Shown here: positions 1 through 42,045 of the stretch, piece after piece
How the letters are laid out: each line of letters begins with the position of its first letter
How positions within the stretch are numbered: the stretch's first letter is position 1
Origin: a virus
Length of the DNA stretch: 42,045 bases
IMG/VR virus record: IMGVR_UViG_3300045988_083426
Reading direction: 5' to 3' (one strand)
Position numbers and translations under genes: made by a program
The notes under the pieces: model-generated
The model's input: the letters and a program-made list of their open reading frames with translations, nothing else
What the model was told of the DNA's origin: nothing
The model's database searches: none

Positions 1-99
1 GCTTTTTTGAAAAGCGCCTAAAAAACTGCACGGAAAGCGGCCTGATTTCAGGCCACTTTTGAGACAACGGCCCCAAAATATGGTAGGATGGCCGTAGGA
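1..99. repeat. Terminal direct repeat, copy 1 (circular-assembly overlap)
   Basis: gcttttttgaaaagcgcc...ggatggccgtagga is identical to 41947-42045. Confidence 0.95.
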
Positions 100-287
100 T
101 GAACGAGCGAATCAAAGAGAGAAGGGAATACTTCGGGCTGAGCCAGCGGGAGCTGGCCCGGCGGGTCGGCGTGGGAAAGACCACGATCTCAGAAATAGAG
201 GGAGGGGATCGGCTGCCGAACGTTGAGACGGCGATACGCATAGCGAGAGCACTGGAAACCACCGTGGAGCAGCTATGGGGAGGGTAA
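99..287 (+). CDS. XRE-family helix-turn-helix regulator (62 aa)
   Basis: LSQRELARRVGVGKTTISEIEGG is a classic HTH_3 signature. Divergent from the integrase across the circular junction. Confidence 0.85.
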   Translation: MNERIKERREYFGLSQRELARRVGVGKTTISEIEGGDRLPNVETAIRIARALETTVEQLWGG

Positions 288-288
288 C

Positions 289-393
289 ATGGACAACAGG
301 AAGGTATTGATAGACGCAATCCTGCGCCTGCTGGCGCTGGCCGACGCGGAGCAGCTGCGGCTGGTGTATATCGCGGCGCTGAACTTGATTTAA
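289..393 (+). CDS. 34-aa microprotein, family copy 1 (MDNRKVLIDAILRLLALADAEQLRLVYIAALNLI)
   Basis: ATG lies 1 nt after the xre stop. Same length as, and about 20/34 identical to, the ORFs at 37681 and 38191. Confidence 0.55.
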   Translation: MDNRKVLIDAILRLLALADAEQLRLVYIAALNLI

Positions 394-401
394 GTATAGC
401 T

Positions 402-457
402 ATACGTAAAAATACGTAAAAAAAGATGTTGACATACGTGTGAATACGTGCTATACT
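402..457 (+). promoter_or_regulatory. hicAB promoter with four ATACGT boxes
   Basis: -35 TTGACA (429-434), 17-nt spacer, TG-extended -10 TATACT (452-457). ATACGTAAAA x2 at 402-421; ATACGTG x2 at 434-440 and 444-450, inside the spacer. Confidence 0.6.
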
Positions 458-483
458 ATATAACAGAAAGCGGGGGTGAGGCA

Positions 484-669
484 GTGAGATACAGCGAGCT
501 GGAAAAGGAACTGAAGAAAGCGGGATGCAAGGTATACCGCGAGGGCGCGAACCATAGCATATGGTACAGCCCCGTCACCGGGCAGAAATTTCCGGTGAGC
601 CGCCACAAAACGGAGGAGATCCCGGCGGGAACACTGAAATCCATACGCAGAGCGGCGGGGCTGGAATAA
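484..669 (+). CDS. hicA: HicA-family mRNA interferase toxin
   Basis: Sequence runs ...KKAGCKVYREGANHSIWYSPVTGQKFPVSRHKTEEIPAGTLKSIRRAAGL, with the HicA pattern G..H....vp.H..ei..g.l..I...aGl. GTG at 484 follows a GGGGGTGAGG SD; the track ORF begins at 448. Confidence 0.8.
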   Translation: MRYSELEKELKKAGCKVYREGANHSIWYSPVTGQKFPVSRHKTEEIPAGTLKSIRRAAGLE

Positions 670-711
670 GCCCCACCGCTCCGGCGGAAACAATAGGAAC
701 GTGAATGATAA

Positions 712-735
712 CAAGAGCAAGAGCAAGAGCAAGAG
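712..735. repeat. Hexanucleotide microsatellite (CAAGAG)x4
   Basis: caagagcaagagcaagagcaagag in the hicA-hicB spacer. It creates the spurious RARARA N-terminal extension of the track ORF at 705. Confidence 0.9.
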
Positions 736-755
736 CAACAACTGGAGGAATGAAT

Positions 756-1151
756 ATGGCGAAATATGTGTATCCGGCAGTTTTTACACAGGAAGCAGAG
801 GGAGGGTATTCGATCAACTTCCCGGATCTGCCGAATTGCTTCACGTCGGCGCCGACGCTGGAGGAGGGGCTTGAGATGGCGGCAGACGTGCTCTGCCTGA
901 CGCTGTACGGCATGGAGGAGGATGGGATCACGCCGCCCGCGCCGTCTGACGTGCGCAGCATTCCCGCCGCGAAGAACGAGCTGACCACGCTGGTGCGCTG
1001 CGACACGATCGAATACCGCAGGTTCTACGACAACAAGGCCGTGAAGAAAACGCTGACGATTCCCTCGTGGCTGAACACGATGGCCGAGCGTCAGGGCGTG
1101 AACTTCTCACTGACGCTGCAGAACGCACTGAAGACAGAGCTGCATATCTAA
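756..1151 (+). CDS. hicB: HicB-family antitoxin
   Basis: MAKYVYPAVFTQEAEGGYSINFPDLPNCFTSAPTLEEGLEMA is a HicB/UPF0150 N-domain, with a C-terminal DNA-binding-like tail. GGAGGA SD lies 6 nt upstream of the ATG at 756. Confidence 0.8.
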   Translation: MAKYVYPAVFTQEAEGGYSINFPDLPNCFTSAPTLEEGLEMAADVLCLTLYGMEEDGITPPAPSDVRSIPAAKNELTTLVRCDTIEYRRFYDNKAVKKTLTIPSWLNTMAERQGVNFSLTLQNALKTELHI

Positions 1152-1188
1152 GAGCACCCCTGTCCCGATTGTGGGACAGGGGTGCTCT
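1151..1188. terminator. Bidirectional stem-loop between hicB and the leftward operon
   Basis: agagcacccctgtccc / gggacaggggtgctct, a 16-bp perfect stem with a 6-nt loop. Confidence 0.7.
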
Positions 1189-1206
1189 GTTAATCATCGC
1201 GTGGAC

Positions 1207-1422
1207 TTACTCTTCAATCTGGTCGGTCATTTGCTGGAGTTTGGCGACGAGCTCTTTCGCAAGATCAAGGTTCATCGTAAGTGAAGCGACGGGTTCCTCG
1301 TTGACCTTGGAAAAGGAATCGTCGTTTTCCTCAAAGTCCGGAAAGCGCTGCACAAACTGGAGCACTATTTCGCCGCCGTCGGCGCGGACAGAGACACGAA
1401 AACCGTTGGTATAGCTGTACAT
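1207..1422 (-). CDS. DUF3467-like small protein (71 aa), third gene of the toxin-antitoxin operon
   Basis: YTNGFRVSVRADGGEIVLQF...LTMNLDLAKELVAKLQQ resembles my recollection of the DUF3467 pattern. AGGAGG SD upstream. Confidence 0.5.
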   Translation of the reverse strand: MYSYTNGFRVSVRADGGEIVLQFVQRFPDFEENDDSFSKVNEEPVASLTMNLDLAKELVAKLQQMTDQIEE

Positions 1423-1437
1423 GTCAGGGGAACCTCC

Positions 1438-1821
1438 TTACATTTCCTTCAGGTCGACAGATTCAAAATCCGGCGTATGAGACGAAAGCGTATTCCACTT
1501 GCCGGGGAAGTCGGCAACTTTACCGGAAGTGGGACGCGCGGAGCGGGGCGTTCCGAACGGGGACCGGACGGGTATATCCAGCTTTGTCGCGATATGCACG
1601 AGGGACTGCAACGTGAAATTACAATCCCCGCGTTCCCATTTTGACACCATGCCCTGAGACACGCCCATAAACTCCGCGAACTGTTTCTGGCTCATGTTTC
1701 GCTTGACACGCTGGGCGACGATCTCGCCGCAGATCACGCCGCAAAGCCCGTTGAAGGCCACTTCCTCTGCGGAGAGAGAGACAGAAAGGGAGGTAAGCAG
1801 ATCATTCATACCTTGAGACAT
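1438..1821 (-). CDS. XRE-family HTH antitoxin (HigA-like)
   Basis: MSQKQFAEFMGVSQGMVSKWERGDCNFTLQSL is an HTH motif. ATG at 1821 follows an AGGAGG SD and lies 1 nt after the upstream toxin stop. Confidence 0.75.
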   Translation of the reverse strand: MSQGMNDLLTSLSVSLSAEEVAFNGLCGVICGEIVAQRVKRNMSQKQFAEFMGVSQGMVSKWERGDCNFTLQSLVHIATKLDIPVRSPFGTPRSARPTSGKVADFPGKWNTLSSHTPDFESVDLKEM

Positions 1822-1822
1822 A

Positions 1823-2215
1823 TTAAAGTTCCTCCTTCTTTTGGCGCAGACGTTCCGCAGCCTGCGGAATGTAGCCGGAATAGTCCGTCTTACGCTTGCC
1901 TGCGCGTTCATGAAACGCGAGCAGAAGAACCGGGGATTGATTCGCCAGAAATGCATACAGGATGCGCAGATTAAAGCCTTTTCCCGCCAAGTGCATACTG
2001 TAAAGCCCGCCGCCGATGTTCTCGAACTCCTTATGCCTGACAGCATGAATCCCCAGAGCCTTCAGCATGGTAAGACGCATCACCAAGAGCCGGAATACAT
2101 CCGCTTCTGTACCGCTGCCGGCGATCAAGGCCAACAATTCCGGCGTGAAATCATCATGTGTGTCTATCATCGCCAAATAATTCAGCAACTGACGCAGGGC
2201 ATCCTCTTTGTTCAT
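1823..2215 (-). CDS. Gp49-like (DUF891) RelE/HigB-superfamily toxin
   Basis: GGGLYSMHLAGKGFNLRILYAFLANQSPVLLLAFHERAGKRKTDY matches the Gp49-like core. AAGGAG SD precedes the ATG at 2215; the track ORF extends to 2278. Confidence 0.7.
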   Translation of the reverse strand: MNKEDALRQLLNYLAMIDTHDDFTPELLALIAGSGTEADVFRLLVMRLTMLKALGIHAVRHKEFENIGGGLYSMHLAGKGFNLRILYAFLANQSPVLLLAFHERAGKRKTDYSGYIPQAAERLRQKKEEL

Positions 2216-2268
2216 TCTATGCTCCTTATTCATGTAAGATATTAACCTATAAATAATATCTTTATTCC

Positions 2269-2308
2269 AAAATATCACTCATAGCAGATATTGTCAAGAA
2301 AAATTGAC
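2269..2308 (-). promoter_or_regulatory. Promoter and palindromic operator of the Gp49-like/XRE operon
   Basis: On the minus strand: -35 TTGACA (2292-2297), 17-nt spacer, -10 TATTTT (2269-2274). GTCAAG-N5-TTGAC palindrome overlaps the -35. Confidence 0.55.
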
Positions 2309-2440
2309 TTGAAACAGGTTATAAAATCGAAAGCCCTTAGAATGGGCACTCTCCTTATCGTGGGAGACCTGTTTTCCAAAGGCTTATATCCTTAGCATAG
2401 AGCTTTGCAAAACAGATGTCAAGAAATATTTGAAAAACGG

Positions 2441-2484
2441 CAAAGAACCCTGTCCGGGGTATGGGACAGGGTTCTTTGTTTTTG
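2441..2484. terminator. Bidirectional rho-independent terminator
   Basis: caaagaaccctgtcc / ggacagggttctttg stem, with T-runs on both strands. Confidence 0.8.
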
Positions 2485-2494
2485 GGGCGCGGGG

Positions 2495-2884
2495 TTATTC
2501 CGCGTCTTTTTTTTGCGCATCGCGCTGGGCGAGGAGCTTGTCGGCCATGTCGGAGAGGAGCTGCCACTGGGGCGGCTCGAGCCGGGCGAGGACGGAGACA
2601 AACTGCCGCTGAAACTCGCTGTCCGGGTCGCGGATGATGGACATGCAGAACTTCGTGATCTCCTCCTCGCGGGAAAGCTGCAGGAACATCTCCCCCTCGC
2701 CGCTGCGCAGCCAGCTCTCCGAGACACCAAACTCCCGGCAGATGGAGACAACTACGGAATCCAGCGGAACACGGGCGCCGCTCTCGTAGGCGGCGACGGT
2801 TCCTTGCTTTACGCCGATTCTCGCTCCGAAATCTGTCTGGTTGAGTTCGAGCGCTTTGCGCAAAAGTTTTATGCGTTCGTTCAT
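2495..2884 (-). CDS. CI-like XRE-family repressor (129 aa)
   Basis: LNQTDFGARIGVKQGTVAAYESGARVP is an HTH motif, followed by a non-peptidase C-terminal domain. AGGAGG SD; divergent from the rightward early genes. Confidence 0.8.
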   Translation of the reverse strand: MNERIKLLRKALELNQTDFGARIGVKQGTVAAYESGARVPLDSVVVSICREFGVSESWLRSGEGEMFLQLSREEEITKFCMSIIRDPDSEFQRQFVSVLARLEPPQWQLLSDMADKLLAQRDAQKKDAE

Positions 2885-2903
2885 ACCTACCTCCTTCGAG
2901 TGC

Positions 2904-2982
2904 AGTATAGCATAAGCAATATTGTATTGCAATATTAATTTATGGAAAAAGTATTGACAATGCCATATCGTTGTGGTATTTT
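2904..2982. promoter_or_regulatory. Divergent immunity promoters with palindromic operators
   Basis: Leftward: -35 TTGCAA (2927-2932), 17-nt spacer, TG-extended -10 TATACT (2904-2909). Rightward: -35 TTGACA (2954-2959), 17-nt spacer, TG-extended -10 TATTTT (2977-2982). CAATATTG and TATTGCAATA palindromes lie between them. Confidence 0.65.
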
Positions 2983-3007
2983 TACATTGCGACCTAGATA
3001 TATGCGT

Positions 3008-3024
3008 CACGCAAAGTATGCGTG
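3008..3024. promoter_or_regulatory. U palindrome copy 1 (CACGCAAAGTATGCGTG)
   Basis: Perfect 6-bp arms with a 5-nt spacer, 17 nt upstream of the ATG at 3041. Confidence 0.7.
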
Positions 3025-3040
3025 CAGGATAGGGGGTGAA

Positions 3041-3181
3041 ATGGTGGAGAAAGAAAGAATCAGAGAATTGCTCGAAAAGCAGCTGGAACTGCTTTCCGAG
3101 CAATCTCGGGGGGACCCGGCTATGCTGCCACAGCTCACGGACAGCATGGTGCAGGTTGTCAGTCTACTCAGGAGTCTTTGA
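3041..3181 (+). CDS. Small protein (46 aa), MVEKERIRELLEKQLELL...
   Basis: AGGGGG SD plus ATGGTGGA start context, shared with the other U cassettes. Confidence 0.6.
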   Translation: MVEKERIRELLEKQLELLSEQSRGDPAMLPQLTDSMVQVVSLLRSL

Positions 3182-3362
3182 GGGAGCCTGAGCGGATCTT
3201 ATTCAGATAGTCCTGCTTCAATTCGCGGCATGCATCAAAGTACATGGATTGAATCTCAGACGGGCTTTTCCTGGACAGATCCTGCGAGCGGAGATACAGG
3301 AGCGCAAGCGCCTCTGTGCGATTGGACGGGAATGTGCTCAATTTCACTTCGCTTGACATCAC
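3168..3362 (-). CDS. Small protein (63-64 aa)
   Basis: AGGAGG SD inside cassette A1. Its 3' end overlaps the 3041 gene by 14 nt. Confidence 0.65.
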   Translation of the reverse strand: MMSSEVKLSTFPSNRTEALALLYLRSQDLSRKSPSEIQSMYFDACRELKQDYLNKIRSGSLKDS

Positions 3363-3384
3363 AAATCACCTCCTTTCCGCTTCC

Positions 3385-3414
3385 ATTTTATCACGGGGGC
3401 GGGAAGAGATACAA
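3385..3414 (-). promoter_or_regulatory. Leftward promoter in cassette A1
   Basis: -35 TTGTAT (3409-3414), 18-nt spacer, TG-extended -10 TAAAAT (3385-3390). Confidence 0.55.
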
Positions 3415-3419
3415 GTGAG

Positions 3420-3471
3420 AAAAGCTGCCCTCGTGGGACACCGCGAAGGGGGGGCACGAGGGCAGCTTTTT
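3420..3471. terminator. Bidirectional hairpin in cassette A1
   Basis: aaaagctgccctcgtg / cacgagggcagctttt, a 16-bp stem with U-runs in both directions. Confidence 0.7.
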
Positions 3472-3503
3472 GCAGTGGTATGTACTGCAAGGGCGTGAAG
3501 CGT

Positions 3504-3520
3504 CACGCAAAGTATGCGTG
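3504..3520. promoter_or_regulatory. U palindrome copy 2
   Basis: CACGCAAAGTATGCGTG, preceded by GCGTGAAGCG, which can alternatively pair with TCACGC. Confidence 0.7.
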
Positions 3521-3533
3521 CGGAGGGGGTGAG

Positions 3534-3668
3534 ATGGATGAATGCGACAGAAACGCTGAAAAGGCTGCTGAACACCGATTGGAGCGGGCGAGAGCCGATG
3601 TTCTATTTTTGCAAATCAACCGTCTGCGAGCCAGTCGGAGCAAGATGCGGCAAGACGGTTGTAGGTGA
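3534..3668 (+). CDS. Small ORF downstream of U copy 2; reading frame ambiguous
   Basis: GGAGGGGG SD then ATGGATG. Frame 1 (3534) gives 44 aa. Frame 2 (ATG 3538, ends 3792) gives MNATETLKRLLNTDWSG... but largely shadows the minus gene 3616-3963. Confidence 0.3.
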   Translation: MDECDRNAEKAAEHRLERARADVLFLQINRLRASRSKMRQDGCR

Positions 3669-3963
3669 AAAAATACTTCCGAAGATCAGCGAGTTCTTCC
3701 GGCTGGATATCCGGAAAGAAGCCGTTCAGATGCCCAGAAAGAAACTGCTGCACGGCAAAGACGGCGGCCGCAATGACGCGCTGCTCGTCTAGGGTAAAGC
3801 GAAAATCACTTCGGACGAGCTTCTGTGAGACAGAGAAAGCGATGGATTCGTTGATGGTTTGCTGGCGGGCGGTATCCGCTTCAAATTCCACAACGAGAGG
3901 CAAGGCGGCCAAGACGGCCTCTGCGTCAGCAGGCGTCAGGCGGATGGGACGGCGCTTTTTCAT
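3616..3963 (-). CDS. Hypothetical protein (115 aa)
   Basis: AAAGGAG SD before the ATG at 3963. Non-repetitive, protein-like sequence. Confidence 0.7.
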   Translation of the reverse strand: MKKRRPIRLTPADAEAVLAALPLVVEFEADTARQQTINESIAFSVSQKLVRSDFRFTLDEQRVIAAAVFAVQQFLSGHLNGFFPDIQPEELADLRKYFFTYNRLAASCSDWLADG

Positions 3964-3995
3964 GTGGGGTATCTCCTTTCAAGATTGATTCTCAG

Positions 3996-4034
3996 TAGAG
4001 CGTAACACAAAGCAGAGTGAGATACAAGTGCGTG
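3996..4034. repeat. Intergenic cassette B, copy 1
   Basis: tagagcgtaacacaaagcagagtgagatacaagtgcgtg is identical to 5032-5070. Confidence 0.9.
3999..4027 (-). promoter_or_regulatory. Leftward promoter in cassette B1
   Basis: -35 TTGTAT (4022-4027), 17-nt spacer, TG-extended -10 TACGCT (3999-4004). Confidence 0.5.
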
Positions 4035-4050
4035 CAGGATAGGGGGTGAG

Positions 4051-4263
4051 ATGGTGGAACCACGCGAGTGCAGCTACGAGGAGTTCTGTGTCGGGATGTT
4101 GGAGTGTCTGCTCCACTATCACGAGCGGGTCACGATGCCTGTGGGACAGAACCTATGCAAAGAGATGGGAACGGAGAAGTGCCCCGAACGACTGGTTACA
4201 GACCAGTACGCCGAGGTACTTCGGGAAGCTATCCGGTGTGTCCGGATTGTTCACGATCTTTGA
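4051..4263 (+). CDS. Small protein (70 aa), LLHYHER...LREAIRCV family, paralog 1
   Basis: AGGGGG SD plus ATGGTGGA. Shares the LLHYHER and LREAIRCV blocks with the 4613 gene. Only the right half-site (TGCGTG, 4029-4034) of the U palindrome is present upstream. Confidence 0.7.
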   Translation: MVEPRECSYEEFCVGMLECLLHYHERVTMPVGQNLCKEMGTEKCPERLVTDQYAEVLREAIRCVRIVHDL

Positions 4264-4447
4264 GAAGACACGTGACAGCGGCACGCACACATTCTATGCA
4301 CTCCGACGCGGATCCGGGCGCATTATCGCAGGTATTTACGAGAAAACGCCCCGGCGCGCTGTCGTCCAACACGGTGACAGGCAGTTGGACTTCGCGGAGA
4401 TACAACGGACAGGAGACGGTTATGACAGACCGCCGCAAAAGAATCAC
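4229..4447 (-). CDS. Possible small protein (about 69-72 aa)
   Basis: Uses the SD carried by cassette A2 (GTG or TTG start). Hand-counted GC3 is about 58%. Fits the alternating pattern of the array. Confidence 0.4.
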   Translation of the reverse strand: MILLRRSVITVSCPLYLREVQLPVTVLDDSAPGRFLVNTCDNAPGSASECIECVRAAVTCLLKDREQSGHTG

Positions 4448-4462
4448 CTCCTTTCCGCTTCC

Positions 4463-4492
4463 ATTTTATCACGGGTACAGGAAGAGATACAA
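4463..4492 (-). promoter_or_regulatory. Leftward promoter in cassette A2
   Basis: -35 TTGTAT (4487-4492), 18-nt spacer, TG-extended -10 TAAAAT (4463-4468). Confidence 0.55.
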
Positions 4493-4497
4493 GTGAG

Positions 4498-4547
4498 AAA
4501 AGCTGCCCTCGTGGGACACCGCGAGGGGGACACGAGGGCAGCTTTTT
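4498..4547. terminator. Bidirectional hairpin in cassette A2
   Basis: Same 16-bp stem as 3420-3471, with a slightly shorter loop. Confidence 0.7.
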
Positions 4548-4579
4548 GCAGTGGTATGTACTGCAAGGGCGTGAAGCGT

Positions 4580-4596
4580 CACGCAAAGTATGCGTG
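4580..4596. promoter_or_regulatory. U palindrome copy 4
   Basis: CACGCAAAGTATGCGTG, 17 nt upstream of the ATG at 4613. Confidence 0.7.
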
Positions 4597-4612
4597 CAGG
4601 ATAGGGGGTGAG

Positions 4613-4816
4613 ATGGTGGACAATCGCACGGAAGTGCGGCTGAACGTGCTGCAGGGGCTGCTCCACTATCACGAGCGGATGATGGCCGGGGGCATACGGA
4701 TGCAGGATCCGAACGGGACGGAGACAGAAGTACCCATCGAAAAGTTCTACGATGGGTACGCCGATGCACTGCGGGAGGCCATCCGCTGCGTGAAACTGGT
4801 TAACGGTCGGACATGA
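4613..4816 (+). CDS. Small protein (67 aa), LLHYHER...LREAIRCV family, paralog 2
   Basis: MVDNRTEVRLNVLQGLLHYHERMM...ALREAIRCVKLV. Same SD and start context as 4051. Confidence 0.7.
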   Translation: MVDNRTEVRLNVLQGLLHYHERMMAGGIRMQDPNGTETEVPIEKFYDGYADALREAIRCVKLVNGRT

Positions 4817-5000
4817 CGGTCTTGTAGACGGACGTGAGACAGTTCCGGCAGACAGGATCCGGGCAGTAATTATCGCAGCCGTTGGGATGTAGGAAGCGAG
4901 TTTCGTTCACGGTGAGTTCCCGAACCCAGACTTTCCGCTTGATGAAGTCCTTCGGGCACTCCACGGTAACGGGAAATTCGCGAATATCTGCGGTTTTCAT
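4800..5000 (-). CDS. Small Cys-rich (putative zinc-binding) protein (66 aa)
   Basis: CPKD...GCDNYCPDPVCRNC cysteine cluster. AAAGGAG SD. 17-nt convergent overlap with 4613-4816. Confidence 0.65.
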   Translation of the reverse strand: MKTADIREFPVTVECPKDFIKRKVWVRELTVNETRFLHPNGCDNYCPDPVCRNCLTSVYKTVMSDR

Positions 5001-5031
5001 GGCAGGCTCCTTTCTGCGGATGGCCTCCGGT

Positions 5032-5070
5032 TAGAGCGTAACACAAAGCAGAGTGAGATACAAGTGCGTG
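5032..5070. repeat. Intergenic cassette B, copy 2
   Basis: Identical 39-mer to 3996-4034. Confidence 0.9.
5035..5063 (-). promoter_or_regulatory. Leftward promoter in cassette B2
   Basis: -35 TTGTAT (5058-5063), 17-nt spacer, TG-extended -10 TACGCT (5035-5040). Confidence 0.5.
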
Positions 5071-5076
5071 AAGCAT

Positions 5077-5093
5077 CACGTAAAGTATGCGTG
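5077..5093. promoter_or_regulatory. U palindrome copy 5 (one arm mismatch)
   Basis: CACGTAAAGTATGCGTG, preceded by GCGTGAAGCA. Confidence 0.6.
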
Positions 5094-5104
5094 CAGAAGG
5101 GGAG

Positions 5105-5320
5105 ATGAGGCAGATGAGAAGAAAGTCAATGCACTGCTCGGTAGAGCCGACGGATGACAGACCACTGTTTACGCATGAGCCGCAGATCAAAGCCGGGCAG
5201 CTCGATATGATGCCGGTAGGCGTGGTCGTCGCCACGCCGCTGGGGGATGACCCAAATGACATGCAGGGCTACCCGGGCAGCTGGGAAAAAAAGGCCGCAC
5301 TATGGGAGCGCGTCGAATGA
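5105..5320 (+). CDS. Small protein (71 aa)
   Basis: AAGGGGAG SD then ATG at 5105, downstream of U copy 5. Confidence 0.55.
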   Translation: MRQMRRKSMHCSVEPTDDRPLFTHEPQIKAGQLDMMPVGVVVATPLGDDPNDMQGYPGSWEKKAALWERVE

Positions 5321-5857
5321 GACCATGGGGCCGATCGTCACGGGGAGCGTAAGAAGCAGTTCCGGCAAGGGATCATCTGTGAAGTCGTGGCTCCAATAGT
5401 GATGCAGGCTACTTTCAATTTTGATGACGGCTTGAATATAGTCATTTTCCAAAGCCGGCGCAAGTGAACAGTCTATGGCCGATAGACGCAGGTGATTCGC
5501 GTCATAAGCATTGCACGGTTTGTCATAGTACACCTCGAAAATGCGGGAAGGAGGGCTGATACGAAAAATCCTTTCCCACAGTTTGAAGTGCTCAAGTTTT
5601 GGGACGGCATAAAAGCTCGAGAGCCGAGACGGCGCGTCCGGATAGTTCGATTTGCGGAACAATTCGGCCCGCACTTCCAGATTGTGAGAGGCAATTGCGG
5701 AAGTGGAAAGCACCTGTGGCGAGCCGCTGAACAGGTTTTCTTCGGAGATTCCCCATTGAGACAGTTCCGCAAGCCCGAAGCTGTTCGGCACTGAAAAGCC
5801 GCAGATGCGCTGTCCAGTGGACAATGTTCCATTGCGATCCAGATGGTAAGCGATCAA
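5300..5857 (-). CDS. Hypothetical protein (185 aa), orphan
   Basis: AGGAGG SD 7 nt before a TTG start at 5857. Contains EVRAELFRKSNYPDAPSRLSSFYAV, which may be DUF2441-like (unverified recollection). Confidence 0.6.
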   Translation of the reverse strand: MIAYHLDRNGTLSTGQRICGFSVPNSFGLAELSQWGISEENLFSGSPQVLSTSAIASHNLEVRAELFRKSNYPDAPSRLSSFYAVPKLEHFKLWERIFRISPPSRIFEVYYDKPCNAYDANHLRLSAIDCSLAPALENDYIQAVIKIESSLHHYWSHDFTDDPLPELLLTLPVTIGPMVSFDALP

Positions 5858-5881
5858 AAGATTCACCTCCTTCCTGCGGCC

Positions 5882-5910
5882 AGTATAGCACGGCGGGGAG
5901 GAGGGGACAA
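5882..5910 (-). promoter_or_regulatory. Promoter of the 185-aa gene
   Basis: -35 TTGTCC (5905-5910), 17-nt spacer, TG-extended -10 TATACT (5882-5887). Confidence 0.55.
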
Positions 5911-5923
5911 GGGGGTGGGGCGT

Positions 5924-5940
5924 CACGCAAAGTATGAGTA
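5924..5940. promoter_or_regulatory. U palindrome copy 6 (right arm degenerate)
   Basis: CACGCAAAGTATGAGTA, directly upstream of the AAGGAGGGGGG SD of the XRE gene. Confidence 0.5.
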
Positions 5941-5957
5941 AGGAGGGGGGTGAAGGT

Positions 5958-6143
5958 GTGGAACTTAGCTTAAAGGCAGCCAGAGTGAATGCGGGATTGA
6001 AGCAGTCAGAGGTCTGCGAACAACTCGGCATTGCGCGGGGGACACTTTCGCGGTGGGAGAGCGGCAAGGGAACCCCGCGGCTGAAACAGCTGATTATGCT
6101 CTGCGGGATGTACGGCGTAAAGGCAGAGGATATCCGAATATGA
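5958..6143 (+). CDS. Small XRE-family HTH protein (Cro- or Aca-like, 61 aa)
   Basis: LKQSEVCEQLGIARGTLSRWESGKGTP is an HTH motif. GTG at 5958 lies 6-7 nt after the SD; an alternative ATG at 5934 lacks an SD. Confidence 0.75.
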   Translation: MELSLKAARVNAGLKQSEVCEQLGIARGTLSRWESGKGTPRLKQLIMLCGMYGVKAEDIRI

Positions 6144-6146
6144 GAA

Positions 6147-6172
6147 GAGCAGGGTGCTGCAACACCCCGCTC
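6147..6172. terminator. Stem-loop between convergent genes
   Basis: gagcagggtg / caccccgctc, 9 of 10 bp paired, 6-nt loop. Confidence 0.5.
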
Positions 6173-6189
6173 AACTGGTTAGAGGTTAT

Positions 6190-6336
6190 TCACTTTTTCT
6201 TGGTGCTGGGACGGGTCTGAGACAAGGCACTGCCGGCGACACTCTTGGACGCCGCGCTGTAGCGGCCGTCGGTCAAAATCTTGGAGGCTTTTGACACGAC
6301 AGACTTGCTTGTCTGCTTGGGATTGCTCTTGGCCAT
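6190..6336 (-). CDS. Small basic Ser/Lys-rich protein (48 aa)
   Basis: MAKSNPKQTSKSVVSKASKILTDGRYSAASKSVAGSALSQ. AAAGGAG SD. Confidence 0.6.
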   Translation of the reverse strand: MAKSNPKQTSKSVVSKASKILTDGRYSAASKSVAGSALSQTRPSTKKK

Positions 6337-6367
6337 TCGTTCACGCTCCTTTCGTACGTTTGTACTA

Positions 6368-6396
6368 ATTATAGCACATAAGCGGCAAAAACACAA
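6368..6396 (-). promoter_or_regulatory. Strong leftward promoter
   Basis: -35 TTGTGT (6391-6396), 17-nt spacer, TG-extended consensus -10 TATAAT (6368-6373). Confidence 0.6.
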
Positions 6397-6554
6397 GGCG
6401 CTAAAAGATAAAACTGGAATCCGCTGACTGAGGAGGTGACACAGTGTGCTGAACGAGGAGAAGCAGGGCGAGCGCAGGAGCCTTTCGGAGCTGATGGGCA
6501 AGAGCGCGGTTCTCGGCCGAGGAGCTGGCCGCGCTGGTGAGGAGCTGAGAGGTC

Positions 6555-6881
6555 ATGGCGAGTAAGCAGTCAACCTGCTGGGTGATCGAGCACCCGGAGA
6601 TCGGGACGGCGTTTGTCGTGGCCGACAACTGGGAGCAGGCCACGGTGCGGGCGGCGGAGTTCTGGGGCGTGAGCTGGGCGCGGACGGTATCCGGCATGGA
6701 GCTGGTGCGGCGAAAGGACGCGCGGAAGAACATCTGCTGCCGCTGCGGCCAGATCTTCCACGGGAGCGGGGATCTGTGCGGCGCGTGCGAGAAGATCCTG
6801 CGGACGGAGGAGGACGAGACGAGCCGCCGACTGCGGGAGACCTGGTATCTGGGGAGAAAAGACGCCGCCTTCGGGCGGTGA
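6555..6881 (+). CDS. Hypothetical protein with C-terminal CxxC...CxxC zinc ribbon (108 aa)
   Basis: ICCRCGQIFHGSGDLCGACEKIL; high GC3. Confidence 0.65.
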   Translation: MASKQSTCWVIEHPEIGTAFVVADNWEQATVRAAEFWGVSWARTVSGMELVRRKDARKNICCRCGQIFHGSGDLCGACEKILRTEEDETSRRLRETWYLGRKDAAFGR

Positions 6882-7004
6882 GAAACAAACGAGGAGGAAC
6901 ACAGGATGATCGACGAGAGGAGCCTGACGCGGGCGATGAAGGAATCGTGGCGCTGGAGCGGCTGCTGGAGCAGACGCCGCTGGTATAAGAGGAGGACAGG
7001 CGAC

Positions 7005-7274
7005 ATGTACGGGCAGTGCTGGAAATGCGGCAAGTGGGGGCAGATGGAGCGGCACCACATCTTCGAGGGCGTGGCCAACCGGAAGAAATCGGAGGAATAC
7101 GGGCTGGTCGTGCTGCTGTGTGGGGAGGAGTGCCACCGGAACGGCCGGGAGGCCGCCCACCGCTGCGGCGAGACGGCGCTGCGGCTGCACCGGTGGGGGC
7201 AGCGGAAGTTCATGGCGGAGCAGAACGCGACGGAGGAGGACTTCCGGCGGGTGTTCGGGAAGAGCTATCTGTAA
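7005..7274 (+). CDS. HNH/NinG-like zinc-finger nuclease-fold protein (89 aa)
   Basis: CWKCGKWGQMERHHIFEGVANRKKSEEYGLVVLLCGEECH is a CxxC...HH...N...CxxCH pattern. AGGAGG SD before the ATG at 7005; the track ORF starts at 6906. Confidence 0.6.
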   Translation: MYGQCWKCGKWGQMERHHIFEGVANRKKSEEYGLVVLLCGEECHRNGREAAHRCGETALRLHRWGQRKFMAEQNATEEDFRRVFGKSYL

Positions 7275-7286
7275 GGAGGAAGAGCT

Positions 7287-7379
7287 ATGACGGTTACATG
7301 GGTACTGGCCTACATCGGGGCCGCGGCGGTGGCCGCAGGGTGCGTGCGGCTGGTCGAGCGGATGGAGGGGCGGCGATGA
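7287..7379 (+). CDS. Possible 30-aa membrane microprotein
   Basis: AAGGAGG SD then ATG at 7287. MTVTWVLAYIGAAAVAAGCVRLV is hydrophobic. Its stop overlaps the next start (ATGA). Confidence 0.4.
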   Translation: MTVTWVLAYIGAAAVAAGCVRLVERMEGRR

Positions 7380-7810
7380 AAGCGAAAAATCTGCTCGAGG
7401 GACTGGAGCGGTACGACAATTACGCGGTATGTCCCGGGTGCCAGAGCTGTGAGGGGAAGAAGGTGATCGCATGCCGCGACCTGATCTGGCAGGCGGCGGC
7501 GCGGATCCGCGGGCAGGAGCGGCAGATCGAGTGCCTGATGGATGCGAACGAGGGGCACCGGCGGATGCTGGTGGAGCTGCACCAGAGGCTTGCAAAGACG
7601 GAGCTGGGCTGGATCTCCACGGAGGAGGCGCAGCCCGTGCGCTCGGGGGACTACTGGGTGCGGACGGCGGGCGGGATCTATACGGTTTTGCCGTACTCGA
7701 CGCGGCACGGGGCATGGAACGCGATGGACGAGCAGGAAACGGCGCTGCGGGCCATCCCGGTGACGCACTGGATGGAGATTCTGCCGGCGGTGGAAGGGGA
7801 CAGGCCATGA
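7376..7810 (+). CDS. DUF551-like phage protein (144 aa)
   Basis: C-terminal ...SGDYWVRTAGGIYTVLPYS...VTHWMEILPAVEG resembles the DUF551 signature. Confidence 0.55.
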   Translation: MKAKNLLEGLERYDNYAVCPGCQSCEGKKVIACRDLIWQAAARIRGQERQIECLMDANEGHRRMLVELHQRLAKTELGWISTEEAQPVRSGDYWVRTAGGIYTVLPYSTRHGAWNAMDEQETALRAIPVTHWMEILPAVEGDRP

Positions 7811-8130
7811 TGCACAGGGCGGAGACGATGCGGTGCGGCGCGTGCAGCAATTTTATCCCGGCGCGGTCACGGCGGGCGCCGAAGCGGGGCTTTTGCCGGC
7901 TGGCGGGGCACAACACCTGCGTGAGCGAGAGCACGCGCGTCTGCCGGACGGACTTTGACCCGGTGCAGCCGATCGTCCCGACGAACCGGGACAGGCTGGA
8001 CGCGATGAGCGACGCACAGCTTGCGCAGTGGCTGGAGCGATTGACAGGAAACCCGGCGGAGAACCTGCTGCGATGGCTGCGGGCGCCGGTGGAAACGAAA
8101 GAGGAGGAAACACCATGGAAAACGATCTGA
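7807..8130 (+). CDS. Hypothetical Cys-containing protein (107 aa)
   Basis: ATGA start/stop overlap with the upstream gene; high GC3. Confidence 0.55.
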   Translation: MMHRAETMRCGACSNFIPARSRRAPKRGFCRLAGHNTCVSESTRVCRTDFDPVQPIVPTNRDRLDAMSDAQLAQWLERLTGNPAENLLRWLRAPVETKEEETPWKTI

Positions 8131-8567
8131 GAGACCGCGCGGAGCGGATGGCGTGGAAGCTGCGCGCCTGCGCGGACGACGAGCAGTGCGCCGCGTGCGC
8201 GGAGGAGTGCGGCGTGAACGACGGGACGCTGCTGCTGGCGGCGGCGCAGACCATCCGGGATCTGCTGGATGGCGCGGGCGGCGAGGAGCGCACAGAGGGC
8301 GAGACGGAAACGCCGTCGTGGATCAAGGCGGCCTATGAGGCGGGGACAGAGCACTACGACACCGTGCTCGACCGGGGGCTGAGCGCGATCGGGCGCGAGG
8401 TCATGGACATCGCGAACCGGCACAAGAAGGATCTGCCGCTGGTGATCGCGGTGCTGCGGCTGACGATCGCGCCGCTGGAGCGGCACATGACCGACGAGGG
8501 GCAGGCGATGCTCCAGTGGATTCTGCGCAACGCCGCGGCGGTGGATCTGACGGACGCGCAGAAATAA
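8115..8567 (+). CDS. Hypothetical protein (150 aa)
   Basis: GAGGAGG SD before the ATG at 8115. Confidence 0.6.
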   Translation: MENDLRDRAERMAWKLRACADDEQCAACAEECGVNDGTLLLAAAQTIRDLLDGAGGEERTEGETETPSWIKAAYEAGTEHYDTVLDRGLSAIGREVMDIANRHKKDLPLVIAVLRLTIAPLERHMTDEGQAMLQWILRNAAAVDLTDAQK

Positions 8568-8681
8568 AAAAAGGCCCCGGCGGAGCGGCAACTCCGTCGG
8601 GGCAGTCAGATGAGGGTCAAATGACAACCAAGTACACCCCTATGATAACCGACGGAGGGGAGAAAGGCAAGGAAAAATTTT

Positions 8682-9020
8682 ATGACGGAAGCGCAGAGGG
8701 CGGCAATCGCGGCCATTGAGAGCCAGCAGCCGCAGAAGCACAACACCGTATGGATGGCGGGCGAGCAGCTCAAGGAGATTGCCCGCAGCGAGCCGGGGTC
8801 GGCAGAGCTGCTGGCGAAGGATCTGGCGGGCAAGGGCATGACGATCGCGGACGCGGAGAAGAAGATCGCGGAGCTGGCGCGGAAGAACCGGGACGGCAAC
8901 TGCGGATGCGTGAGCAGCGAGGAGGCGGAGGACGTTCTGCGGGCGTTTTACGGTCTGCCGCAGCGCGGGGAGGCGCGGGAGGAAGCACCGAAGGTGCTGG
9001 ATCTCGCGGACTTTCTATGA
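8682..9020 (+). CDS. Hypothetical protein (112 aa), possibly PcfK-like
   Basis: Immediately precedes, and is translationally coupled to, the PcfJ-like gene. The family call is unverified. Confidence 0.5.
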   Translation: MTEAQRAAIAAIESQQPQKHNTVWMAGEQLKEIARSEPGSAELLAKDLAGKGMTIADAEKKIAELARKNRDGNCGCVSSEEAEDVLRAFYGLPQRGEAREEAPKVLDLADFL

Positions 9021-10867
9021 CGGACTGGGAGGCCTTCCGGCAGGCGCTGCCGGAGACGGCTCCGAAGGAGCTTATCGACTGGGCCGCACGGACGCAGAAG
9101 GACGAGCTCGGCGGGGAGCTCTGCCTGTTCTCGCGGGAGAGCGTGAGCTGGTTGGAGGACGAGCCGCAGGAGATCATGACGCCGGAGGATATCGAGCGGC
9201 GCGAAAAGACGCGCCGGCGGACGTGGGGCGCACGGTGCAGCTGCACGGCCTGCGGCGAGGACTTCGTCGCGGGATGGCTGCGCGGGCTGAAGCTGCCCGG
9301 AAATCGGGAGATCCGCGGGATAGCGCTGCTGCAGGGGGACGACGGGCTCCTTTACGAGGGAATCCCGGACATGGAGGACGCCTGCTGGCGCATGAGCGCG
9401 GCGGAGATCGCGGAGACGGATCACTTCGACTGCCCGCTCTGCGGGGCGGACGTACAGCTGGTGCGGCGGAAGGATCTGCGCGGCGGGCGGACGCATCAGG
9501 TGCAGGTCGTGACGGCGGAGGTGATCCACGGGGTGACGGTGCTGCTCTACTGGATGGTACGCCGGGAATTCGACGAATACGGCGGCAGCGGCGCTGCCGC
9601 GTGGCCGAGAGAGGCAATCGCCCTGACGGAAAAGGGCGGGCTGAAACGTTTTACACGGGCGAAATGCAACCAGTTCGGCACCGAGTGGGACACGGGCGAG
9701 TGGCGCGCGGTGCGGCAGATGCGCGACCCGGAGACGGTCAAATACTACAGCTGGGAAGCAAACTCCCACAAGAAAATCGGCGCCGCCGTCCGGCCGGAGG
9801 TGCCGGATCTCACGGGGAGCACGGGGGAGAAAACCGGGCTCGAGGACTACATCCGCGCCGGAGGCCAATGGCCGGTGCAGTATCTGAAGCTGTGGAAACA
9901 GCACAGAAACGTCGAAAATCTGGCCCGCGCGGGCTGGGGGCGGACGCTCGGCGGCGCCATCGAGGAGATGGCATGGAATCAGGTCATGGCGCCCTACGCG
10001 GTACATGAAATTGAACTGCGGTGGATCGACTGGAACGAGGTGAAGCCGGGGCGGATGCTCGGCATGAGCAAGGCGGAGGTCAAGGCGCTCGCGGGACGCT
10101 GGGACTGGCAGACGGCAGACGCGTGGGCGGTTTACCGGTGCTGGCAGGGCGGCTGCACGGCGGAGGAATTCGACCGGTGCCGCGCGGAGCTGGGGCCGGA
10201 GGGACTGCAGGTGCTCGTGGGCATGATCGAGGACGGGCACGAGGTGCCGCTGCTGAAAGCGGCGCGGTACATCAAAAAGCAGGAGCAGCGGCGCGGCGGG
10301 GATCTGGCGCGGACATTCCTCGACTACCGCGAGATGCTGGACGCGGACGCGACGGAAGAGGAGCTCTGGCCGAAGGATCTCGTCGCGGCGCACGACCGGC
10401 TCGCGCAGATCCACGGCGACAGGGACGCGCGGCAGTACACGGAGGCGATGCGGCAGCTCGCGCAGGAGCTGGCGGCGCTGGCGTGGAGCGACGGGGAGAT
10501 CTGCATCCGGGCGGCGGCGACGCCGGGCGAGCTCAAGGAGGAGGGGCGCGTGCTCAAGCACTGCGTCGGCGACTACTGCAAAAAGCACGCGGCGCGGACG
10601 GACGTGATTTTCTTTGTGCGGCACGCGCGGCGGCCGGAGCGGAGCTGGTACACGCTCGACATCAACATGACGGGGCGGATCCCGAAGGAGGTCCAGCTGC
10701 ACGGCTACCGGAACGAATGGTACGGGAAGGCCGGGCACGGAAAAATTCCGCAGAAGGTGCGGGATTTCTGCGACCGGTGGGAGCGCGAGGTGCTCGCGCC
10801 GTGGTACGCGCAGCGGCAGGAGACTGCCCGTAAAGACAAGCAGAAGAGGAGGAAAACGAGCGCATGA
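9017..10867 (+). CDS. PcfJ-like protein (616 aa)
   Basis: C-terminal EEGRVLKHCVGDYCKKHAARTDVIFFVRHARRPERSWYTLDI matches the PcfJ-like signature (L.HCVg.Y...I.f.R). ATGA overlap start at 9017. Confidence 0.65.
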   Translation: MTDWEAFRQALPETAPKELIDWAARTQKDELGGELCLFSRESVSWLEDEPQEIMTPEDIERREKTRRRTWGARCSCTACGEDFVAGWLRGLKLPGNREIRGIALLQGDDGLLYEGIPDMEDACWRMSAAEIAETDHFDCPLCGADVQLVRRKDLRGGRTHQVQVVTAEVIHGVTVLLYWMVRREFDEYGGSGAAAWPREAIALTEKGGLKRFTRAKCNQFGTEWDTGEWRAVRQMRDPETVKYYSWEANSHKKIGAAVRPEVPDLTGSTGEKTGLEDYIRAGGQWPVQYLKLWKQHRNVENLARAGWGRTLGGAIEEMAWNQVMAPYAVHEIELRWIDWNEVKPGRMLGMSKAEVKALAGRWDWQTADAWAVYRCWQGGCTAEEFDRCRAELGPEGLQVLVGMIEDGHEVPLLKAARYIKKQEQRRGGDLARTFLDYREMLDADATEEELWPKDLVAAHDRLAQIHGDRDARQYTEAMRQLAQELAALAWSDGEICIRAAATPGELKEEGRVLKHCVGDYCKKHAARTDVIFFVRHARRPERSWYTLDINMTGRIPKEVQLHGYRNEWYGKAGHGKIPQKVRDFCDRWEREVLAPWYAQRQETARKDKQKRRKTSA

Positions 10868-11826
10868 GCGAGACAATCAACGTGCCGATGGCGGCGCAGC
10901 GGGACATCAAGACGGTGACAACGGAGATCCGGACGCTGCACCGGCAGGCGCAGTGCATGGTGCTGGGGTACGCCATCGAGATCGGGCGGCGGCTGAAGGA
11001 AGCAAAGGCGATGCTCGACCACGGCCAGTGGGGGCCGTGGCTGCGGGAGGAGGTGGACTTCTCCCAGTCCTCGGCCAACAATTTCATGCGGATTTTCGAG
11101 GAATACGGGGCGCAGCAGGTGAGCCTTTTCGGGGACGCAAATTCGCAAGCGCTTGGGAATTTGCCCTATACGCACGCGCTGCGGCTGCTGGCACTGCCGG
11201 CGGAGGAGCGCGAGAGCTTCGCGGAGGAGCACCACGCGGAGGAGCTGAGCACGCGGGAGCTGGAGAAGCTGATCCGCGAGCGGGACGAGGCGCGCAGGGC
11301 CGAGCAGGACGCGCAGGAAAAGGCCGCCGCGGCGGACAAGGCGCGCGCCGCGGCCGAGGAGCTGGCAAAGGGTGCGGAGGACGCCCGGCGGGACGCGCTG
11401 GCGGCGGCGGAGCGGCTGAAAAATGCACAGGCCGCGGAGAAGGACGCGAAGGCCGCCGCGAAGCAGGCGAAGGCCGAGCTGAAGGCGCTGCGGGAAAACC
11501 CGGTGATCCCGGCGGAGGTACTGGAGAAGCTGCGCGCAGAGGAGGCCGAGCGCGCGGCAGAGACGGCGCAGAAGGAGACCGCCCGGCGGGTGGCCGAGGC
11601 GGAAAAAGCCGCGCAGGAGAGCGCCCGGCGCGCCGAACAGGCGGAGCGGCAGCTGGCGGCGGCCGATCCGGAGGTCGCGACATTCAAGGCGTGGTTCCGG
11701 GCGGTGCAGGACGACTTCGCGCGGATGCAGGAGACGCACGCACAGGTGACGGATCCGGAGAAAGCGGACAAGCTCCGCGCGGCCGTGCGGGCGCTGCTGG
11801 AGCGGGAAAGGACGGTGTGGGGGTGA
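10864..11826 (+). CDS. DUF3102-like protein with long Ala/Glu/Lys coiled coil (320 aa)
   Basis: N-terminal IGRRLKEAKAMLDHGQWGPWLREEVDFSQSSANNFMRIFE resembles DUF3102. Confidence 0.6.
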   Translation: MSETINVPMAAQRDIKTVTTEIRTLHRQAQCMVLGYAIEIGRRLKEAKAMLDHGQWGPWLREEVDFSQSSANNFMRIFEEYGAQQVSLFGDANSQALGNLPYTHALRLLALPAEERESFAEEHHAEELSTRELEKLIRERDEARRAEQDAQEKAAAADKARAAAEELAKGAEDARRDALAAAERLKNAQAAEKDAKAAAKQAKAELKALRENPVIPAEVLEKLRAEEAERAAETAQKETARRVAEAEKAAQESARRAEQAERQLAAADPEVATFKAWFRAVQDDFARMQETHAQVTDPEKADKLRAAVRALLERERTVWG

Positions 11827-12077
11827 GCAATCCGAACCCAGGGACAGAGAATATCAAGTGGATTAAGTACGGCGGTGCCGTCGTGATAAGAGGCGGCTAC
11901 GACGAGAGCATGATCAAGGACGCAGAGAGATTTCTGGCAGAGCAGGCGGTTGAAACTGTTCGCCAGATCATGGAAGAAGATCGAAGCGTGTTCAGATTCC
12001 GAAAGGGCGCGGAAGATAACGAGGTAGTCGTCGAATGGCGGATCAAAATTCCAAAATTCAACTGGAGGGAAGGGTAA
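11823..12077 (+). CDS. Hypothetical protein (84 aa), low-GC island
   Basis: GTGA overlap start; about 50% GC versus about 68% in flanking genes. Confidence 0.5.
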   Translation: MSNPNPGTENIKWIKYGGAVVIRGGYDESMIKDAERFLAEQAVETVRQIMEEDRSVFRFRKGAEDNEVVVEWRIKIPKFNWREG

Positions 12078-12082
12078 CAACG

Positions 12083-12610
12083 ATGAATGCTGTGTTAATC
12101 AGTATCCGCCCGAAATGGTGCGAGAAAATCATCAGCGGCGAAAAGACGATTGAGGTACGCAAGACCCGGCCAAAGCTGGCGACGCCGTTCAAGTGCCGTA
12201 TCTACTGCACCCGCGGGAGACATGATCTGAACATCCCCATTTCACGGGAAGCGCTTATGCGCGATTGGCTGGAAACAGGGTCGATGAAATCCATGAACTG
12301 CCCGCACGGAAACGGCAAGGTGATCGGAGAATTTACGTGTGATGAGATATTCTGCTTTCCCGCAGACAGCGCAATACCGTGGTTTCTTTCGCGGGACGCG
12401 TGCCTGACGGCGGAAGAAATTCACGGTTATCTCGGAGAGAAGGCCGGCTTTTTCTGGCACATATCGGATCTGGAAATCTACGATGTGCCGCTGGATCTGG
12501 GCGAGCTCCCCGGCATGCTGACGCTGAAAAACGGTTATGGTGCTCAGTTGTGGCGAATCGACCGAGCACCGCAGGACTGGTGCTATATGAAAAAGGGTGG
12601 GATTAAATGA
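12083..12610 (+). CDS. ASCH (PUA-like) domain protein (175 aa)
   Basis: MNAVLISIRPKWCEKIISGEKTIEVRKTRPK is a typical ASCH N-terminus. Confidence 0.7.
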   Translation: MNAVLISIRPKWCEKIISGEKTIEVRKTRPKLATPFKCRIYCTRGRHDLNIPISREALMRDWLETGSMKSMNCPHGNGKVIGEFTCDEIFCFPADSAIPWFLSRDACLTAEEIHGYLGEKAGFFWHISDLEIYDVPLDLGELPGMLTLKNGYGAQLWRIDRAPQDWCYMKKGGIK

Positions 12611-12921
12611 AAATTTACATTGCGGGAGCGATTACAGGGGATCCGGAGTACCGGGAGAAGTTCCGGCGCGCCGAGGAGGCCGTGCGGGCAGAGGGCCACG
12701 TCGCGGTGAACCCGGCGGTGCTGCCGGAGGGGCTGGAGCCGGGGGACTACATGCGGATCTGCACGGCGATGCTCGACAGCTGCGACGCGATCGCACTGCT
12801 GCGCGACTGGGCGCACAGCAAGGGCGCATGTATCGAGATGACCTACGCGCAGTACGTCGGGAAGAAACTTATGAGACTGTGGGACATGCCGGACGGGCTG
12901 TGGCTCAGGGAGGGGATTTGA
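12607..12921 (+). CDS. DUF4406 / nucleoside 2-deoxyribosyltransferase-like protein (104 aa)
   Basis: MKIYIAGAITGDPEYREKF...CDAIALLRDWAHSKGACIE pattern. Confidence 0.65.
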   Translation: MKIYIAGAITGDPEYREKFRRAEEAVRAEGHVAVNPAVLPEGLEPGDYMRICTAMLDSCDAIALLRDWAHSKGACIEMTYAQYVGKKLMRLWDMPDGLWLREGI

Positions 12922-12922
12922 G

Positions 12923-13147
12923 ATGGAACATCAGGTAACGCCGGAGGTGCTGGCGGCGGCGCTGCGGTGCTCGGCGGCGGAGGACGTGCATGAGACACAC
13001 TGCGAGACATGCCCGTACTATGTGGTGGAGGATCTGAGCGGGGAAGAAGCCGCGTTTTTCGGGGAGAAATGGGCAACGTGCGACGTCGACCGGATGGCGC
13101 TGGACGCGGCGGCGATGATCGAGGAGCTTTCCGGGAGGGACGTATGA
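12923..13147 (+). CDS. Hypothetical protein (74 aa)
   Basis: Tightly packed in the operon; high GC3. Confidence 0.55.
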   Translation: MEHQVTPEVLAAALRCSAAEDVHETHCETCPYYVVEDLSGEEAAFFGEKWATCDVDRMALDAAAMIEELSGRDV

Positions 13148-13644
13148 GCGGATGGGATTCACGGCTTGAGAAGGGGCCGGACGGGCAGAAGTGCAGGACG
13201 TGCATCTACCGGGCGGCGAACCGGTACGGGCCGTGGGGCTGCGGCTACGCGGACGTGACGGGGCAGTCGAAGCTCGCAGCGTTCCCGGACGCGGAGCCGG
13301 GGACGCGGGCGGGGCGGCACTGCATCGTCTATCAGCGCGGGAGGGCCGCGAAGAAGCAGGCGCCGATCCTGCCGCAGAAGACGAAGAAGCAGGCGCCGAT
13401 CCTGCCGCAGAAGACGAAGAAGCCGCCCGCAGAACCGAAGCCGAAGCGACAGGAAAACTGGACACCTTGGCGGAGCAAAGCGCAGATCGCAGACGAGCGG
13501 CGGGCGCTATACGACCTCGGGTGGACAGACGGGCAGATCGCGGCACGGCAGGGCATGAGCCGCGAGACGATCAAAAAATGGCGGCAGCGCAACGGGTATC
13601 CGGCAAACGGATGGCCGATGAAGAAAGCAGAAAAGGCCACGTGA
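13144..13644 (+). CDS. Cys-cluster protein with C-terminal HTH (166 aa); candidate late regulator
   Basis: GWTDGQIAARQGMSRETIKKWRQRNG is an HTH-like segment. Last gene before the late operon. Contains an in-frame 11-aa duplication. Confidence 0.55.
   Translation: MSGWDSRLEKGPDGQKCRTCIYRAANRYGPWGCGYADVTGQSKLAAFPDAEPGTRAGRHCIVYQRGRAAKKQAPILPQKTKKQAPILPQKTKKPPAEPKPKRQENWTPWRSKAQIADERRALYDLGWTDGQIAARQGMSRETIKKWRQRNGYPANGWPMKKAEKAT
13351..13416. repeat. Perfect 33-bp tandem duplication (KKQAPILPQKT x2)
   Basis: aagaagcaggcgccgatcctgccgcagaagacg occurs twice back to back, in frame. Confidence 0.95.
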
Positions 13645-13714
13645 TTTTGCAAAGATGGTCCGGCGGGAAGGCCGGGCCATCTTTGGAGCATCACCGGAAG
13701 AAGAGAGACACCCT

Positions 13715-13740
13715 ATATAATACGCGTGCGCGCGTATTTT
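13715..13740 (+). promoter_or_regulatory. Consensus -10 (TATAAT) fused to a 20-bp GC-rich palindrome, at the head of the late operon
   Basis: TATAAT at 13717-13722 with no good -35. AATACGCG-TGCG-CGCGTATT at 13720-13739. Confidence 0.45.
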
Positions 13741-13790
13741 GGTCGGGTCCTTAAAGACCTAAGTATACGGACAGGAGGCAGAAAACGCAG

Positions 13791-14555
13791 ATGGGAGGGA
13801 AATGGATGATCCGCACCTACAAGTCCGGGAGGGTAATCGAGAAGAGCAAGTTCTGGGTGCCGGCACAGGCGAGGCCCAGAGCAGGCCGGGTGAAGAACAA
13901 CACGAGCGCCGCCAAGCGCGACCAGAACGCAAGGCGGGCTGTGCGCACGCTGGCGCGCACGATCAACTGCAACTTCGGGGCGAAGGATCTGTTCGTCACG
14001 GCGACGTTTGACGACGGGACACTGGCGCAAATCGGCGGGGACTACGCGCAGCTCACGCGGCTGCTGGGCAACTTCATGAAGCGGCTCAAGCGGAAGGTGC
14101 GCCGGGAAGGCGCAGAGCTTCAGTGGGTGGCCTGCCCCTCCGCGATGGACGGAGAAACGGGCAAGCCCGTGCGCCTGCACGTACACATGGTGCTCAGCGG
14201 CAATGGAATCCGGTGGGAGGACGGCCAGTGGATGGTCGGGAGCGAGACGCTCGGATCCATCTGGGCGATGGGCAGTCTCTACGCGGAGCCGCTGCGCGGG
14301 CAGGGCGACTATACGCCGGTGGCGGTCTACATGCTGCGCCAGGCGCGCCGCGACGTGCCGGACGCGAAGAAGTACAGCTGCAGCCGGAACATGAAGCAGC
14401 CGGAGATCACCGAGCGCGTGGTACATACGGGCCGGGCACTGCGCCAGCCCGCGCGGGCCTATCTGCTGGAGAGCAGCGCATACGATGCGGAGACGGGCTG
14501 CCACTACATCCGCTATCTGGCGCCGGAGGGAAAGCACGATGCAGACGAAAGATAG
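13791..14555 (+). CDS. HUH-type rolling-circle Rep-like protein (254 aa)
   Basis: Motif 1-like LFVTATFD, HUH-like RLHVHMVLSG, Tyr motif VAVYMLRQ. Alternative start at 13806. Confidence 0.55.
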   Translation: MGGKWMIRTYKSGRVIEKSKFWVPAQARPRAGRVKNNTSAAKRDQNARRAVRTLARTINCNFGAKDLFVTATFDDGTLAQIGGDYAQLTRLLGNFMKRLKRKVRREGAELQWVACPSAMDGETGKPVRLHVHMVLSGNGIRWEDGQWMVGSETLGSIWAMGSLYAEPLRGQGDYTPVAVYMLRQARRDVPDAKKYSCSRNMKQPEITERVVHTGRALRQPARAYLLESSAYDAETGCHYIRYLAPEGKHDADER

Positions 14556-14757
14556 CGCGCGGGCGGTCTGTCCGTGGTACGAGTGGAGCACGGAGAAGCT
14601 GATCGTCTGCGCGGGGACAGAGCCGGGGCAGACGATCCGGATGCAATTCCGGGGGCGAAAGAAAAAAGAACAATGGTTCGAGCGCTGCTGCGCGGGGTAC
14701 GACTACGGGAAATGCGTGGTCTGCCGGGCGCTGACGGCGCACAGCGAAGAGACATAG
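14539..14757 (+). CDS. Small cysteine-rich protein (72 aa)
   Basis: CPWYEW...IVCAG...CCAGYDYGKCVVC; GGAGGGA SD. Confidence 0.6.
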   Translation: MQTKDSARAVCPWYEWSTEKLIVCAGTEPGQTIRMQFRGRKKKEQWFERCCAGYDYGKCVVCRALTAHSEET

Positions 14758-14854
14758 CCGCGCGGGGAGACCTGCGCGGCCTTCCGGCATACGCCAGCGG
14801 GGAGAAATTGCCGCTGCCCGGCGGTTACAATGGGCAGGAAGGGGCGGTGAGCGC

Positions 14855-15265
14855 ATGGCACAGGCCAAGCTGAGCGAAAAGCGAAAAAAGAAGATCATCG
14901 CGGACTACGCGGTGGAGGGTAGCTACCGGGCGGCGGCACGGAAAAACGGCGTGAGCCCGAACACGGTGCGGCGGCTGGTGCTGGCGGATCCGGAGAGTGC
15001 GCGGGCTGCGCAGGACAAAAAAGGCGCGTGCGCGCGCGATATATTGAGCTACATGGACGGGCAGAGGGACACCGTGTGCAGCATCATCGGCACAGGACTG
15101 GAGGTTCTGTCGAGCCCTGAGCGGATGGCGACGGCGAGCCTGCGCGACATCACGACGGCGATCGGCACGCTGATCGACAAGTGGACGATGGCGGCGCAGG
15201 CCGGACGCAGCCGCGAGCCGATCACGATCGAGATGCCCGAGAAGGCGAAGGAGTACGGCGAATGA
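14855..15265 (+). CDS. terS: Terminase small subunit (136 aa)
   Basis: N-terminal HTH (YRAAARKNGVSPNTVRRL). Directly upstream of, and coupled to, terL. Confidence 0.7.
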   Translation: MAQAKLSEKRKKKIIADYAVEGSYRAAARKNGVSPNTVRRLVLADPESARAAQDKKGACARDILSYMDGQRDTVCSIIGTGLEVLSSPERMATASLRDITTAIGTLIDKWTMAAQAGRSREPITIEMPEKAKEYGE

Positions 15266-16659
15266 AGCTGGTCATTGACGGGCCGAACGAGAAGCAGGCG
15301 CTTTTTCTGCTGGACAAGCACAAGTACATCGCATACGGCGGGGCGCGCGGCGGCGGGAAGAGCTGGGCCGTGCGGACGAAGGCAAAGCTCATGGCGCTGC
15401 GGTATCCGGGGATCCGGCTTTTGATCGTGCGGCGGAGCTACCCGGAGCTGATCAACAACCACATCAACACGCTGCGCAAGGAACTGCTGGGCATCGCGAA
15501 GTACAACGACAAGGACAAGGTGCTGCGGTTTATCAACGGGTCGACGATCAACTTCACATACTGCGACCGGGACCAGGATCTCGACCGGCTGCAGGGCGTG
15601 GAGTACGACGTGATTTTTCTGGATGAGGCGACGCAGCTGTCGGAATACCAGATGAAAACGATCGTGGCGTGCGTGCGCGGCGTGAACGACTTTCCGAAGC
15701 GGGTATATTTCACCTGCAACCCCGGCGGGCAGGGACACGGATACATCAAGCGGCTGTTCATCGACCGGCGGTTCGAGAGTGGGGAAAACCCGGCGGATTA
15801 TGCGTTCATTCAGGCGCTCGTGCGCGACAACACGGCGCTGATGCAGACGCAGCCGGAATACATCCGGCAGCTGGAGGCACTGCCGCCGCATCTGCGCGAG
15901 ATGTGGCTGGAGGGGCGCTGGGACGTATTCGCGGGGCAATTCTTCGAGGAGTTCCGGCTGGATCCGGATCCGGCGCTCTGCAAGCTGGCAGGGGTCACGG
16001 CGGAGGAGGCGGCGCAGCAGCACCGCTTCACGCACGTGATCGCGCCGTTCCGCATCCCGCGCGGGTGGAAGATCTACCGCAGCTACGACTTCGGATACAA
16101 CAGGCCGTTCTCGCTGGCGTGGTGGGCCGTGGACTACGACGGGGTACTATACCGGATCAAAGAGCTTTACGGGTGCACGGGCGAGCCGAACGAGGGCGTG
16201 CGCCAGACGCCGGACGAGCAGTTCCGGCGGGCGGTGGAGATTGAGCGGACAGACCCGCTGCTCGCGGGGCGGAAGATTGAGGGCGGCGTGGCCGACCCGG
16301 CCTGCTGGGACACATCGCGCGGCGAGAGCGTACAGGAGACGGCGGGGCGGTACGGCATCTACTTCGAGCCGGGGGACAACGCCCGGATTGCGGGATGGAT
16401 GCAGTGCCACTACCGGCTGCAGTTCGACGCGCAGGGATATGCGCGGTGCTACATCTTCGACACATGCAAGGACTTTATCCGGACGATCCCGCTGCTGATG
16501 TACGCAAAGACAAAGCCGGAGGACGTGGACACGGAGCTGGAGGATCACGCGGCAGATGAGTGGCGGTACATGTGCATGTCGCGGCCGGTGGCGCCGATTC
16601 TGCGCGAGGAGAAGGAGACGCCGTGGGCGGATCCGCTGAACCAATACGAACGAAAGTGA
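15262..16659 (+). CDS. terL: Terminase large subunit (465 aa)
   Basis: Walker A GGARGGGKS, Walker B VIFLDEAT, C-terminal nuclease-like half. Confidence 0.9.
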   Translation: MKLVIDGPNEKQALFLLDKHKYIAYGGARGGGKSWAVRTKAKLMALRYPGIRLLIVRRSYPELINNHINTLRKELLGIAKYNDKDKVLRFINGSTINFTYCDRDQDLDRLQGVEYDVIFLDEATQLSEYQMKTIVACVRGVNDFPKRVYFTCNPGGQGHGYIKRLFIDRRFESGENPADYAFIQALVRDNTALMQTQPEYIRQLEALPPHLREMWLEGRWDVFAGQFFEEFRLDPDPALCKLAGVTAEEAAQQHRFTHVIAPFRIPRGWKIYRSYDFGYNRPFSLAWWAVDYDGVLYRIKELYGCTGEPNEGVRQTPDEQFRRAVEIERTDPLLAGRKIEGGVADPACWDTSRGESVQETAGRYGIYFEPGDNARIAGWMQCHYRLQFDAQGYARCYIFDTCKDFIRTIPLLMYAKTKPEDVDTELEDHAADEWRYMCMSRPVAPILREEKETPWADPLNQYERK

Positions 16660-16668
16660 GGAGCACAC

Positions 16669-18570
16669 ATGGACGAGGTACAGGCCGGGAAGATCGGCCG
16701 GGAGCAGCTGCTGGAGTGGACGAAGACGCTCGAGCAGTACCGCGCGGGCAAGGCCAGCGTGGACGCGCGGGCCATCAGCGCGGAGAGCTGGTGGAAGCTG
16801 CGCAACTCCGGCGAGGAGGACAGACAGGACGGCATCGCGCGCGACGGATTCCGGTCGCGGTCGGGCTGGCTGCACAACGTGGTGACGAACAAGCACGCGG
16901 ACGCGATGGAGGCTTATCCAGAGCCGGTGGTGCTGCCGCGTGAGCCGGGCGACCGGCAGGAGGCGCAGACGCTGTCGGCGATTCTGCCGGTGATTCTGGA
17001 GCAGAACCAGTTTGAAAAGACCTGGTCGGAGGCGATGTGGCAGAAGCTCAAGATCGGGACGGGCTGCTACAAGGTCGTCTGGGACGGAAACAAGCTCGGC
17101 GGGCTCGGCGACATCACGGTGACGCGGGCGAACCTGCTGAACCTCTTCTGGGAGCCGGGCAAGAGCGACATCCAGCAGTCGCGGTATGTGTTCCAGACGG
17201 AGCTGGCCGACCGGGATCTCGTGGAGGAGGCATATCCGCAGTGCAAGGGGAAGCTCAAGGGCGACATCTTCACGGCGAAGAAGTTCCTCTACGACGACAC
17301 TGTCCCGACGGACGGGAAGGTGACGGTCATTGAGGTCTACTACCACGTGGGGAAGATCCTGCATTACTGCAAGTATGTGGGAGACGTGGTGCTCTACGCG
17401 ACGGAGAACGAGACGGACGCGCCGACGCGCACGGTGGTGCAGCCGGGGCCGGACGGCCAGCCGGTGACGCTGGAGGTCCCGGCGGGGCGGCCGATGGCGG
17501 AGACGGGGCTTTACGACCACGGGAAATATCCGTTCGTGCTGGACCCGCTGTTCCCGGTGGAGGGCTCGCCGGCGGGTTACGGATATGTCGACCTGTGCAA
17601 AAACCCGCAGACGGAGATCGACCTGATGCGCACGGCGCTGGTGAAAAACACGATCTCGGGCGCGACGCCGCGCTACTTCGTGCGGCAGGACGGCGCGATC
17701 AACGAGGCGGAGCTGCTGGACGTGAACAAGCCGGTCGTCCACACGACGGGGAACCTCGGGGAGGATTCGATGCGGGTGCTCGACTACACGCCGCTGCCGG
17801 CAAACTACGTGGCGATGCTGCAGGAGACGGTGCAGGAGCTGCGCGAGACGAGCGGCAACACGGAGACGGCATCCGGCTCGACCTCGGCGGGCGTGACGGC
17901 GGCGAGCGCGATCGCGGCGCTGCAGGAGGCGAGCGGCAAGGGCTCACGCGACAGCACGAAGAGCGGCTACCGCGCGTACCGGGAGATCGTGGGGCTTTGC
18001 ATCGAGCTGATCCGGCAGTTTTACGACGCGCCGCGTCAGTTCCGCATCACAGGCGAGAACGGGCAGGAGCAGTTCGTAAGCTACGACAACGCGGGGCTGC
18101 AGCCGCAGGCGCAGGGCGAGATCTCCGGGGTGGACATGGGCTACCGGGTACCGGAGTTCGACATCTCGGTGCAGGCGCAGAAACAGACGGCCTACACGAC
18201 GATGGCGCAGAACGAGCTGGCGCTGCAGTTTTACCAGCTGGGCTTTTTTAACCCCCAGCAGGCAGACCAGACGCTCATGTGCCTGGACATGATGGAGTTT
18301 CGGGGCAAGGAGAACGTCGTGGCGAAGATCCGGCGGATGGGGACGCTCTACGACCAGATGCAGATGCTGCTGCAATACGCGGCGACGCTCGCGCAGAAGG
18401 CGCAGGACGCCGGGGCGCTGGCGCAGCTGCAGGGCATCGCGGCGGGCATGGGCGGCCAGCTGGCGCAGGGACAGCCGGTGGAGATGCCGGGCGGCGACGA
18501 GGAGAGCGGCCACGTACAGAAAGCGCGCAGTCAGGCGCGGGCGGCTTCGCAGCCGGAGGGCGGCGCATGA
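16669..18570 (+). CDS. Portal protein (633 aa)
   Basis: Size and position directly after terL; GAGGAG SD. Confidence 0.75.
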   Translation: MDEVQAGKIGREQLLEWTKTLEQYRAGKASVDARAISAESWWKLRNSGEEDRQDGIARDGFRSRSGWLHNVVTNKHADAMEAYPEPVVLPREPGDRQEAQTLSAILPVILEQNQFEKTWSEAMWQKLKIGTGCYKVVWDGNKLGGLGDITVTRANLLNLFWEPGKSDIQQSRYVFQTELADRDLVEEAYPQCKGKLKGDIFTAKKFLYDDTVPTDGKVTVIEVYYHVGKILHYCKYVGDVVLYATENETDAPTRTVVQPGPDGQPVTLEVPAGRPMAETGLYDHGKYPFVLDPLFPVEGSPAGYGYVDLCKNPQTEIDLMRTALVKNTISGATPRYFVRQDGAINEAELLDVNKPVVHTTGNLGEDSMRVLDYTPLPANYVAMLQETVQELRETSGNTETASGSTSAGVTAASAIAALQEASGKGSRDSTKSGYRAYREIVGLCIELIRQFYDAPRQFRITGENGQEQFVSYDNAGLQPQAQGEISGVDMGYRVPEFDISVQAQKQTAYTTMAQNELALQFYQLGFFNPQQADQTLMCLDMMEFRGKENVVAKIRRMGTLYDQMQMLLQYAATLAQKAQDAGALAQLQGIAAGMGGQLAQGQPVEMPGGDEESGHVQKARSQARAASQPEGGA

Positions 18571-18890
18571 TCCGGGTGGAGTGCAGCCCGCGGGCGCTGA
18601 CGCTGCGGGTGGAGGGGCACGCATACCGCGGGAAACCGGGGGAGGACATCGTATGCGCGGCGGCGTCGATGCTGGCCTATACGGCGGGGTACATGCTCGT
18701 GCAGGCGGAGGAGCGCGGCGAGGCGCGGGACGTGGTGACGGTCTACGACAGCGGCACGGCGCAGATCTCGGCCAGAGCGGCGAACGCGGCGTGCGCGCGG
18801 CGGCTCGAACGGAGCTTCGCGGACATCTGCGCGGGGTTTCGATTGCTGGCAAAGCGGGAGCCGGATGCGGTGCGCGTGAAAATAATTTAG
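18567..18890 (+). CDS. Prp-family (DUF464) cysteine protease (107 aa)
   Basis: VEGHAYRGKPGEDIVCAAASML matches the Prp GHA...G.DIVCAA(V)S catalytic His/Cys signature. Confidence 0.75.
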   Translation: MIRVECSPRALTLRVEGHAYRGKPGEDIVCAAASMLAYTAGYMLVQAEERGEARDVVTVYDSGTAQISARAANAACARRLERSFADICAGFRLLAKREPDAVRVKII

Positions 18891-19102
18891 ATAGCGGGGA
18901 GAAAAACGGGGAGCGGATGGGTTATGCTGGGGTTGCCGGGAGCGGGGGCCCCGGCGGCATCCATTCCTCCTTTTCCTTTCTGGGGCCCGGCGCGCACGCG
19001 CCGGGCATACGCATGCGGCAGCCCAAACGCGGGGGCAGCACCCGCGGCATGCGCTATATGGGCTCGTCCACCAAACGGACAGACAATCATGGAGGGAAAG
19101 AC

Positions 19103-20059
19103 ATGATGGAGAAGCATTGGCTGCAGCTGTTCGCCGAGGGCGAGGGCGGCCAGACGGGCGGAGAAACCGCTCCCGACGCCGGGGAGCAGACTTTGGAGCA
19201 GCTGGGCGTCCCGGCCGAGCTGATTGCCAAACGGGCGAAGCGCACACCGCACAGGGCCGCACCGGCGGCGCCGAAGCAGGAGCCGCCGCGGGCCGCCGCC
19301 GCAGAGCAGCCGGAGAAAGAAAAGCCGGCGGCACAGAAGAGGATGACCTGGGACGAGATCATGGCAGACCCGGAATACAACCGGCAGATGCAGGAGACCG
19401 TCCGGCAGCGGCTCAAGGACAGCCGGGGCGCGGAGGAGCGCCTGCACGCACTGGATCCGGCGATGCAGATTCTCGCGCAGCGGTACGGTCTGCAGGACGC
19501 GGCGGACAGCAAGGCGCTCGCCAAGGCGATTCTGGAGGACAACAGCTTCTATGAGGACAAGGCCGCGCAGATGGGCGTGGAGCCGGACGTGGCCCGGCGG
19601 ATCGACCAGATGGAGCGCTTCGAGCAGCAGCGTGAAGCGGAAGCGCAGCGCAGCGAGCAGGAGAAAGCCATGCGGGAGCACTTCCGCAGTCTCGCCGAGC
19701 AGGAGGCGGAGCTGAAAAAGACGGTGCCGGACTTCGATCTGCAGCGGGAACTGCAGAACCCGACGTTTCTGCGCATGACGGCGCCGGGCTCTGGGCTGCG
19801 CGTGGCGGACGTGTATTTCGCGCTGCACCGGCAGGAGCTGCAGGAGGCGGCGCGCAAGCAGGCCGCGCAGGAGGCGGCACAGAAGATCTCGGCCTCCGTC
19901 CGGGCGGGCTCGAACCGGCCGGTGGAAAACGGGGTATCCTCTCAGGCCCCCTCGACGGGGAGCATCGACTACGCACACATGACAAGAGCGCAGCGGCAGG
20001 CGCTCAAGGACGAGATCCTGCGCGCCGCTGCCAGAGGGGAGAAGATCTATCCGCAGTGA
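19103..20059 (+). CDS. Scaffolding protein (318 aa)
   Basis: Helical, Glu/Gln/Ala-rich, between portal/Prp and the capsid gene. N-terminal MMEKHWLQLFA motif. Confidence 0.7.
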   Translation: MMEKHWLQLFAEGEGGQTGGETAPDAGEQTLEQLGVPAELIAKRAKRTPHRAAPAAPKQEPPRAAAAEQPEKEKPAAQKRMTWDEIMADPEYNRQMQETVRQRLKDSRGAEERLHALDPAMQILAQRYGLQDAADSKALAKAILEDNSFYEDKAAQMGVEPDVARRIDQMERFEQQREAEAQRSEQEKAMREHFRSLAEQEAELKKTVPDFDLQRELQNPTFLRMTAPGSGLRVADVYFALHRQELQEAARKQAAQEAAQKISASVRAGSNRPVENGVSSQAPSTGSIDYAHMTRAQRQALKDEILRAAARGEKIYPQ

Positions 20060-20087
20060 GGGGACTTCTCCCGGAGAGGAGAAGCAT

Positions 20088-21191
20088 ATGAAAACTTTTG
20101 AAACGATGAATCTGCAGCTGTTCGCGGACGCCGGCACGCTGGTGAACGCGACGGGCAACTACGTCAACGCCTATGACGGCACGCCGACCGCATTTTCCGG
20201 CGTGAACACGCTGGCTTCCACGCTCAAGACGTTCTACGACACGGAGCTGCTGGAAAACGCGCGCATCACGATGATCTACTCGCAGTTTGCGAAGAAGCAG
20301 CCGCTGCCCGCGAACCACGGCAAGACCGTCGAATGGCGCAAGTGGAACACGTTCGCGCGGGCGGCAAAGCTGACCGAGGGCGTGATCCCGACGGGACAGA
20401 AGTTCGGCCAGAGCGCCAAGACGGCATCCATCAGCCAGTACGGCACCTACGCCGCGATTTCCGACCAGCTGGAGCTGCATGCGTATGATCCGGTGATTCT
20501 GGGCGCGACGGAGGAGATGGGCGCGTCGATGGCGGAGACGCAGGAGATTCTGATCCGCGACGCGCTGCTGACGGGCACGAACGTGCTCTACTGCGACAAC
20601 ATCAAGGACGACGGCACGGTCGTTTCCACGCCGACGAGCTGCGCGACGATGGCCGCGGGCGGCCAGACGAGCGGAGCGGACAACGGCTGGGCGCTGCTGA
20701 CGCCGGACATGGTCGCCAAGGCCGTGACGAAGATGAAGAAGGACCGCGTGCCGACCATCAACGGCAAGTACGTGGCCGTGATCCATCCGTCCGTTGCCTA
20801 TGACCTGCGCAAGAGCGACGCGTGGATTGAGGCGCACAAGTACGCCTCGCCCGAGGAGATCTACAACGGAGAAATCGGAGAGCTGCACGGCGTGCGCTTT
20901 ATCGAGAACTTCATGGCGCCGGTGCTGGGCGGCACGAGCTACAAGAACAAGGCCGAGGGCGTGACCTACGCGACGTATTTCTTCGGCAAGGACGCCTTCG
21001 GCATCATCGACCCGGCGGGCGGCGGCGCGGAGATGATCATCAAGGACAAGGGCACGGTCGGCGGTCCGCTCGAGCAGTTCAGCACGGTGGGCTATAAGTT
21101 CGAGACGAACGGCGCGACGATCCTGTATCCGGAGCGCGTGCTGCGCGTGATGAGCGTGTCCAGCTACTCGGCGACGGACAGCGCGAACTGA
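20088..21191 (+). CDS. Major capsid protein (367 aa), probably N4-gp56-like family
   Basis: Position and size. TLKTFYDTELLENARITMIYSQFAKKQPLPANHGKTVEWRKW resembles that family (recollection). N-terminal NLQLFA motif. Confidence 0.8.
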   Translation: MKTFETMNLQLFADAGTLVNATGNYVNAYDGTPTAFSGVNTLASTLKTFYDTELLENARITMIYSQFAKKQPLPANHGKTVEWRKWNTFARAAKLTEGVIPTGQKFGQSAKTASISQYGTYAAISDQLELHAYDPVILGATEEMGASMAETQEILIRDALLTGTNVLYCDNIKDDGTVVSTPTSCATMAAGGQTSGADNGWALLTPDMVAKAVTKMKKDRVPTINGKYVAVIHPSVAYDLRKSDAWIEAHKYASPEEIYNGEIGELHGVRFIENFMAPVLGGTSYKNKAEGVTYATYFFGKDAFGIIDPAGGGAEMIIKDKGTVGGPLEQFSTVGYKFETNGATILYPERVLRVMSVSSYSATDSAN

Positions 21192-21229
21192 CAGACGCCC
21201 CCCGGCGGGGCGAGAAACAGGAGGAACAC

Positions 21230-21496
21230 ATGGCAGAAGAGAAGAAAAAGGCCGCAGAGGTTACAGCGCCTGCGGCCGACGGGCGCGAGGATATCTTTAT
21301 CCCGCGCGGGCCGAAGAACGACGACCCGAACCTGTTCGTCTCGGTGAACGGGAAGAACTACCTGCTGCCGCGCGGCCAGAAGTCGCGCGTGCCGCATGAG
21401 GTGGCAGAGGAGATTCACCGCGCGTGGGAGGCGGAGGAGATCCGCACACGCAACGAGGAGAAGCTCGCAAACGGTGAGCCGCTGACGGGCGAATAA
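21230..21496 (+). CDS. Hypothetical head-associated protein (88 aa)
   Basis: AGGAGG SD; follows the capsid gene. Confidence 0.55.
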   Translation: MAEEKKKAAEVTAPAADGREDIFIPRGPKNDDPNLFVSVNGKNYLLPRGQKSRVPHEVAEEIHRAWEAEEIRTRNEEKLANGEPLTGE

Positions 21497-21509
21497 CAAA
21501 CCACAGAGG

Positions 21510-21539
21510 AAGGGGAGAGACGGCGACGTTTCTCCCCTT
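21510..21539 (+). terminator. Stem-loop after the head operon
   Basis: aggggaga / tctcccct stem with a short T-run. Confidence 0.5.
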
Positions 21540-21562
21540 TCGCGCTATGAGGAGGGAAACGC

Positions 21563-21931
21563 ATGAAAGCAAGCGAGATGCTGGATCGGGTAGACACGTT
21601 CAAGCCGAACCAGTATACAGAGCCGCAGAAGCTCGGGTGGCTGCTGCAGCTCGACGGGCAGATCTGGCGGGAGATCATTCGGACGCACGAGGGCGGCGAG
21701 GACATCGCGCAGCCGGACGGCAGCGCGGGCGTCGAGAGGGAGCTGCTGGTGCCGGAGCCGTGGGCGGGGGATCTCTACAACTACTGGCTGCAGGCGATGA
21801 TCGACCGGGAAAACGGGGAGATCGGGAAGTACAACCAGACGAGCCAGCTGTATAACCAGGCGTATCTGACATACGCGGGGTATTACAACCGGACGCACAT
21901 GCCGATCGGCTGCGGGCCGATGAAGATTTGA
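21563..21931 (+). CDS. Virion structural protein (122 aa), possible head-tail connector
   Basis: GAGGAGGG SD; position between the head and tail genes. Confidence 0.5.
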   Translation: MKASEMLDRVDTFKPNQYTEPQKLGWLLQLDGQIWREIIRTHEGGEDIAQPDGSAGVERELLVPEPWAGDLYNYWLQAMIDRENGEIGKYNQTSQLYNQAYLTYAGYYNRTHMPIGCGPMKI

Positions 21932-21944
21932 GGGGGAATGAGAA

Positions 21945-23687
21945 ATGTATCTGCCGACGCTGAAGGAGAACAAACAGTCGCGGCTCATGACGAGCGAGTT
22001 CGGCGGCTATGACCGGCGGCTGCGCATCGGGGACGGGCAGTGGCGCGAGATGCAGAACATGACGGGCGACTGCTACCCGATGCTGGCGAGCCGCACACCG
22101 CGCGGGATCGGCGAGGAGATCGCAAGCCCGGCGGGGCTGACGGCCAAGGACGCGCTGATCTGGGTATCGGGATCAAAGATCGTGATCGGCGGGAAGGCCG
22201 TGGAGCTGGGGTTGAGCGAGGGCGTGAAGCAGCTGGTGAGCATGGGCGCGTATCTCGTGATCTGGCCGGATCGGAAGTACATCAACACGGCGGACACGAC
22301 GGACTGCGGGAGCATCGACGCGGCGTTCGCGGCCGGGGAGAGCGCGCAGGTGCAGCTGGCGATGTGCGACGCGGAGGGCGCGCTCTATGAGAACGTGGCG
22401 CAGACGGAGCCGACCGACCCGGCGGGCGGGACGCTCTGGGTCGACGGAAAGGTGCTCAAGCGGTGGGACGGGACGAGTTCGATGTGGATCTCCGTCCCGA
22501 CGGTCTACACGAAGATCAGCTGCACGGACATCGGAAAGAGCTTTTCGGAGGGCGACGGCGTGACGCTGGCGGGGATCGCCTACACGGGAGACAGCGAAAC
22601 GGTGAAGGCCGAATACGCCGCGCTGAACGCGAGTAAGGTGATCCAGAAAAAGGGTGACAACTGGATCGTGGTCGTGGGGCTGGTGAGCCGGAACGCGGCG
22701 CAGACGGGCGGGCTGACCGTCAAGCGCGAGGCACCGGAGATGGACTACATCTGCCAGGCGCAGAACCGGCTCTGGGGATGCCGCTACGGCGTAAAGGATG
22801 GAAAAGCCGTGAATGAGGTCTATGGGTGCAAGCTGGGAGACTTCAAGAACTGGACGTGCTACGCGGGGCTTTCCACGGATTCGTGGGCGGCGCAGGTCGG
22901 ATCAGACGGCGCGTGGACGGGCGCGGTGAACTATCAGGGCTACCCGACGTTCTTCAAGGAAAATGTGCTGCACCGGATCAGCGTCTCCGGCGCGGGGGCG
23001 CACCGGGTGACGGACACGCCGTGCCGCGGCGTGCAGAAGGGCAGCTGGCGAAGTTTGTGCGTGGTGAACGAGGTGCTCTACTACAAGGGGCGGACGGAGA
23101 TCTGCGCCTATGACGGGTCGGTGCCGGTGGCGGTGAGCGCGGAGCTGGGCGACGAGCGGTACAGCGAGGCGGTCGCCGGCGGGTACGGGCGGAAATACTA
23201 CATCTCGATGAAAAACAGTTCCGGAGCATACGAACTGCTGGTCTATGACGCGGCGCGGGGGCTCTGGCACAAGGAGGACAACGCACAGGCGATCATGTTC
23301 GCGGCGGCGGACGACGATCTGTTCTATATCGACGCGGCGACAAACAGGCTCGTCGCGGCGAACGGCACGCAGGGGACAAGAGAGGGTGACGTGGAATGGA
23401 GCGTGGTCTCGGGGATCATGGGCTATGAGTACCCAGACCACAAGTATCTGAGCCGGTTCGACCTGCGGCTGCAGATGCGCGGGGAAGCGAATCTCTATCT
23501 GCAGTACGATTCCTCCGGGCAGTGGCACTACGCGGGGCGGCTGCTCTGGAAGAAGGGCACGACGCGCAGCTTCGCAATGCCGGTGATCCCCCGGCGGTGC
23601 GACCATGTGCAGCTGAAGCTCAGCGGCAAGGGCGAGATGCGGCTGTTCTCGATCGCGCGGATTCTGGAACTGGGGAGTGATATGTGA
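21945..23687 (+). CDS. Virion/tail structural protein (580 aa)
   Basis: Position in the tail module, SD present, high GC3. No recognisable motif. Confidence 0.55.
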   Translation: MYLPTLKENKQSRLMTSEFGGYDRRLRIGDGQWREMQNMTGDCYPMLASRTPRGIGEEIASPAGLTAKDALIWVSGSKIVIGGKAVELGLSEGVKQLVSMGAYLVIWPDRKYINTADTTDCGSIDAAFAAGESAQVQLAMCDAEGALYENVAQTEPTDPAGGTLWVDGKVLKRWDGTSSMWISVPTVYTKISCTDIGKSFSEGDGVTLAGIAYTGDSETVKAEYAALNASKVIQKKGDNWIVVVGLVSRNAAQTGGLTVKREAPEMDYICQAQNRLWGCRYGVKDGKAVNEVYGCKLGDFKNWTCYAGLSTDSWAAQVGSDGAWTGAVNYQGYPTFFKENVLHRISVSGAGAHRVTDTPCRGVQKGSWRSLCVVNEVLYYKGRTEICAYDGSVPVAVSAELGDERYSEAVAGGYGRKYYISMKNSSGAYELLVYDAARGLWHKEDNAQAIMFAAADDDLFYIDAATNRLVAANGTQGTREGDVEWSVVSGIMGYEYPDHKYLSRFDLRLQMRGEANLYLQYDSSGQWHYAGRLLWKKGTTRSFAMPVIPRRCDHVQLKLSGKGEMRLFSIARILELGSDM

Positions 23688-24469
23688 TGGTACAGCTCAA
23701 CACGCCGCCGATGCTGCGCGGCGGCGGACAGGCACAGCTCGCGCAGATGCGCTCATATCTCTACCAGCTGGCCGAGCAGCTGAACGGGGCGCTCAACGCC
23801 ATCGAGGCGGACAGCCTGACCGATGGGGCGAAAGCCACGCTCGGCAGCGGGGCCGCGGAGAGCGCGGCGCAGCAGGTGCGCGAGGACATGGGGAAAACCT
23901 CGTCGGTGCTGAAAGACCTGATTATCAAGACGGCGGAGAGCGTCCGCAGCGAGACGCAGCGCGTGGAGACGGAGCTTCGGAGCAGCTATGTGGCAAAGAG
24001 CGAATTCGGGGCATACCAGGAGCAGGTGGACGCGAAGTTTACCGCGACGGCGGAGAACGTGACGCAGAGCATCCGGTATGCGAGCGAGCTGGAGGGGCGG
24101 CTTGACGAGCAGGCGGGCGACCTGCAGGGGCTGATCAGCTATCGGACGGAGACGAAGGGCTACATCCGGCAGGGCATCGTCGGCTATGAGGATACGGTGC
24201 CGATCATCGGCATCGCGATCGGGCAGGACATCCAGACGACCGGCACGCAGAGCGTGGACGGGAAGACATACGACGTGATCGACACGAGCCACAACATGTC
24301 GGTCTGGACGAGCAAGAAGCTCTCATTTTACGTAGAGGGCACGGAGATCGCGTATTTCTCAAACGGTGCGCTGCATGTGGGGCACGTGGAGCTTGACCGC
24401 ATTACGGCGGCGGGCAAGTGGGACGTGAGCTTTTCGGACGGCGTGGCGTTCAAGTGGATCGGAGGGTAA
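23687..24469 (+). CDS. Virion/tail structural protein (260 aa)
   Basis: TGATG overlap start; position in the tail module. Confidence 0.55.
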   Translation: MVQLNTPPMLRGGGQAQLAQMRSYLYQLAEQLNGALNAIEADSLTDGAKATLGSGAAESAAQQVREDMGKTSSVLKDLIIKTAESVRSETQRVETELRSSYVAKSEFGAYQEQVDAKFTATAENVTQSIRYASELEGRLDEQAGDLQGLISYRTETKGYIRQGIVGYEDTVPIIGIAIGQDIQTTGTQSVDGKTYDVIDTSHNMSVWTSKKLSFYVEGTEIAYFSNGALHVGHVELDRITAAGKWDVSFSDGVAFKWIGG

Positions 24470-24472
24470 GAG

Positions 24473-26293
24473 ATGGCACTATCAGGCGCATTTACCGGCA
24501 CGACCGGCAACCAGTATATCTTTCCTACGATCAGGTGGTCGGCGGTGCAGTCGCAGGACGGGAACTACTCGGACGTGACAGCGACGCTCTACTACAGCCG
24601 CAGCAACAGCGGATACACCACGAGCGGCACATGGTCGGGCGGTATCACGATCGACGGCCAGTGGACGGCGGGGAGCCGTCACATCGAGGTGTCGTATCAG
24701 TCGGGGACGCTTGCGATGAGCGCGACGGTGCGCGTGTATCACGACGCGGACGGAAGCCGCAGCGTGACCATCTCGGCGGCGGGGTATATCAGCGGCACGA
24801 CGCTCAGCTCGACGGACATCTCGCAGACGGTGACGCTCGACCAGATCGCGCGGGCATCCGTACCGACAACGAACAAATCCTCCATTGCGATGGGCGAGGA
24901 GATCATCATCTACACCAACCGTAAAAATACGGCCTTCTGCCACACGGCGCGCTACACCTTCGCGGGGCAGGCGGGCGACATTGCAGACTTTGACGCAGAA
25001 ACGGCGTGGAACTGGTATTCGCTCGTGCCGAAGAAGTCGCTCGCCAACCGGATTCCGAATGCGGCGAGCGGCGTATGCACGGTCTACATCAAGACATGGA
25101 GCGACGGCAATCTCACGCAGCAGATCGGAGAGGAGCAGAGCGTGAGCTTTACGCTCACCGTCCCGGCGGATGCAAAGCCCGTGGTTTCCACAGGCTGGGC
25201 GGCGGCTGCGGCGGATAACAGCGGCGGCAAGGCATCGGCGCTTTCCACATTTGTAAGCGGGTTTTCGCGGGCGCAGGTGACGTTTGCGGCGGGGAAAATC
25301 GCCTGTCAGTACGGGGCGAGCATCCGGTCGTACAAGATCACCTGCGGCAGCGTGAGTGCGGATGCGTCCCCCTATAAGACGGGCGTATTGAGCGGGACGA
25401 GCGCAAGCATCGTATGCCGCGTGACGGATTCGCGCGGGCTGTACGCAGAGGAGACGCTGACGGTAAGCCTTTACGGCTATGCCGCGCCGGCACTCACGGG
25501 GGCGAAGCTCTACCGGTCGGATGACGCGATGCTCCCGGCGGACACGGGGCTGCACATTGCGGGCGTGGCCACGGCAAAGTTCTCCTCGTGCGGCGGGGAA
25601 AACGTCTGTACGATCAAGGGCTATTGGCGGGCGGTCGGTGGATCGTGGAGTGCGGGCACCGCCATGACGAGCGGCGCGGCGGGGCTGGTGACAGGGGATG
25701 TGGATATCCTGACGACGGCCAGCTATGAGGCAAAGATCGAGATCGCGGACAAGCTCGGAAACACCGCGAGTTTCTCCGCCGTGATTCCGACGGCGGACGT
25801 GGTGTTTCACCTCCGCCCCGGCGGCAAGGGCGCGGCCTTCGGCAAATATAGCGAGAAGGAAGCGCTGGAGGTGGCATGGCCTGCGGAATTTCAGAAGGGC
25901 GTGACGGTCGGCGGGAAGGCCATCTGGGAGCTGATCTACCCCGTGGGCGCGATTTACATCTCGGCGTCGGCGACGGATCCGAAGACGCTCTTCGGCGGGA
26001 CGTGGACGCAGATCAAGGACCGCTTTCTGCTCGCTGCGGGCGACACCTTCGCTGCGGGAAAGACCGGCGGTGAAGCGAGCCACACGCTGACGGTGGACGA
26101 GATCCCGGATCATACGCACAGCTATCAGTACACCGGCCAGAGCACGGTCATAGGTACGGACACGATCCGGCTATATGACCGCAACGGACAGCCGAACCAG
26201 TACACGGGGCAGCAAAGCAGCAACTGCGGGGGCAAGGCACACAACAACATGCCGCCGTACCTGACGGTTTACGTTTGGCAGCGGACGGCTTAG
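24473..26293 (+). CDS. Tail fibre / receptor-binding protein with C-terminal tail-collar-like domain (606 aa)
   Basis: C-terminal IYISASATDPKTLFGGTWTQIKDRFLLAAG...GGEASHTLTVDEIPDHTHSY...GGKAHNNMPPYLTVYVWQRT is the tail-collar (MdpB-like) signature. Confidence 0.75.
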   Translation: MALSGAFTGTTGNQYIFPTIRWSAVQSQDGNYSDVTATLYYSRSNSGYTTSGTWSGGITIDGQWTAGSRHIEVSYQSGTLAMSATVRVYHDADGSRSVTISAAGYISGTTLSSTDISQTVTLDQIARASVPTTNKSSIAMGEEIIIYTNRKNTAFCHTARYTFAGQAGDIADFDAETAWNWYSLVPKKSLANRIPNAASGVCTVYIKTWSDGNLTQQIGEEQSVSFTLTVPADAKPVVSTGWAAAAADNSGGKASALSTFVSGFSRAQVTFAAGKIACQYGASIRSYKITCGSVSADASPYKTGVLSGTSASIVCRVTDSRGLYAEETLTVSLYGYAAPALTGAKLYRSDDAMLPADTGLHIAGVATAKFSSCGGENVCTIKGYWRAVGGSWSAGTAMTSGAAGLVTGDVDILTTASYEAKIEIADKLGNTASFSAVIPTADVVFHLRPGGKGAAFGKYSEKEALEVAWPAEFQKGVTVGGKAIWELIYPVGAIYISASATDPKTLFGGTWTQIKDRFLLAAGDTFAAGKTGGEASHTLTVDEIPDHTHSYQYTGQSTVIGTDTIRLYDRNGQPNQYTGQQSSNCGGKAHNNMPPYLTVYVWQRTA

Positions 26294-26306
26294 AAAGGAG
26301 CAGCAT

Positions 26307-27575
26307 ATGGCAACACTTCGAAAGGGCAGCACCGGGCAGGACGTGCGGGAGCTGCAGACGGCGCTGAACGGGAAGGGCTATACCCTGTCCGTGGACGGCA
26401 TTTACGGCGACAAGACCGCGGCGGCGGTGCGGGACTACCAGCAGAAAAACGGGCTTTCCATGGTGGACGGCATCGCGGGAAACGAGACGTGGGGGAGCCT
26501 GCGCGCGGCAACGCAGAGCAGCACCCCGGCGCAGACAACAAATAACCAGCAGTACGGTTATGACGCAAGCGGGAACAAAGCGTATCAGGACGCGCTCAAG
26601 CGGCTGCAGGAGATGGAGGGGACGAAGCCCTCCTACGACGCGACGTATGACAAGCAGCTGAGCGACCTCTACGAGAAGATCATGAACCGGGAGAAGTTCA
26701 GCTACGACGCGGCGAACGACCCGCTCTATCAGCAGTACCGCGAGATGTACACGCGCGAGGGCAAGGCGGCCATGCAGGACACGATGGGGCAGGCGTCGGC
26801 GCTCACGGGCGGCTACGGCTCGACGTATGCGCAGAGCGTGGGCCAGCAGCAGTACGACGCGTACCTGCAGAAGCTCAATGAGGTCGTGCCGGAGCTCTAC
26901 AGTCAGGCGCGGCAGGCCTATAACGACGAGGGCGACCGGATGATGCAGCAGTATCAGATGGTCGGGGACCTGCGCAGCGACGAATACAGCAAGTACCGGG
27001 ACGCGCTGAGCGACTGGTGGCAGGGGCTGAACTATCAGACCGACCGGGCGGACAGCGCGTATAACCAGGGCTTCAACGAGTGGAGCAGCGAATACCAGAA
27101 CCGGTATCAGGCCGAGCGCGACCGGATTTCGGACGAGCAGTGGCAGAAACAGTTCGACGAAGCCAAGCGGGAGTATGAGCAGAGCTATGCACTGCAGCAG
27201 CAGGCGGCGAGAAGCGCCTCCGGTTCCTCGAGCAGCCGTTCGAGCGACAGATCGTCGAAGAGATACGACAGCCACGGATACAGCGCGGAGCAGATCAAGG
27301 CGCTGCAGCGGGCGGCGGGCATCACCGCGGACGGCATCTGGGGCGCGCAGACGCAGGCCGCATATGAGGCGGGCTACCGCCCGGATTCCGGCGGGGATCT
27401 GAGCGGGTACACGCTGGTGAACAAAAACGGCAGCGGCTGGATCGCGCTGCAGAATAAGGACGGCCGCACGGGCGGGCGATTCTCCGAGGAGGAGATTCAG
27501 CGGATGATCGCGCGCGGCAAGGTCGAGGAGATCGTCGACCACAACAAGAAGACGGTCACATACCGAAAGAAATAA
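26307..27575 (+). CDS. Protein with two peptidoglycan-binding (PG_binding_1-like) repeats and a Gln/Tyr-rich core (422 aa)
   Basis: GSTGQDVRELQTALNGKGYTLSVDGIYGDKTAAAVRDYQ at the N-terminus; IKALQRAAGITADGIWGAQTQAAY near the C-terminus. Confidence 0.7.
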   Translation: MATLRKGSTGQDVRELQTALNGKGYTLSVDGIYGDKTAAAVRDYQQKNGLSMVDGIAGNETWGSLRAATQSSTPAQTTNNQQYGYDASGNKAYQDALKRLQEMEGTKPSYDATYDKQLSDLYEKIMNREKFSYDAANDPLYQQYREMYTREGKAAMQDTMGQASALTGGYGSTYAQSVGQQQYDAYLQKLNEVVPELYSQARQAYNDEGDRMMQQYQMVGDLRSDEYSKYRDALSDWWQGLNYQTDRADSAYNQGFNEWSSEYQNRYQAERDRISDEQWQKQFDEAKREYEQSYALQQQAARSASGSSSSRSSDRSSKRYDSHGYSAEQIKALQRAAGITADGIWGAQTQAAYEAGYRPDSGGDLSGYTLVNKNGSGWIALQNKDGRTGGRFSEEEIQRMIARGKVEEIVDHNKKTVTYRKK

Positions 27576-27587
27576 CGGGAGGGAGCC

Positions 27588-30500
27588 ATGAGCGATTTTC
27601 TGAAACGGAGGATTCAGGAGCGCGACGAACAGCGGCGGGGCACGCAGGAGACGAGCGCGCCCGCCAGCTCGTTTTTGCAGCAGCGGATCCAGCAGAGGGA
27701 CACGCAGCGCGCGGAGAGCGGCTACCGCGCGCCGACGGGGACGCACAAGACGATGCTCGGCATGTCGCTCGAGGAGTACAAGGCCAAGCTCGACGAAGCG
27801 CTGGCGGCATGGAAGAGCACAAGCGCGACGACGGAGAGCGGCCTTGCAAACCCGAAGGAGGCACAGGCGCGCAAAACGTATCAGACGATGCGCAAGCAGT
27901 ACAAGGCCCTGCAGCAGCGCGAGAGCGAGAAGCAGCAGGCGCAGGCGGCGCAGCAGGAGTATGACGAGCTGCGCGTCGCAGACCTGAACGCGCTGAAGGC
28001 AAAGATGGACGCGGCGAAGGAATCGGCGGACGGCTCGGCGAAGGAGCGCGTCGTCGCGGGGAGCATCGTCAAGCAGAAGGACTCCGGCGCGCAGGCCGCC
28101 TATGAGGAGGCGGCGCGCAAGTATAACCTCGCGCAGCAGATCCAGTACGACGAGCGCGGCGCACAGGCGCTGGGCAAGCTCTCGGAGGAGGAAGCGGCGG
28201 CGGTCGACACGCTGGCAAAGAGCACAAACAAGGGGCGGAAAACGGACATCGTGGGCGCGGGGATCATCGACGAAATGCGCCGCAAGGCAACGAAGGTGCT
28301 CACGGACGCGGGGTACAGCGCGGAGGAGATCGACGAGCTGGCGAACTGGCGGGCGCGCCAGCAGAACGCGCAGAAGTATGACGCGGCGGTGGAAAAACGC
28401 GAGGCGCTCGCGGACAAGGGCCTCTGGGGCGCAGCGGCGGCGACGGCGCTGTCCGTGCCGGAGACGCTGCTGAGCGGCATCGGCGTGATCGACGTCGCCG
28501 TCCAGAACTACGAAAACCGCGGGACAGACCGCCCGGCGGATTACAAGCGCACGGCGATGCTGCCATACGCCATGGCGACGGCGGGGCGGAGCACGATCTC
28601 GAACAAGCTCGAACAGAACACCGACGCAGAGATCTTCGGGCAGAACGTCGCGGCGGGTGCTTACAACATCGGGACGAGCGTGCTCGATTCGACGGCGGTG
28701 GCGGGGCTGGCCGCGCTGGGCGTGCCGCCGCTGGCGGCGACGTCGCTGCTCGGCGGCGCGGCGGCGACGAGCGCGATGGTCGACGCGAAGGATCGGGGCG
28801 TTTCAGACGAGCAGGCAGTGCTCACGGGCCTTGCGGCGGGCGTGGCGGAATCGCTGTTTGAAGAAGTGTCTCTTGAGAAACTGCTCAAGCTGAAGCCGGC
28901 GGTCGGGACACTGGGGCAGCGAGTGCGCACGACGATCAAGAACGTGGGATTGCAGGCGGCGACGGAGGGCTCGGAGGAGTTCTTCACGACGCTGGCGAAC
29001 ACCATGACGGACAACCTGATTAACGGGGGACTGAGCGAATTCCAGCAGAATCTCCGGGGCTACATGGAGCAGGGGATGAGCGAGGAGCAGGCCCGGCGGC
29101 GCGCGTATCTGGATCTCGCGGGACAGCTGGCACTCGACTTCGGCGGCGGCGCCATCGCGGGCGGATTGATGGCGGGCGGACAGACGGCCATCCAGACCGG
29201 ACAGCGCAACGCGGCGATTGCGCAGGAGTACGGCGACATTGCGCGCGGCGCGGCGCAGGAGCGGCTTGAGACAAACGAGGGCGACCGGCTGGCGCAGGAC
29301 GTACAGAACCGTGTAAGCTCCAACCGGCGGGTCGGCGGCGGGGCCATCGCGGAGCTGGTGAGCCGAAACGTACAGGCGCAGAACGCGCAGACGCAGACGG
29401 CCATCGCGGAAGCGGCGGCGCAGCGGCTGACGGAGCTGGGCGAGACGGAGAACGTGGAGACCGTCGCGCAGGCGGCGGCGCAGCTGACGGCGGACCCGAC
29501 GATGAGCGCGGGCCGACGCCGGGCGGCGGAGAACGTCCTGAAGGGCAGCCGGTACGGCGAGCGCGTGCTCGGCGAGCTGACGGAGGGGATGCAGGCCGAC
29601 AGCGCGGAGAGCGCCCCCGCCGCGGTGCAGGAGCAGAGCGCCGTGCCGAGCGCGGAGCAGGTGCGGCAGGCCGTGGAGAGCACCCAACGGAGCCGGGGCG
29701 CGCAGAACCTGACGGAATCGCGCGGGGGCGAGGAGCGCACGCAGAGCGGGCGGCGGTTCGCGTCCGAATGGGCGGGGAACCTGCCGCAGGTGCTGACGGA
29801 GGACGCCTACGTCCGGCGGCTGAAAGAATTGCGCGTGAATCCCCAGGCGACGGACAGCCGGACGGTGACGGGCACGGCCTACAACAAGGAGAGCGGCAAG
29901 CTCGACGTGATTGTCCGGGGTACGGACGGCAAGGTGGAGACGATCCCGGCGGCGAAGGCGGCCACTACGGCGCGGCAGGAGCGGCTCATGGAGCTGGCGG
30001 CGGACGTGGGCGAGGCGGGGCCGCAGATGTTCGCGGCGATCCGCGACGGGCAGGACGTGGAGACGTATGCACGGCAGTGGAAGAACGCCTACACCTACGG
30101 CGAGAGCAACATCCCGCGCGCCTACGCGATGCAGTCGGACGCGGTGAAGTATCTGACGGCGGAGCAGCGGGACATCGCGTATGAAGCGGGAAAGGCCGCC
30201 TACGACCAGAAACAGACCAAGGCGCGCACGAAGCGCGCGGCAAGGGGGAACGATACCCACAAGGCAAAGAAGGGCACTGTGAAGCTCACAGGGGCCGTTA
30301 TCGGCGGCAAGCGGTATGACGGGGTGAGCAAAGCGTCGCTGACGGAGCGGCAGCGGGCGAACCTCAAGGTGCTGGGGCAGGTCGCGCAGGCGACGGGCGT
30401 TGACATCGTGCTCTATCAGAGCCGGGCGAACGCGCGCGGCGAGTACGAGGGGCAGAACGGCGCCTACAAGGACGGCACGCTCTATCTCGACATCAACGCG

Positions 30501-33500
30501 GGGAGAAACCGCGTGGGGGATCTGAGCGAGGTGGCCGTGGTGCGGACGGCGGCGCACGAGCTGACGCACTTTATTCAGGACTACAACCCGGCGGCTTACG
30601 CAGAATACCGCGATTATGTGGTGGGGCTGCTCACAGAGGAGCAGGGCATGGACTTCGACGCGCTGGTGGAGCACAAGCAGGCGCTGCAGAACGACCTGAG
30701 CTATGACGAGGCCGTGGACGAGGTGGTCGCGGACGGCAGCGAGATGCTGCTGCGCGACACGGCGGCGGTGCAGCGGCTGGCCGAGGAGAACCGGGGGCTG
30801 TTCCAGAAAATCCGGTCGTGGCTGCGCAAGTGGCTCGAGAACATCAAAAAGGCGTTCGACGGCGTGGGTGCGGAGCACGCGGAGGCAAAAGCGCTCGAAA
30901 AGCATCTCGAGGAGCTGCAGAAGCGCTGGGACGACGCGCTCGTCGGCGCGTCGCGAAATTTGCAGAGGAGCAGGGCGGAAGCGGAGAGTGCCGGCGAGAA
31001 AGCGTCCGTGCGTGGAAAATACTGGCGGCCGGATCTCAATCGGTCGGAATGGAATCTTCTGAACCGGCGGCTGGAGGAAGAAATCGAAAGTTCCGGACAG
31101 TATATTGACGAATCGACGAAATGGCTGTATGCTGATGAAAAAGGCGTACAGGTGTTCGCTTTGTACGGCATCGGTGACGGCACGGAGGCCACGCCGCTGT
31201 ATGCGGTTGGCGGGAAGCAGGCCAGATATGCGGCATCCCTTATGCAGGATGTTATTGAGGAGGTTGGAAGAAGTGACGGAAACGCAGAAGGATTTGATTC
31301 ATGGGCTGAAAATCTTCGGAGCAAAAACGGGAACTATCGTAGAAATTATGCTCAGGCTGGAGACGGAAAGCCAGCAGGAAGAAATGCTGGGCTACATGGT
31401 AGATCACAGGGACGCAACACCGGAAAGCCTGCTGGAGATGGCAAGGGCAAGTCGTCCGGCGTAAGGGAAAAGTTCTCCCTGCGAGACAGCGCGGGGCGCG
31501 AGCTGACGGCGGCGCAGCAGGAATACTTCCGTGACAGTCAGGTGCGGGATGCGGACGGGAATCTGCTGGTCATGTATCACCAGACAGAGGGCGCGTTCAC
31601 AGTGTTCGATACCCGGCACAAGGGCGCGGGAACCGGCGACGATGAAACGCCGTTCGGCATCTTCCTGAAACGGACGGCGCGGGATATCGGCGTTCGCGGA
31701 AAGAACCAGATGGAGCTTTACGCGAACATCCGCAACCCGCTGCGCGTGCGTGATCGCGCGGAGCTGGTCGAACGGCTTCGCGAGCTGTCCGGAACATACG
31801 CGGAGCTGAAAGACCAGTCGGGGAAGATCGACAAGGAATACGGCGCGAAGTTCGCAGAAGCGAAGGCCGCTTTCAAAAACTTCCTTTTGCAGTGGCGCAA
31901 GGAAAACCCGGATGCACCGAGCCGGGCGGCCTATGACGCGGAAGGTTTTGATGCCGCATTCGACGCAGAGGACAACGTGGTAAAGGAATGGACGCAGAAG
32001 AAAGACGAGCTTGCGCTGCGTGCGAAAGAGGCCATTACCGACGCGCTGCGCAAAAACGGCTATGACGGCGTGATTCTGGAGAGTGACCGTGGCAGCTGGG
32101 GGCGCAGCACGGATGCCTACATTGCGCTGGACGCGAATCAGGTGAAGAACGTCACGAACCAGAACCCGACGGAGGATCCGGACATCCGGTATTCCGCGCG
32201 GGATTATGGGTTGACGGAGGACGAGGAACATGCTATCGTCAGTTATAAGTCGGGCGACAGCTACGCGCTGAACGGGAAGCTCGCGACCGGCGGGAAGCTG
32301 ACAGAGCTGCAGAGGTCGCTGCGCGACCATCTGGACACGGCGCTGGAGAAGCTGCCGGTCTACAAAGGAACGGTGTACCGCCACTACGACTTCGACTCTT
32401 TCGGCGGGTACGAGGCAATGGCGGAGTTCCTGTCGCAGTTCGCAAAGGGCAGAGCTGTACCGATGAGCAGTTATCTGTCGGCCAGCACGGTGCGCAACGA
32501 GGATCGGACGAACGGCGAGTATACGGTCGACATGGTGATCCAGTCTGAGACGGGACGCAGCCTGAACGGTTTCGGTCGGGATACAGAGAACGAGGTGCTG
32601 CTGTCGAGGACGACCGAGCTGATCGCCGATTCTATGGAGCTTATCAGCCCGCACAAAGTGAGAATTACAGCACGGGAGGTTGTAAAAAATGGAACAGGAA
32701 CGGCCGCCGATTCTGCATCAGTTGGTGTGCGCGACGTGCGAGAAAGCGAACAGAGAACTGACGGATTGCGACAAGTATCCGGACGGAATCCCGGAGGAGT
32801 ACAGACGGAAAGTGGAAGGTCTGCCGGACGAGACGGGGACGCCGGATTGTCCGGACTACGAGAGGGAACACGATCCGGATCGCTGGGTGAACCCGGAGTG
32901 GAAAGCGATTATCGAGCAGCTGAGGAAGGGCTGAAATACCAGCCGAGGGAGCAGAGCGTGAGCGACCGGCAGATTCTGGCGAACGCGCTGGAGCGCGTGG
33001 CGCAGAACGAGCGGGAGAGGTCCATTCTCGCGGACTACCGGGAGAAGGCCGCAAAGATGGCCTTTTATGAGAGGGAGCTGGCTAAGCGCGAGCAGAAGAT
33101 CGCCGACCACCGCAGCGGAAAGGCCGTTCTCGAGCCGGACAAGCTCCGGCGGGCGGAGGTCTCGGCGCAGAAGTACGCCGCGCTGATCAGCCAGCAGGAC
33201 GAGCGGCTGCTGCGGCTGGAGAAGCTCAAGCCGCTGCGCGACGTGGTGACGCGGGAGCGAGACTACATCGCCGAGCGGCTGCGCGGCGCCGCGGAGGAGA
33301 AGAGCCGCTACACGGCGGAATTCGAGCGGCAGCTGAGCGAGGAGCGCAAGCGCGGCGAGGAGCGGCTGCAGCAGTACCGCAAAGGCCGCGAGGAGCGCGA
33401 CGACATCCGCGTGGAGCGGCGGCAGATCGAGAAGCTGGCGAAGCGGCTGACGACGTATCTCGAGGAGAACACGGACAAGAAGCACATCCCGGAGGCGCTG

Positions 33501-36500
33501 AAAAAGCCGATCGGGGAGCTGCTGCAGTCGCTGGACTTCTCGTCCAAAACAAAGCTCTCGTCCGGGGCGGCGACGAAGACCGACCTCGCGTACATCCGGT
33601 CGATGCAGCGGATCGAGGCCGTACTCGCGGCGCAGGAGCGGTTCGACGAGACGGGCGAGGGCGGCGACCTGATCACAGGGACGCTGGATCTGCCGAAGGG
33701 CTTCCGCGAGGCGCTGGCGGAGCAGATCGAGCGGGTACAGACGATCATGGAGACGCACCAGCCGGGCGAGCGCGCGGTCATGCGGATGAATCTCGCCGAC
33801 CTGCGGAAGCTGCGGGTGATGCTCTCGACGCTCTCCAGCGCGGTGACGAAGATGAACGAGCTGTTCGCAAACGGGCAGTTCCGGCACGTCGATCAGGCGG
33901 CGCAGGACACGATTTTTACGCTGCGCGAGAAGGGGCAGCACCAGTCGCTCCTGCCGAAGGTCGAGAGCTTCGTCCGGTGGGACAACACGCTGCCGTGGTA
34001 CGCGTTCCAGCGGCTGGGCGAGGGCGGACAGTCCATCTTCGCGGAGCTGCAGGACGGCTGGGACAAGCTGGCGTTCAACACGCAGAAGATCCTCAAATTC
34101 CGCAAGGAGCTGATCGACGACAAGACGGCGCGCAAGTGGGACACGGAGGTACACGAGGTCGAGCTGACCGACCAGGACGACAACACCGTCAAGGCGAAGC
34201 TGACGACGGCACAGCTGATGAGCCTTTACTGCCTCTCGCGGCGCCGGCAGGCGCTGGGGCATCTGCTCGGCGGCGGCATCCGGCCGGCGGATATCGAGCT
34301 GACGGCGAACATCAAAGACAAGGTGCTGAAAAAGACCGAGAAGCAGGACACGCACTATCACCTGACGGACGAGCGGCTGGGGCAGCTGCTGGGTCTGCTG
34401 ACGGACGAGCAGCGCGAGATCGCGCAGAAGATGCAGAAGTACATGACGGAGCAGGGCGCGACGTGGGGCAACGAGATCACGATGGCGCGCTGGGGCTACC
34501 GGGCGTTCACGGAGGAGAACTATTTCCCGCTGACGACCGACCGCGAGGACCGGCCCGCCCGCGCGGACGACGCGTCGGAGGGAAGTCTTTACCGGCTGCA
34601 GAACATCTCGGCGACGAAGCCGCTGACGCAGAACGCGAACAACGCGGTGATGCTCTACAGCATCTTCGACGTGTACGCCGACCACATGGCGGACATGGCC
34701 AAGTACAACGCGATGGTGCTGCCGATCCTCGACGCGCAGAAGTGGTACAACTACAAGGAAGGCCACAAGAACGAGGCGGGGCAGGTGAGCACATGGACGG
34801 TGCAGCGGACGCTGACGCAGGTTTACGGGCGGGACGCGAACCGGTTCGTGATCCAGTTCCTGAAGGACCTGAACGGCGTGAAGGAAAACGGCGCGCGGGG
34901 CGAGGGTCTCGCGAAGAAGATGATCTCGAACTACAAGCGGGCAGCGGTCGCGGCCAACCTGCGCGTGGCGCTGCTGCAGCCGACGGCGTATGTGCGCGCG
35001 TCGGCGGTGCTGGACGCGAAGTATCTGACGCGCGCCTTCGGCGAGCGGACGAGCACGAAGGAAGCGACGGCGGAGATGCTGGCGCGCAGCGGCATCGGCC
35101 TGTGGAAGAGCATGGGCATGTTCGACACGGACGTCGGCCGGAGTATCCGCGACCAGATCAAGGGCAAGGGCAGCGCGGTGGAATCGCTCGTGGACAAGAC
35201 GATGGTGCTCGCGGAGAAGGGCGACAGCATCACATGGGCGCGGCTCTGGCGCGCGTGCAAGCTGGAGGTTCAGGACAAGCAGCACCTCTCGGGCGAGCAG
35301 CTGCTGGACGCGACGGCGAAGCGGTTCCGCGAGGTGATCTACCGGACGCAGGTGATCGACAGCACCATGACGCGCAGCCACATGATGCGCTCGGGGTCGA
35401 CGTTTGTGGCGATCTTCACGAGCTTCATGTCGGAGCCGACCGTCTCCTACAACCTCATCATGACGGCATCGGAGAAGATCTGGGAGGACACGAAGAAGTA
35501 CGGCGCGAAGATGGCCGTGAAGCGCAACTGGAAGACGGCGGGGCGGGCGTGGCAGGCGTACATCCTGTCGGCGGTCGCGTCGGCGATGGTGGAAGCGCTG
35601 GCGGACGCATGGCGCGATCCGGGCGACGACAAGGACACGCAGAAGCTGCTCAACGCCTTCCGCGACAACCTCGGAAGCGACCTGAACCCGCTCAATAAGC
35701 TGCCGGGCCTGCGGGACATCTTCTCGATTTTCGAGGGATACGACACGAACCGGACGGACATGGCGGCGTTCAGCAACCTGAACAAGGCCATCGCCATCTG
35801 GAAGGAGACGATCCAGCTCGCAAACGGCACGATCGACGAGGCGACGGACACGACGTACCACGGGAACATGACGATCTACGGCAAGGTCTATAAAACGGCG
35901 CAGGCGCTGTCGCAGCTGAGCGGACTGCCGGTGTCGGCGACGATGCGCGAGGCGCAGGCGCTCTGGAACAACACGGTGGGCCGGTGGGCGCCGGGGCTGA
36001 AACAGAAGACCTATGACAACGAGAAGCAGCGGCTCATCCAGAAGGCCGGAACGGCCATGTGGAACGGAGACAAGGACGCATGGCAGGATGCATACGCGGC
36101 GCTGGAGCAGTACATGCTCGCAGACGGCAAGAGCAAGCGCGAGGCGGAGAGCGCCGTCTACAGCGAGATGCGCAAGGCCGTGAAGGATTCCTATCTCGCG
36201 GGCGAGCTGACGGAGACGGAAGCGCGGCAGAAGCTCGTGGACTTCCTCGGATCGGACGCGGAGAAGGCCGCGCAGCAGGTCACGAGCTGGAAGAATGGCT
36301 CGGAGTTTGCGAAGGAGGTCGGGTTCGAGTACGGCGAGATGCGCAGCGCCTATGAGACGGGACGGATCCAGAAGAGCGAGGCGGTGCGCCTGCGCCAGAA
36401 GTACGGCGGCGAGACGCAGGACGAGGCCGAGAGCAAGGTGCGGTACTGGGATTTCTGCATCGAATATCCGCAGTACGACGACATCAGCGAAGCGCGGGCG

Positions 36501-36743
36501 AACAAGTACTACGACTACTGCCGGCAGGCGGGCGTGGGCGTCGCGGCGTATTACAAGGCGGCGCAGTACACGGCGGCCATCGTGAGCGAGAAGGACGAGG
36601 ACGGCAACAGCGTCTCCGGCTCGGTCAAGCGGCAGTACGTGGAGTACATCCAGTCGCTGGGGCTCTCGGCAGCGCAGCAGAAGGCGCTGTGGCAGGCGCT
36701 GAAAAACGCGACATGGAGCGACAAGGGGACGCCGTGGGAGTAA
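27588..36743 (+). CDS. Giant polyvalent virion protein (3051 aa) with HExxH metallopeptidase and ADP-ribosyltransferase motifs
   Basis: One uninterrupted frame. AAHELTHFIQ at 30555-30569 (H990). ART R-S-ExE triad: VYRH (R1598, 32379), YLSAST (S1631, 32478), ENEVLL (E1667 and E1669, 32586-32594). Confidence 0.8.
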   Translation: MSDFLKRRIQERDEQRRGTQETSAPASSFLQQRIQQRDTQRAESGYRAPTGTHKTMLGMSLEEYKAKLDEALAAWKSTSATTESGLANPKEAQARKTYQTMRKQYKALQQRESEKQQAQAAQQEYDELRVADLNALKAKMDAAKESADGSAKERVVAGSIVKQKDSGAQAAYEEAARKYNLAQQIQYDERGAQALGKLSEEEAAAVDTLAKSTNKGRKTDIVGAGIIDEMRRKATKVLTDAGYSAEEIDELANWRARQQNAQKYDAAVEKREALADKGLWGAAAATALSVPETLLSGIGVIDVAVQNYENRGTDRPADYKRTAMLPYAMATAGRSTISNKLEQNTDAEIFGQNVAAGAYNIGTSVLDSTAVAGLAALGVPPLAATSLLGGAAATSAMVDAKDRGVSDEQAVLTGLAAGVAESLFEEVSLEKLLKLKPAVGTLGQRVRTTIKNVGLQAATEGSEEFFTTLANTMTDNLINGGLSEFQQNLRGYMEQGMSEEQARRRAYLDLAGQLALDFGGGAIAGGLMAGGQTAIQTGQRNAAIAQEYGDIARGAAQERLETNEGDRLAQDVQNRVSSNRRVGGGAIAELVSRNVQAQNAQTQTAIAEAAAQRLTELGETENVETVAQAAAQLTADPTMSAGRRRAAENVLKGSRYGERVLGELTEGMQADSAESAPAAVQEQSAVPSAEQVRQAVESTQRSRGAQNLTESRGGEERTQSGRRFASEWAGNLPQVLTEDAYVRRLKELRVNPQATDSRTVTGTAYNKESGKLDVIVRGTDGKVETIPAAKAATTARQERLMELAADVGEAGPQMFAAIRDGQDVETYARQWKNAYTYGESNIPRAYAMQSDAVKYLTAEQRDIAYEAGKAAYDQKQTKARTKRAARGNDTHKAKKGTVKLTGAVIGGKRYDGVSKASLTERQRANLKVLGQVAQATGVDIVLYQSRANARGEYEGQNGAYKDGTLYLDINAGRNRVGDLSEVAVVRTAAHELTHFIQDYNPAAYAEYRDYVVGLLTEEQGMDFDALVEHKQALQNDLSYDEAVDEVVADGSEMLLRDTAAVQRLAEENRGLFQKIRSWLRKWLENIKKAFDGVGAEHAEAKALEKHLEELQKRWDDALVGASRNLQRSRAEAESAGEKASVRGKYWRPDLNRSEWNLLNRRLEEEIESSGQYIDESTKWLYADEKGVQVFALYGIGDGTEATPLYAVGGKQARYAASLMQDVIEEVGRSDGNAEGFDSWAENLRSKNGNYRRNYAQAGDGKPAGRNAGLHGRSQGRNTGKPAGDGKGKSSGVREKFSLRDSAGRELTAAQQEYFRDSQVRDADGNLLVMYHQTEGAFTVFDTRHKGAGTGDDETPFGIFLKRTARDIGVRGKNQMELYANIRNPLRVRDRAELVERLRELSGTYAELKDQSGKIDKEYGAKFAEAKAAFKNFLLQWRKENPDAPSRAAYDAEGFDAAFDAEDNVVKEWTQKKDELALRAKEAITDALRKNGYDGVILESDRGSWGRSTDAYIALDANQVKNVTNQNPTEDPDIRYSARDYGLTEDEEHAIVSYKSGDSYALNGKLATGGKLTELQRSLRDHLDTALEKLPVYKGTVYRHYDFDSFGGYEAMAEFLSQFAKGRAVPMSSYLSASTVRNEDRTNGEYTVDMVIQSETGRSLNGFGRDTENEVLLSRTTELIADSMELISPHKVRITAREVVKNGTGTAADSASVGVRDVRESEQRTDGLRQVSGRNPGGVQTESGRSAGRDGDAGLSGLREGTRSGSLGEPGVESDYRAAEEGLKYQPREQSVSDRQILANALERVAQNERERSILADYREKAAKMAFYERELAKREQKIADHRSGKAVLEPDKLRRAEVSAQKYAALISQQDERLLRLEKLKPLRDVVTRERDYIAERLRGAAEEKSRYTAEFERQLSEERKRGEERLQQYRKGREERDDIRVERRQIEKLAKRLTTYLEENTDKKHIPEALKKPIGELLQSLDFSSKTKLSSGAATKTDLAYIRSMQRIEAVLAAQERFDETGEGGDLITGTLDLPKGFREALAEQIERVQTIMETHQPGERAVMRMNLADLRKLRVMLSTLSSAVTKMNELFANGQFRHVDQAAQDTIFTLREKGQHQSLLPKVESFVRWDNTLPWYAFQRLGEGGQSIFAELQDGWDKLAFNTQKILKFRKELIDDKTARKWDTEVHEVELTDQDDNTVKAKLTTAQLMSLYCLSRRRQALGHLLGGGIRPADIELTANIKDKVLKKTEKQDTHYHLTDERLGQLLGLLTDEQREIAQKMQKYMTEQGATWGNEITMARWGYRAFTEENYFPLTTDREDRPARADDASEGSLYRLQNISATKPLTQNANNAVMLYSIFDVYADHMADMAKYNAMVLPILDAQKWYNYKEGHKNEAGQVSTWTVQRTLTQVYGRDANRFVIQFLKDLNGVKENGARGEGLAKKMISNYKRAAVAANLRVALLQPTAYVRASAVLDAKYLTRAFGERTSTKEATAEMLARSGIGLWKSMGMFDTDVGRSIRDQIKGKGSAVESLVDKTMVLAEKGDSITWARLWRACKLEVQDKQHLSGEQLLDATAKRFREVIYRTQVIDSTMTRSHMMRSGSTFVAIFTSFMSEPTVSYNLIMTASEKIWEDTKKYGAKMAVKRNWKTAGRAWQAYILSAVASAMVEALADAWRDPGDDKDTQKLLNAFRDNLGSDLNPLNKLPGLRDIFSIFEGYDTNRTDMAAFSNLNKAIAIWKETIQLANGTIDEATDTTYHGNMTIYGKVYKTAQALSQLSGLPVSATMREAQALWNNTVGRWAPGLKQKTYDNEKQRLIQKAGTAMWNGDKDAWQDAYAALEQYMLADGKSKREAESAVYSEMRKAVKDSYLAGELTETEARQKLVDFLGSDAEKAAQQVTSWKNGSEFAKEVGFEYGEMRSAYETGRIQKSEAVRLRQKYGGETQDEAESKVRYWDFCIEYPQYDDISEARANKYYDYCRQAGVGVAAYYKAAQYTAAIVSEKDEDGNSVSGSVKRQYVEYIQSLGLSAAQQKALWQALKNATWSDKGTPWE
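31273..31464 (+). CDS. Nested alternative-frame ORF 1 (63 aa) inside the polyvalent gene
   Basis: GAGGAGG (31257-31263), 9 nt, then GTG. VTETQKDLIHGLKIFGAKTGTIVEIMLRLETESQQEEMLGYMVDHRDATPESLLEMA. GC3 about 60% versus about 38% for the host frame over the same nucleotides (hand count). Confidence 0.5.
   Translation: MTETQKDLIHGLKIFGAKTGTIVEIMLRLETESQQEEMLGYMVDHRDATPESLLEMARASRPA
32689..32934 (+). CDS. Nested alternative-frame ORF 2 (81 aa, Cys-rich) inside the polyvalent gene, right after the ART domain
   Basis: GGGAGG SD 8 nt before the ATG. CATCEKA...CDKYPDGIP...CPDYE. GC3 about 74% versus about 41% for the host frame (hand count). Confidence 0.55.
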   Translation: MEQERPPILHQLVCATCEKANRELTDCDKYPDGIPEEYRRKVEGLPDETGTPDCPDYEREHDPDRWVNPEWKAIIEQLRKG

Positions 36744-36932
36744 AACTTCATCAAAGGCCACGGCCTTTGATGAGTAAGATTCGCTCCGAACCGCGCGTTT
36801 CCGTGCGTTGAACGCACGGAAACACACTCTCTCCGCGCAAGGTGTTTTTTGCGACGTACACGCCGCCGCAAAAAACGATTTGACTTTATTCGCGCCGCTG
36901 CGGCGGCGAGAACTCTGCGAGACATGAAATGA

Positions 36933-36961
36933 CAGCCCCGGAGGGATAACCTCCGGGGCTG
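36933..36961 (-). terminator. Terminator of the DUF2283-like gene
   Basis: cagccccggagg / cctccggggctg, a 12-bp stem directly 3' of the minus-strand stop at 36972. Confidence 0.65.
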
Positions 36962-36971
36962 TTGTGGGTAT

Positions 36972-37226
36972 TCAGGACTTTATCTTTTGAAGGAGCGTTC
37001 CGACAGAGAACGGAAGAGGGGGCAGGGTATTTGACCGGTAGCGCTTCATGAAGTCTAAAACGGTTACACCCGTCAGTTCGTCCGTGTCGATGTCCCTCAA
37101 GTAGATAATACCAGCTTCGCTGTCGTCACCATAGGAATTGTCTCTATCTCCAAGGGCGACATACAGAACGTCGTATTTGGCATCGTAATCAAATTGCAGG
37201 CTTGCCCTCTGCGACATATAATGCAT
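36972..37226 (-). CDS. DUF2283-like protein (84 aa)
   Basis: LQFDYDAKYDVLYVALGD...GIIYLRDIDTDELTGVTVLDF matches the DUF2283 pattern (YD.e.D.lyi.l...G..i). Confidence 0.65.
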   Translation of the reverse strand: MHYMSQRASLQFDYDAKYDVLYVALGDRDNSYGDDSEAGIIYLRDIDTDELTGVTVLDFMKRYRSNTLPPLPFSVGTLLQKIKS

Positions 37227-37281
37227 CTCCCTTCGAGCTGCCGCTGCGCGGATTTTTAGAGGTTTCCCTCACGGCAAATCT

Positions 37282-37310
37282 ATTCTACCACGAAGGAGAC
37301 CTCCAGACAA
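37282..37310 (-). promoter_or_regulatory. Promoter of the DUF2283-like gene (R element copy 1)
   Basis: -35 TTGTCT (37305-37310), 17-nt spacer, TG-extended -10 TAGAAT (37282-37287). Confidence 0.6.
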
Positions 37311-37329
37311 GAAATTTTTGGATTAGGGG

Positions 37330-37370
37330 TTGACAAACGTATCCACGTAATATATTATAAACGTGGATAC
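37330..37370 (+). promoter_or_regulatory. Promoter/operator of RHH gene 1
   Basis: -35 TTGACA (37330-37335), 17-nt spacer, -10 TATTAT (37353-37358). Perfect inverted repeat GTATCCACGT (37339-37348) / ACGTGGATAC (37361-37370) brackets the -10. Confidence 0.7.
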
Positions 37371-37388
37371 GGAAATGGAGGTGAACAT

Positions 37389-37559
37389 GTGTCTCCTAAA
37401 GGACGGCCGACGGACGACCCGAAAACCCTGAATACAAGAATCCGGTTATCCGAAGAGGATACAAAGCGACTTGAGTTCTGCGCAGAAGCGCTGGGAATCA
37501 CAAAGTCGGAAGTGATTCGGCGGGGAATCAAGGAAGTCTATGACGGACTAAAAAAATAA
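37389..37559 (+). CDS. Ribbon-helix-helix (Arc/Mnt/CopG-like) repressor 1 (56 aa)
   Basis: GTG start after GGAGGT. TLNTRIRLSEEDTKRLEFCAEALGITKSEVIRRGIKEVY has a beta-strand plus two-helix RHH layout. Confidence 0.7.
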   Translation: MSPKGRPTDDPKTLNTRIRLSEEDTKRLEFCAEALGITKSEVIRRGIKEVYDGLKK

Positions 37560-37624
37560 CAGAAACGCCCGCCTGTGGAAAGTTGAGCGTTTCTGCTATT
37601 GAACCAGAGGTTTCCCAACTGGAT
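37551..37624 (-). ncRNA. Predicted antisense sRNA 1 (about 74 nt), Sar-like
   Basis: Promoter: -35 TTGTCT (37654-37659), 17-nt spacer, TG-extended -10 TAGAAT (37631-37636). Intrinsic terminator CAGAAACGC...GCGUUUCUG followed by UUAUUUUUU. Antisense to the 3' end of RHH1 and the downstream spacer. Confidence 0.55.
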
Positions 37625-37790
37625 AAATTCATTCTATCACAGTGGGAGCCTCCAGACAAGAACTATTTTGGAGGTTTATTATGGAAAATCGAATCACGCT
37701 GTTGGAGCAGATCGAGAGACTGCTGGCACTGGCCAGCGAGGAGCAGCTGCGGATCCTGTATGTGGCCGCGCTGTACCTTGTGTAAGGGGG
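37604..37790. repeat. R element copy 2 (about 187 bp direct repeat)
   Basis: About 5 mismatches against 38114-38300. Contains the leftward promoter and the 34-aa ORF. Confidence 0.9.
37681..37785 (+). CDS. 34-aa microprotein, family copy 2 (MENRITLLEQIERLLALASEEQLRILYVAALYLV)
   Basis: GGAGG SD 6 nt upstream. Identical peptide at 38191; the two nucleotide differences between the copies are both synonymous. Confidence 0.6.
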   Translation: MENRITLLEQIERLLALASEEQLRILYVAALYLV

Positions 37791-37834
37791 GTGGCGGTTG
37801 AACCGACACCCGCATAATTTTTTCAAATTAGGGG

Positions 37835-37873
37835 TTGACTTTTGTACGGACGTAATATATTATTTATGTACGG
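37835..37873 (+). promoter_or_regulatory. Promoter of RHH gene 2
   Basis: -35 TTGACT (37835-37840), 17-nt spacer, -10 TATTAT (37858-37863). TGTACGG direct repeats flank the -10. Confidence 0.65.
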
Positions 37874-37892
37874 GCAAAAGTGAGGTGATTGC

Positions 37893-38069
37893 ATGTCCCC
37901 GAAAACAGGACGCCCGACCAGCAACAAGAGAACCAAACGGCTTGAAATCCGGATGGCACCTGATGAAGCGCAGCTCCTTCAGGAGTGCGCGGATGAACTT
38001 CAAGTGTCGAAAACGGAAGTAATCGTCAAAGGAATTCGACTTGTGAAAGCTGAGTTGGAAAAGAAATGA
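37893..38069 (+). CDS. Ribbon-helix-helix repressor 2 (58 aa)
   Basis: MSPKTGRPTSNKRTKRLEIRMAPDEAQLLQECADELQVSKTEVIVKGIRLV, an RHH layout. N-terminal MSPK..GRPT is shared with RHH1. Confidence 0.7.
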   Translation: MSPKTGRPTSNKRTKRLEIRMAPDEAQLLQECADELQVSKTEVIVKGIRLVKAELEKK

Positions 38070-38134
38070 GCGCATGGGCTACAGCTTGCAGGCACACCCA
38101 TACGCTCAAAACACCAGAGGCTTCCCAACTGGAT
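38058..38134 (-). ncRNA. Predicted antisense sRNA 2 (about 77 nt)
   Basis: Same promoter as sRNA 1: -35 at 38164-38169, -10 TAGAAT at 38141-38146. Terminator GAGCGUAUGGG...CCCAUGCGCUC followed by AUUUCUUUUCC. Confidence 0.5.
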
Positions 38135-38300
38135 AAATTCATTCTATCACAGTGGGAGCCTTCAGACAAGAATTATTTTGGAGGTTTATTATGGAAAATC
38201 GAATCACACTGTTGGAGCAGATCGAGAGACTGCTGGCACTGGCCAGTGAGGAGCAGCTGCGGATCCTGTATGTGGCCGCGCTGTACCTTGTGTAAGGGGG
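38114..38300. repeat. R element copy 3
   Basis: Near-identical to 37604-37790. Confidence 0.9.
38191..38295 (+). CDS. 34-aa microprotein, family copy 3
   Basis: Same peptide as 37681-37785. Ends 12 nt before the ant start codon. Confidence 0.6.
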   Translation: MENRITLLEQIERLLALASEEQLRILYVAALYLV

Positions 38301-38307
38301 TGGCGGC

Positions 38308-39069
38308 ATGAACGATCTGACGGTGTTTCAGAACCCGGAGTTCGGGGAGATCCGCACCATCGAAGAAAATGGCGACGTGCTGTTTTGTGGAACTGATGTT
38401 GCAAAGGCGCTGGGGTATATTAACCCGCGCGATGCAGTTGGGAGACGCTGCAAAGGCGTCGTGAAACGCGACGCCTATACAAATAGGCGACAGACAATGT
38501 CCTTCATTCCGGAAAGCGACCTGTACCGGCTTGTATTCGGCTCGAAGCTGCCGTCCGCGGAACGCTTCGTGGACTGGGTGACGGAAGAAGTCCTCCCCAG
38601 CATCCGCAAGACCGGGCGGTACGAAGTCCAGCCGAAGCCCATGACGATGGCCGAGAACGTCGCGGCGCAGGCGCAGCTGCTGGTGGAGCAGGAGCAGCGC
38701 ATCGCGCGGATCGAGGAGCGGGTGGAGACGGCGCTGACGGCCATCGCCCGCCCCAGCGGGGACACATGGGTGGAGGACATGAAGGCGGCCATCGCGGGGT
38801 ACTGCCGCGCGACGGGGCTGACGGAACCGGCGGGGCGGGGGCGGCTCTACGCGATGCTCGACCGGGAGGCCAGCTGCAATACGGACGCCCGGCTCCGGCG
38901 GCTGCGCCAGCGGCGGAAGGAGACGGGGGAGCGCCGGCGGGACTACATGGCGCTCACGAAGCTGGACGCCATCGCAGTGGATCAGAAGCTGCGGGTGGCC
39001 TTTGAGGGGCTCGTGGCCCGGGAAAACGCCCGCGCCGCGCAGAAGGACGAAATTGCCAAGCGCTTGTGA
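38308..39069 (+). CDS. ant: Antirepressor with BRO-N domain (253 aa)
   Basis: LTVFQNPEFGEIRTIEENGDVLFCGTDVAKALGY...SFIPESDLYRLVFGSKLPSAERFVDWVTEEVLPSIRKTG is the Bro-N/AntA signature. Confidence 0.85.
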   Translation: MNDLTVFQNPEFGEIRTIEENGDVLFCGTDVAKALGYINPRDAVGRRCKGVVKRDAYTNRRQTMSFIPESDLYRLVFGSKLPSAERFVDWVTEEVLPSIRKTGRYEVQPKPMTMAENVAAQAQLLVEQEQRIARIEERVETALTAIARPSGDTWVEDMKAAIAGYCRATGLTEPAGRGRLYAMLDREASCNTDARLRRLRQRRKETGERRRDYMALTKLDAIAVDQKLRVAFEGLVARENARAAQKDEIAKRL

Positions 39070-39077
39070 ATATGGAG

Positions 39078-39120
39078 AAACAGCCCGGCCTGTGGGGAGA
39101 AAAACCACCGGCCGGGCTGT
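39078..39120 (+). terminator. Stem-loop after ant
   Basis: aacagcccggcc / ggccgggctgtt, a 12-bp stem. Confidence 0.6.
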
Positions 39121-39133
39121 TATACTGTGGAGG

Positions 39134-39259
39134 ATGAAGGGAGGGAGAGACCATGTATCGAGGAACGATGTAATCATCAGTTCTTCTACCGAGGGCTCTA
39201 ATAAGAAGTTCAAGATTTCAGTGGACGATACAGGCGCAATCTCCGCAACGGAAGTATAA
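39134..39259 (+). pseudogene. Possible remnant small ORF (41 aa)
   Basis: The ending ...KFKISVDDTGAISATEV is protein-like, but the ATG abuts the SD with no spacing, so it is probably a truncated relic. Confidence 0.25.
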
Positions 39260-39320
39260 CCCACTAACCCCGCCCTGACGGGCTTAATTTACATGCGCAA
39301 TGCGCAGAGAGGAGTAAAAC

Positions 39321-39773
39321 ATGAAAGAAAACGCAATCAAGGCCGTGCTTGCGGCAGCGCTGGGGGCGCTGGCATCCTACGGCACGCAGCTCATCGTCCC
39401 GGCGATCATCCTTGTCGCGGTGATGGTGCTGGACTACATCACCGGCATGGCCAAGGCGTGGCAGGCCGGAGAGCTGAGCAGCCGCGTCGGCATCGGCGGC
39501 ATCCTGAAAAAGGTCGGCTATCTGGTGATCGTCGCGGTGGCCTGCGTGCTGGACTGGCTGGTGCGGTATGGTGCGGATCAGATGGGACTGGACTGGCGGC
39601 TGGATTTCCTGATCGCGTCTATTGTGGTGATCTGGCTGGTGATTAACGAGCTGATCTCGATTTTGGAGAATGTGGCCGCGCTGGGCGCGCCGGTGCCGGG
39701 ATTTCTGCAGAGTCTGATTAAGCGGCTGAAGGTGAGTGTGGAGGACAAGGTCGAACCGAAGGAGGAAACCTGA
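39321..39773 (+). CDS. Holin (150 aa)
   Basis: Several TM segments (AVLAAALGALASYG, VPAIILVAVMVLDYITG, VGYLVIVAVACVLDWLV, IVVIWLVINELISILEN) fit the phage holin 4-type family. Directly upstream of the endolysin. Confidence 0.8.
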   Translation: MKENAIKAVLAAALGALASYGTQLIVPAIILVAVMVLDYITGMAKAWQAGELSSRVGIGGILKKVGYLVIVAVACVLDWLVRYGADQMGLDWRLDFLIASIVVIWLVINELISILENVAALGAPVPGFLQSLIKRLKVSVEDKVEPKEET

Positions 39774-40471
39774 TGAACATCATCGAGAAGGACTACAACT
39801 GGGCGCACGAACTGTCTGCCCGTCAGGTCACGAACCTGATCATCCTGCACCACGCTGCGGCCAAATCTTGTACGGCAGCGGATGTACACAACTGGCATCT
39901 TAACCGGGGGTGGGCTGGCATCGGCTACCACTTTTTTGTCGGCAAGGACGGCAGCGTCACGCGTGGCCGTCCGCTCTGGGCAGTCGGCGCGCACGCCGAA
40001 AGCTGCAACTGGCGCTCTGTCGGCGTGTGCTTCGAGGGCGATTACCAGGCCGAGACGGAGATGCCCGCCGCGCAGCTGCAGGCCGGTCGTGAGCTGGTGC
40101 AGTATCTCAAGGCTAAGCTGGGCGTGGATCGTGTGGTTGGCCACCGCGACGTTGCAGTGGCGGGGACGAGCTGCCCCGGCCAGTATTTCCCGTTCGATGC
40201 GATTTGTGCGACGGACAACAACAACACTAATACCGAGGAGGATATTATCATGGTAGCAACTCAGATGATCGGCAACGGCGACCGTGGCAACGCGGTGCGC
40301 AGCATGCAGGGTGCGCTCATCGCGCAGGGCTATAAGTGTGGCAGCTACGGCGCGGACGGTATCTGCGGCGCGGCGACCGTGGCGGCGATCAAGGCTTGTC
40401 AGCGCGCAAACGGCCTGACGGCGGACGGCATCTGCGGCCCCGACACGTGGGGTGCGCTGCTGGCCAAGTAA
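39773..40471 (+). CDS. Endolysin: N-acetylmuramoyl-L-alanine amidase (Amidase_2/PGRP) plus PG-binding domain (232 aa)
   Basis: ILHHAAA...WHLNRGWAGIGYHFFVGKDGSV...GAHA...HRDV...SCPG amidase-2 motifs. C-terminal ALIAQGYKCGSYGADGICGAATVAAIKACQ PG_binding_1. Confidence 0.85.
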   Translation: MNIIEKDYNWAHELSARQVTNLIILHHAAAKSCTAADVHNWHLNRGWAGIGYHFFVGKDGSVTRGRPLWAVGAHAESCNWRSVGVCFEGDYQAETEMPAAQLQAGRELVQYLKAKLGVDRVVGHRDVAVAGTSCPGQYFPFDAICATDNNNTNTEEDIIMVATQMIGNGDRGNAVRSMQGALIAQGYKCGSYGADGICGAATVAAIKACQRANGLTADGICGPDTWGALLAK

Positions 40472-40489
40472 TCTTAACAGCGAAAAAAC

Positions 40490-40518
40490 TTGACGGAAAA
40501 CGAGCCGTGCGGTAGAAT
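40490..40518 (+). promoter_or_regulatory. Near-consensus promoter facing attP
   Basis: -35 TTGACG (40490-40495), 17-nt spacer, -10 TAGAAT (40513-40518). No ORF with an SD follows. Confidence 0.55.
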
Positions 40519-40600
40519 ATTGACATAGCAGCGCCGCAAGGTGCAGCAACACCGCCGGAGTGGGGATCAGGCGCCCTGCTTCGGCGGTGTTGTATTTAAA

Positions 40601-40621
40601 ATGCACACGAAAATGCACACG
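40601..40621. repeat. Integrase arm-type sites, left arm (ATGCACACG x2)
   Basis: 40601-40609 and 40613-40621, as direct repeats. Confidence 0.6.
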
Positions 40622-40669
40622 AACGACACAGAAGTGTTTAATACCAATAGTTTTAAAGGGAATTAGGCA

Positions 40670-40695
40670 GGGTTCGACTCCCCTCAGCTCCACCA
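40670..40695 (+). other. attP core: copy of a tmRNA (ssrA)-type 3' end
   Basis: GGGTTCGACTCCCCTCAGCTCCACCA is a T-loop, T-stem 3' strand, Ala-type acceptor 3' strand CAGCTCC, and ACCA. No matching 5' half is present upstream. Confidence 0.7.
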
Positions 40696-40700
40696 AAACG

Positions 40701-40740
40701 AAATCCCTGAAACCGCAATGGTTTCAGGGATTTTTCTTTT
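40701..40740 (+). terminator. Rho-independent terminator following the tmRNA-like end
   Basis: aaatccctgaaacc / ggtttcagggattt stem followed by TTTTTCTTTT. Confidence 0.8.
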
Positions 40741-40797
40741 GGCAGCAACGGTTTGACGGATTCGGAATGATAGAATGTATGACGCTATTTTGGTGGG

Positions 40798-40841
40798 CGT
40801 GTGCATTATTTTTACGAAAAATGCACACGGGAATGCACATG
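40798..40841. repeat. Integrase arm-type sites, right arm
   Basis: CGTGTGCAT (inverted, 40798-40806), ATGCACACG (40821-40829), ATGCACATG (40833-40841). Confidence 0.6.
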
Positions 40842-40850
40842 AAAACCGGA

Positions 40851-41876
40851 CTACTTGTCCGGTGAGATCAGATCGTCGAGGGCAGATTCGATGGCGGCGT
40901 CATAGGTACGCTCGCTCTCTTTGAAAATATGCTGGTAGGTTGTCTTGAGCATATTGTTGGTGGCGTGACCCATACGCTTGATGCTGTATTTATCCGGGAT
41001 ATGCGCTTCAAGCATGACGGAGGCATTGACGTGGCGCAGATCGTGGAAGCGATAGTGCGGGACACCGGCTTTTTCGCAGACGCGTGAGAAGCCGCAATAG
41101 ATGGCGTGGCCGGTCAGGGTGGTGATATGCTCATCGGTCTGCGGGGTACGGGCGAGCAGATCGCGCAGGTAGGCGGGGAGGTGCACCCGGCGGGCGCCGC
41201 TATAGCTCTTCGGCCCCTTCTCGGCGGCGCCGTTTTCGCCATCGACGATGGCGGTATGTATGTTTACATACTCGCCGTCGATGTCCGACCAGCGCAGGCC
41301 GCGGATCTCGCTCGCGCGCAGGCCGAGACAGATGGCCAGCATGATGGGCAGCTCGTACTTCGTGCCGCGGCAGGTCTCGGCGATGGCCTGCACCTCGGCT
41401 TTGGTGGGGATCTGGATCTCGTGTTTCTCCTTCTGCGGCAGACGCGTGGTCAGCTTCACGTCCGGGCGGAACTCGGAGAGAACGGCGCTCAGAAAGCCAT
41501 GGGCATTGGCGATGGTCTTCGGGGATTTCCCAGCTTTGACCATACGGTTGACCCAGCGCTGGATAGATTCCTGCGTCAGCTCGGGCAGGAGCGTGGCGGC
41601 GATGGGCGGGAGGAGGTTCTTCCGGATCCGCTTATAGCCGGCAACGGTGGCGGGGGATAGTACGGCGTCGCGCCGCTCGATATACTGGTCAGCGGCTTCG
41701 CCGACGGTCAGGCGGCGGGCGGGCTTTCTGGCATCTTTGATACGGGTCTTGATGCCGGCGGCCCAGAACTGCGCCTCCTCGGGCGTATCGAAGGTTTCGC
41801 CGTAGCGCTGGCCGCCCACCTGCACCTGCACCCGGTAGCGGCCGGAGGGGAGCTTTTCTACTTTGGGGATTTTCAA
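40851..41876 (-). CDS. int: Tyrosine recombinase / phage integrase (about 341 aa)
   Basis: Catalytic pattern LRASEIRGLRW ... HDLRH ... GHATNNMLKTTYQH. N-terminal arm-binding-type domain (GRYRVQVQVGGQRYGETFDTPEEA). AGGAGGA SD favours the TTG at 41876 over the track start at 41897. Confidence 0.9.
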   Translation of the reverse strand: MKIPKVEKLPSGRYRVQVQVGGQRYGETFDTPEEAQFWAAGIKTRIKDARKPARRLTVGEAADQYIERRDAVLSPATVAGYKRIRKNLLPPIAATLLPELTQESIQRWVNRMVKAGKSPKTIANAHGFLSAVLSEFRPDVKLTTRLPQKEKHEIQIPTKAEVQAIAETCRGTKYELPIMLAICLGLRASEIRGLRWSDIDGEYVNIHTAIVDGENGAAEKGPKSYSGARRVHLPAYLRDLLARTPQTDEHITTLTGHAIYCGFSRVCEKAGVPHYRFHDLRHVNASVMLEAHIPDKYSIKRMGHATNNMLKTTYQHIFKESERTYDAAIESALDDLISPDK

Positions 41877-41946
41877 GGGGAATCCTCCTTTCTTCAATTA
41901 CGGGGCATACTGCCAGCATAGGGGCGGACGATGCAGAAGTCAATAC

Positions 41947-42045
41947 GCTTTTTTGAAAAGCGCCTAAAAAACTGCACGGAAAGCGGCCTGATTTCAGGCC
42001 ACTTTTGAGACAACGGCCCCAAAATATGGTAGGATGGCCGTAGGA
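41947..42045. repeat. Terminal direct repeat, copy 2
   Basis: Identical to nt 1-99. Confidence 0.95.

Follow-up and report, generated by a model that had tools for sequence, protein, structure and literature searches.

Positions 2885-6445 of the window (the whole 42,045-nt stretch of DNA analysed) consist of repeated intergenic cassettes lying between six rightward and seven leftward small ORFs, and probably represent a hyperplastic accessory-gene ("moron") array with the immunity repressor on one side and the early genes on the other. The carrier is a temperate phage of gut Clostridia, ~41.9 kb long, whose genome was assembled as a complete circle. The preliminary description of this DNA took as the unit of the array a leftward gene, a divergent control region and a rightward gene, but comparison with related contigs leads to a different division: what is passed on and exchanged as one unit is a convergent pair (R>|<L), flanked by cassettes. 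The closest known system is that of the PeSL promoter-terminator cassettes of T4-type phages. MT836321 and L024 also possess their own repeated SD/start cassettes, but these are unrelated in sequence to those of the window.

Twelve related contigs carry the same modules (M1-M6 in the window) in differing sets and orders, and among the seven arrays that reach the CI gene, i.e. the window and six relatives, one of which (L013) ends before the right flank, no two agree in both module content and order. The two genes of a convergent pair are always kept together; which pair stands next to which is variable, with M2, Mm, M4 or M5 as the downstream neighbour of M1, and M4, M5, M7 or MH as that of M3. 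Pairwise differences amount to 0-0.6% in the cargo (99.4-100% identity for five shared modules), 2.8-3.4% in the backbone flanks, and 7%, in a mosaic pattern, in cassette A. Where the two flanking modules are the same, markers within A and U are combined in many different ways, and therefore the breakpoints are scattered over the homology rather than confined to one fixed site, in agreement with the earlier view of the control regions as mosaics of recombined cassettes. The repeats seem to serve as joints for the swapping of accessory genes; the comparison indicates that the cassettes provide the homology for gain, loss, duplication and exchange of modules among co-circulating phages, by homologous recombination and gene conversion. 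It must be noted that cassette A, at 175-185 bp, exceeds the usual assembly k-mers and many reads in length, so that some linkages through A may be chimeric, and several short contigs begin or finish inside it. However, many types of junction were assembled more than once, independently, and a read is longer than the B, MH and PR junctions, which argues against a general artefact.

On its left, the array is bordered by the gene of a CI-like repressor (2495-2884, minus strand, 129 aa; Pfam HTH_3, 1.3e-11), with a promoter at 2932-2904 (TTGCAA-17-TGCTATACT, minus strand) and a predicted terminator at 2478-2441. The N-terminal HTH half of CI is swapped among the relatives (immunity types w, x and y), with alternative N-termini in L001/L008 and L009/L010. 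Classical TA systems (HicAB, Gp49/HTH) are found immediately to the left. The array has a single canonical rightward promoter, PR (TTGACA-17-TGGTATTTT, 2954-2982, plus strand), and only three plus-strand promoter matches occur in the whole 42-kb window. All promoters and terminators described here are consensus predictions; matches to TTGnnn-N17/18-TGnTAnnnT number 15 in the window, compared to 0.9 +/- 0.9 expected. Leftward extended -10 promoters at 2932, 3414, 4027, 4492, 5063, 5910 and 6396, each with an SD and a start codon downstream, bear out the claim that every leftward gene has a promoter of this type.

Cassette A (about 175 bp) is present in two copies, as originally described, with repeat matches of 95% (3364-3451 vs 4442-4529) and 99% (3449-3521 vs 4525-4597). 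A1 (3363-3537) contains the SD of L2, a leftward promoter (TTGTAT-18-TGATAAAAT, 3414-3385, minus strand), a bidirectional terminator hairpin (about 3419-3482, both strands) and U2 (core 3501-3520) with an SD, and in A2 (4442-4612) the corresponding elements are a leftward promoter at 4492-4463 (minus strand), a bidirectional hairpin at about 4497-4558 and U3 (core 4577-4596) with an SD. Folding energies of the A hairpin are -43 and -37 kcal/mol (z about -7.4 on either strand), and T-runs flank it on both sides. Cassette B also occurs twice, its 39-nt identical core, noted previously, lying within a 96% match (3996-4040 vs 5032-5076). B1 (3964-4050) has a leftward promoter (TTGTAT-17-TGTTACGCT, 4027-3999, minus strand) and only the 3' half of U with an SD, and B2 (5001-5113) has a leftward promoter at 5063-5035 and U4 (core 5074-5093, two mismatches) with an SD. 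Cassette C (5858-5957) combines a leftward promoter (TTGTCC-17-TGCTATACT, 5910-5882, minus strand) with a degenerate U5 (core 5921-5940) and an SD. Terminators are present in the two A copies only. Three kinds of composite cassette thereby separate the modules: A is a leftward promoter followed by a predicted strong bidirectional terminator and then U with its SD, B a similar unit devoid of the terminator, and C a degenerate version. The predicted A terminators argue against one block transcript for the array, which they would instead split into insulated blocks.

The U core, CGTCACGCAAAGTATGCGTG, is exact at 3005, 3501 and 4577 and has two mismatches each at 5074 and 5921; all five cores are on the plus strand, with none expected in shuffled sequences. 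The first of them, together with a G-rich SD, forms U1 (3005-3040, plus strand), situated within the PR leader at about +16. U had been assigned to all six control regions; this holds for five, whereas the third (3964-4050, B1) has lost the core through a deletion between GCGTG direct repeats. The first codons thought to be shared downstream of U are not coding: the common ATGG belongs to the leader, because the likely starts (GTG or ATG, by sequence reading at 3044, 3538, 4054, 4616, 5114 and 5958) lie 7-9 nt beyond the G-run. U was also considered as a CI operator and rejected, as it is unchanged across three immunity types with differing CI N-termini and PR regions.

With respect to the modules, the ORF list of the preliminary description, including 3' overlaps of 14, 53, 35, 17 and 21 nt, stands as given, except for the frame of R2 and the extent of L2. 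Module M1 (3041-3362) comprises R1 (3041/3044-3181, plus strand, 46 aa) convergent with L2 (3168-3359, minus strand, 63 aa; formerly 3168-3362), with an overlap of 14 nt. It is present as a unit in eight loci; R1 shows 55% identity to a protein of L018, the homologues of L2 are 52-98% identical, and 3'-overlapping convergent pairs of the R1/L2 type also occur in L017 and L018-L020; MT836321 and LexA-type phages are among the carriers. In M2 (3538-3963), R2 (plus strand) is convergent with L3 (3616-3963, minus strand, 115 aa). R2, initially placed at 3534-3668, is most likely encoded in another frame, at 3538-3792 (MNATE..., codon score 0.09 vs -0.58), as indicated by a homologous N-terminus in P0029 and by analogy with the MH gene, for which homology to the CI N-terminus establishes the start; its overlap with L3 is therefore 177 nt. 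L3 has close homologues only, plus deletion variants, no distant homologues were found for either product, and R2 may be a decayed gene in a decaying module. M3 (4051-4441), with R3 (4051/4054-4263, plus strand, 70 aa) and L4 (4229-4438, minus strand, 69 aa) overlapping by 35 nt, is a paralogue of M4 (4613-5000), with R4 (4613/4616-4816, plus strand, 67 aa) and the Cys4 protein L5 (4800-5000, minus strand, 66 aa) overlapping by 17 nt: R3 and R4 exhibit 46% identity (E 1e-13), and L4 and L5 29% (E 0.004) and a common Cys motif. The R4 family comprises 26 clusters at E<=1e-3, the AF2 pLDDT for M4 is 88.5, and R4/L5-type convergent overlapping pairs, found four times in all, include those of L024 and L027. 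M5 (5114-5857) consists of R5 (5105/5114-5320, plus strand) and L6 (5300-5857, minus strand, 185 aa), with an overlap of 21 nt; relative to an 87%-identical copy in L014, dN/dS is 0.15 for R5 and 0.13 for L6, and L6 matches phrog_5663 (4e-19) and, weakly, DUF2441. Nine products had been called orphans, but homologues exist for R1, L2, R3, R4, L4, L5 and L6. The suggestion of a bank of defence and counter-defence genes is unsupported, as PADLOC yielded no match and Foldseek nothing significant.

The possibility that the array represents mere duplication scars or an assembly artefact, without functional genes, is hardly credible. Its high repeat content, the metagenomic origin of the relatives, and the poor codon scores of L4 and of R2 as initially placed would be in line with it, but it is already contradicted by purifying selection, by the existence of protein families and by the conservation of pairs in unrelated backbones, which show the small ORFs to be conserved as ORFs; moreover, modules missing from the window (Mm, Mn, MH, M7-M9) could not arise by misassembly of one genome. 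It is tempting to regard the array as an integron-like system, in which U is the site for a site-specific recombinase that moves modules as circles: U is a one-orientation repeat at each cassette boundary, with short inverted arms and a 5-7-nt spacer, the first U directly follows the array promoter, beyond the circular junction, at a distance of 3 kb, there is a gene for a tyrosine recombinase, and the 1101-nt contig L007 forms a closed loop, M2-B-M3-A. However, crossovers are spread over 40-185 bp of homology, the module order is largely collinear among relatives, as predicted by unequal crossing-over, the sole recombinase found is an ordinary phage integrase, and a de Bruijn graph would yield just such a cycle as that of L007 for a unit between two A copies, which makes this scenario very improbable. 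Rather doubtful, too, is the interpretation of the pairs as toxin-antitoxin-like or effector-neutraliser systems, where L would be an effector in the lysogen, neutralised by R or its antisense transcript in the lytic phase. The partners are co-inherited, two pair families keep their convergent, 3'-overlapping arrangement in distant phages, both partners of M3 have paralogues in M4 and have diverged in parallel, the related module Mn, with a 48-aa hydrophobic ORF opposite a structured RNA, resembles a type I TA, and HicAB and Gp49/HTH are close neighbours. On the other hand, neither homology to any toxin, antitoxin or defence family nor a structural match was found, L2-like genes are solitary in L021, the R4-like gene of L023 lacks an L5-like convergent partner, and the L proteins of the window are not small hydrophobic peptides.

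For the accessory-gene array that we favor, the anatomy suggests the following mode of expression. The cargo consists of two-gene modules, in which a rightward small gene stands behind a portable leader (U and the G-rich SD) and a leftward small gene, overlapping its partner at the 3' end, has its own sigma-A-type extended -10 promoter. The leftward genes would be autonomous transcription units, expressible from the prophage, and the rightward genes would be expressed in the lytic direction. Because five of the six pairs lack a terminator between the partner genes, each transcript would run antisense through the partner, and therefore the expression of R and L should be mutually exclusive. Past an A terminator, a rightward gene would require antitermination, unless U holds a promoter of a non-canonical or factor-dependent kind.

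Promoter scans and manual inspection revealed no acceptable sigma-A -35/-10 in U, nor does U fold significantly (z -0.1 to -1.2). It is conceivable, though we say so tentatively, that U is a non-canonical or an activator- or sigma-factor-dependent promoter, as opposed to a mere leader on PR read-through transcripts. Strong terminators are directly upstream of U within the A cassettes; at least one A terminator separates PR from the conserved early genes in all seven CI-anchored arrays, with no canonical plus-strand promoter detected by the scans downstream of it; and in L009 and L013 U stands before a structured non-coding stretch without an SD. Furthermore, the core was deleted twice, independently, in terminator-less B cassettes and in none of the 18 fully tabulated A-type (terminator-containing) ones, a pattern that fits U being needed only downstream of a terminator. 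Against this, the best hexamers, CTGCAA-17-CAAAGT, match at 6/12 and, by manual reading, the -35 position varies from one cassette type to another, the Pfam scans run detected no sigma factor, and in w-type phages a second promoter at about +16 of PR would be redundant. If U is a promoter, cassette A genuinely combines terminator and promoter, as a PeSL does, and every rightward gene becomes a transcription unit of its own. An unlikely alternative function of U is that of a "stoperator"-like DNA operator for an HTH repressor, silencing every rightward gene in the lysogen. The core forms a palindrome of the 6-5-6 type (CACGCA-AAGTA-TGCGTG), with which another (GCGTGA-AGCG-TCACGC) overlaps. Its orientation is strictly one-way, and in the related phage L027 the PR spacer, GCACACGTAAAGTGTGC, matches the core at 13/14 positions, its palindromes lying at the place expected for CI operators. 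Nonetheless, the symmetry axis is 3 nt off relative to the L027 operator, U bears no resemblance to the PR-region repeats of the three immunity types, across which it is constant, and about a quarter of the copies have uncompensated mutations in the palindrome arms.

Module M6 (5958-6396), seen only in this window, contains R6, a Cro-like HTH protein (5958-6143, plus strand; HTH_3, 2e-13), and L7 (6190-6336, minus strand, 48 aa). L7 had been proposed as a possible seventh leftward member, and its own promoter was indeed found at 6396-6368 (TTGTGT-17-TGCTATAAT, minus strand). A hairpin at about 6147-6172 has -22 kcal/mol and a z of -3.4 on the minus strand. The segment 5906-6430, which includes M6, is missing from L001, L005 and L011, where about 22 nt are found in its place.

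The array of small genes at 2885-6445 is a real and unusually legible case of cassette-mediated shuffling of accessory genes in a temperate Firmicutes phage. An exact terminal direct overlap of 99 nt (window 1-99 = 41947-42045) indicates a circular assembly of ~41,946 bp (~41.9 kb), and the window encodes an integrase, a terminase, a P22-like portal, a capsid protein, an amidase, a Bro-N protein and a 3051-aa ART-PolyVal protein, a content which, taken with the circularity, identifies it as a complete temperate phage. The integrase (40851-41897, minus strand), the only recombinase found, lies just across the circular junction from the HTH/toxin-antitoxin/CI region, where HicAB and Gp49/HTH toxin-antitoxin pairs are located to the left of the CI repressor gene (2495-2884, minus strand). 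One relative belongs to the bin of an uncultured Clostridiales MAG. In temperate phages, accessory genes (defence, anti-defence, lysogenic conversion) turn over fast, and the physical mechanism is seldom visible; here it can be read directly.

Exact-pattern scans with U, the element that ends in the SD of the control regions, identified 12 related contigs (IMG/VR, one GTDB MAG and eight metagenome assemblies). A locus search with the conserved 108-aa neighbour returned only two IMG/VR contigs, both previously found, and L003, L004 and L006 were discarded as chance matches to the scan pattern. The flanks of the related contigs match the window at 97-99.6%, and between CI and the early genes they hold the same modules in varying sets and orders. 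If we denote as M1 to M6 the convergent pairs from R1/L2 to R6/L7 (R, rightward; L, leftward), as Mm, Mn, MH and M7-M9 the modules present only in relatives, and as CIw, CIx and CIy the immunity types, the window reads CIw, M1, M2, M3, M4, M5, M6. Two other arrays read CIw, MH, M1, M4, M5 (L005) and CIw, Mn, MH, M1, M2, M3, M7, M8 up to the contig end (L013); CIx is followed by M1, Mm, M2, M3, M5 in L001 and by M1, M2, M3, MH, M7, M8, M9 in L008, and CIy by Mm, Mn, MH, M4, M7, M8, M9 in L009 and by M3, M7, M8 in L010. The convergent pair is always co-inherited among the arrays and the succession of pairs varies, so that the unit is not the divergent pair of the preliminary description (a leftward gene, a control region and a rightward gene) but the two genes that meet at their 3' ends.

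Between loci, the five shared cargo modules differ by 0-0.6%, compared with 2.8-3.4% for the backbone flanks and ~7% for the copies of cassette A; as the cargo differs less than the backbone, the modules are younger than the backbones that carry them. Mosaic cassettes link the same gene pairs, 99.4-100% identical, in seven or more different orders, and the markers within A and U (promoter spacer, hairpin loop, CGT/CAT, core variants and the stretch between core and SD) are freely reassorted, also where the two flanking modules stay the same. Indels and replacements among close relatives are bounded by cassettes. On these comparisons the cassettes appear to be crossover zones with scattered breakpoints, and such scatter is the signature of homologous recombination and gene conversion rather than of a fixed site-specific crossover. 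The aligned arrays thus show the cassettes as the apparent joints at which convergent pairs are gained, lost, duplicated (M3/M4) and exchanged among co-circulating phages. Because the A repeat is longer than the assembly k-mers, single linkages across it could be chimeric, and several short contigs begin or finish inside it. Several junction types recur in independent assemblies, the junctions at B, MH and the rightward promoter PR are shorter than a read, and the modules missing from the window cannot have been produced by misassembly. A low-coverage contig of 1101 nt (L007) has a 20-nt terminal overlap and follows the path M2-B-M3-A and then back to M2; it represents either a cycle in the de Bruijn graph, caused by the two A repeats, or a tandem duplication or circle of modules of the kind known from PeSLs.

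Alignment of the window with itself confirms that the cassettes A and B, as initially proposed, are genuine repeats. Cassette A is duplicated (3364-3451 versus 4442-4529, 95%; 3449-3521 versus 4525-4597, 99%), as is cassette B (3996-4040 versus 5032-5076, with an identical core of 39 nt). The core of U (20 nt, CGTCACGCAAAGTATGCGTG) occurs five times in the 42-kb window, always on the plus strand and within 3005-5940, and dinucleotide shuffles yielded 0 copies; in the 42 kb the two copies each of A and B and the five of the U core are confined to 2885-6445. U had been assigned to all six control regions; this holds for five of them (three exact cores, two degenerate with 2 mismatches) and fails for the third, from which the core was lost via a deletion between GCGTG direct repeats. 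On the plus strand, cassette A consists of the reverse complement of a leftward SD and promoter (TTGTAT-18-TGATAAAAT), a 17-bp GC-rich hairpin (~3419-3482 and ~4497-4558), U and an SD. The hairpin (-43 kcal/mol on the plus strand, -37 on the minus strand, z ~ -7.4) has T-runs on both sides and is therefore predicted to act as a bidirectional intrinsic terminator. Cassettes B and C contain the leftward promoter, U and the SD without the hairpin, which leaves a stem-loop in only two of the six cassettes. The 3' end of a cassette is GGGGGTGAGATGG followed by GTG or ATG, which provide the following gene with its SD and start codon. A hairpin is absent from the junction of five of the six convergent pairs, M6 being the exception, and the only predicted terminators of the array are those in the two copies of A, after CI and after L7.

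Scanning the window and its shuffles for TTGnnn-N14/15-TGnTAnnnT revealed 15 extended -10 sites, versus 0.9 +/- 0.9 expected. Seven of them, on the minus strand at 2932, 3414, 4027, 4492, 5063, 5910 and 6396, precede the SD and start of CI, L2, L3, L4, L5, L6 and L7 by 10-25 nt; the extended -10 promoter postulated for each leftward gene thus matches the consensus in 7/7 cases, CI and L7 included. Consensus promoters inside the cassettes face leftward only, the canonical rightward promoter that serves the array being PR (2954-2982) alone, and on the U side the best fit to the sigma-A hexamers amounts to 6/12 matches.

That the small ORFs are conserved genes, not scars of duplication, is borne out by the dN/dS of M5, by protein families and by the recurrence of the pairs in other phages. 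Compared with an 87%-identical copy in L014, M5 exhibits dN/dS of 0.13 (L6) and 0.15 (R5); of the five other frames, four gave values of at least ~1, and the fifth, which lies on the opposite strand and has the third codon position in common, gave 0.19 and 0.28. L6 is a full-length member of phrog_5663, homologues of L2 are 52-98% identical, and R1 is 55% identical to a protein of L018. R3 and R4 are paralogues (46% identity, E 1e-13) from a family of 26 clusters named here after R4, and L4 and L5 are divergent paralogues with the invariant motif CP...C-x-N...CxxC. A convergent, 3'-overlapping pair of R1-like and L2-like genes is also found in MT836321 (overlap of 17 nt) and next to cro in three LexA-type temperate phages (44 nt), and R4-like/L5-like convergent overlapping pairs in L024 (17 nt) and L027 (26 nt); an L2-like gene stands alone in L021, and the R4-like gene of L023 has no L5-like convergent partner. 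R1/L2 and R4/L5 are two conserved two-gene families and candidates for antagonistic lysogen-versus-lytic pairs. M2 (L3 and R2) is limited to close relatives and deletion variants, which suggests that it may be decaying.

The coordinates and 3' overlaps of the initial ORF list stand, while the frame of R2, the start of L2 and the start codons had to be revised. R2 is better described as 3538-3792, according to the codon score, the analogy to MH (the start of which is fixed by homology to the N-terminus of CI) and the match of its N-terminus in P0029; L2 spans 3168-3359. The true starts are probably the GTG or ATG codons 7-9 nt after the G-run, and the shared 'ATGG', previously read as first codons, would then belong to the leader rather than to the coding sequence.

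It is possible, though we hold it tentatively and short of probable, that U is a promoter-like or licensing element for rightward expression. Every array that reaches CI has a terminator of type A on the way from PR to the early genes; all A cassettes have kept an intact U core, whereas B cassettes, which lack a terminator, lost it twice; and in Mn, U precedes a non-coding structured stretch. Against a promoter speaks the lack of a sigma-A consensus, and manual comparison with sigma-A, ECF, sigma-E and sigma-K promoters and with a Rex/CRP-like box gave no convincing fit. If U is a promoter, primary 5' ends are expected just downstream of AAAGTATGCG. An RNA hairpin was given up as the main reading, as the z-scores of the fold are not significant and the arms mutate without compensation. 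U is also not the operator of CI, being common to three immunity types (CI w, x and y), whose PR regions differ. An origin of U from an operator is unlikely in our judgement, the evidence in its favour being that the U core matches, at 13/14 positions, the operator region at PR in L027, a more distant relative. The PR of L027 (2335-2363) reads TTGACA-GCACACGTAAAGTGTGC-TATTTT; the palindrome in its spacer, CACGTAAAGTGTGC, aligns with CACGTAAAGTATGC of the U core at these 13/14 positions, with the axis of symmetry shifted by 3 nt, and may point to where U came from. A U-like motif, AAGTTRTGCG, is found in only two leaders of L018 and is absent from L019 and L020.

The anatomy of the array would allow the leftward genes to operate as autonomous sigma-A units able to run in the prophage, and would place the rightward genes in the lytic direction. 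Within a pair, each transcript would run antisense through the partner, from which mutually exclusive expression is predicted. The A terminators would bound the leftward units L3(+L4) and L5(+L6) and halt transcripts from PR, and the promoter of L2 would read via PR into CI, like lambda PRE. In its structural part the preliminary description proves mostly correct, and its suggestion that the array is a bank of lysogen versus lytic genes, with roles in defence and counter-defence, is a reasonable hypothesis. It is tempting to go further and to regard the array as a cassette bank of bistable switches, where L is the lysogen effector, R with its antisense transcript is the lytic antagonist, and U has the double role of driving or licensing rightward expression beyond the terminators and of marking whole pairs for exchange between co-resident phages; we consider this composite scheme quite improbable, yet if true it would make the array a functional analogue of the integron, with accessory genes in temperate phages as its cargo.

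Among described systems, the closest are the PeSL cassettes from the hyperplastic regions of T4-type phages, which combine a promoter, a stem-loop terminator and an SD/start codon, and for which modular shuffling and minicircle formation have been described, with promoter activity, terminator activity and minicircles shown experimentally (Arbiol et al. 2010, PMC2839356; Comeau et al. 2014, PMC4122927). Similarly, the present cassettes are short intergenic repeats that end in an SD and start codon amid small ORFan genes, they bound indels and replacements between ~96-99% identical phages, they include (in A only, as predicted from sequence) a stem-loop, and they may give rise to a circular by-product (L007), for which a graph cycle and a real circle are indistinguishable. 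However, they occur in a temperate phage of a Gram-positive gut anaerobe, in an array beside the immunity switch, and they are bidirectional, with a recognisable sigma-A promoter leftward and U, which lacks this consensus, rightward; the sigma-70 promoter for the downstream gene, which defines PeSLs, is thus missing on the rightward side. The cargo is a convergent 3'-overlapping gene pair instead of a single gene, the stem-loop is restricted to 2/6 cassettes, and the promoters and terminators are predicted and the circle putative. If confirmed, our observations would mean that PeSL-type shuffling, familiar from virulent T4-type phages, also takes place in temperate phages of gut Firmicutes, and would add cargo that moves as convergent 3'-overlapping pairs and a composite bidirectional cassette made of a leftward promoter, a bidirectional terminator and a rightward leader. 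They would carry greater weight if U turned out to serve expression or recombination as a dedicated signal, or the pairs to act as antagonistic switches.

Judged by their layout, the leftward genes appear to fit the concept of the moron, a supernumerary gene which brings along a promoter (and terminator) and which the prophage can express; morons of lambdoid phages were reportedly described by Juhala, Hendrix and colleagues in 2000. The leftward genes are likewise additional genes with a promoter each, some with a terminator downstream, and placed for expression from a repressed prophage, but they are lined up as a tandem bank in which every member is opposed by an early gene as its partner, and they are exchanged via common cassettes rather than inserted singly between essential genes. 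Convergent promoters and transcriptional interference are also known from temperate-phage switches, e.g. pR/pL of coliphage 186 and lambda PRE, which is antisense to cro. As in these, lytic and lysogenic transcripts would oppose each other and overlap, and the promoter of L2 is placed like PRE, antisense to R1; in contrast, the layout is repeated five to six times over accessory genes instead of once at the switch, and the leftward promoters seem, from their extended -10, to be constitutive and not to depend on an activator. The stoperators of cluster A mycobacteriophages (L5) are short repeats in one orientation, and U resembles them as a short one-orientation site in the leaders of many lytic-direction genes. 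However, U is confined to the array (5 copies) rather than spread through the genome, and it lacks what defines a stoperator or immunity operator, a relation to the operators at PR, being common to three immunity types. With integrons the array shares a promoter-proximal series of small cargo, bounds formed by a one-orientation repeat, and content that varies among near-identical carriers, but it has no dedicated integrase or attI and no attC-like structure, the phage integrase being the sole recombinase and the crossovers being scattered, not fixed; an integron was therefore rejected. So was a type I toxin-antitoxin system, as none of the L proteins of the window is a short hydrophobic peptide; features of this kind fit only the related module Mn (L009/L013/L027).

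Database searches gave little indication of function. BLASTN of 2400-6500 against 50,697 phage records gave no match, tblastn of the concatenated small proteins gave one (L2 in MT836321), and Rfam yielded nothing credible on window 1-8000 or on L009. Pfam, PHROGs and PADLOC assigned to the array proteins only HTH domains, phrog_5663 and a weak DUF2441 for L6, with 0 matches to the PADLOC models of known anti-phage defence among 10 proteins scanned. AF2 models of R4 and L2 are confident small folds (pLDDT 88 and 83), for which Foldseek found no significant match in PDB or BFVD; neither PADLOC nor AF2 with Foldseek thus suggested a function for the small proteins.

Relative to all related contigs, the window at 5905-6565 has gained module M6 (the Cro-like HTH protein R6, with L7) and lost 283 bp, i.e. 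most of an 82-aa HTH-like protein (MPKVNLARDP...), which leaves a 39-aa fusion ORF at 6446-6565; one small HTH regulator may have functionally replaced another. MH (L005 1473-1680; also L002, L008, L009, L012, L013 and L014) corresponds to the HTH domain (66 aa, N-terminal) of the x-type CI; its DNA matches that of the CI gene at 100%, but it is inverted and stands downstream of U, facing the lytic direction, and it is carried by phages of another immunity type. Its ORF runs through U into the next gene, in frame to R1 and R4 and out of frame past R7 in L008. In L008, MH and the resident CI gene form a 208-bp perfect inverted repeat, which could mediate inversion of 1.8 kb of the array. In Mn (L009 4651-5100; L013 5947-6400; a visibly diverged copy in L027 4260-4680), U is followed by a highly structured stretch without an SD (fold z -3.3, no Rfam match), which converges on a hydrophobic ORF of 48 aa equipped with a promoter of its own (TTGACC-17-TGGTATCCT) and a 5' hairpin, a layout which resembles a type I toxin-antitoxin system.

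Other phages with R1/L2-like or R4/L5-like pairs possess their own repeated leader/start cassettes of unrelated sequence, such as GGAGGTGAACCACATGGACAAC (six copies in L017, i.e. MT836321, 2900-6620) and CCTTACCACAGGAAGGAGATACC (two copies in L024, 640-930); what recurs across phages is the architecture, not the sequence of U. In L023 (155-1869), the R4-family gene lies beside a ToxN toxin gene and a gene with a PBECR2/3 nuclease domain, which is a conflict-system neighbourhood. The 3051-aa ORF in the virion-gene region of the window (27588-36743) contains, in addition to the ART-PolyVal domain, a HELTH zincin-like motif, and is of the 'polyvalent protein' kind, thought to be injected against host defences; a virion RNA polymerase reading hairpin promoters was rejected, as Pfam reveals the ART-PolyVal domain only. 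Between the giant tail-region gene and the Bro-N gene, a second array of repeat cassettes (36900-38320) contains a 201-nt direct repeat (37603-37803 and 38113-38313, 95%), two plus-strand TTGACA promoter cassettes (~37315 and ~37820) and three minus-strand extended -10 promoters (38169, 37659 and 37310). Its duplicated cargo comprises two RHH-like genes (56/58 aa) and two copies of a 47-aa '...EEQLRILYVAALYLV' ORF, which resembles the ORF at 289-393.

Follow-up and report, generated by a model that had tools for sequence, protein, structure and literature searches.

T4-like phages carry mobile regulatory cassettes known as promoter-early stem-loop (PeSL) elements (Arbiol 2010, PMC2839356; Comeau 2014, PMC4122927). 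These elements resemble the modules described here, from the early region of a temperate, high-GC gut Clostridia prophage, in that a terminator stem-loop is followed by a promoter as a composite, that the repeats border small ORFs whose function is unknown, within a hyperplastic region, and that indels and replacements among very close relatives are bounded by repeats as exchange points. However, PeSLs belong to lytic T4-like myoviruses and share no sequence similarity with our modules, which have a promoter part that is weak by consensus, separate convergent gene pairs, and additionally hold a promoter directed leftward, a conserved 5' leader in which hairpins overlap, and a Shine-Dalgarno (SD) sequence with start codon.

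The start-associated sequences (SAS; GGGATAGGAGCCC) and extended SAS (ESAS) of Cluster K mycobacteriophages (Pope 2011, PMC3203893) likewise form a conserved, asymmetric, SD-containing block a few nucleotides 5' of the starts of several non-structural genes from families that are unrelated to each other, all in one orientation. Some copies follow an imperfect 17-bp inverted repeat, its left repeat better conserved than its right and compensatory changes absent, and the string GGATAGG is common to both systems. The host phylum differs, and our locus has 5-6 copies within 3 kb as opposed to 11-19 over half a genome; its inverted repeat, a compact 6+5+6 dyad, has the size of a hairpin and is accompanied by a third arm, and its repeats coincide with recombination breakpoints and reach the first codons. 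Cluster O mycobacteriophages also carry a 17-bp dyad (TGTTCGGNNNCCGAACA), repeated many times, often near gene starts, and with no known binder (Cresawn 2015, PMC4351075). In that case, more than 30 copies with invariant arms are spread genome-wide, unlinked to start codons and reported to be uninvolved in rearrangements (PMC4351075).

Autoregulated anti-defence operons of the Aca type and CI/Cro operators resemble our locus in that small early genes have a short dyad close to their 5' end and a helix-turn-helix (HTH) gene nearby, but here the dyad lies downstream of the -10 and not over the promoter, and tracks neither an XRE cassette nor CI specificity; nor do the cassette proteins match PADLOC families. 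At the RNA level, Firmicutes mRNAs can carry 5'-terminal stabiliser stem-loops, for example in the ermC, aprE and phage SP82 leaders. Our leaders similarly place a small stem-loop a few nucleotides from a predicted 5' end and, after it, a strong SD free of structure, although that 5' end is a prediction and the PR and b-type copies would be internal.

Results

A palindromic leader within composite modules

The window analysed is a viral stretch of 42,045 nt. The palindrome CACGCAAAGTATGCGTG is perfect at 3008-3024, 3504-3520 and 4580-4596, has one mismatch at 5077-5093 (left-arm C>T) and two at 5924-5940 (right arm TGAGTA), with the loop AAGTA on the + strand in all five copies. A motif scan found no further copies elsewhere in the 42 kb, and the observed number was reached in 0 of 100 shuffles (chance expectation 0.09); the core GCAAAGTATG plus dyad is confined to 3000-6000. 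The remnant at 4028-4034 (caaGTGCGTGcaggatagg) aligns to 5061-5102 as the product of a deletion between two GCGTG repeats, a deletion also carried by the related contig L001. An upstream arm reads GCGTGAAGCGTCACGC at 3493-3508 and 4569-4584, and GCGTGAAGCATCACGT at 5066-5081, where pairing is via G.U. Copies end 11-17 nt 5' of the rightward start codons (3041, 3534/3538, 4613, 5105 and 5958) and about 7 nt from the G-rich SD. The preliminary description was thus correct in its palindrome positions, in treating the 4029 copy as a deletion product, in seeing a GCGTGA arm upstream of three copies, and in placing the element in the 5' leaders of six rightward genes, where its distance to the SD is short and fixed.

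The palindrome is the core of a leader of about 50 nt rather than a free-standing motif. An optional GCGTGA arm is followed by TCACGCA-AAGTA-TGCGTG, CAGGATA, and a strong SD and start, GGGGGTGAGATGG; this SD/start block occurs in 4 copies within 3 mismatches. The upstream arm can pair with the central arm (hairpin H1), or the palindrome with itself (H2). The PR leader copy has H2 without H1, so the copies do not all share any one hairpin. Two of the leader copies belong to a full 155-bp module, the other parts of which are a leftward promoter, a bidirectional terminator and a -10 remnant resembling that of PR. Modules divide convergent two-gene cassettes across a 3-kb low-GC variable region (Table 1).

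Long repeats surround the palindrome, and had been overlooked previously: 3364-3521 recurs at 4442-4597 (155 bp, 95-99% identical) and 3996-4040 at 5032-5076 (45 bp, 96% identity).

Table 1 Features of the variable early region (window coordinates).
Feature	Coordinates	Strand	Details
CI-like repressor, 129 aa	2495..2884	-	Pfam HTH_3 1.3e-11; PHROG transcriptional regulator/repressor families
PR-like promoter	2954..2982	+	TTGACA-17-TATTTT, TG (extended -10); 10/12 matches
Leader copy 1, PR context c	3004..3044	+	H2 3008-3024, CAGGATA, SD/start GGGGGTGAAATGG; without H1 arm
Cassette A	3041..3362		Rightward ORF 3041-3181 (46 aa); convergent leftward ORF 3168-3362 (64 aa)
Module a1	3364..3521		Repeats D3, D4, I1; H1 3493-3508, H2 3504-3520
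a1 leftward SD and extended -10 promoter (putative)	3364-3416	-	TTGTAT-N18-TGaTAAAAT, read by eye
a1 bidirectional terminator	arms within 3409-3435 and 3455-3481		Terminator-like matches on - strand
a1 hairpin/-10 remnant	3472-3488		GCAGTGGTATGTACTGC
Cassette B	3520..3963		SD/start 3520-3540; rightward ORF 3538-3792 (or 3534-3668); convergent leftward ORF 3616-3963 (115 aa)
Module b1, palindrome deleted	3964..4050		Leftward SD/promoter, GAGATACAAGT, remnant GCGTG 4028-4034; repeat D9; same in L001
b1 SD/start	4037-4054		GGATAGGGGGTGAGATGG
Cassette C	4051..4438		Rightward ORF 4051-4263 (70 aa); leftward ORF 4229-4438
Module a2	4442..4597		95-99% identical to a1; leftward promoter, TGGTATGTA, H1 4569-4584, H2 4580-4596
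a2 bidirectional terminator	arms within 4487-4513 and 4531-4557
Cassette D	4613..5000		Rightward ORF 4613-4816 (67 aa); leftward Cys-rich ORF 4800-5000 (66 aa)
Module b2	5001..5104		Leftward SD/promoter, GAGATACAAGT, H1 5066-5081 (G.U), H2 5077-5093 (C>T, G.U), SD GGGGAGATGAGG
Cassette E	5105..5857		Rightward ORF 5105-5320 (71 aa); leftward ORF 5300-5857 (185 aa, phrog_5663 / DUF2441-like)
Module f	5858..5957		Degenerate H1, degenerate palindrome 5924-5940 (TGAGTA), SD GGAGGGGGGTGA
Module f leftward promoter	5910-5882	-	TTGTCC-17-TATACT
Cassette F	5958..6336		XRE/HTH_3 gene 5958-6143 (61 aa; Pfam HTH_3 2.2e-13); leftward ORF 6190-6336 (48 aa)

Among the extended -10 boxes proposed earlier, that of the PR-like site at 2954-2982 stands: the promoter scan rates it strong, and it is the sole consensus promoter-like site on the + strand within 2300-6600. 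The TGGTATGTA boxes at 3476-3484 and 4552-4560 have no -35, lack the final hexamer T and were not called by the scan. The segment 3415-3545 has a predicted fold of -55 kcal/mol (z -5.0). Cassettes C and D are paralogous in both genes (repeats D8 and D10; translations), and the rightward gene of C has homologues in other phages; neither cassette A protein matched a Pfam or PHROG family.

Cassette exchange among related prophages

Related loci were compared on 13 or more contigs from independent samples. Flanks matching window positions 1-2713 and 6506-9000 are 97-99% identical, yet cassette order varies in nearly all relatives: A,B,C,D,E,F in the window, A,G,B,C,E in L001, A,B,C,H,I in L005, G,J,H,D,I in L006, C,I in L007, J,H,A,B,C,I in L018, H,A,D,E in L025, and C,H,A,D in IMG/VR 3300045988_080504. 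The cassette A pair occupies other positions in L001, L002, L018, L019 and L025. Alignment ends cluster at window positions 3011/3024, 3364, 3405, 3537-3544, 4442, 4483, 4583, 4616, 5061 and 5905, all within modules. The same cassette is found behind different upstream contexts (A behind c, PR' or e; D behind a or e; E behind b or a; I behind a, b or e). Metagenome assembly may mis-join at 155-bp repeats, yet many junctions lie at no more than about 30 bp of homology and several recur in independent samples.

Sister lineages also duplicate leaders at cassette borders, and these are unrelated and non-palindromic: L037 has two copies of a 45-nt PR leader without the palindrome, L042 two copies of GGAGGTGAGGACAGATGGCGAA, L038 three copies of a hairpin element and two of an SD/start block, and L036 two copies of an SD/start block. 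The multiplicity of the leader is better explained by duplication of a module with each cassette than by the single factor gating six sites proposed earlier. In L035 the variable region is entirely absent, and PR drives the early operon directly.

Loss and variation of the palindrome

The palindrome has been lost three times independently, each time by deletion between short direct repeats: GCGTG/GCGTG (window 4029 and L001), AAGT/AAGT (L006, ~5838) and GGGGGTG/GGGGGTG (L027 compared with window module f). Only 5 of the 14 homologous variant types form all six H2 pairs (6/6), and the other nine have an imperfect H2; C25>A is present in 9/14 types and in every copy seen of the diverged L027 and L033. 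Because it is repeatedly deleted and often imperfect, the palindrome itself is dispensable. H1 is fully paired (6/6) in + strand RNA in 11/14 types, as against 7/14 for - strand RNA and 6/14 as a strict DNA dyad. One H1 copy, GCGTGG/CTGCGC, combines one compensatory change with two G.U pairs. The G.U-biased pattern of H1 (about five substitutions against one or two) is non-significant, and the leader copies are kin through recent recombination, which leaves covariation tests little power.

Alternative pairing, H1 (3493-3508) against H2 (3504-3520), is indeed permitted by the third arm, but the two-state switch that it had suggested finds no support: the SD is unpaired in every predicted leader fold, the stability of the leader hairpins does not exceed that of shuffled controls (z -0.1 to -1.4), and H2 is so frequently imperfect. 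A search of Rfam gave no match.

The CI-like repressor has an HTH N-terminal domain and a C-terminal part common to all relatives. Three types of the HTH domain occur among these relatives, while the palindromes are unchanged; PR of two of the three immunity types lacks the palindrome, and in L018 and L025, which have the immunity type of the window, the PR copy is degenerate (TGAGTG and TCAGTG). Among the related contigs examined, the XRE cassette is found only in the window and L033, the latter with a longer module f that keeps half the terminator, although the palindrome persists in most relatives; the cassette's own copy is the most degenerate one in both.

Discussion

Our best overall reading, which is probably correct, is that the palindrome-bearing leader forms part of a portable, recombining terminator/promoter/leader/ribosome-binding-site module; that it is a recombining leader module is highly likely. 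The leader would descend from the PR leader of this phage lineage, and copies of it would have come to precede every rightward gene in the variable early region, which is built of convergent two-gene cassettes; the full form of the leader also includes the leftward promoter, the intrinsic bidirectional terminator and the PR-like -10 remnant. If the small hairpins have any activity, it may be in the rightward mRNA. In transcripts beginning after the terminator, the first base of H1 would lie about 3 nt from the predicted 5' end, where H1 might be a 5' stabiliser or an insulator without sequestering the SD; both this role and the 5' end are conjectural, as the candidate promoter TGGTATGTA is non-consensus and escaped the scan. 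We tentatively lean towards such an RNA-level role over a further DNA binder.

A DNA operator for another dimeric regulator that every relative retains (candidates include the HTH proteins at 99-287 and 1438-1821), or for a host factor, is somewhat unlikely. The binder would recognise GCGTGA-N4-TCACGC or else CACGCA-N5-TGCGTG, roughly +2 to +30 relative to the relay promoters, and thereby silence, in lysogens, both the rightward genes and read-through into replication genes; it might instead modulate the abutting leftward promoters. Contexts b, d and f place the element within about 5 bp of a leftward -35. A 16-17 bp dyad-symmetric site is typical for HTH dimers, with half-sites spaced by about one helical turn, and the ESAS authors preferred DNA binding on similar ground, compensatory changes being absent (PMC3203893). 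CI operators are missing from the relay promoters despite the essential genes further downstream, and in L035 PR drives the early operon directly; if a post-terminator promoter is active, lysogens would therefore seem to need some repressor, and this favours an operator near +1. However, no cognate protein was found, and the 42-kb scan placed no copy near HTH genes outside the variable region. Either dyad is strictly symmetric in just 5-6 of the 14 variant types, right arms are degenerate throughout lineages L027 and L033, and the two dyads cannot both be occupied alike because one half-site is common to both. Copies also persist in contexts b and e with no evident rightward promoter, and it is the SD distance that is almost constant while promoter distance varies.

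It is unlikely that the dyad is a functionless passenger that recombination duplicated and homogenised along with the rest of the PR leader, and that is now decaying through palindrome-stimulated deletions. The three independent deletions, the many uncompensated right-arm changes, the palindrome-free leaders duplicated in sister lineages, and the retention of genes whose leader has been deleted (C in the window and L001, I in L006, D in L027) all agree with such decay. Against this, the left arm and loop (GCGTCACGCAAAGTAT) are far better conserved than the right arm, changes in H1 mostly preserve + strand pairing, and drift alone is unlikely to keep a third complementary arm.

Very unlikely is a role in RNA processing or antitermination, the hairpin being a boxB/nut-like loading site by which PR transcripts pass two bidirectional terminators, or an RNase III/Y site separating cistrons. 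A 6-bp stem with a purine-rich pentaloop directly downstream of PR, and strong terminators between PR and essential genes, would suit it. But the first terminator lies 5' of the first palindrome in L001 and L006, no boxA-like partner was seen and no N-like protein identified, Rfam is unmatched, and the stem is too short for RNase III. The original proposal, an operator of CI or of the 61-aa XRE protein in an Aca-like autoregulated anti-defence array, is extremely unlikely: PR does have one copy downstream and the XRE gene one upstream, and both proteins are HTH_3, but the palindrome follows neither, and the comparison among relatives leads us to hold with very high confidence that it is no operator for either.

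The portable module would give incoming cassettes transcriptional insulation and a ready-made translation start. As the alignment breakpoints show, the modules are homology patches for the swap, insertion and deletion of cassettes among prophages that are otherwise 97-99% identical.

Palindrome copies and their leaders

The 17-bp palindrome H2 (CACGCAAAGTATGCGTG) occurs where the preliminary description had placed it, in three perfect and two imperfect copies. By chance 0.09 copies would be expected, and none was found outside these sites in 42 kb. All copies carry the asymmetric loop AAGTA on the + strand and are followed, after 11-17 nt, by a rightward ORF's start codon; at the promoter PR, the palindrome lies at about +18 to +34. 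Also borne out were the third arm, which with TCACGC forms the overlapping hairpin H1, and the origin of an isolated half-site by deletion. Only one of the three -10 boxes that had been proposed belongs to a consensus promoter; the other two (TGGTATGTA) are PR-like -10 remnants that lack a -35 element and the last hexamer T (-7), and were not called by the promoter scan.

Features of the window and parts of the 155-bp module
Feature	Position (strand)	Sequence or remark
Lysogeny-side genes	99-287, 448-1151, 1438-2278	small HTH_3 gene; HicA/HicB toxin-antitoxin pair; weakly Gp49-like ORF with HTH_3 partner, toxin-antitoxin-like
CI repressor gene	2495-2884 (-)	
Consensus promoter	2954-2982	TTGACA-17-TATTTT with TG
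H2, perfect	3008, 3504, 4580	
H2, imperfect	5077, 5924	one and two mismatches, respectively
H2 remnant	4028-4034	deletion between two GCGTG repeats (aligned to the 5061-5102 copy)
H1	3493, 4569, 5066	GCGTGA-AGCG-TCACGC; with a G.U pair at 5066
-10 remnants	3476, 4552	
ATG in right arm of H2	3019-3021, 3515-3517, 4591-4593, 5087-5089, 5934-5936	
Longer repeats enclosing H2	3364-3521, 4442-4597	155 bp, 95-99% identity
Module part 1		leftward gene's SD and extended -10 promoter, - strand TTGTAT-N18-TGaTAAAAT (our reading of the sequence)
Module part 2		bidirectional intrinsic terminator; 15-16 bp stem, A-tract, U-tract
Module part 3		GCAGTGGTATGTACTGC, aligns with the PR -10/+1 region
Module part 4		hairpin H1, GCGTGA/TCACGC
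Module part 5		palindrome H2, overlapping H1
Module part 6		SD/start block GGGGGTGAGATGG
Element with U-tract	3421-3472	neighbours H1 and H2
Second module type	3996-4040, 5032-5076	no terminator; -35 of leftward promoter abuts H1
Alignment-end clusters	3011/3024, 3364, 3405, 3537-3544, 4442, 4483, 4583, 4616, 5061, 5905	
Cassette gene with database match	5300-5857	phrog_5663/DUF2441-like
XRE gene (cassette F)	5958-6143	61 aa; generic HTH
ORF MLNEEKQ...GHGE	6446-6565	looks like a deletion fusion
Conserved gene	6555-6881	
Tail-region ORF	27588-36743	single ORF, 3051 aa
Low-GC segment	37000-38400	GC 49%; peptide-coding segment duplicated (SQLDKFILSQWEP.DKNYFGG at ~37583 and ~38066)

Twelve aligned leaders share, on the + strand in all, the block GGGGGTGA(G/A)ATGG, which is invariant or nearly so. 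The genes A-I downstream of it are unrelated to one another (letters name cassettes and their rightward genes, A-F in the window and G-J in relatives). The palindrome is missing from the leaders of C, L001-A, L006-G, L006-I and L027-D (L numbers denote related or matched contigs). A coding leader, as assumed by one gene caller for P0001 (MYCKGVKRHAKYACRIGGEM...), was rejected because no SD precedes that ATG, and is further excluded by gene E being out of frame with the leader ORF and by an SD G-tract of 4, 5, 6 or 8 G. Before gene I, the run has 4, 6 or 8 G depending on the contig (L013 about 1285; L007, L018, L020; L005 about 6225), with 5 G in most other leaders; homopolymer slippage, or sequencing or assembly noise, could account for this. 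The right arm of the palindrome also holds an ATG, unlikely as a true start since it has no SD. In leaders A and D it opens a mini-ORF of 4 codons that the TAG within GGATAGG closes; it shares the reading frame of E, of F and of B as read from its second ATG. In the L033 homologue of C, where both ATG and GTG at the normal start are lost, this upstream ATG is the sole in-frame start. A -10 box within the palindrome (CAAAGT or AAGTAT) was dismissed, with 3 of 6 positions matching, no TG and no -35 conserved across contexts. An intrinsic terminator function of H1 or H2 was likewise rejected, as no U-tract lies beside either hairpin on either strand; the neighbouring element has one.

A composite module between convergent cassettes

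The palindrome is enclosed in longer repeats, and the 155-bp module thus delimited comprises six parts running from a leftward promoter to the rightward start codon. Five to six modules lie within 3000-6000, between six convergent gene pairs, each consisting of a small rightward and a small leftward ORF with overlapping 3' ends. This variable region has a GC content of ~54%, against ~65% in the rest of the prophage. Both genes of cassette C are paralogous with those of D, which supports the ORFs as real. When searched against Pfam, PHROGs, PADLOC and NCBIfam, the small cassette proteins gave no match but two, the DUF2441-like protein and the XRE protein. Gene G, a predicted membrane protein, overlaps its leftward partner convergently by ~80 bp (L029 2300-2740; L001 3219-3655; L006 4073-4510), and the pair stays together even in L029, an unrelated phage with an S24-type repressor, which suggests that convergent pairs are functional two-gene units.

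At least 13 independent samples yielded related contigs, in exact-match scans or in look-ups anchored on proteins, and one of these contigs belongs to the bin of an uncultured Clostridiales MAG, UMGS1515. The relatives match the window at 97-99% identity outside the variable region, whereas within it nearly every contig has its own cassette order; at least eight orders were observed.

Cassette orders in the variable region
Contig	Order
Window	A,B,C,D,E,F
L001	A,G,B,C,E
L005	A,B,C,H,I
L006	G,J,H,D,I
L007	C,I
L018	J,H,A,B,C,I
L025	H,A,D,E
IMG/VR 3300045988_080504	C,H,A,D

The ends of alignments to the window cluster at positions that all fall within modules, from the H2 loop through the first codons. 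Across relatives, the same gene can follow different upstream contexts. Some modules are hybrids, namely a b/a form in L001 (a being the 155-bp type) and, in L033, AAGC/AAGC as well as half-terminator forms. Crossover positions vary, which fits homologous or illegitimate recombination and not a site-specific system. An attC-type integron site was accordingly rejected, the breakpoints being spread over loop, arms, SD and start codon; the GTTRRRY core of attC sites is absent as read from the sequence, and no recombinase was found among the Pfam-screened ORFs of 1-9000. The relatives are all metagenome assemblies, and a repeat of 155 bp may lead to mis-joined contigs; in favour of the orders as assembled, several junctions recur across independent samples and many lie at homologies of ~30 bp or less. 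The 1101-bp contig L004 (ERZ860445 NODE-25250) reads B-C-module a-B with a 20-bp exact terminal overlap, giving a cycle of 1081 bp, equal to the spacing of the two a modules. It was rejected as an excised circle and is most likely an assembly-graph loop through the 155-bp repeat, although an excised circle or tandem duplication would look alike.

Beyond the cassettes, an MLNEEKQ gene of 50 aa precedes one of 82 aa (MPKVNLARD..., no Pfam match) in L001 (5750-6176) and other relatives; most of both is missing from the window. The lysogeny-side genes are conserved in all relatives.

Constraint on the hairpins

The dyad itself is only weakly constrained. The palindrome has been lost three times by deletion between short flanking direct repeats, the downstream gene and its SD being retained. 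All six H2 pairs are present in 5 of 14 homologous variant types. The substitution C25>A (TGAGTG) is found in nine of the 14, including every copy seen in L027 and L033, the pair of lineages that have diverged furthest. A palindrome perfect over all 17 bp is thus a trait of the window's own lineage. The best-conserved stretch is the left arm plus loop, GCGTCACGCAAAGTAT. H1 keeps six pairs in 11/14 types when read as + strand RNA, compared with 7/14 for the - strand and 6/14 as a strict DNA dyad, and one copy, GCGTGG/CTGCGC, combines one compensatory change with two G.U pairs. About five pairing-preserving substitutions in H1 against one or two that break pairing amount to a trend in the sequences, not proof, and covariation tests are underpowered with copies that are 85-100% identical and related by recombination.

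A two-state RNA leader, as had been proposed, finds little in these copies to recommend it: the hairpins predicted in the leaders have unremarkable stability (z -0.1 to -1.4), and the predicted folds leave the SD unpaired in every copy, so that nothing suggests a switch gating ribosome access. An Rfam search (E-value up to 1) returned nothing relevant, only two sub-threshold chance matches elsewhere in the region.

We weakly and tentatively favour an action of the hairpins at the RNA level. In transcripts starting after the terminator, H1 would begin ~3 nt from the predicted 5' end, a position known from 5' stabilisers of Firmicutes, and it would also stop upstream sequence from pairing with the SD. 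The module as a whole is, in our reading, a portable terminator/promoter/leader/RBS unit, which would insulate each accessory cassette and supply its translation start, and whose repetition, as the comparison of relatives shows, makes it the substrate for cassette exchange, duplication and deletion.

Candidate regulators and origin of the copies

The main rival to an RNA-level action is a putative operator for some conserved or host regulator. Its best argument is that relay promoters without CI operators upstream of essential genes should need silencing in lysogens. We consider this rival doubtful. The operator and regulon interpretation that had been put forward from the window is largely not supported. 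Among the relatives, CI joins three different HTH domains to a common C-terminal part while the palindromes are identical; no palindrome is present at PR' and PR'', the PR of the two other immunity types; and L018 and L025 have CI as in the window, yet a degenerate PR copy. Autoregulation by the XRE protein in the manner of Aca regulators meets a similar difficulty: among the related contigs examined, its cassette is present only in the window and L033, and in both its own palindrome copy is the most degenerate. It is thus very improbable that CI or XRE is the protein cognate to the palindrome, and the comparison with Aca regulators does not hold. We accordingly rejected both a CI/Cro operator set, whose sites do not co-vary with the recognition domain, and an Aca-type autoregulated anti-defence operon, since the dyad is not kept with the XRE gene; no cassette protein matched a PADLOC family.

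Cassette H carries, in rightward orientation, a copy of the L001-type CI that is limited to its HTH N-terminal domain (MNERIRELIKAL...GEGDMFL; Pfam HTH_3/CI-like; compare L001 2119-2508). It is found in L002 (- strand, about 1020-630), L006 (5140-5400), L018, L019 and L025, in phages having a different CI of their own. It lacks a stop codon of its own, and its frame stays open across the leader and continues into the gene behind it (A, D or I). The product could be a fusion protein, or a repressor acting in hetero-immunity or as a decoy.

That six sites imply one factor, as had been argued, does not follow, since sister lineages duplicate palindrome-free leaders likewise. The conserved gene at 6555-6881 led to more distant relatives. 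In one of them, L035, the early operon follows directly after CI and PR, with no variable region in between. In L037 the phage's own 45-nt PR leader, which is palindrome-free, is duplicated before a second rightward gene; in L042 a D cassette is inserted and the next gene's leader and first codons are duplicated (GGAGGTGAGGACAGATGGCGAA); L038 has three copies of a different hairpin element and two of its SD/start block, and L036 two of the latter. Copying of leader and start where cassettes meet is thus a general trait of these phages, and the palindrome is simply the content of the duplicated leader in the window's lineage. Homologues of gene D in unrelated phages lie in plain cro operons with no such element. 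A neighbour-gene search for more diverged copies added just L027 and L033 as lineages with this leader, the rest having other leaders, and blastn (word size 11) against INPHARED phages gave no match. Exact 18-mer matches in L008-L011, L014-L017, L021-L024 and L026 come from unrelated organisms without similarity to the window and were discarded as chance, as were those in L039 and L040. That the palindrome is pure passenger sequence throughout is, in our estimate, unlikely.

Nut-like or processing roles are minor candidates: a lambda-type nut was rejected because in L001 and L006 the first terminator lies upstream of the first palindrome, and no conserved boxA-like block is present in the aligned leaders. 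Highly improbable, finally, is an expression adaptor in which the overlapping hairpins, whether folded as RNA or present as cruciform or single-stranded DNA, are recognised by some conserved factor of phage or host that gates the whole array and directs cassette capture and exchange; if true, it would be an integron-like accessory-gene platform in temperate Clostridia phages, with a leader/RBS site in place of attC.

Comparison with known systems

Two known systems resemble the module. In T4-like phages, PeSL cassettes are composite terminator/early-promoter motifs that bound the shuffled ORFs of hyperplastic regions (PMC4122927). They are closest to the module in function, although it is no sequence member: here too the repeat stands at the borders of variable small ORFs flanked by conserved genes, and indels or replacements between close relatives end at repeats. 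As to the succession of terminator and promoter, the terminator here is strong (z -5.0), with only the TGGTATGTA remnant as promoter part. In Cluster K mycobacteriophages, the SAS/ESAS elements consist of an SD-containing block 3-7 bp from start codons, of unknown function, half of the copies being preceded by imperfect 17-bp inverted repeats without compensatory changes (PMC3203893). The leaders described here likewise have an asymmetric SD block in one orientation near the starts of unrelated genes, and before some of these blocks stands an imperfect inverted repeat that lacks compensatory changes. Only GGATAGG is shared with the SAS/ESAS sequence family (GGGATAGGAGCCC; actinobacteriophages), and with a different host and phage group the module is an analogue, not a member. 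It differs from both systems in host and lifestyle, in its convergent gene-pair cassettes and in joining every signal, terminator through start codon, in a single unit. To our knowledge, no repeat combining a bidirectional terminator, divergent promoters, a hairpin leader, an RBS and a start codon, with convergent-pair cassettes, has been reported before.

These observations carry a warning: several identical dyads in front of genes do not by themselves establish a regulon, as duplication of a module can leave the same trace. Should the hairpin have a role, the natural deletion and arm variants are ready-made mutants. The module is also a practical handle to find and delimit accessory cassettes, whose small ORFs of unassigned function are possibly exclusion or counter-defence genes. 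It extends the notion of composite regulatory repeats that drive accessory-gene shuffling, familiar from the PeSLs of lytic T4-like phages and echoed by the SAS/ESAS repeats of mycobacteriophages, to temperate prophages of uncultured gut Clostridia.

Follow-up and report, generated by a model that had tools for sequence, protein, structure and literature searches.

Is an 81-aa reading frame that lies out of frame inside a giant phage gene, directly behind an ADP-ribosyltransferase domain, a gene in its own right, and could its product restrain that domain? The question is raised by the genome of a gut phage (IMG/VR record IMGVR_UViG_3300045988_083426), analysed here as a single stretch of 42,045 nucleotides which we refer to as the window. 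All features described below lie on its plus strand.

The giant host ORF (27588-36743) is free of interruptions and encodes a 3051-aa polyvalent protein associated with the virion. Its neighbors are portal, major head, internal virion, tail and lysis genes. The phage is temperate, since it carries an integrase, a repressor-like gene and Ant. Both the N-terminal and the C-terminal parts of the giant protein match phrog_22978, a profile of 3513 positions. Giant ORFs of 3052-3275 codons with near-identical flanks occur at loci L009, L010 and L012, a truncated one of at least 2501 codons was found at L008, and host ORFs of at least 2500 codons are present in three clusters of nested-ORF copies. 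A recent fusion of two genes was considered as the origin of the giant ORF and rejected, because phrog_22978 spans both ends and three diverged lineages keep the ORF whole. The occurrence of PF18760 (ART-PolyVal) and PF03496 (ADPrib_exo_Tox) within one ORF of this size places the protein among the polyvalent proteins, and a PBECR5 fragment was found in remnants related to the giant gene. An HExxH motif (AAHELTHF, aa ~998-1005) is present without a match to a peptidase family, and no MuF or Phage_Mu_F Pfam domain was detected anywhere along the protein. A blastn search of the region against GenBank phages gave no match; tblastn with the C-terminal third matched one unannotated record of 4.8 kb.

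The giant protein contains two successive ADP-ribosyltransferase domains. The first, an ART-PolyVal domain (aa 1321-1528, 31548-32174), matched PF18760 with an E-value of 5.4e-16 and 60 bits (cut-off 31.2). The second (aa 1531-1700, 32175-32687), here called ART2, is of the R-S-E type and matched PF03496 above the gathering threshold, with an E-value of 3.3e-9 and 36.8 bits (cut-off 23.4). The triad positions proposed for ART2 in the initial annotation, R1598 (32379), S1631 (32478) and E1667-N-E1669 (32586-32594), all proved correct. The E-x-E glutamates (E1667/E1669) are invariant among homologues, and R1598 and the serine of the S-x-S motif (S1631) are conserved in every homologue that spans those columns. 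ART2 thus has the intact catalytic motif expected of a toxin module, and its dN/dS is 0.18-0.33. The nearest solved relative by profile is Tre1 (6DRE_B/6DRH_B), with an E-value of 1.3e-4 over the N-terminal 60 residues. That ART2 would be toxic is assumed from its family.

Behind ART2, the nested ORF runs in the +1 frame from an ATG at 32689 to a TGA at 32932-32934, entirely within the giant ORF; the coordinates and the 81-aa translation were as first described. The contrast in GC content that had been noted for this frame was also borne out, the values at codon positions 1/2/3 being 0.62/0.41/0.73 in the nested frame and 0.73/0.62/0.41 for the same bases in the host frame. It is the nested frame that shows the normal codon-position pattern of the phage; the whole host gene has 0.64/0.44/0.86. 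The host frame reads through the nested gene as a 90-aa linker (32688-32957) consisting for 51% of Gly, Ser, Arg and Ala, the filler-like composition that had been claimed for it.

The nested protein is acidic (pI 4.7) and has cysteines at positions 14, 17, 27 and 54. Residues that are invariant in the family include C17, C27, YP, IP and W66/W71. Family searches with Pfam, NCBIfam, PHROG and PADLOC gave no match, no similarity to known immunity, antitoxin or defence families was found, and a profile search of the PDB returned a chance-level match only. The family is narrow, since an exhaustive profile search of 1.84 billion representatives yielded only 16 clusters and no link to a named family. 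AlphaFold2 gave no usable fold for the 81-aa protein (22 sequences, pLDDT 51), and the prediction for P0032, a natural fusion of ART2 and the nested protein that served as a stand-in for the complex, was uninformative (pLDDT 52).

An indel or chimera introduced by sequencing or assembly could create a false giant or a false nested ORF, and the window is indeed a metagenome-type sequence with a homopolymer at the junction. However, the same arrangement is found, identical or diverged, in independent assemblies from IMG/VR, ENA, Logan and GTDB MAGs. This replication refutes an artefact, the probability of which we regard as practically negligible.

Stop codons in the nested frame of homologous genes, named at the outset as the observation that would speak against a gene, were encountered in none of 85 copies. 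These represent 56 distinct DNAs and 51 distinct proteins in 10 clusters at 85% amino acid identity, and all are intact at divergences down to ~50% identity. Homologues that have been called as separate genes number 21, with 60-99% identity. The NG86 dN/dS values were 0.12-0.53 in the nested frame versus 0.74-1.36 in the host frame over the same bases. The nested frame is thus under purifying selection and the host frame over the nested gene drifts freely in amino acid sequence. Intactness in all copies together with these dN/dS values establishes the nested ORF as a real, conserved protein-coding gene.

The host frame is nevertheless maintained as an open frame. It spans the nested ORF in 76 of the 85 copies, and at the loci of two distant members (L019 and L022, encoding nested proteins P0056 and P0055) it extends from ART2 across the ORF and on into other downstream domains. 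A T at nested codon position 3 before AA, AG or GA was present in 1 of 374 such contexts among 12 embedded copies (0 of 31 in the window), compared to 87 of 646 positions (13.5%) elsewhere in the same ORFs. In control genes these frequencies were 5.2% and 8.1%, respectively. Stand-alone homologues do carry T before AA, AG or GA, which shows a relaxed constraint, and in the stand-alone genes of L013/L014 (141 aa) and L021 (194 aa) the -1 frame is closed. The host frame is therefore kept open by synonymous-codon choice within the nested gene, and this avoidance of T identifies the segment as truly dual-coding. Keeping the frame open is cheap, because the host frame is the -1 frame of the GC3-rich nested ORF and such a frame rarely holds stops: it is open in 46% of 82-codon stretches of the ordinary genes of this phage, and the exact probability of an open host frame given the 81-aa protein is 0.04-0.20.

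With this high background of open -1 frames the insertion of a small gene could be tolerated, and the host-frame product is plausibly a mere linker. The stretch could accordingly be viewed as a fossil, a gene once captured that is now linker-coding DNA only, with its intact frame as a leftover. The selection data contradict this, as the host frame has a dN/dS of about 1 where the nested frame is constrained. The persistence of intact copies in all ten clusters, and the conservation of the start codon, the ribosome site and the cysteine and aromatic residues, argue against it as well, and we judge a fossil very unlikely.

The initial annotation held that two nested ORFs in one gene, both leaving the host frame open, were improbable by chance. 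The existence of the other ORF was confirmed by its GC pattern and homologues; the chance argument was overstated in view of the control stretches mentioned above. This first nested ORF (about 31273-31464, 63 aa) is also in the +1 frame and has a GTG start with GAGGAGG 8 nt upstream. It is covered by a frame-shifted GC pattern at 31190-31460, has been called as a gene elsewhere (P0064-P0066), and has homologues with 50% identity in the same relative frame in L001, L006, L011, L016 and L017. Whereas about nine off-frame ORFs of at least 55 aa occur in the giant gene, coding-like GC was found only in these two. The alternative cassette that L010 carries at the first variable region was checked and contains no nested ORF; embedding is therefore specific to certain modules and not general to cassettes.

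The start region of the 81-aa ORF is preceded by a GGGAGG ribosome-binding site (32674-32679) at a distance of 9 nt, not 8 as originally counted. A GGAGG-type motif at equal spacing was present in all 16 copies checked across lineages, and the start codon in these is ATG except in the L015 type, which has GTG. The combination GGAGG-N5-10-ATG occurs only twice within the 9.2-kb giant gene, and many true genes of the window start with it. Conservation of the GGGAGG motif is ambiguous since it also encodes a conserved 'RE' in the host frame. It is this conserved GGAGG-N9 start-codon signal that suggests translation of the nested product. A promoter scan gave two weak sites (31105-31133 and 32211-32239) versus 0.7 expected, neither convincing, and a terminator scan found none.

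Instead of starting independently, the Cys-rich segment might be fused to ART2 by +1 slippage during translation or transcription at the A6 run (32684-32689), giving a truncated protein of ~1780 aa that ends at 32934 and is made alongside the full-length protein. The sequence GTA AAA AAT G permits a +1 shift of tRNA-Lys on the A run, which is present in the window, L001-L004, L009 and L014, and one database protein (P0032) is a fusion of this kind. However, the run is missing from L006, L010/L012, L015, L016, L019 and L022, and yet the arrangement persists there; no conserved slippery sequence thus marks the frame junction. In 13 of 16 copies checked, a stop in the nested frame lies 1-9 codons ahead of the ATG, which leaves almost no room for a shift site. 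The conserved features are the ATG and its spacing from the ribosome site, and P0032 changes frame mid-ORF, as expected of an indel in a decaying copy. A slip is therefore highly improbable, and independent initiation is the reading that we maintain.

Past the nested stop, the window, L001-L012 and the chromosomal remnants share a stretch (32935-32970) with few or no differences, and the homology of the remnants ends at 32970. This stretch contains GAGGGAG (32945-32951) and an in-frame GTG (32958), as had been noted, and in the host frame it forms the beginning of the next module (..QPREQSVSDRQIL..). The proposal that the downstream third is initiated independently found no support beyond this motif, and phrog_22978 spans the N- and C-terminal parts as one protein family. 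Internal initiation at the GTG is possible from the motif.

The association with the transferase, central to the original proposal, was upheld. ART2, or at least its C-terminal part, precedes the ORF in the host frame in about 58 of 65 metagenome copies and ends no more than 120 nt upstream of it, and the viral loci likewise have ART2 directly upstream. The C-terminal two thirds of ART2 and the first two thirds of the nested ORF together form a hypervariable cassette (32380-32880), with an ungapped identity of 72% to L012 and 68% to L010 between flanks of 97-100%; the genes that contain this divergent block are 98-100% identical elsewhere. At the protein level, the L012 allele is 88% identical in ART2, 69% in the nested ORF, and 94-100% in the flanks.

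Bacterial chromosomes contain remnants in which the nested ORF is intact beside a truncated ART2 (L001-L007, L011). In islands of the L005 type ART2 is full-length, truncated or absent and the nested ORF is always intact. L016 has two tandem copies of the nested ORF with a C-terminal fragment of ART2 between them, and nested-family genes stand alone in L013/L014. The gene for a distant homologue, P0057, lies directly after an ADP-ribosylglycohydrolase gene (PF03747) and 1.4 kb before a Macro-domain gene, which is a single locus. A co-diverging block, orphans, tandem arrays and intact ORFs beside eroded toxin fragments are comparative signatures of the toxin-immunity cassette type, in agreement with the original suggestion. 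Many unannotated copies of the nested family are held by gut Oscillospiraceae genomes. The position of remnants ahead of a gene resembling trpS raised the suspicion of a T-box leader. Such a leader is disfavored by the conservation of the ORF as protein; the Rfam scan, which took in window positions 31000-33300 only, gave no RNA family.

On balance we lean toward the nested ORF being an independently translated embedded gene of which the product binds and blocks ART2, the immunity role being suggested by genomic context. Ribosomes would start at GGGAGG-N9-ATG and produce a small acidic protein that probably binds zinc via Cys14, Cys17, Cys27 and Cys54. By binding to ART2 and blocking it, this protein would protect the cell in which the giant protein is made. 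With a temperate phage such as this one, protection would extend to lysogens into which sibling virions deliver the toxin domain. Protection of the producer cell during packaging, the purpose originally envisaged, is one option; protection of lysogens from virion-delivered toxin fits at least as well. ART2 and its inhibitor would diversify together and, through homologous recombination, be swapped as one cassette between giant genes that are conserved in their other parts, and bacteria may keep orphan copies of the inhibitor after the toxin part erodes. Orphan immunity arrays (PMC5361080) and internal promoters of immunity genes (PMC3857813) are known in T6SS loci.

All evidence for a real gene applies equally if the product is not an inhibitor of ART2. 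It might act as a chaperone for assembly or packaging of the giant protein, as a regulator that binds zinc, as a cofactor of ART2 or a subunit that targets it, or as an unrelated anti-defence effector that shares the cassette. The tight adjacency to ART2 could be plain physical linkage in a mobile cassette, the protein showed no resemblance to known immunity families, and the module ahead of the first nested ORF has no recognisable toxin. Moreover, injected transferases such as T4 Alt, a host-takeover effector of the R-S-E type, act without immunity partners (PMC8120803), so an injected transferase need not require one. A chaperone or cofactor, however, would have no reason to stay intact in chromosomes that have lost ART2 and the giant gene or carry them in eroded form (L001-L007, L011, L013, L016, L017, L071-L072), nor to be duplicated in tandem beside toxin fragments as in L016. 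The local co-divergence with ART2 and the hydrolase and Macro-domain neighbors of P0057 point to antagonism of ADP-ribosylation. We therefore consider a function other than inhibition of ART2 unlikely, though of appreciable weight, and continue with the inhibitor as the preferred reading.

Few genes embedded on the same strand have solid evolutionary support in bacteria and phages, and annotation pipelines are designed to leave them out; the comparative evidence for the present case is unusually clean. A simple rule makes it possible: hardly any stops occur in the -1 frame of a GC3-rich gene, which allows a giant modular gene to traverse a small one and use it as a spacer. Should the 81-aa protein indeed inhibit the transferase, effector domains in polyvalent virion proteins can come with immunity genes of their own, as those of polymorphic toxins do, a feature so far undescribed for polyvalent proteins. 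Lysogens and their neighbors would then gain a route to resistance against injected phage effectors, and the 171-aa enzyme with its 81-aa partner and natural allelic variants would form a compact, tractable pair. A broader proposal is that out-of-frame genes generally hide in the linkers of giant phage proteins that are injected, with the nested family inhibiting a virion-delivered ADP-ribosyltransferase. We regard this as rather improbable. If it were true, prophage-borne or orphan copies, expressed alone, would neutralise the toxin domain injected by related phages, providing protection against superinfection and other phage attack by effector immunity and not by nucleic-acid sensing, and a local arms race would explain the hypervariable block of ART2 and inhibitor.

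The arrangement is similar to that in polymorphic toxin-immunity cassettes of Rhs, CDI and T6SS systems and of phage MuF proteins, where a small cognate gene comes directly after the toxin domain (Zhang et al. 2012; Jamet et al. 2017, PMC5576092). Toxin and partner co-vary within conserved carrier genes in both cases, and chromosomes gather orphan partner genes along with toxin fragments, the Vibrio cholerae arrays being an example (PMC5361080). Virion delivery of the carrier has been proposed for MuF toxins (PMC5576092), and the giant protein is likewise a phage-virion carrier, albeit one in which no MuF domain was detected. Unlike in polymorphic toxins, the toxin domain is internal instead of C-terminal, and the carrier ORF reads through the partner in another frame and continues for 1260 more codons. 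The nested protein also differs from described partners in belonging to no described immunity family. With the polyvalent proteins (Iyer et al. 2017, PMC5512222) the giant protein shares its large multi-domain architecture with ART-PolyVal and further effector modules, its location among virion genes with presumed delivery together with DNA, and the shuffling of modules between relatives, as illustrated by the PBECR5 fragment in the remnants. A term search of that paper gave no mention of out-of-frame genes in polyvalent genes or of dedicated immunity partners.

Tre1 of Serratia proteamaculans is an antibacterial toxin with a cognate immunity protein, Tri1, which neutralises it by occluding the active site (PDB 6DRE/6DRH; PMC8120803). 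Tre1 is an arginine-type transferase with the R-S-E motif that ART2 also has, and the two resemble each other weakly and only in part. Encoded by a separate gene, Tri1 is a ~40-kDa DraG-like hydrolase, whereas the 81-aa protein has no hydrolase domain according to Pfam and NCBIfam; a PF03747 gene adjoins only the distant homologue P0057, as a separate gene. T4 Alt is an R-S-E ADP-ribosyltransferase that is present in the phage particle and acts immediately upon infection (PMC8120803). It resembles ART2 in being virion-carried, but it is a separate protein of a virulent phage with no known inhibitor gene.

As regards genetic organisation, the closest parallels are lambda Rz1, embedded in Rz on the same strand in the +1 frame, and comS of Bacillus subtilis, which lies within the giant synthetase gene srfA, again on the same strand. 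In each a small, independently initiated gene lies wholly inside a larger gene in another frame, as found here, and srfA, the host of comS, resembles the phage gene further in being giant and modular. Rz1 and Rz form a single lysis complex as its two subunits, and comS regulates competence and is unrelated to the gene in which it lies. In contrast, the overlapped host segment in the phage gene is a spacer and not a functional domain, and the nested gene appears to encode an antagonist of the domain encoded just upstream.

The window derives from a temperate phage with a GC content of 62%. It encodes terminase, portal, major head, internal virion, tail, holin and endolysin proteins, as well as lysogeny-type genes for an Ant anti-repressor, an HTH repressor-like protein and an integrase. 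A HicB-like antitoxin family protein (705-1151, + strand; phrog_497, E 3.5e-38) is encoded near the repressor-like gene. The ORF at 27588-36743 encodes 3051 residues. Since both its N-terminal 1170 and its C-terminal 1260 residues match phrog_22978, a PHROG of giant proteins with a 3513-position profile, a single giant polypeptide is the ancestral state. An ART-PolyVal domain (PF18760, aa 1321-1528) lies mid-protein and is directly followed by a second ADP-ribosyltransferase domain, ART2 (PF03496, aa 1531-1700; E 3.3e-9, above the gathering threshold). The R-S-ExE triad had been placed exactly by the initial annotation and corresponds to R1598, S1631 and E1667-N-E1669. In a profile search the nearest solved relative of ART2 was the antibacterial effector Tre1 (6DRE/6DRH, E 1.3e-4, match confined to the N-terminal 60 residues), followed by Vis, XopAI and C3 with scores at chance level. 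The giant gene is variable at 30950-32150, where comparison with two relatives (L010 8323-9492 and L012 4897-6021) showed that non-homologous cassettes were swapped in between otherwise near-identical phages; the L010 cassette carries other domains in the host frame and lacks a nested ORF.

Within the giant gene an ORF of 81 codons runs in the +1 frame from ATG 32689 to TGA 32934. Codon positions 1/2/3 of this ORF have a GC content of 0.62/0.41/0.73, a shape also found for the whole host gene (0.64/0.44/0.86). The host frame over the same bases gives 0.73/0.62/0.41, and Gly, Ser, Arg and Ala make up 51% of its translation. The giant gene contains some nine off-frame ORFs that reach 55 codons or more, of which only this one and the ORF at ~31273-31464 have a coding-like pattern; the remainder carry the signature of the host gene read off-frame. 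All 16 copies checked have a GGAGG-type site at a constant distance and a start codon, which is ATG (GTG in L015). The spacer between GGGAGG and the ATG measures 9 nt in the window, not 8 nt as initially annotated.

A protein search returned 21 homologues with 60-99% identity, each called as a separate small gene (81-116 residues); no Pfam domain was found in any of them. Viral contigs, GTDB genomes and metagenomes were also scanned, and together with exact look-ups this gave 85 copies (56 distinct DNAs, 51 distinct proteins, 10 clusters at 85% identity). The sources are without exception human-gut Clostridia (Oscillospiraceae-like MAGs) or phages of these bacteria. The ORF was intact in every copy. 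For identical nucleotides, pairwise NG86 dN/dS values were 0.12-0.53 in the nested frame versus 0.74-1.36 in the host frame; in the ART2 segment just upstream the host-frame values were 0.18-0.33. Several lines thus agree that the nested ORF is a gene, and the view that it is a fossil is poorly supported. So is an assembly artefact, as the arrangement was found again in independent assemblies. Recoding by a +1 slip would be permitted by an A6 run at the junction, but this run is missing in L006, L010/L012, L015, L016, L019 and L022, and a nested-frame stop occurs 1-9 codons upstream of the ATG in most checked copies, which makes such a slip improbable. In some assemblies an indel moves the ART2 frame part-way through the overlap into the nested frame (P0032, 276 aa) or into the third frame (P0034); these shifts show that the chromosomal copies concerned are decaying.

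Residues C17, C27, Y30-P31, I34-P35, W66 and W71 are invariant in the family, and C14 and C54 nearly so. This Cys/aromatic pattern suggests a small zinc-binding fold. The distant relatives P0060 (212 aa) and P0061 (276 aa), which had no match in Pfam or NCBIfam, are built from tandem repeats (two and four, respectively) of C-x2-C-x9-12-C-x-A-[YF]-P-x-G-[IV]-P, suggesting that the N-terminal half of the 81-aa protein is an independent zinc-binding unit. Neither of two structure prediction attempts gave a usable model.

The initial annotation regarded the open host frame as unlikely to arise by chance, which is too strong. Raw openness is unremarkable in a host frame that corresponds to the -1 frame of a GC3-rich ORF: in ordinary genes of the window phage 46% of 82-codon stretches are open in this frame, and the exact probability for the window copy, given its protein and codon usage, is 0.04-0.20. 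A host-frame stop requires a T at the third position of a nested codon, followed by a codon starting with AA, AG or GA. Across 12 embedded copies from different lineages, T occupied the third nested position in 87 of 646 harmless versus 1 of 374 dangerous contexts, the sole exception coming from a decayed array copy. The same test on ordinary genes gave 8.1% versus 5.2%, and dangerous-context T's are present in stand-alone homologues. The pooled P is descriptive only because the copies are related, yet third positions are much turned over (dS 0.25-0.8). The test does show selection for an open host frame. Combined with the nested-frame dN/dS, this bias indicates that both frames are constrained, the nested frame for its protein and the host frame only for openness. 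The host frame spans the nested ORF in 76 of the 85 copies and in three different clusters is part of giant ORFs with 2500 codons or more. The distant family members L019 and L022 have a host frame that extends from the end of ART2 across the ORF and into downstream domains that are quite different; in the stand-alone homologues L013/L014 (141 aa) and L021 (194 aa) the -1 frame is closed.

The other nested ORF proposed initially (31273-31464, + strand, +1 frame) is real as well. It encodes 63 aa, predicted to be helical and without a family match, from a GTG start with GAGGAGG 8 nt upstream, and comes after a module reading 'KYWRPDL..WLYADEKGVQVFALYGIGDGTEATPLYAVGG' (aa ~1140-1210). Other assemblies have it annotated as a gene (P0064-P0066), and homologues with 50% identity occur in the same frame in L001, L006, L011, L016 and L017. 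Weak sigma-70-like matches lie upstream of each nested ORF, at 31105-31133 (+; TTGACG-17-TATGCT) and at 32211-32239 (+; TTGACG-17-TATCGT with upstream TG); two found against 0.7 expected is not significant. The annotated GTG 32958 and its GAGGGAG are present and conserved, but these bases also code for the first residues of the following host-frame module, so that independent initiation of the last third is hypothetical.

In ~58 of 65 metagenome copies, as well as in the viral loci, the host frame has ART2, or the C-terminal part of it, ending just upstream of the ORF. The giant gene of the window matches those of L012 and L010 at 97-100% identity on either flank, with an ungapped fall to 72% and 68%, respectively, at 32380-32880, a stretch comprising all but the N-terminal third of ART2 and all but the last third of the nested ORF; protein identities are 88% for ART2, 69% for the nested ORF and 94-100% for the flanks. 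In bacterial chromosomes, remnants situated 5' of a trpS-like gene (L001-L007, L011) join an N-terminal piece of PBECR5 to the C-terminal half of ART2 and continue with an intact ORF; their homology to the window forms an ungapped 633-nt block (32338-32970). In L016 two tandem ORF copies enclose an ART2 C-terminal fragment, and in L017 ART2 is reduced to its last ~ten residues. An island of the L005 type, flanked by a ferredoxin-like and a MatE gene, has ART2 full-length, truncated or absent depending on the sample, and the ORF intact in 22 of 22 copies. Several paralogues occur per genome (L011 and L012 in UMGS1515; L013 and L016 in MGYG-HGUT-02595).

Remnants L001 954-2208, L006 93-1231 and L011 2643-3911 are mosaics of giant-gene pieces in the order aa 1130-1210 module, first nested ORF, PBECR5 (PF18814) fragment/ART2 C-terminal half and 81-aa ORF, with homology ending 12 nt past GTG 32958. 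A 100-nt stretch in the endolysin-integrase gap (40680-40780) recurs with 85% identity at the left edge of two remnants (L006 1-99, L007 29-127); its position there beside giant-gene fragments may point to rearranged prophage debris or to an attachment-site region. Among the stand-alone homologues with context, P0057 is the most distant; it is encoded directly 3' of an ADP-ribosylglycohydrolase gene on an integrase-bearing element, with a Macro-domain gene 1.4 kb beyond. At this locus (L021 718-4508) the glycohydrolase gene is split and P0057 joins the Cys-rich family domain to a 110-aa extension; the region is possibly a cluster of genes countering ADP-ribosylation.

Strict adjacency to ART2, joint divergence in a conserved carrier and orphans beside eroded toxin pieces are habits of toxin-immunity cassettes. 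Similar orphan/toxin-fragment patterns are seen in T6SS arrays (PMC5361080), and immunity genes independently expressed from within an effector gene are known (PMC3857813). MuF toxins of temperate phages have been proposed to be injected with DNA, with lysogens guarded by immunity genes (PMC5576092). In view of these habits and parallels we favour the 81-aa product as a putative ART2 inhibitor with a start site of its own. The foremost alternative is that the embedded gene is real but serves a different function: as T4 Alt illustrates, an R-S-E enzyme that is injected can do without a partner (PMC8120803), and family searches gave no match of the 81-aa protein to known immunity families. Polyvalent proteins are thought to be cut into domains by embedded peptidases (PMC5512222); a term search of that paper gave no reference to genes that are embedded or overlap, nor to dedicated immunity partners. 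If the giant protein is cut in this way, linker sequence would be nearly free and so could carry another gene. Literature searches found no natural toxin-immunity pair with such a layout. With the 81-aa product as ART2 inhibitor, the cassette type would be known, and the new aspect would be a partner gene that lies entirely, and out of frame, inside the gene for a giant virion protein. In architecture the closest parallels are Rz1 within Rz and comS within srfA, in which, as here, a small gene lies within a larger one.

Follow-up and report, generated by a model that had tools for sequence, protein, structure and literature searches.

Predicted self-repressing ribbon-helix-helix cassettes and a repeated leader upstream of a Bro-N gene in a probable temperate phage of gut Clostridia

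The window, a 42,045-nucleotide stretch of viral DNA, carries at positions 37389-39069, in the late region of the phage genome, a rightward series comprising the ribbon-helix-helix (RHH) gene RHH-A, a first copy of a direct repeat, a second RHH gene (RHH-B), a second copy of the repeat and a BRO-N gene. The genes and the hairpin that follows them are listed here.

36972-37226, minus strand: DUF2283-like leftward accessory gene (81-84 aa), predicted to be driven by the leftmost leftward promoter
37389-37559, plus strand: RHH-A (56 aa), GTG start, Shine-Dalgarno (SD) sequence GGAGGTG at 37377-37383
37893-38069, plus strand: RHH-B (58 aa)
38308-39069, plus strand: BRO-N protein (253 aa), its SD overlapping the stop codon of a short ORF (TAAGGGGG...ATG)
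39079-39121, plus strand: hairpin 3' of the BRO-N gene, an inverted repeat of 17 nt with 94% complementarity

A preliminary description had placed both RHH genes, both of their promoters, the associated repeats and the BRO-N gene here, and each was found in its place. Promoter scanning of the region returned 7 promoter-like sites against 1.6 expected, no LexA or Cheo box was found in the window region, and a PADLOC search gave 0 matches. The hairpin at 39079-39121 is the probable end of the operon; it has a weak T tail and was not called by the terminator scan. The DUF2283-like gene matches Pfam DUF2283 weakly (E 0.014) and phrog_36767 at 1e-19 and is predicted as an 81-aa gene on related contigs; in relatives its slot holds other genes (a 52-aa ORF, HicB, BrnT/BrnA).

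Pfam analysis of RHH-A identified RHH_1 (23.5 bits, cut-off 20.5), and the protein matched phrog_876, 'transcriptional repressor', at 5e-15; an identical protein is predicted on related contigs. RHH-B gave nothing above the Pfam cut-off and is assigned to the same superfamily (RHH_1/CopG) through its 42% identity to RHH-A (E 1e-13) and its match to phrog_876 (1e-13). A profile built from 13 of the cassette proteins described below gave weak matches in the PDB to ParG, ORF56 and CopG (6e-4 to 0.6). The two proteins had been labeled Arc/Mnt-type, which does not hold: PF03869 (Arc) gives 104-107 bits with P22 Arc and Mnt, the latter also matching PF11423 (Repressor_Mnt), whereas the window proteins are of RHH_1/CopG type and gave nothing at E below 1 against PF03869, and the match of RHH-B to phrog_582, 'Arc-like repressor', was no better than E 0.05.

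The BRO-N protein contains a Pfam Bro-N domain (PF02498, 75.6 bits with a cut-off of 25.6, E 5e-21) at residues 14-97 and matches phrog_130, 'anti-repressor Ant', at 1e-45; the Pfam search identified no KilAC (PF03374) or P22_AR domain. In an AlphaFold model, the N-terminal fold resembles Mbp1/APSES and the N-terminal domain of baculovirus Orf22 at low significance, and the C-terminal helical domain, modeled with a pLDDT of 77-91, returned no Pfam, PDB-sequence or significant PDB-fold relative. The name 'antirepressor' for this predicted protein is annotation transfer only, by way of PHROGs built on the Bro-N domain.

Each RHH gene is preceded by its own promoter and by a pair of repeats that we interpret as a putative operator.

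37330-37358, plus strand: promoter P_A, TTGACA-17-TATTAT, 11/12 consensus matches
37338-37371, no strand assigned: putative operator O_A, a perfect 11-bp inverted repeat CGTATCCACGT / ACGTGGATACG with arms at 37338-37348 and 37361-37371, bracketing the -10 of P_A
37835-37863, plus strand: promoter P_B, TTGACT-17-TATTAT, 10/12 consensus matches
37843-37875, no strand assigned: putative operator O_B, two direct copies of TGTACGG(A/G)C (37843-37851 and 37867-37875), one on either side of the P_B -10

The two near-consensus promoters with a 17-nt spacer reported earlier are thus present, with 11 and 10 of 12 matches, and the perfect inverted repeat reported at the first is there as well, with a length of 11 bp and not 10. 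It was equalled or exceeded in 0.1% of shuffles. The TGTACGG direct repeats described for the second promoter were found with their cores at 37843-37849 and 37867-37873, and O_A and O_B are clearly different, in line with the proposal of distinct operators. The rest of the 42-kb genome has no further copy of either repeat pair. A variant of the second cassette (B', in L156 and L176) keeps a 10-bp direct repeat and has lost an outer ACTTTTG/CAAAAGT symmetry, which points to the direct repeat as the conserved element of O_B.

A 201-nt segment with 95% identity between its copies (37603-37803 and 38113-38313) lies 3' of each RHH gene and contains a leader and a 34-aa ORF, hereafter the sORF.

37258-37322, no strand assigned: third, leftmost copy of the repeat, degenerate and partial, carrying a leftward promoter
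37603-37803, plus strand: repeat copy 1, containing the leader, the sORF and a vestigial BRO start (TTGAAC replacing ATGAAC)
37613-37675, plus strand: structured leader 1, with stem-loop Z/Y at 37613-37647 and an anti-SD:SD hairpin at 37648-37675
37681-37785, plus strand: sORF copy 1, 34 aa (MENRITLLEQIERLLALASEEQLRILYVAALYLV)
38113-38313, plus strand: repeat copy 2, comprising leader 2 (Z/Y at 38123-38157, SD hairpin at 38158-38185), a leftward promoter at 38141-38169 and sORF copy 2
38191-38295, plus strand: sORF copy 2, 34 aa
289-393, plus strand: sORF paralogue, 59% identical, E 7e-20 to the sORF profile

The preliminary description had overlooked this repeat, together with the 34-aa ORF, the structured leader with its covariation and the candidate antisense unit. 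The two sORF copies encode an identical protein and differ at 2 nucleotides, both synonymous. The family comprises 23 clusters among 1.84 billion representative proteins, the sORF is predicted as a gene on related contigs, and the paralogue near the other end of the window lies directly 3' of a 62-aa XRE HTH gene (99-287). Promoter-like sites 5' of the sORF and BRO-N are limited to weak 9/12 matches with a -10 overlapping the sORF start codon, predicted sites that could not serve the sORF.

In the predicted fold of leader 1 (MFE z score of -2.7), the anti-SD sequence CCTCC (37649-37653) pairs with the SD sequence GGAGG (37670-37674). An RNAalifold consensus of 20 leaders has compensatory changes in 6/16 pairs, and 94.7% of the paired cells in the alignment are complementary, compared with 86.7% in shuffles (0/500 reach 94.7%), statistics that are inflated by relatedness; the alignment used for the test was also the source of the structure. 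The corresponding value is 87.5% when the minus strand is read, and 31 G-U cells against 8 A-C cells also favor the plus strand. Helix Z is rebuilt from differing sequences (CCAGAAGGAT/ATCCTTCTGG, GAAGGAG/CTCCTTC, TCTCC/GGAGA and CCCC/GGGG), a C-to-U change in the anti-SD of leader 2 (CCTTCA) leaves a G-U pair that only the plus strand can form, and the base of helix Y is mismatched (GGCA/TACC) in the leftmost, untranscribed copy alone, the leader copies being matched. Two leader variants (L172 and L183) do not have the anti-SD hairpin. The pattern used to retrieve most of the leaders fixed the -10 and -35 blocks, so the conservation of these blocks is partly circular, and only about 8 loci are independent of the pattern. 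Rfam 15 gave 0 matches at gathering thresholds over the whole window, and matches within 36900-39200 were at chance level only.

The promoter scan located a leftward promoter-like site in all three copies of the repeat, and predicted terminators of the same direction adjoin the RHH genes.

-35 at 37305-37310 and -10 at 37282-37287, minus strand: leftward promoter of the leftmost copy, TTGTCT-17-TG-n-TAGAAT
37631-37659, minus strand: leftward (antisense) promoter 1, TTGTCT-17-TG-n-TAGAAT
37548-37600, minus strand: leftward terminator 1, with a hairpin at 37555-37600 and a minus-strand-only T run at 37548-37554, abutting the RHH-A stop codon
37548-37624, minus strand: predicted antisense RNA 1, about 75 nt, in a sar-like position, deduced from the leftward promoter and terminator
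38058-38134, minus strand: predicted antisense RNA 2, with a hairpin at 38068-38107 and a T-rich minus-strand tail

In one relative (L007), the leftmost element is followed by 7 nt, the SD sequence GGAGGTG and, another 7 nt on, the start codon ATG of an ORF read leftward, and the leftmost copy is clearly a predicted promoter for leftward accessory genes. Three relatives retrieved independently, via BRO homology rather than the repeat, have a leftward promoter that is altered yet consensus-like (TTGACT-17-TAGAAT in L172 and L183, TTGACG-18-TATAAT in L175). Terminator 1 folds at -30.2 kcal/mol on the minus strand (z -5.7), as a 16-bp stem followed by U7, and at -22.0 kcal/mol when read as plus strand. 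The hairpin of antisense RNA 2 (-31.9 kcal/mol, z -3.6) has a stem sequence unrelated to that of copy 1. Across relatives, the hairpins 3' of RHH stops have several unrelated stem sequences and a leftward tail of 5-9 T per 10 nt versus 0-3 T rightward, a T-richness partly forced by the Lys-Lys-stop ends of the RHH genes. The predicted antisense RNA does not reach the ribosome-binding site of the sORF.

Comparison with related phages placed the RHH-A and RHH-B cassettes (A and B) as two of at least 12 interchangeable types. The same design was seen in 15 variants of the 12 types, each encoding an RHH protein of 54-63 aa and each having a cassette-specific pair of repeats around the -10; in 10 of the 15 these are perfect inverted repeats of 9 bp or longer (equalled or exceeded in at most 0.2% of shuffles) and in 3 of the 15 they are direct repeats of 7-10 bp. 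The RHH protein and its putative operator vary together across cassettes: types H and I have in common both the β-strand residues K-R and an operator core, GTTCC/GGAAC; the strand LEIRMA goes with the repeat TGTACGG in B as well as in B'; and in variant A' (L173) both operator arms are altered symmetrically, to GTATCCACA / TGTGGATAC.

Cassettes occur singly (A to C and E to L), in pairs (A-B, A-C, C-A, C-D, F-B, B-C, J-K and H-K) and in one triple array (C-D-B). Otherwise near-identical phages carry A, A-B, A-C, C-A, C-D, C-D-B and other combinations, and phages whose BRO protein is 100% identical to that of the window carry A alone, A-C, C-D or C-D-B, so that the two-module arrangement is not fixed; a single cassette is the commonest form among them. 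Conversely, cassette A adjoins BRO alleles 100%, 76-77% and 65% identical to that of the window, cassette B adjoins alleles of 100%, 70% and 67% identity, and the A-B array is also found beside a 76%-identical allele. These comparisons show predicted cassettes swapped and stacked between related phages. Identity is 42% between the cassette proteins A and B, against 95% for the flanking repeat; at 42% the two cassettes are too diverged to have been duplicated recently. The 'duplicated module' of the preliminary description is a pair of old paralogues, and the recently duplicated element is the segment of leader and sORF.

We infer every regulatory step at the RHH/BRO-N locus from sequence. Each cassette consists of a strong sigma-A-type promoter with a repeat-bracketed -10 and an Arc-sized RHH gene about 25 nt downstream, and RHH dimers bound to the two repeats would occlude the promoter, so that the cassette represses itself. 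As no rightward terminator was predicted 3' of the RHH gene, transcripts would run on into the structured leader, which may hide the ribosome-binding site of the 34-aa ORF, to which translation of BRO-N would be coupled. The leftward promoter within the leader and the leftward-only terminator at the RHH stop would define an antisense RNA of about 75 nt in a sar-like layout, and leader and antisense RNA may jointly uncouple BRO-N output from RHH output. Recombination within the repeated leader would drive cassette exchange. We think it probable that the locus is an immI-like accessory control region in a temperate phage infecting uncultured Clostridia of the gut (Oscillospiraceae-type hosts), and self-repressing cassettes, read-through, an antisense unit and cassette exchange, taken as a whole, probably offer the best explanation of it.

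It had been proposed that the duplicated module forms two independent cis locks on antirepressor expression, equivalent to P22 Mnt and Arc. Two RHH genes with distinct operators do lie upstream of the BRO-N gene, and an RHH protein bound at O_B could also block transcripts from P_A. However, P_A and P_B each head an RHH gene and both feed the same downstream gene; since the firing of either promoter would transcribe the BRO-N gene, such tandem self-repressed promoters would give OR logic in cis and not a double lock. The prevalence of single-cassette phages with the identical BRO protein, the 42% identity of the two repressors and the absence of a divergent Mnt-like gene further make this reading unlikely. 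Stacked RHH repressors could instead serve mainly in trans, as a 'key-ring' that silences the matching RHH-BRO operons of incoming related phages, as Mnt does against superinfecting P22, and arrays would then widen the protection of the lysogen against induction by relatives. The same cassette types occur in diverged phage backbones, arrays vary combinatorially, and extra cassettes have no obvious benefit in cis; moreover, action of antirepressors on the repressors of non-cognate prophages is known, as in Gifsy/Fels (PMC3121763), and in P22 immI influences how often lysogeny is established (PMC11016777). However, the argument is purely inferential, the antirepressor function of BRO-N is putative, and recombination between leader repeats could have produced the stacking as a neutral side effect. 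We regard both the silencing in trans and the widened protection as possible rather than probable. The same tentative standing applies to their combination with a dual-role leader, acting both as a recombination joint and as a new cis-regulatory RNA whose antisense partner would keep BRO-N off and the repressors on.

The repeated leader might, on the other hand, be a recombination relic plus a leftward promoter, with no regulatory role for plus-strand structure or antisense RNA. The clear promoter-like character of the leftmost copy, the two variants without the anti-SD hairpin and a retrieval biased toward conserved blocks are consistent with this. Against it, helix Z is rebuilt from different sequences, the excess of G-U over A-C cells favors the plus strand, the helix Y mismatch is confined to the untranscribed copy, and leftward terminators are retained in front of every RHH gene; we consider a mere relic doubtful. 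It is very improbable that the RHH genes encode type II antitoxins with the sORF or the BRO-N protein as toxin. Weak NCBIfam/Pfam similarity to the RelB, VapB and CopG antitoxins and the nearby toxin-antitoxin genes (HicA/B, BrnT/A and DUF2283-like) would fit such a role, but at 54-63 aa the RHH proteins have no C-terminal toxin-binding extension, the downstream ORF does not travel with a cassette when it is exchanged, cassettes can follow one another directly with no partner gene (A-C, C-D and J-K), and PADLOC detected nothing.

How antirepressor-type genes are controlled determines whether phages that share a host, or that arrive from outside, wake each other, and in this way influences prophage induction in polylysogenic gut bacteria (PMC3121763, PMC12629997). 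If the reading in trans is true, stacking widens the protection of a lysogen against antirepressor-mediated takeover. Swapping and stacking of immunity-type specificities can be seen here among near-identical phages. At least 12 matched RHH-operator pairs on one scaffold form a ready-made set for studying the evolution of RHH specificity and a source of orthogonal repressor-promoter parts, and the structured leader with its candidate antisense RNA is a candidate new RNA element of uncultured Clostridia phages.

The locus shares with the Gifsy/Fels prophages the concept that control of antirepressor expression decides cross-induction of co-resident or incoming phages (PMC3121763); the antirepressors of that system are small proteins under LexA or a phage repressor, and have no sequence relationship to the window region, which has no LexA/Cheo box. 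AriS-like regulators of the Listeria comK phages (AntA/AntB) combine a Bro-N or pRha N-terminal domain with an ANT/KilAC C-terminal domain and are annotated as antirepressors (PMC9043618). These phage regulators may thus begin with a Bro-N domain, as the BRO-N protein of the window does, but their tested activity, SOS inhibition, resides in the KilAC domain (PMC9043618), which the window protein does not have (PF03374 scores 129 bits on CDKM9 gp46 and has no match in the window protein). In Clostridioides difficile phages (CDKM9, phiMMP03 and the phiC2 group), which are temperate phages of Firmicutes, a small RHH gene lies immediately beside a Bro-N gene, as here, and CDKM9 has three RHH genes around its Bro-N gene, one of them on the opposite strand. 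The pattern of RHH plus Bro-N is therefore not new to Firmicutes phages, being already annotated in cultured Clostridioides phages; we found no experimental work on these pairs in the literature. Those genes lie in the early/lysogeny region beside a pRha-KilAC antirepressor, unlike the late-region locus of the window, and their annotation shows no repeated leader or sORF, both of which are present here.

The likeness to P22 immI in the preliminary description holds for the layout (a putatively self-repressed RHH gene first, then a candidate sar-like unit, BRO-N and a late-region setting) and not for the protein families or an Mnt equivalent. The BRO-N protein is not a member of the P22 Ant family (BLASTP E = 12; P22 Ant consists of P22_AR_N and P22_AR_C, the window protein of Bro-N only), and neither candidate for Mnt fits: the divergently transcribed gene is DUF2283-like, and RHH-B runs in the same direction as RHH-A behind a separate promoter and putative operator, 505 nt further downstream. 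In both systems, a small RHH repressor heads the operon with an operator overlapping its own promoter, a likeness of architecture only for the window, an 'antirepressor'-type gene follows downstream, and the region is embedded among late genes (PMC11016777). A leftward promoter and a leftward terminator at the RHH stop would define in the window a candidate antisense RNA of about 70 nt between the two genes, and the annotated P22 order of arc stop, sar terminator, sar and Psar matches the window layout. Such a sar-like arrangement despite unrelated proteins suggests that the circuit design has either arisen convergently or been conserved since very early times. P22 sar covers the next ribosome-binding site, whereas the predicted antisense RNA of the window does not; in addition, the window has a structured leader together with a coupling ORF of 34 aa, and its RHH component is a swappable, stackable cassette.

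The RHH genes, promoters, repeats and BRO-N gene at this locus are accurately given in the preliminary description, the inverted repeat of module A being a perfect 11-mer.

Features of the locus in the window
37258–37322, third copy of the direct repeat, partial (5′ part only), upstream of P_A
37330–37358, P_A, promoter of RHH-A, TTGACA-17-TATTAT, 11 of 12 consensus matches (promoter scan)
37338–37348 and 37361–37371, module A operator, arms of the inverted repeat
37389–37559, RHH-A, GTG start, SD GGAGGTG; above the Pfam RHH_1 cut-off, match to PHROG 876 'transcriptional repressor'
37603–37803, 201-nt direct repeat, copy after RHH-A
37835–37863, P_B, promoter of RHH-B, TTGACT-17-TATTAT, 10 of 12 consensus matches (promoter scan)
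37843 and 37867 (starts), module B operator repeat, TGTACGG
37893–38069, RHH-B, likewise a match to PHROG 876
38113–38313, 201-nt direct repeat, copy after RHH-B
38308–39069, BRO-N protein, 253 aa, clear Bro-N domain at residues 14–97 and no other domain (Pfam)

The RHH-A and RHH-B proteins are 42% identical (E 1e-13), and a Pfam search gave no match above cut-off for RHH-B. A genome-wide search found no second paired operator site for either protein elsewhere in the phage genome. SOS control was rejected, the GAAC-N4-GTTC box being absent from the region, as was membership of a defence system (zero PADLOC matches). The window, whose nucleotides 1–99 are identical to 41947–42045, is the assembly of a phage genome that is circular or terminally redundant, so that the integrase gene (40851–41897, minus strand) adjoins an XRE HTH gene (99–287). 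The genome also encodes a holin, an amidase and an ART-PolyVal protein of 3051 aa, the last from a gene (27588–36743) immediately upstream of the locus; its relative in L185 also matches MuF_C.

The two copies of the 201-nt repeat are 95% identical. The preliminary description overlooked this repeat, its ORF, the third partial copy and the leftward promoter-like sites. Both full copies contain a 34-aa ORF (sORF, MENRITLLEQIERLLALASEEQLRILYVAALYLV) with identical protein, both nucleotide differences being synonymous. The BRO-N start is predicted to be coupled to the upstream ORF: the sORF stop codon (TAA) falls within the SD of the BRO-N gene, and in relatives where an 81–86-aa ORF replaces the sORF, the TGA that ends this ORF shares bases with the ATG of the BRO gene (ATGA). 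The ORF between leader and BRO-N gene is exchangeable: it is the 34-aa sORF, a 40-aa ORF or one of several unrelated 81–86-aa ORFs (L012, L013, L173, L174, L175 and L183), and none of these ORFs gave a family match. A third member of the sORF family, 59% identical, lies at 289–393, starting one base past the stop of the 62-aa XRE HTH gene and followed by HicA (448–669) and a HicB-like gene (705–1151); in database cluster P0023, the HTH and this type of sORF are fused in frame. The phage encodes three HTH proteins (99–287, 2495–2884 and a 127-aa minus-strand ORF within 1438–2046). The idea that the sORF is a SinI-like mimic of the C-terminal tail of one of the phage's HTH repressors was unsupported, as a profile of the sORF matches nothing in the window beyond the three members of its own family.

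A BRO-N protein identical to that of the window (100%) is encoded by more than 20 metagenome contigs, which differ in the stretch that separates its gene from the leftward accessory gene. With cassette types lettered A to L and their variants primed, this interval holds cassette A (L001, L007), A-B (the window), A-C (L006), C-D (L002), C-D-B (L005) or cassette E plus a 125-aa ORF (L004), which sits between cassette E and the leader (L004 3982–4359) and has no Pfam or NCBIfam match. Further loci came from searches for BRO homologues among viral contigs and GTDB genomes and from a repeat-pattern search; the cassettes of all loci together fall into at least 12 types, with 15 variants. Eleven of the 12 types occur as singles, D being confined to arrays; the arrays comprise eight different doubles and one triple. 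In L186 the A-B array recurs beside a BRO allele that shares only 76% identity with the window's. Genome records name uncultured Clostridiales and Oscillospiraceae MAGs as hosts. Many doubles pair an 'MSPxTGRP'-class RHH with an 'MTEKSRAEYF...EELGK'-class one (C-D, A-C, C-A, B-C, J-K and H-K, seen in L002, L005, L006, L011, L156, L157 and L158).

The cassettes have a common design and differing operators. Each has a promoter with TTGAC(A/T), a spacer of 17 nt (three variants have 16 or 18) and TAT(A/T)AT or a close variant, a cassette-specific repeat placed once between −35 and −10 and once just past −10, and then an SD and a 54–63-aa RHH gene. The repeats are perfect inverted repeats of 9–13 bp in ten variants (matched or beaten in ≤0.2% of shuffles), direct repeats of 7–10 bp in B, B′ and C′, and shorter inverted repeats of 6–8 bp in D, H and L. 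The inferred DNA-facing β-strand residues also vary from one type to another (A, R-R-S; B, E-R-A; D, S-R-D; J, H-R-D). Types H and I, both with K-R in the strand, have GTTCC/GGAAC in common as their operator core; B and B′ likewise agree in strand (LEIRMA) and in repeat (TGTACGG); and in A′ both operator arms are altered symmetrically, from GTATCCACG/CGTGGATAC to GTATCCACA/TGTGGATAC. Since protein and operator change together across variants, this is good comparative evidence that they are cognate, self-repressing pairs, with binding inferred.

The 5′ part of the repeat, before the sORF, is predicted to act as a structured plus-strand RNA leader. RNAalifold on 20 distinct leaders gave an outer helix Z, an enclosed inner helix Y and an anti-SD (CCTCC):SD (GGAGG) hairpin at the sORF; folding the window leader by itself gave the same structure (z −2.7), and Rfam gave zero matches. 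In these interrelated leaders, most of them retrieved through the conserved blocks, and with the structure derived from the same alignment used to test it, 94.7% of cells are paired, a value reached in none of 500 shuffles (86.7%); sliding the structure by 1–3 columns leaves at most 57% paired. With 31 G-U and 8 A-C cells, the plus strand pairs better than the minus strand (87.5%). Compensatory changes occur in 6 of the 16 base pairs, helix Y changes from GGTA/TACC to GATA/TATC, and helix Z is rebuilt from other sequences in independently found leaders (CCAGAAGGAT/ATCCTTCTGG in L172, GAAGGAG/CTCCTTC in L183).

A promoter scan detected a leftward promoter-like site, TTGTCT-17-TG-n-TAGAAT, in each of the three repeat copies. 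It is kept, with diverged flanks, in loci found through BRO homology alone (TTGACT-17-TAGAAT in L172 and L183, TTGACG-18-TATAAT in L175) and is therefore not an artefact of the search pattern. In the leftmost copy its spacing to the SD and start codon (ATG) of the leftward genes is canonical. This leftward slot (36972–37322) is a variable accessory one, with a DUF2283-like gene in the window and an extra 52-aa ORF, HicB, BrnT/BrnA or a 162-aa ORF in relatives (L004, L007, L183 and L185). Past each RHH stop codon lies a hairpin with a T-run on the minus strand only (5–9 T per 10 nt, against 0–3 on the plus strand), kept across several unrelated stem sequences; the matching A-runs on the plus strand partly coincide with the Lys-Lys-stop codons that end the RHH genes. 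For copy 1, minus-strand RNA running from the predicted leftward start as far as the T-run folds into a 16-bp terminator stem with U7 at −30.2 kcal/mol (z −5.7), against −22.0 kcal/mol for the plus strand, the transcript ends being predictions; the copy 2 terminator behaves alike with a different stem. The leftward transcripts so delimited would be about 75 nt long (37624–37548 for copy 1, 38134–38058 for copy 2).

Taken jointly, these sequence comparisons of metagenomic contigs, the basis of all locus data, point to a mechanism that we consider the most likely one and rather probable. Read-through from self-repressed RHH promoters would reach an sORF-BRO unit whose translation is gated, antisense RNA and leader would uncouple BRO-N output from repressor output, and cassettes would be exchanged via the repeated leader. 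The preliminary description suggested that the two repressors are two locks on ant; this is not the best reading, since two self-repressed promoters in cis give OR logic. The stacking of cassettes is better explained as a neutral product of recombination or by selection for trans-acting immunity against relatives' operons, the latter being a tentative suggestion that we think somewhat improbable. A toxin-antitoxin role for the locus is unlikely, given the lack of PADLOC matches, RHH proteins of 54–63 aa and cassette arrays that vary.

The name 'antirepressor' for the BRO-N protein derives from PHROG annotation of Bro-N proteins and is used here as putative. Sequence comparison found it unrelated to P22 Ant, and its helical C-terminal domain, well modelled by AlphaFold, gave no significant match in PDB sequence or fold searches. 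In AriS-like proteins the tested activity resides in the KilAC domain (PMC9043618), which, by Pfam, the window protein lacks. A literature search on RHH-controlled Bro-N antirepressors found no specific experimental work. Some C. difficile phages already have annotated RHH genes abutting Bro-N genes: in Clostridium phage CDKM9 (L180, 37031–38277), three small RHH genes, two rightward and one leftward, lie around a Bro-N gene, possibly as a related control region with several RHH genes, here in a phage that has been cultured. The CDKM9 region adjoins a separate pRha-KilAC antirepressor. More distant Bro-N genes (L014, L177 and L178; N-terminal domain 50–57% identical) have no RHH cassettes and are preceded by a divergent XRE-type repressor and a 54–63-aa ORF.

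In P22, the annotated order is mnt (leftward), Pant with Oarc and Omnt, arc, sar RNA and ant, and this stretch sits between late genes; sar runs leftward (15021–15090), its terminator abutting the arc stop codon and its promoter lying just inside ant (functional summary of immI in PMC11016777). The likeness to immI drawn in the preliminary description holds in part: in the window, the positions of Arc, sar and ant follow in the same order and the locus likewise lies in the late region, but the protein families differ and there is no Mnt. Unlike sar, the predicted antisense RNA spans the 5′ half of the leader and not the ribosome-binding site, and, unlike immI, the window adds a structured leader and a small ORF and has a modular repressor component.

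What the first reader, a model, noticed from the sequence alone, without database searches (positions are those of the whole stretch)
37551..38134. Two predicted antisense sRNAs of about 75 nt, each with promoter and intrinsic terminator, opposing the RHH-to-ant transcripts
Downstream of each RHH gene, a minus-strand promoter has -35 TTGTCT, a 17-nt spacer and TG-extended TAGAAT (-10 at 37631-37636 and 38141-38146). Each faces a hairpin that is a good terminator only in the leftward direction:
- Copy 1: CAGAAACGC...GCGUUUCUG followed by UUAUUUUUU.
- Copy 2: GAGCGUAUGGG...CCCAUGCGCUC followed by AUUUCUUUUCC.

The predicted RNAs are 37624->37551 and 38134->38058. They share a 5' segment, AUCCAGUUGGGAA(A/G)CCUCUGGU. 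Each is fully complementary to the 3' end of an RHH gene and the following spacer.

They would collide with, or pair to, read-through transcripts heading for the microprotein and ant. That is functionally reminiscent of P22 Sar.
Basis: seen in the sequence. Interest (0 to 1): 0.65.

Follow-up and report, generated by a model that had tools for sequence, protein, structure and literature searches.

The report
Sar-like antisense RNAs behind phage repressor genes
Right after each of two small repressor genes in this prophage sits a backward-facing promoter and terminator that should make a ~75-nt antisense RNA, and the same unit follows related repressor genes in about fifty different gut, streptococcal and clostridial phage lineages, so it looks like a real, uncatalogued regulator of the phage's anti-repressor switch.

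Summary

They are not chance. In 124 loci found through the RHH proteins alone, grouped into 50 clusters under 80% identity:
- 49 have a minus-strand intrinsic terminator abutting the RHH stop codon, against 4 on the plus strand.
- 41 have a strong minus-strand promoter, against 7 on the plus strand.
- The predicted RNA is uniformly about 71 nt.

The signals are strand-specific. The region folds better as minus-strand RNA in 49 of 50 clusters. G·U pairs number 156 (minus) against 36 (plus). GNRA tetraloops number 14 against 2. The terminator stem covaries.

The RNAs have two hairpins, like P22 Sar, and sit like pMV158 RNAII behind an RHH repressor. No Rfam family matches, and I found no paper describing them.

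Unlike Sar, they do not cover the downstream ribosome-binding site, because their own promoter lies in between. Folding predicts a three-part switch in which RNA binding frees an anti-SD inside that promoter to close the SD. This step is inferred only.

There are no expression data. Verdict: real, a new variant of a known kind, interest about 0.68.

The parts
37631..37659 (-). Leftward promoter P_left-B: -35 TTGTCT (37659-37654), 17-nt spacer, TGa-TAGAAT (-10 at 37636-37631)
   Evidence: The homologous promoter drives protein-coding genes in other contexts (copy A in this window; a different ORF in L012 and L024).
37551..37624 (-). Predicted antisense RNA 1 (~74 nt). SL1 is at 37622-37604 with a GAAA loop. 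SL2, the terminator, is at 37600-37555. The U-tract is at 37559-37550 and overlaps the RHH1 stop and Lys codons.
   Evidence: SL2 covariation is shown.
38141..38169 (-). Leftward promoter P_left-C: TTGTCT-17-TGa-TAGAAT
38058..38134 (-). Predicted antisense RNA 2 (~77 nt). SL1 is at 38132-38114. SL2, the terminator, is at 38108-38067. The U-rich tail is at 38066-38058.
37389..37559 (+). RHH repressor gene 1 (56 aa; PF01402, phrog_876). Its 3' end supplies the U-tract of RNA 1.
37893..38069 (+). RHH repressor gene 2 (58 aa; phrog_876)
37330..37373 (+). Rightward promoter P_right1 (TTGACA-17-TATTAT). A 12-bp inverted repeat, ACGTATCCACGT/ACGTGGATACG, flanks its -10 and is the presumed RHH1 operator.
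   Evidence: the same design appears upstream of RHH homologues
37835..37875 (+). Rightward promoter P_right2 (TTGACT-17-TATTAT), with repeats around its -10 that are the presumed RHH2 operator
37607..37623 (+). Plus-mRNA 'pseudo-SD' arm (AGAGGUUUCCCAACUGG). It lies inside the RNA-1 target and pairs with the arm at 37637-37654.
   Evidence: inverted repeat; structures
37648..37654 (+). Anti-SD GCCUCCA, which lies in the P_left spacer and -35 edge. Its copy-2 equivalent, GCCUUCA, is at 38158-38164.
37669..37675 (+). SD UGGAGGU of microprotein gene 1. The copy-2 SD is at 38179-38185.
37681..37785 (+). Microprotein ORF 1 (34 aa, MENRITLLEQIERLLALASEEQLRILYVAALYLV). It is the first gene downstream of RNA 1.
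   Evidence: 34 codons kept; third-position changes dominate. No family match.
38191..38295 (+). Microprotein ORF 2, with an identical protein sequence
38308..39069 (+). Bro-N anti-repressor (Ant-type) gene, the presumed final target of the cascade
37282..37310 (-). Third copy of the leftward promoter (P_left-A). It is divergent from P_right1 and drives the 84-aa ORF at 37226-36972 (phrog_36767).

Best explanation
Each RHH repressor gene is followed by a small gene on the opposite strand. This gene has a strong sigma-A-type extended -10 promoter and makes a ~75-nt RNA with two hairpins. SL1 starts 2 nt from the 5' end and has a GNRA loop. SL2 has a long stem and a large loop, and doubles as the intrinsic terminator. 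Its U-tract is encoded by the RHH C-terminal Lys and stop codons.

The RNA is a cis-antisense countertranscript to the untranslated stretch of the RHH-microprotein-ant mRNA. Together with the RHH repressor it gives two-layer negative control of the anti-repressor operon. This is the same logic as arc/sar/ant in P22 and copG/RNAII/repB in pMV158.

Shown by sequence and comparison: promoter, terminator, RNA structure, strand specificity and wide conservation.

Inferred: the RNA is made and represses.

Inferred, and specific to this system: the RNA does not reach the SD, so it is predicted to act through a switch in the mRNA. Without the RNA, a purine-rich arm inside the target (AGAGG...) pairs with the anti-SD (GCCUCCA) that lies inside the RNA's own promoter, which leaves the SD open. 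With the RNA bound to that arm, the anti-SD is released and closes the SD of the microprotein gene, and through it probably ant.

The two RNAs share SL1, so they probably cross-act on both target sites.
For: In the window:
- Promoters are confirmed.
- Terminators are stable only on the minus strand.
- These are two of only three such units in 42 kb.

In loci found through the RHH proteins alone, so with no bias towards the promoter, across 50 clusters:
- Minus-strand terminator in 49, plus-strand in 4.
- Minus-strand promoter scoring 10 or more in 41, plus-strand in 7.
- The region just after the stop codon folds at -20.2 kcal/mol (minus) against -14.5 (plus), and minus is better in 49 of 50, p=2e-9.
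- G·U pairs: 156 of 918 on the minus strand against 36 of 740 on the plus strand.
- Predicted RNA length: median 71 nt, interquartile range 67-75.
- SL1 is more stable on the minus strand in 41 of 47, p=4e-8.
- GNRA loops in SL1: 14 on the minus strand against 2 on the plus strand.

SL2 covariation on a sequence-only MAFFT alignment:
- 10 of 12 pairs carry compensatory changes.
- The covariation score is 0.583, against 0.321 for shuffles (0 of 500 reach it) and 0.15-0.21 for slid partners.

Other support:
- The same promoter drives real ORFs elsewhere.
- A third, unrelated repressor in L003 has its own non-homologous leftward promoter and terminator.
- A cultured example exists: the S. pyogenes NZ131 prophage Javan527.

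Switch prediction:
- Blocking the target lowers the SD unpaired probability from 0.35 to 0.15. It falls in 28 of 40 clusters and rises in none, p=4e-10.
- With the target shuffled, the SD unpaired probability is 0.17 (native higher in 35 of 40, p=8e-9); with the promoter region shuffled and the target blocked, it is 0.39 (native lower in 39 of 40, p=6e-11).
- The window structures agree with the model.

Downstream genes are Ant-type (Rha, ORF6N, Bro-N, KilAC, AntA) in about 16 of 38 clusters. The rest are small ORFs.
Against: - There are no transcript data of any kind. Promoter and terminator activity is inferred from consensus and conservation.
- The RNA does not overlap the SD or the start codon.
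- The inverted repeat that underlies the switch shows no strand bias (plus better in 24 clusters, minus in 23). It could therefore be a DNA operator rather than an mRNA helix.
- In window copy 1 the SD is already mostly closed at equilibrium (unpaired probability 0.14), so the switch needs co-transcriptional folding to matter.
- Thermodynamic predictions on short RNAs are weak evidence.
Confidence: 0.7

Rival explanations
1. The leftward promoter matters and the RNA does not. A strong promoter converging on the RHH promoter blocks or collides with read-through polymerases (transcriptional interference). The terminator merely protects the RHH gene from antisense transcription, and the 75-nt RNA is a by-product.
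For: - The promoter is near consensus with an extended -10, and sits exactly between the RHH gene and the next SD in almost every locus.
- The RNA does not reach the SD (one search gives the distances).
- P22 Psar and Pant are also convergent (established knowledge).
Against: Selection acts on the RNA itself:
- SL1 is biased to the minus strand in 41 of 47 clusters.
- GNRA loops number 14 against 2.
- SL2 loops are large and carry recurrent motifs.
- The RNA length is uniform.

A plain insulating terminator needs none of these. The two mechanisms are not mutually exclusive.
Confidence: 0.15
2. The inverted repeat flanking the -10 of the leftward promoter is an operator for a DNA-binding protein. 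On this view the antisense RNA is itself switched on or off, and the predicted mRNA switch is an artefact of that palindrome.
For: - The inverted repeat is significant in 30 of 49 clusters (z of 3 or more).
- It has no strand bias (24 against 23), as expected for a DNA site.
- The RHH proteins' own promoters use the same geometry, with repeats flanking the -10.
Against: - The arms are unrelated to the RHH operators in the same loci (z near 0 in most).
- They do not recur elsewhere in the window, for example near the CI-like gene.
- Arms of 10-18 bp separated by about 16 bp are atypical for operators.
- The anti-SD/SD complementarity lies outside the palindrome and still needs explaining.
Confidence: 0.2
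3. The hairpins are plus-strand elements (3' stabilisers or terminators of the RHH mRNA), and the promoter copies are inert relics of the duplication of a divergent promoter region.
For: - The promoter segment is a 3-copy repeat in the window.
- Copy A has an obvious coding gene to drive.
Against: - Plus-strand terminators occur in 4 of 50 clusters against 49 of 50 on the minus strand.
- The plus-strand versions contain A·C mismatches where the minus strand has G·U.
- No T-run follows the hairpin on the plus strand.
- The promoter hexamers are kept in loci with unrelated sequence.
Confidence: 0.03
4. The RNAs act mainly in trans on other phage or host mRNAs through the conserved SL2 loop or SL1. 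The cis-antisense position is incidental.
For: SL2 loop motifs (AACUUUCCACGGUGG, CUUUGGUCGG) and the SL1 sequence GGGAAACCUCU are conserved across loci whose stems differ completely. Pure cis-antisense pairing does not require this.
Against: - The position immediately behind an RHH gene and in front of an Ant-type operon is invariant.
- No complementary site was found elsewhere in the window for the SL1 segment.
- Loop conservation can also reflect the kinetics of loop-loop recognition.
Confidence: 0.1

Closest known systems
P22 immI: arc - sar - ant (sar RNA, Rfam RF00262)
   Same: - An RHH repressor (Arc) is co-transcribed with an anti-repressor.
- A ~68-nt antisense RNA with two hairpins is made from the opposite strand.
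- Its terminator abuts the repressor's stop codon. In X01916, sar is at 599-532, arc ends at 531 and ant starts at 600.
- The module is inserted in a late-gene region.
   Different: - There is no sequence or covariance-model similarity.
- Sar covers the ant SD and its promoter lies inside ant. Here the promoter lies in the intergenic region, so the RNA ends 45 nt before the SD.
- A microprotein gene intervenes.
- The cassette is stacked twice.
- The hosts are Clostridia, Streptococcus and Fusobacterium rather than enterobacteria.
pMV158 copG - RNAII - repB (rolling-circle plasmid copy control)
   Same: - An RHH repressor (CopG, PF01402) is co-transcribed with the controlled gene.
- The countertranscript is complementary to the intergenic region starting next to the RHH stop codon. 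It lies immediately upstream of, and does not cover, the translation signals.
- The hairpin doubles as an intrinsic terminator.
- The hosts are Firmicutes (PMC4485353).
   Different: - RNAII is 48 nt, with one hairpin and a 17-nt single-stranded 5' tail. Here the RNA is 74-77 nt with a structured 5' hairpin.
- The target is a replication initiator, not an anti-repressor operon.
- The Rfam ctRNA models do not match (best is ctRNA_pGA1 at 14.6 bits, against a gathering score of 45).
pIP501 / pT181-type countertranscript control (CopR + RNAIII; attenuation)
   Same: A repressor works together with an antisense RNA. Binding of the RNA upstream changes the fold of the nascent mRNA further downstream, so that an alternative pairing decides the outcome (established knowledge, not tested here).
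   Different: Those systems form a transcription terminator. Here no plus-strand terminator is predicted, and the alternative helix closes an SD instead.
Lambda OOP RNA
   Same: A 77-nt antisense RNA is made from a promoter just downstream of a regulatory gene (cII) and overlaps its 3' end (established knowledge).
   Different: OOP overlaps about 50 nt of coding sequence and acts through RNase III cleavage of the upstream gene's mRNA. Here only 9-12 nt of the RHH gene is covered, and the likely target is the downstream gene.

Membership tests
sar RNA (Rfam RF00262) | Match to the family covariance model | tested here: not met
   There is no sar hit in 37200-38400 even at E up to 10, and none in the whole window at gathering score. 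As a positive control, P22 X01916 scores 97.8 bits.
sar RNA (Rfam RF00262) | Antisense RNA lying between an Arc-type RHH gene and the downstream ant operon, with its terminator abutting the RHH stop codon and a two-hairpin design | tested here: met
   Window. P22 layout.
sar RNA (Rfam RF00262) | RNA is complementary to the ribosome-binding site of the controlled gene | tested here: not met
   The predicted 5' end is at 37624, the SD at 37669-37675 and the ATG at 37681. In 40 clusters the start codon lies 49-72 nt beyond the RNA 5' end.
pMV158-type countertranscript (RNAII with CopG) | RHH (CopG-family) repressor co-transcribed with the target gene, with the RNA complementary to the intergenic region just upstream of the translation signals | tested here: met
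   RHH_1 PF01402 hit. Geometry. pMV158 description: PMC4485353. Co-transcription itself is inferred; the only plus-strand promoter-like match between RHH1 and the microprotein ORF (CAGACA-18-TATTAT, 9 of 12) has its -10 running into the start codon.
pMV158-type countertranscript (RNAII with CopG) | 48-nt RNA with a single hairpin and a single-stranded 5' tail; match to Rfam ctRNA models | tested here: not met
   The RNAs here have two hairpins and are 74-77 nt. ctRNA_pGA1 scores 14.6 bits against a gathering score of 45, E=7.2.
Intrinsic (rho-independent) terminator | Stable GC-containing hairpin directly followed by a U-tract on the transcribed strand | tested here: met
   In 49 of 50 clusters this is met on the minus strand, against 4 of 50 on the plus strand. 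Termination efficiency was not measured.
Sigma-70/sigma-A extended -10 promoter | -35 and -10 hexamers with a 16-18-nt spacer and TG at -15/-14 | tested here: met
   41 of 50 clusters score 10 or more of 13.5 on the minus strand. Promoter activity is not testable with these tools.
Countertranscript-driven transcription attenuation (pT181/pIP501) | Plus-strand terminator that forms downstream of the target when the RNA is bound | tested here: not met
   There is no plus-strand terminator-like site between the RHH genes and the microprotein or ant starts. The anti-SD/SD helix is followed by UUUAUUAU but has only 7 bp and a 14-nt loop.

The most novel reading that the evidence does not exclude
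The RHH-plus-countertranscript cassette is a general, stackable immunity module of Firmicutes and Fusobacteria phages. Its antisense RNA works by a mechanism not described for Sar or RNAII. The RNA's own promoter DNA, once transcribed on the other strand, is the anti-SD of a three-part switch (pseudo-SD in the target, anti-SD in the promoter, true SD). One 90-bp segment would therefore encode a promoter, an sRNA target and a translational switch at once.
Probability: 0.35. Interest if true: 0.8.

Novelty: new variant of a known kind. Interest (0 to 1): 0.68.

Why it matters
Anti-repressors decide when temperate phages leave lysogeny. P22 Sar has long been the main textbook case of an antisense RNA guarding an anti-repressor gene from a position directly behind its RHH repressor.

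If these RNAs are real, the same logic (an RHH repressor plus a constitutive countertranscript) is common in phages of human-gut Clostridia, in streptococcal prophages including those of S. pyogenes, in a large C. difficile phage and in Fusobacterium phages. In all of these, induction control is poorly understood.

It would add a compact, uncatalogued RNA family to annotation resources. It would link plasmid copy-control circuits (CopG/RNAII) with phage immunity circuits. It would also offer a testable new way for an upstream-binding antisense RNA to shut a ribosome-binding site. Cultured systems are available for direct tests: Javan527 in S. pyogenes NZ131 and phiCD211 in C. difficile.

Tried and rejected
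- **Rfam.** No family matched at gathering score in the window or in 20 diverse relatives. A permissive scan of the region gave only chance-level hits.
- **RHH operator at the leftward promoter.** I asked whether the inverted repeat around the leftward -10 is the operator of the adjacent RHH protein. The repeat arms are unrelated to the repeats at the RHH promoters in most of the 22 loci examined (three reach z of 2.8-4.8). The L025 match only reflects promoter copy A lying in the upstream stretch.
- **Strand test on the inverted repeat.** I hoped this would tell an mRNA helix from a DNA site. It was uninformative, at 24 against 23.
- **Plus-strand attenuator.** No such terminator is predicted.
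- **Peptide coding by the small RNAs.** The only candidate is a TTG-started 26-codon frame 6 nt from the 5' end, with no SD. Rejected.
- **Literature.** Searches for a prior description found nothing in phages. A search for the UUGGCG loop motif, which I recalled from plasmid antisense RNAs, gave no papers, so that resemblance stays an unverified lead. The Schaefer and McClure sar structure paper (PMC1369469) is not held, so I mapped sar with Rfam instead.
- **Correction.** My first Pfam and PHROG searches of the microprotein used a start coordinate one base off (37682 instead of 37681). They were repeated in frame and gave no family.
- **phiCD211.** The hairpin and minus-strand U-tail are present, but the tool's promoter scan does not list a minus-strand promoter (-35 matches 3 of 6). 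This is only a partial example.
Full report
**1. What is in the window**

The region lies between a 3051-aa structural gene (27588-36743) and the lysis genes: holin at 39321-39773 and amidase at 39773-40471. From left to right it reads as follows.
- An 84-aa ORF on the minus strand (37226-36972, phrog_36767).
- A leftward promoter, copy A (37310..37282).
- A rightward promoter, P_right1 (37330, TTGACA-17-TATTAT), whose -10 is flanked by the 12-bp inverted repeat ACGTATCCACGT/ACGTGGATACG.
- RHH gene 1 (37389-37559; PF01402, phrog_876).
- Hairpin 1.
- Leftward promoter copy B (37659..37631).
- An SD and a 34-codon ORF (37681-37785).
- P_right2 (37835).
- RHH gene 2 (37893-38069).
- Hairpin 2.
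- Leftward promoter copy C (38169..38141).
- An SD and the same 34-codon ORF (38191-38295).
- A Bro-N anti-repressor gene (38308-39069).

These assignments rest.

**2. Checking the observation**

- The promoter scan reports TTGTCT-17-TAGAAT with an upstream TG at both sites. It finds 7 promoter-like sites in 2.7 kb, against 1.6±1.1 in shuffles.
- The exact composite pattern occurs three times in the window, against 0.07 expected.
- The two predicted RNAs fold at -30.2 kcal/mol (z=-5.7) and -33.9 kcal/mol (z=-3.3). Their plus-strand complements fold at only -22.0 and -23.6.
- The difference arises because G·U pairs on the minus strand become A·C mismatches on the plus strand.
- U-tracts follow the hairpins only on the minus strand.
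- A whole-window search on both strands for a good promoter followed 45-100 nt later by a hairpin and T-tail returns three units. Two of them are these.

Only 9 nt of RHH gene 1 and 12 nt of RHH gene 2 are covered, namely the stop codon and the C-terminal lysine codons. These bases form the terminator's U-tract.

**3. Close relatives show a modular cassette**

Pattern scans of viral, genome and metagenome collections gave 24 loci.
- Close relatives carry one cassette (RHH1, hairpin 1, leftward promoter, microprotein, ant; L001 and L002).
- Others carry a different stack. L003 has an unrelated small repressor with its own non-homologous leftward promoter (TTGACT-17-TAGAAT) and leftward terminator, followed by the RHH1 cassette.
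- Five unrelated hairpin sequences occur in front of the same leftward promoter. Each has its T-run on the minus strand, and most have G·U pairs that work only on that strand.
- In L012 and L024 the same promoter directly drives a different protein-coding gene with its own SD. In window copy A it drives the 84-aa ORF.

The promoter is therefore used as a promoter in several contexts. The window's double cassette is bounded by a 201-nt repeat (37603-37803 and 38113-38313, 95% identical). This fits insertion of a second cassette by recombination within the shared segment.

**4. Test without ascertainment bias**

The pattern scans required the promoter hexamers, so they cannot show that the hexamers are conserved. 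I therefore collected loci through the RHH proteins alone. This gave 124 usable loci, down to 35% protein identity, which fall into 50 clusters below 80% DNA identity downstream of the stop codon.

Results:

| Measure | Minus strand | Plus strand |
|---|---|---|
| Clusters with an intrinsic terminator at the stop codon | 49 of 50 | 4 of 50 |
| Clusters with a promoter scoring 10 or more of 13.5 | 41 of 50 | 7 of 50 |
| Mean folding energy of stop-3 to stop+55 | -20.2 kcal/mol | -14.5 kcal/mol |
| G·U pairs among predicted pairs | 156 of 918 | 36 of 740 |

- Many of the minus-strand promoters are perfect TTGACA-17-TATAAT.
- The folding test used the same fixed region for both strands. The minus strand is the more stable in 49 of 50 clusters (Wilcoxon p=2e-9).
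- The predicted RNA length has a median of 71 nt and an interquartile range of 67-75 nt.

All predicted RNAs share one design:
- a short 5' hairpin, SL1, starting 1-3 nt from the 5' end;
- a short linker;
- a long hairpin, SL2, with a large apical or internal loop;
- a U-tail.

Further strand-specific evidence:
- SL1 is more stable on the minus strand in 41 of 47 clusters (p=4e-8).
- SL1 carries a GNRA tetraloop on the minus strand in 14 clusters, against 2 for the plus-strand complement.

For a subgroup with the loop motif AACUUUCCACGGUGG, I made a sequence-only MAFFT alignment of 16 SL2 hairpins.
- RNAalifold recovers the stem, and 10 of 12 pairs carry compensatory changes.
- 82.7% of cells are paired, against 66.0% in shuffles.
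- The covariation score is 0.583, against 0.321 for shuffles (0 of 500 reach it) and 0.15-0.21 for slid partners.

Together these results show a structured RNA under selection on the minus strand. They are not compatible with a plus-strand element or a relic.

**5. Context of the family**

- The genes that follow the cassette are anti-repressor types in about 16 of 38 clusters: Rha 7, ORF6N 5, Bro-N 3, KilAC 2, AntA 1. The rest are small ORFs without a family, like the window's microprotein.
- The microprotein ORF keeps 34 codons in 12 of 13 variants. Third-position differences dominate (537, against 346 and 174), so it is a real coding gene. It has no Pfam or PHROG family.
- RHH homologues occur in cultured phages: C. 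difficile phiCD211 (RHH followed by an annotated anti-repressor), many Streptococcus prophages and Fusobacterium phages.
- The S. pyogenes NZ131 prophage Javan527 shows the full unit: a minus-strand TTGACT-17-TAATAT promoter with TG, and a minus-strand terminator. The RNA folds at -26.8 kcal/mol against -20.3 for the complement.
- phiCD211 has the hairpin and U-tail but a weaker -35.

**6. How it probably works**

The RNA is perfectly complementary to the untranslated segment that starts at the RHH stop codon. It ends 45 nt before the next SD, because its own promoter occupies the interval. The start codon lies 49-72 nt beyond the RNA 5' end in 40 clusters.

Three observations suggest an indirect route to the SD.
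- The -10 box is flanked by an inverted repeat whose left arm lies in the RNA target and whose right arm lies in the promoter spacer (z of 3 or more in 30 of 49 clusters).
- On the plus strand, the spacer and -35 edge read CCUCC, CUUCC or similar. This is an anti-SD, and it sits 15-25 nt upstream of the SD.
- In partition-function folds of the plus mRNA, forcing the target to be unpaired (which mimics RNA binding) lowers the SD unpaired probability from 0.35 to 0.15. It falls in 28 of 40 clusters and rises in none (p=4e-10).

Two controls support this.
- With a shuffled target, the SD is as closed as in the blocked state (0.17; the native value is higher in 35 of 40, p=8e-9).
- With a shuffled promoter segment, the SD is open even when the target is blocked (0.39; the native value is lower in 39 of 40, p=6e-11).

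In the window the three elements are AGAGG (37607-37611), GCCUCCA (37648-37654) and UGGAGGU (37669-37675).
- For copy 2, the minimum-energy fold switches exactly as the model predicts.
- For copy 1, the target/anti-SD helix is the favoured fold before the SD is transcribed.

This model is an inference from thermodynamic prediction. The inverted repeat shows no strand bias (24 against 23), so a DNA operator for an unknown protein remains possible. The arms are unrelated to the RHH operators in most loci and do not recur elsewhere in the window.

Transcriptional interference by the convergent promoter, and RNase III processing of the 70-bp duplex, could add to the effect or replace it.

The two window RNAs share SL1, differing at one base that gives a G·U or an A·C against the other target. 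They are therefore likely to cross-act on both sites. This too is an inference.

**7. Comparison with known systems**

Rfam places P22 sar at X01916 599-532. That is the base after the arc stop codon to the base before the ant start codon. It has two hairpins. The position and design are the same as here, but there are three differences.
- Sar covers the ant SD (586-589).
- The Sar promoter lies inside ant.
- The window region does not match the sar model at all.

In pMV158, the RHH repressor CopG is co-transcribed with repB. [quoted passage not shown] Its single hairpin is the terminator (PMC4485353). This geometry is the closest match to the window. The RNA architecture and the target gene differ, however, and the Rfam ctRNA models do not match.

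The cassette therefore works like Sar and RNAII but belongs to neither family. No Rfam family covers it, and full-text searches found no description in phages.

**8. Verdict**

The element is best described as a new, widespread variant of the 'RHH repressor plus countertranscript' control circuit, attached to phage anti-repressor operons.

My confidence, by claim:
- the RNAs are real: about 0.85;
- they repress the downstream operon in cis: about 0.7;
- they act through the promoter-embedded anti-SD switch: about 0.35-0.4.

The decisive missing evidence is transcript mapping and promoter or switch mutants. Cultured streptococcal and C. difficile phages make both feasible.

Noticed in passing
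window 40490-40600 (+): This is the third 'promoter plus terminator' unit in the window. TTGACG-17-TAGAAT ends at 40518. A hairpin at 40550-40589 (-30.7 kcal/mol) is followed by UAUUUAAAAU. It lies between the amidase and integrase genes and may be another ~75-nt RNA.
   Followed up: no
window 40661-40735: GGTTCGACTCCCCTCAGCTCCACCA looks like the 3' end of a tRNA or tmRNA gene and is probably the attachment-site core. A terminator hairpin follows it. ARAGORN finds no complete tRNA in the window.
   Followed up: partly
window 37603-37803 and 38113-38313: A 201-nt direct repeat (95% identical) covers SL1, the leftward promoter, the microprotein ORF and the first bases of ant. After copy 1 a degenerate ant start remains (GGCGGTTGAACCGAC against GGCGGCATGAACGATC). 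This suggests the second RHH cassette arrived by recombination in this shared segment.
   Followed up: partly
window 37282-37310 (-) and 36972-37226 (-): A third copy of the leftward promoter sits back to back with P_right1 and drives an 84-aa ORF (phrog_36767, no Pfam family). Its 5' UTR keeps the GGGAAACCUCU hairpin of SL1.
   Followed up: partly
SL2 loops of the predicted RNAs in L025-L147 and the window: The apical loops carry recurrent motifs although the stems are unrelated. On the minus strand these are AACUUUCCACGGUGG and CUUUGGUCGG. On the plus strand, UUGGCG appears in 5 clusters. From memory, the last resembles the loop motif of plasmid antisense RNAs. I could not verify that in the library.
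   Followed up: partly
L068 1246-1342 (+): A skipping-rope RNA (Rfam RF02924, 52.3 bits) lies about 160 nt upstream of an RHH homologue (starts at 1501).
   Followed up: no
window 37337-37373 and upstream of RHH homologues in L028-L075: The RHH promoters share a rigid design: AAAACCTCTTGAC, a specificity repeat, the -10, the repeat again, and AAAAGAGGTGA. The repeat sequence (ATCCACA, CCGTACA, GCCATGGCA, GTCACCA and others) changes with the RHH type, as expected for operators that co-vary with their repressor.
   Followed up: partly
window 705-1151 (+) and 1438-2046 (-): A HicB-like antitoxin gene and an HTH_3 protein of 202 aa lie at the left end of the window. The HTH_3 protein is a candidate CI-type repressor and a possible target of the Bro-N anti-repressor.
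   Followed up: no
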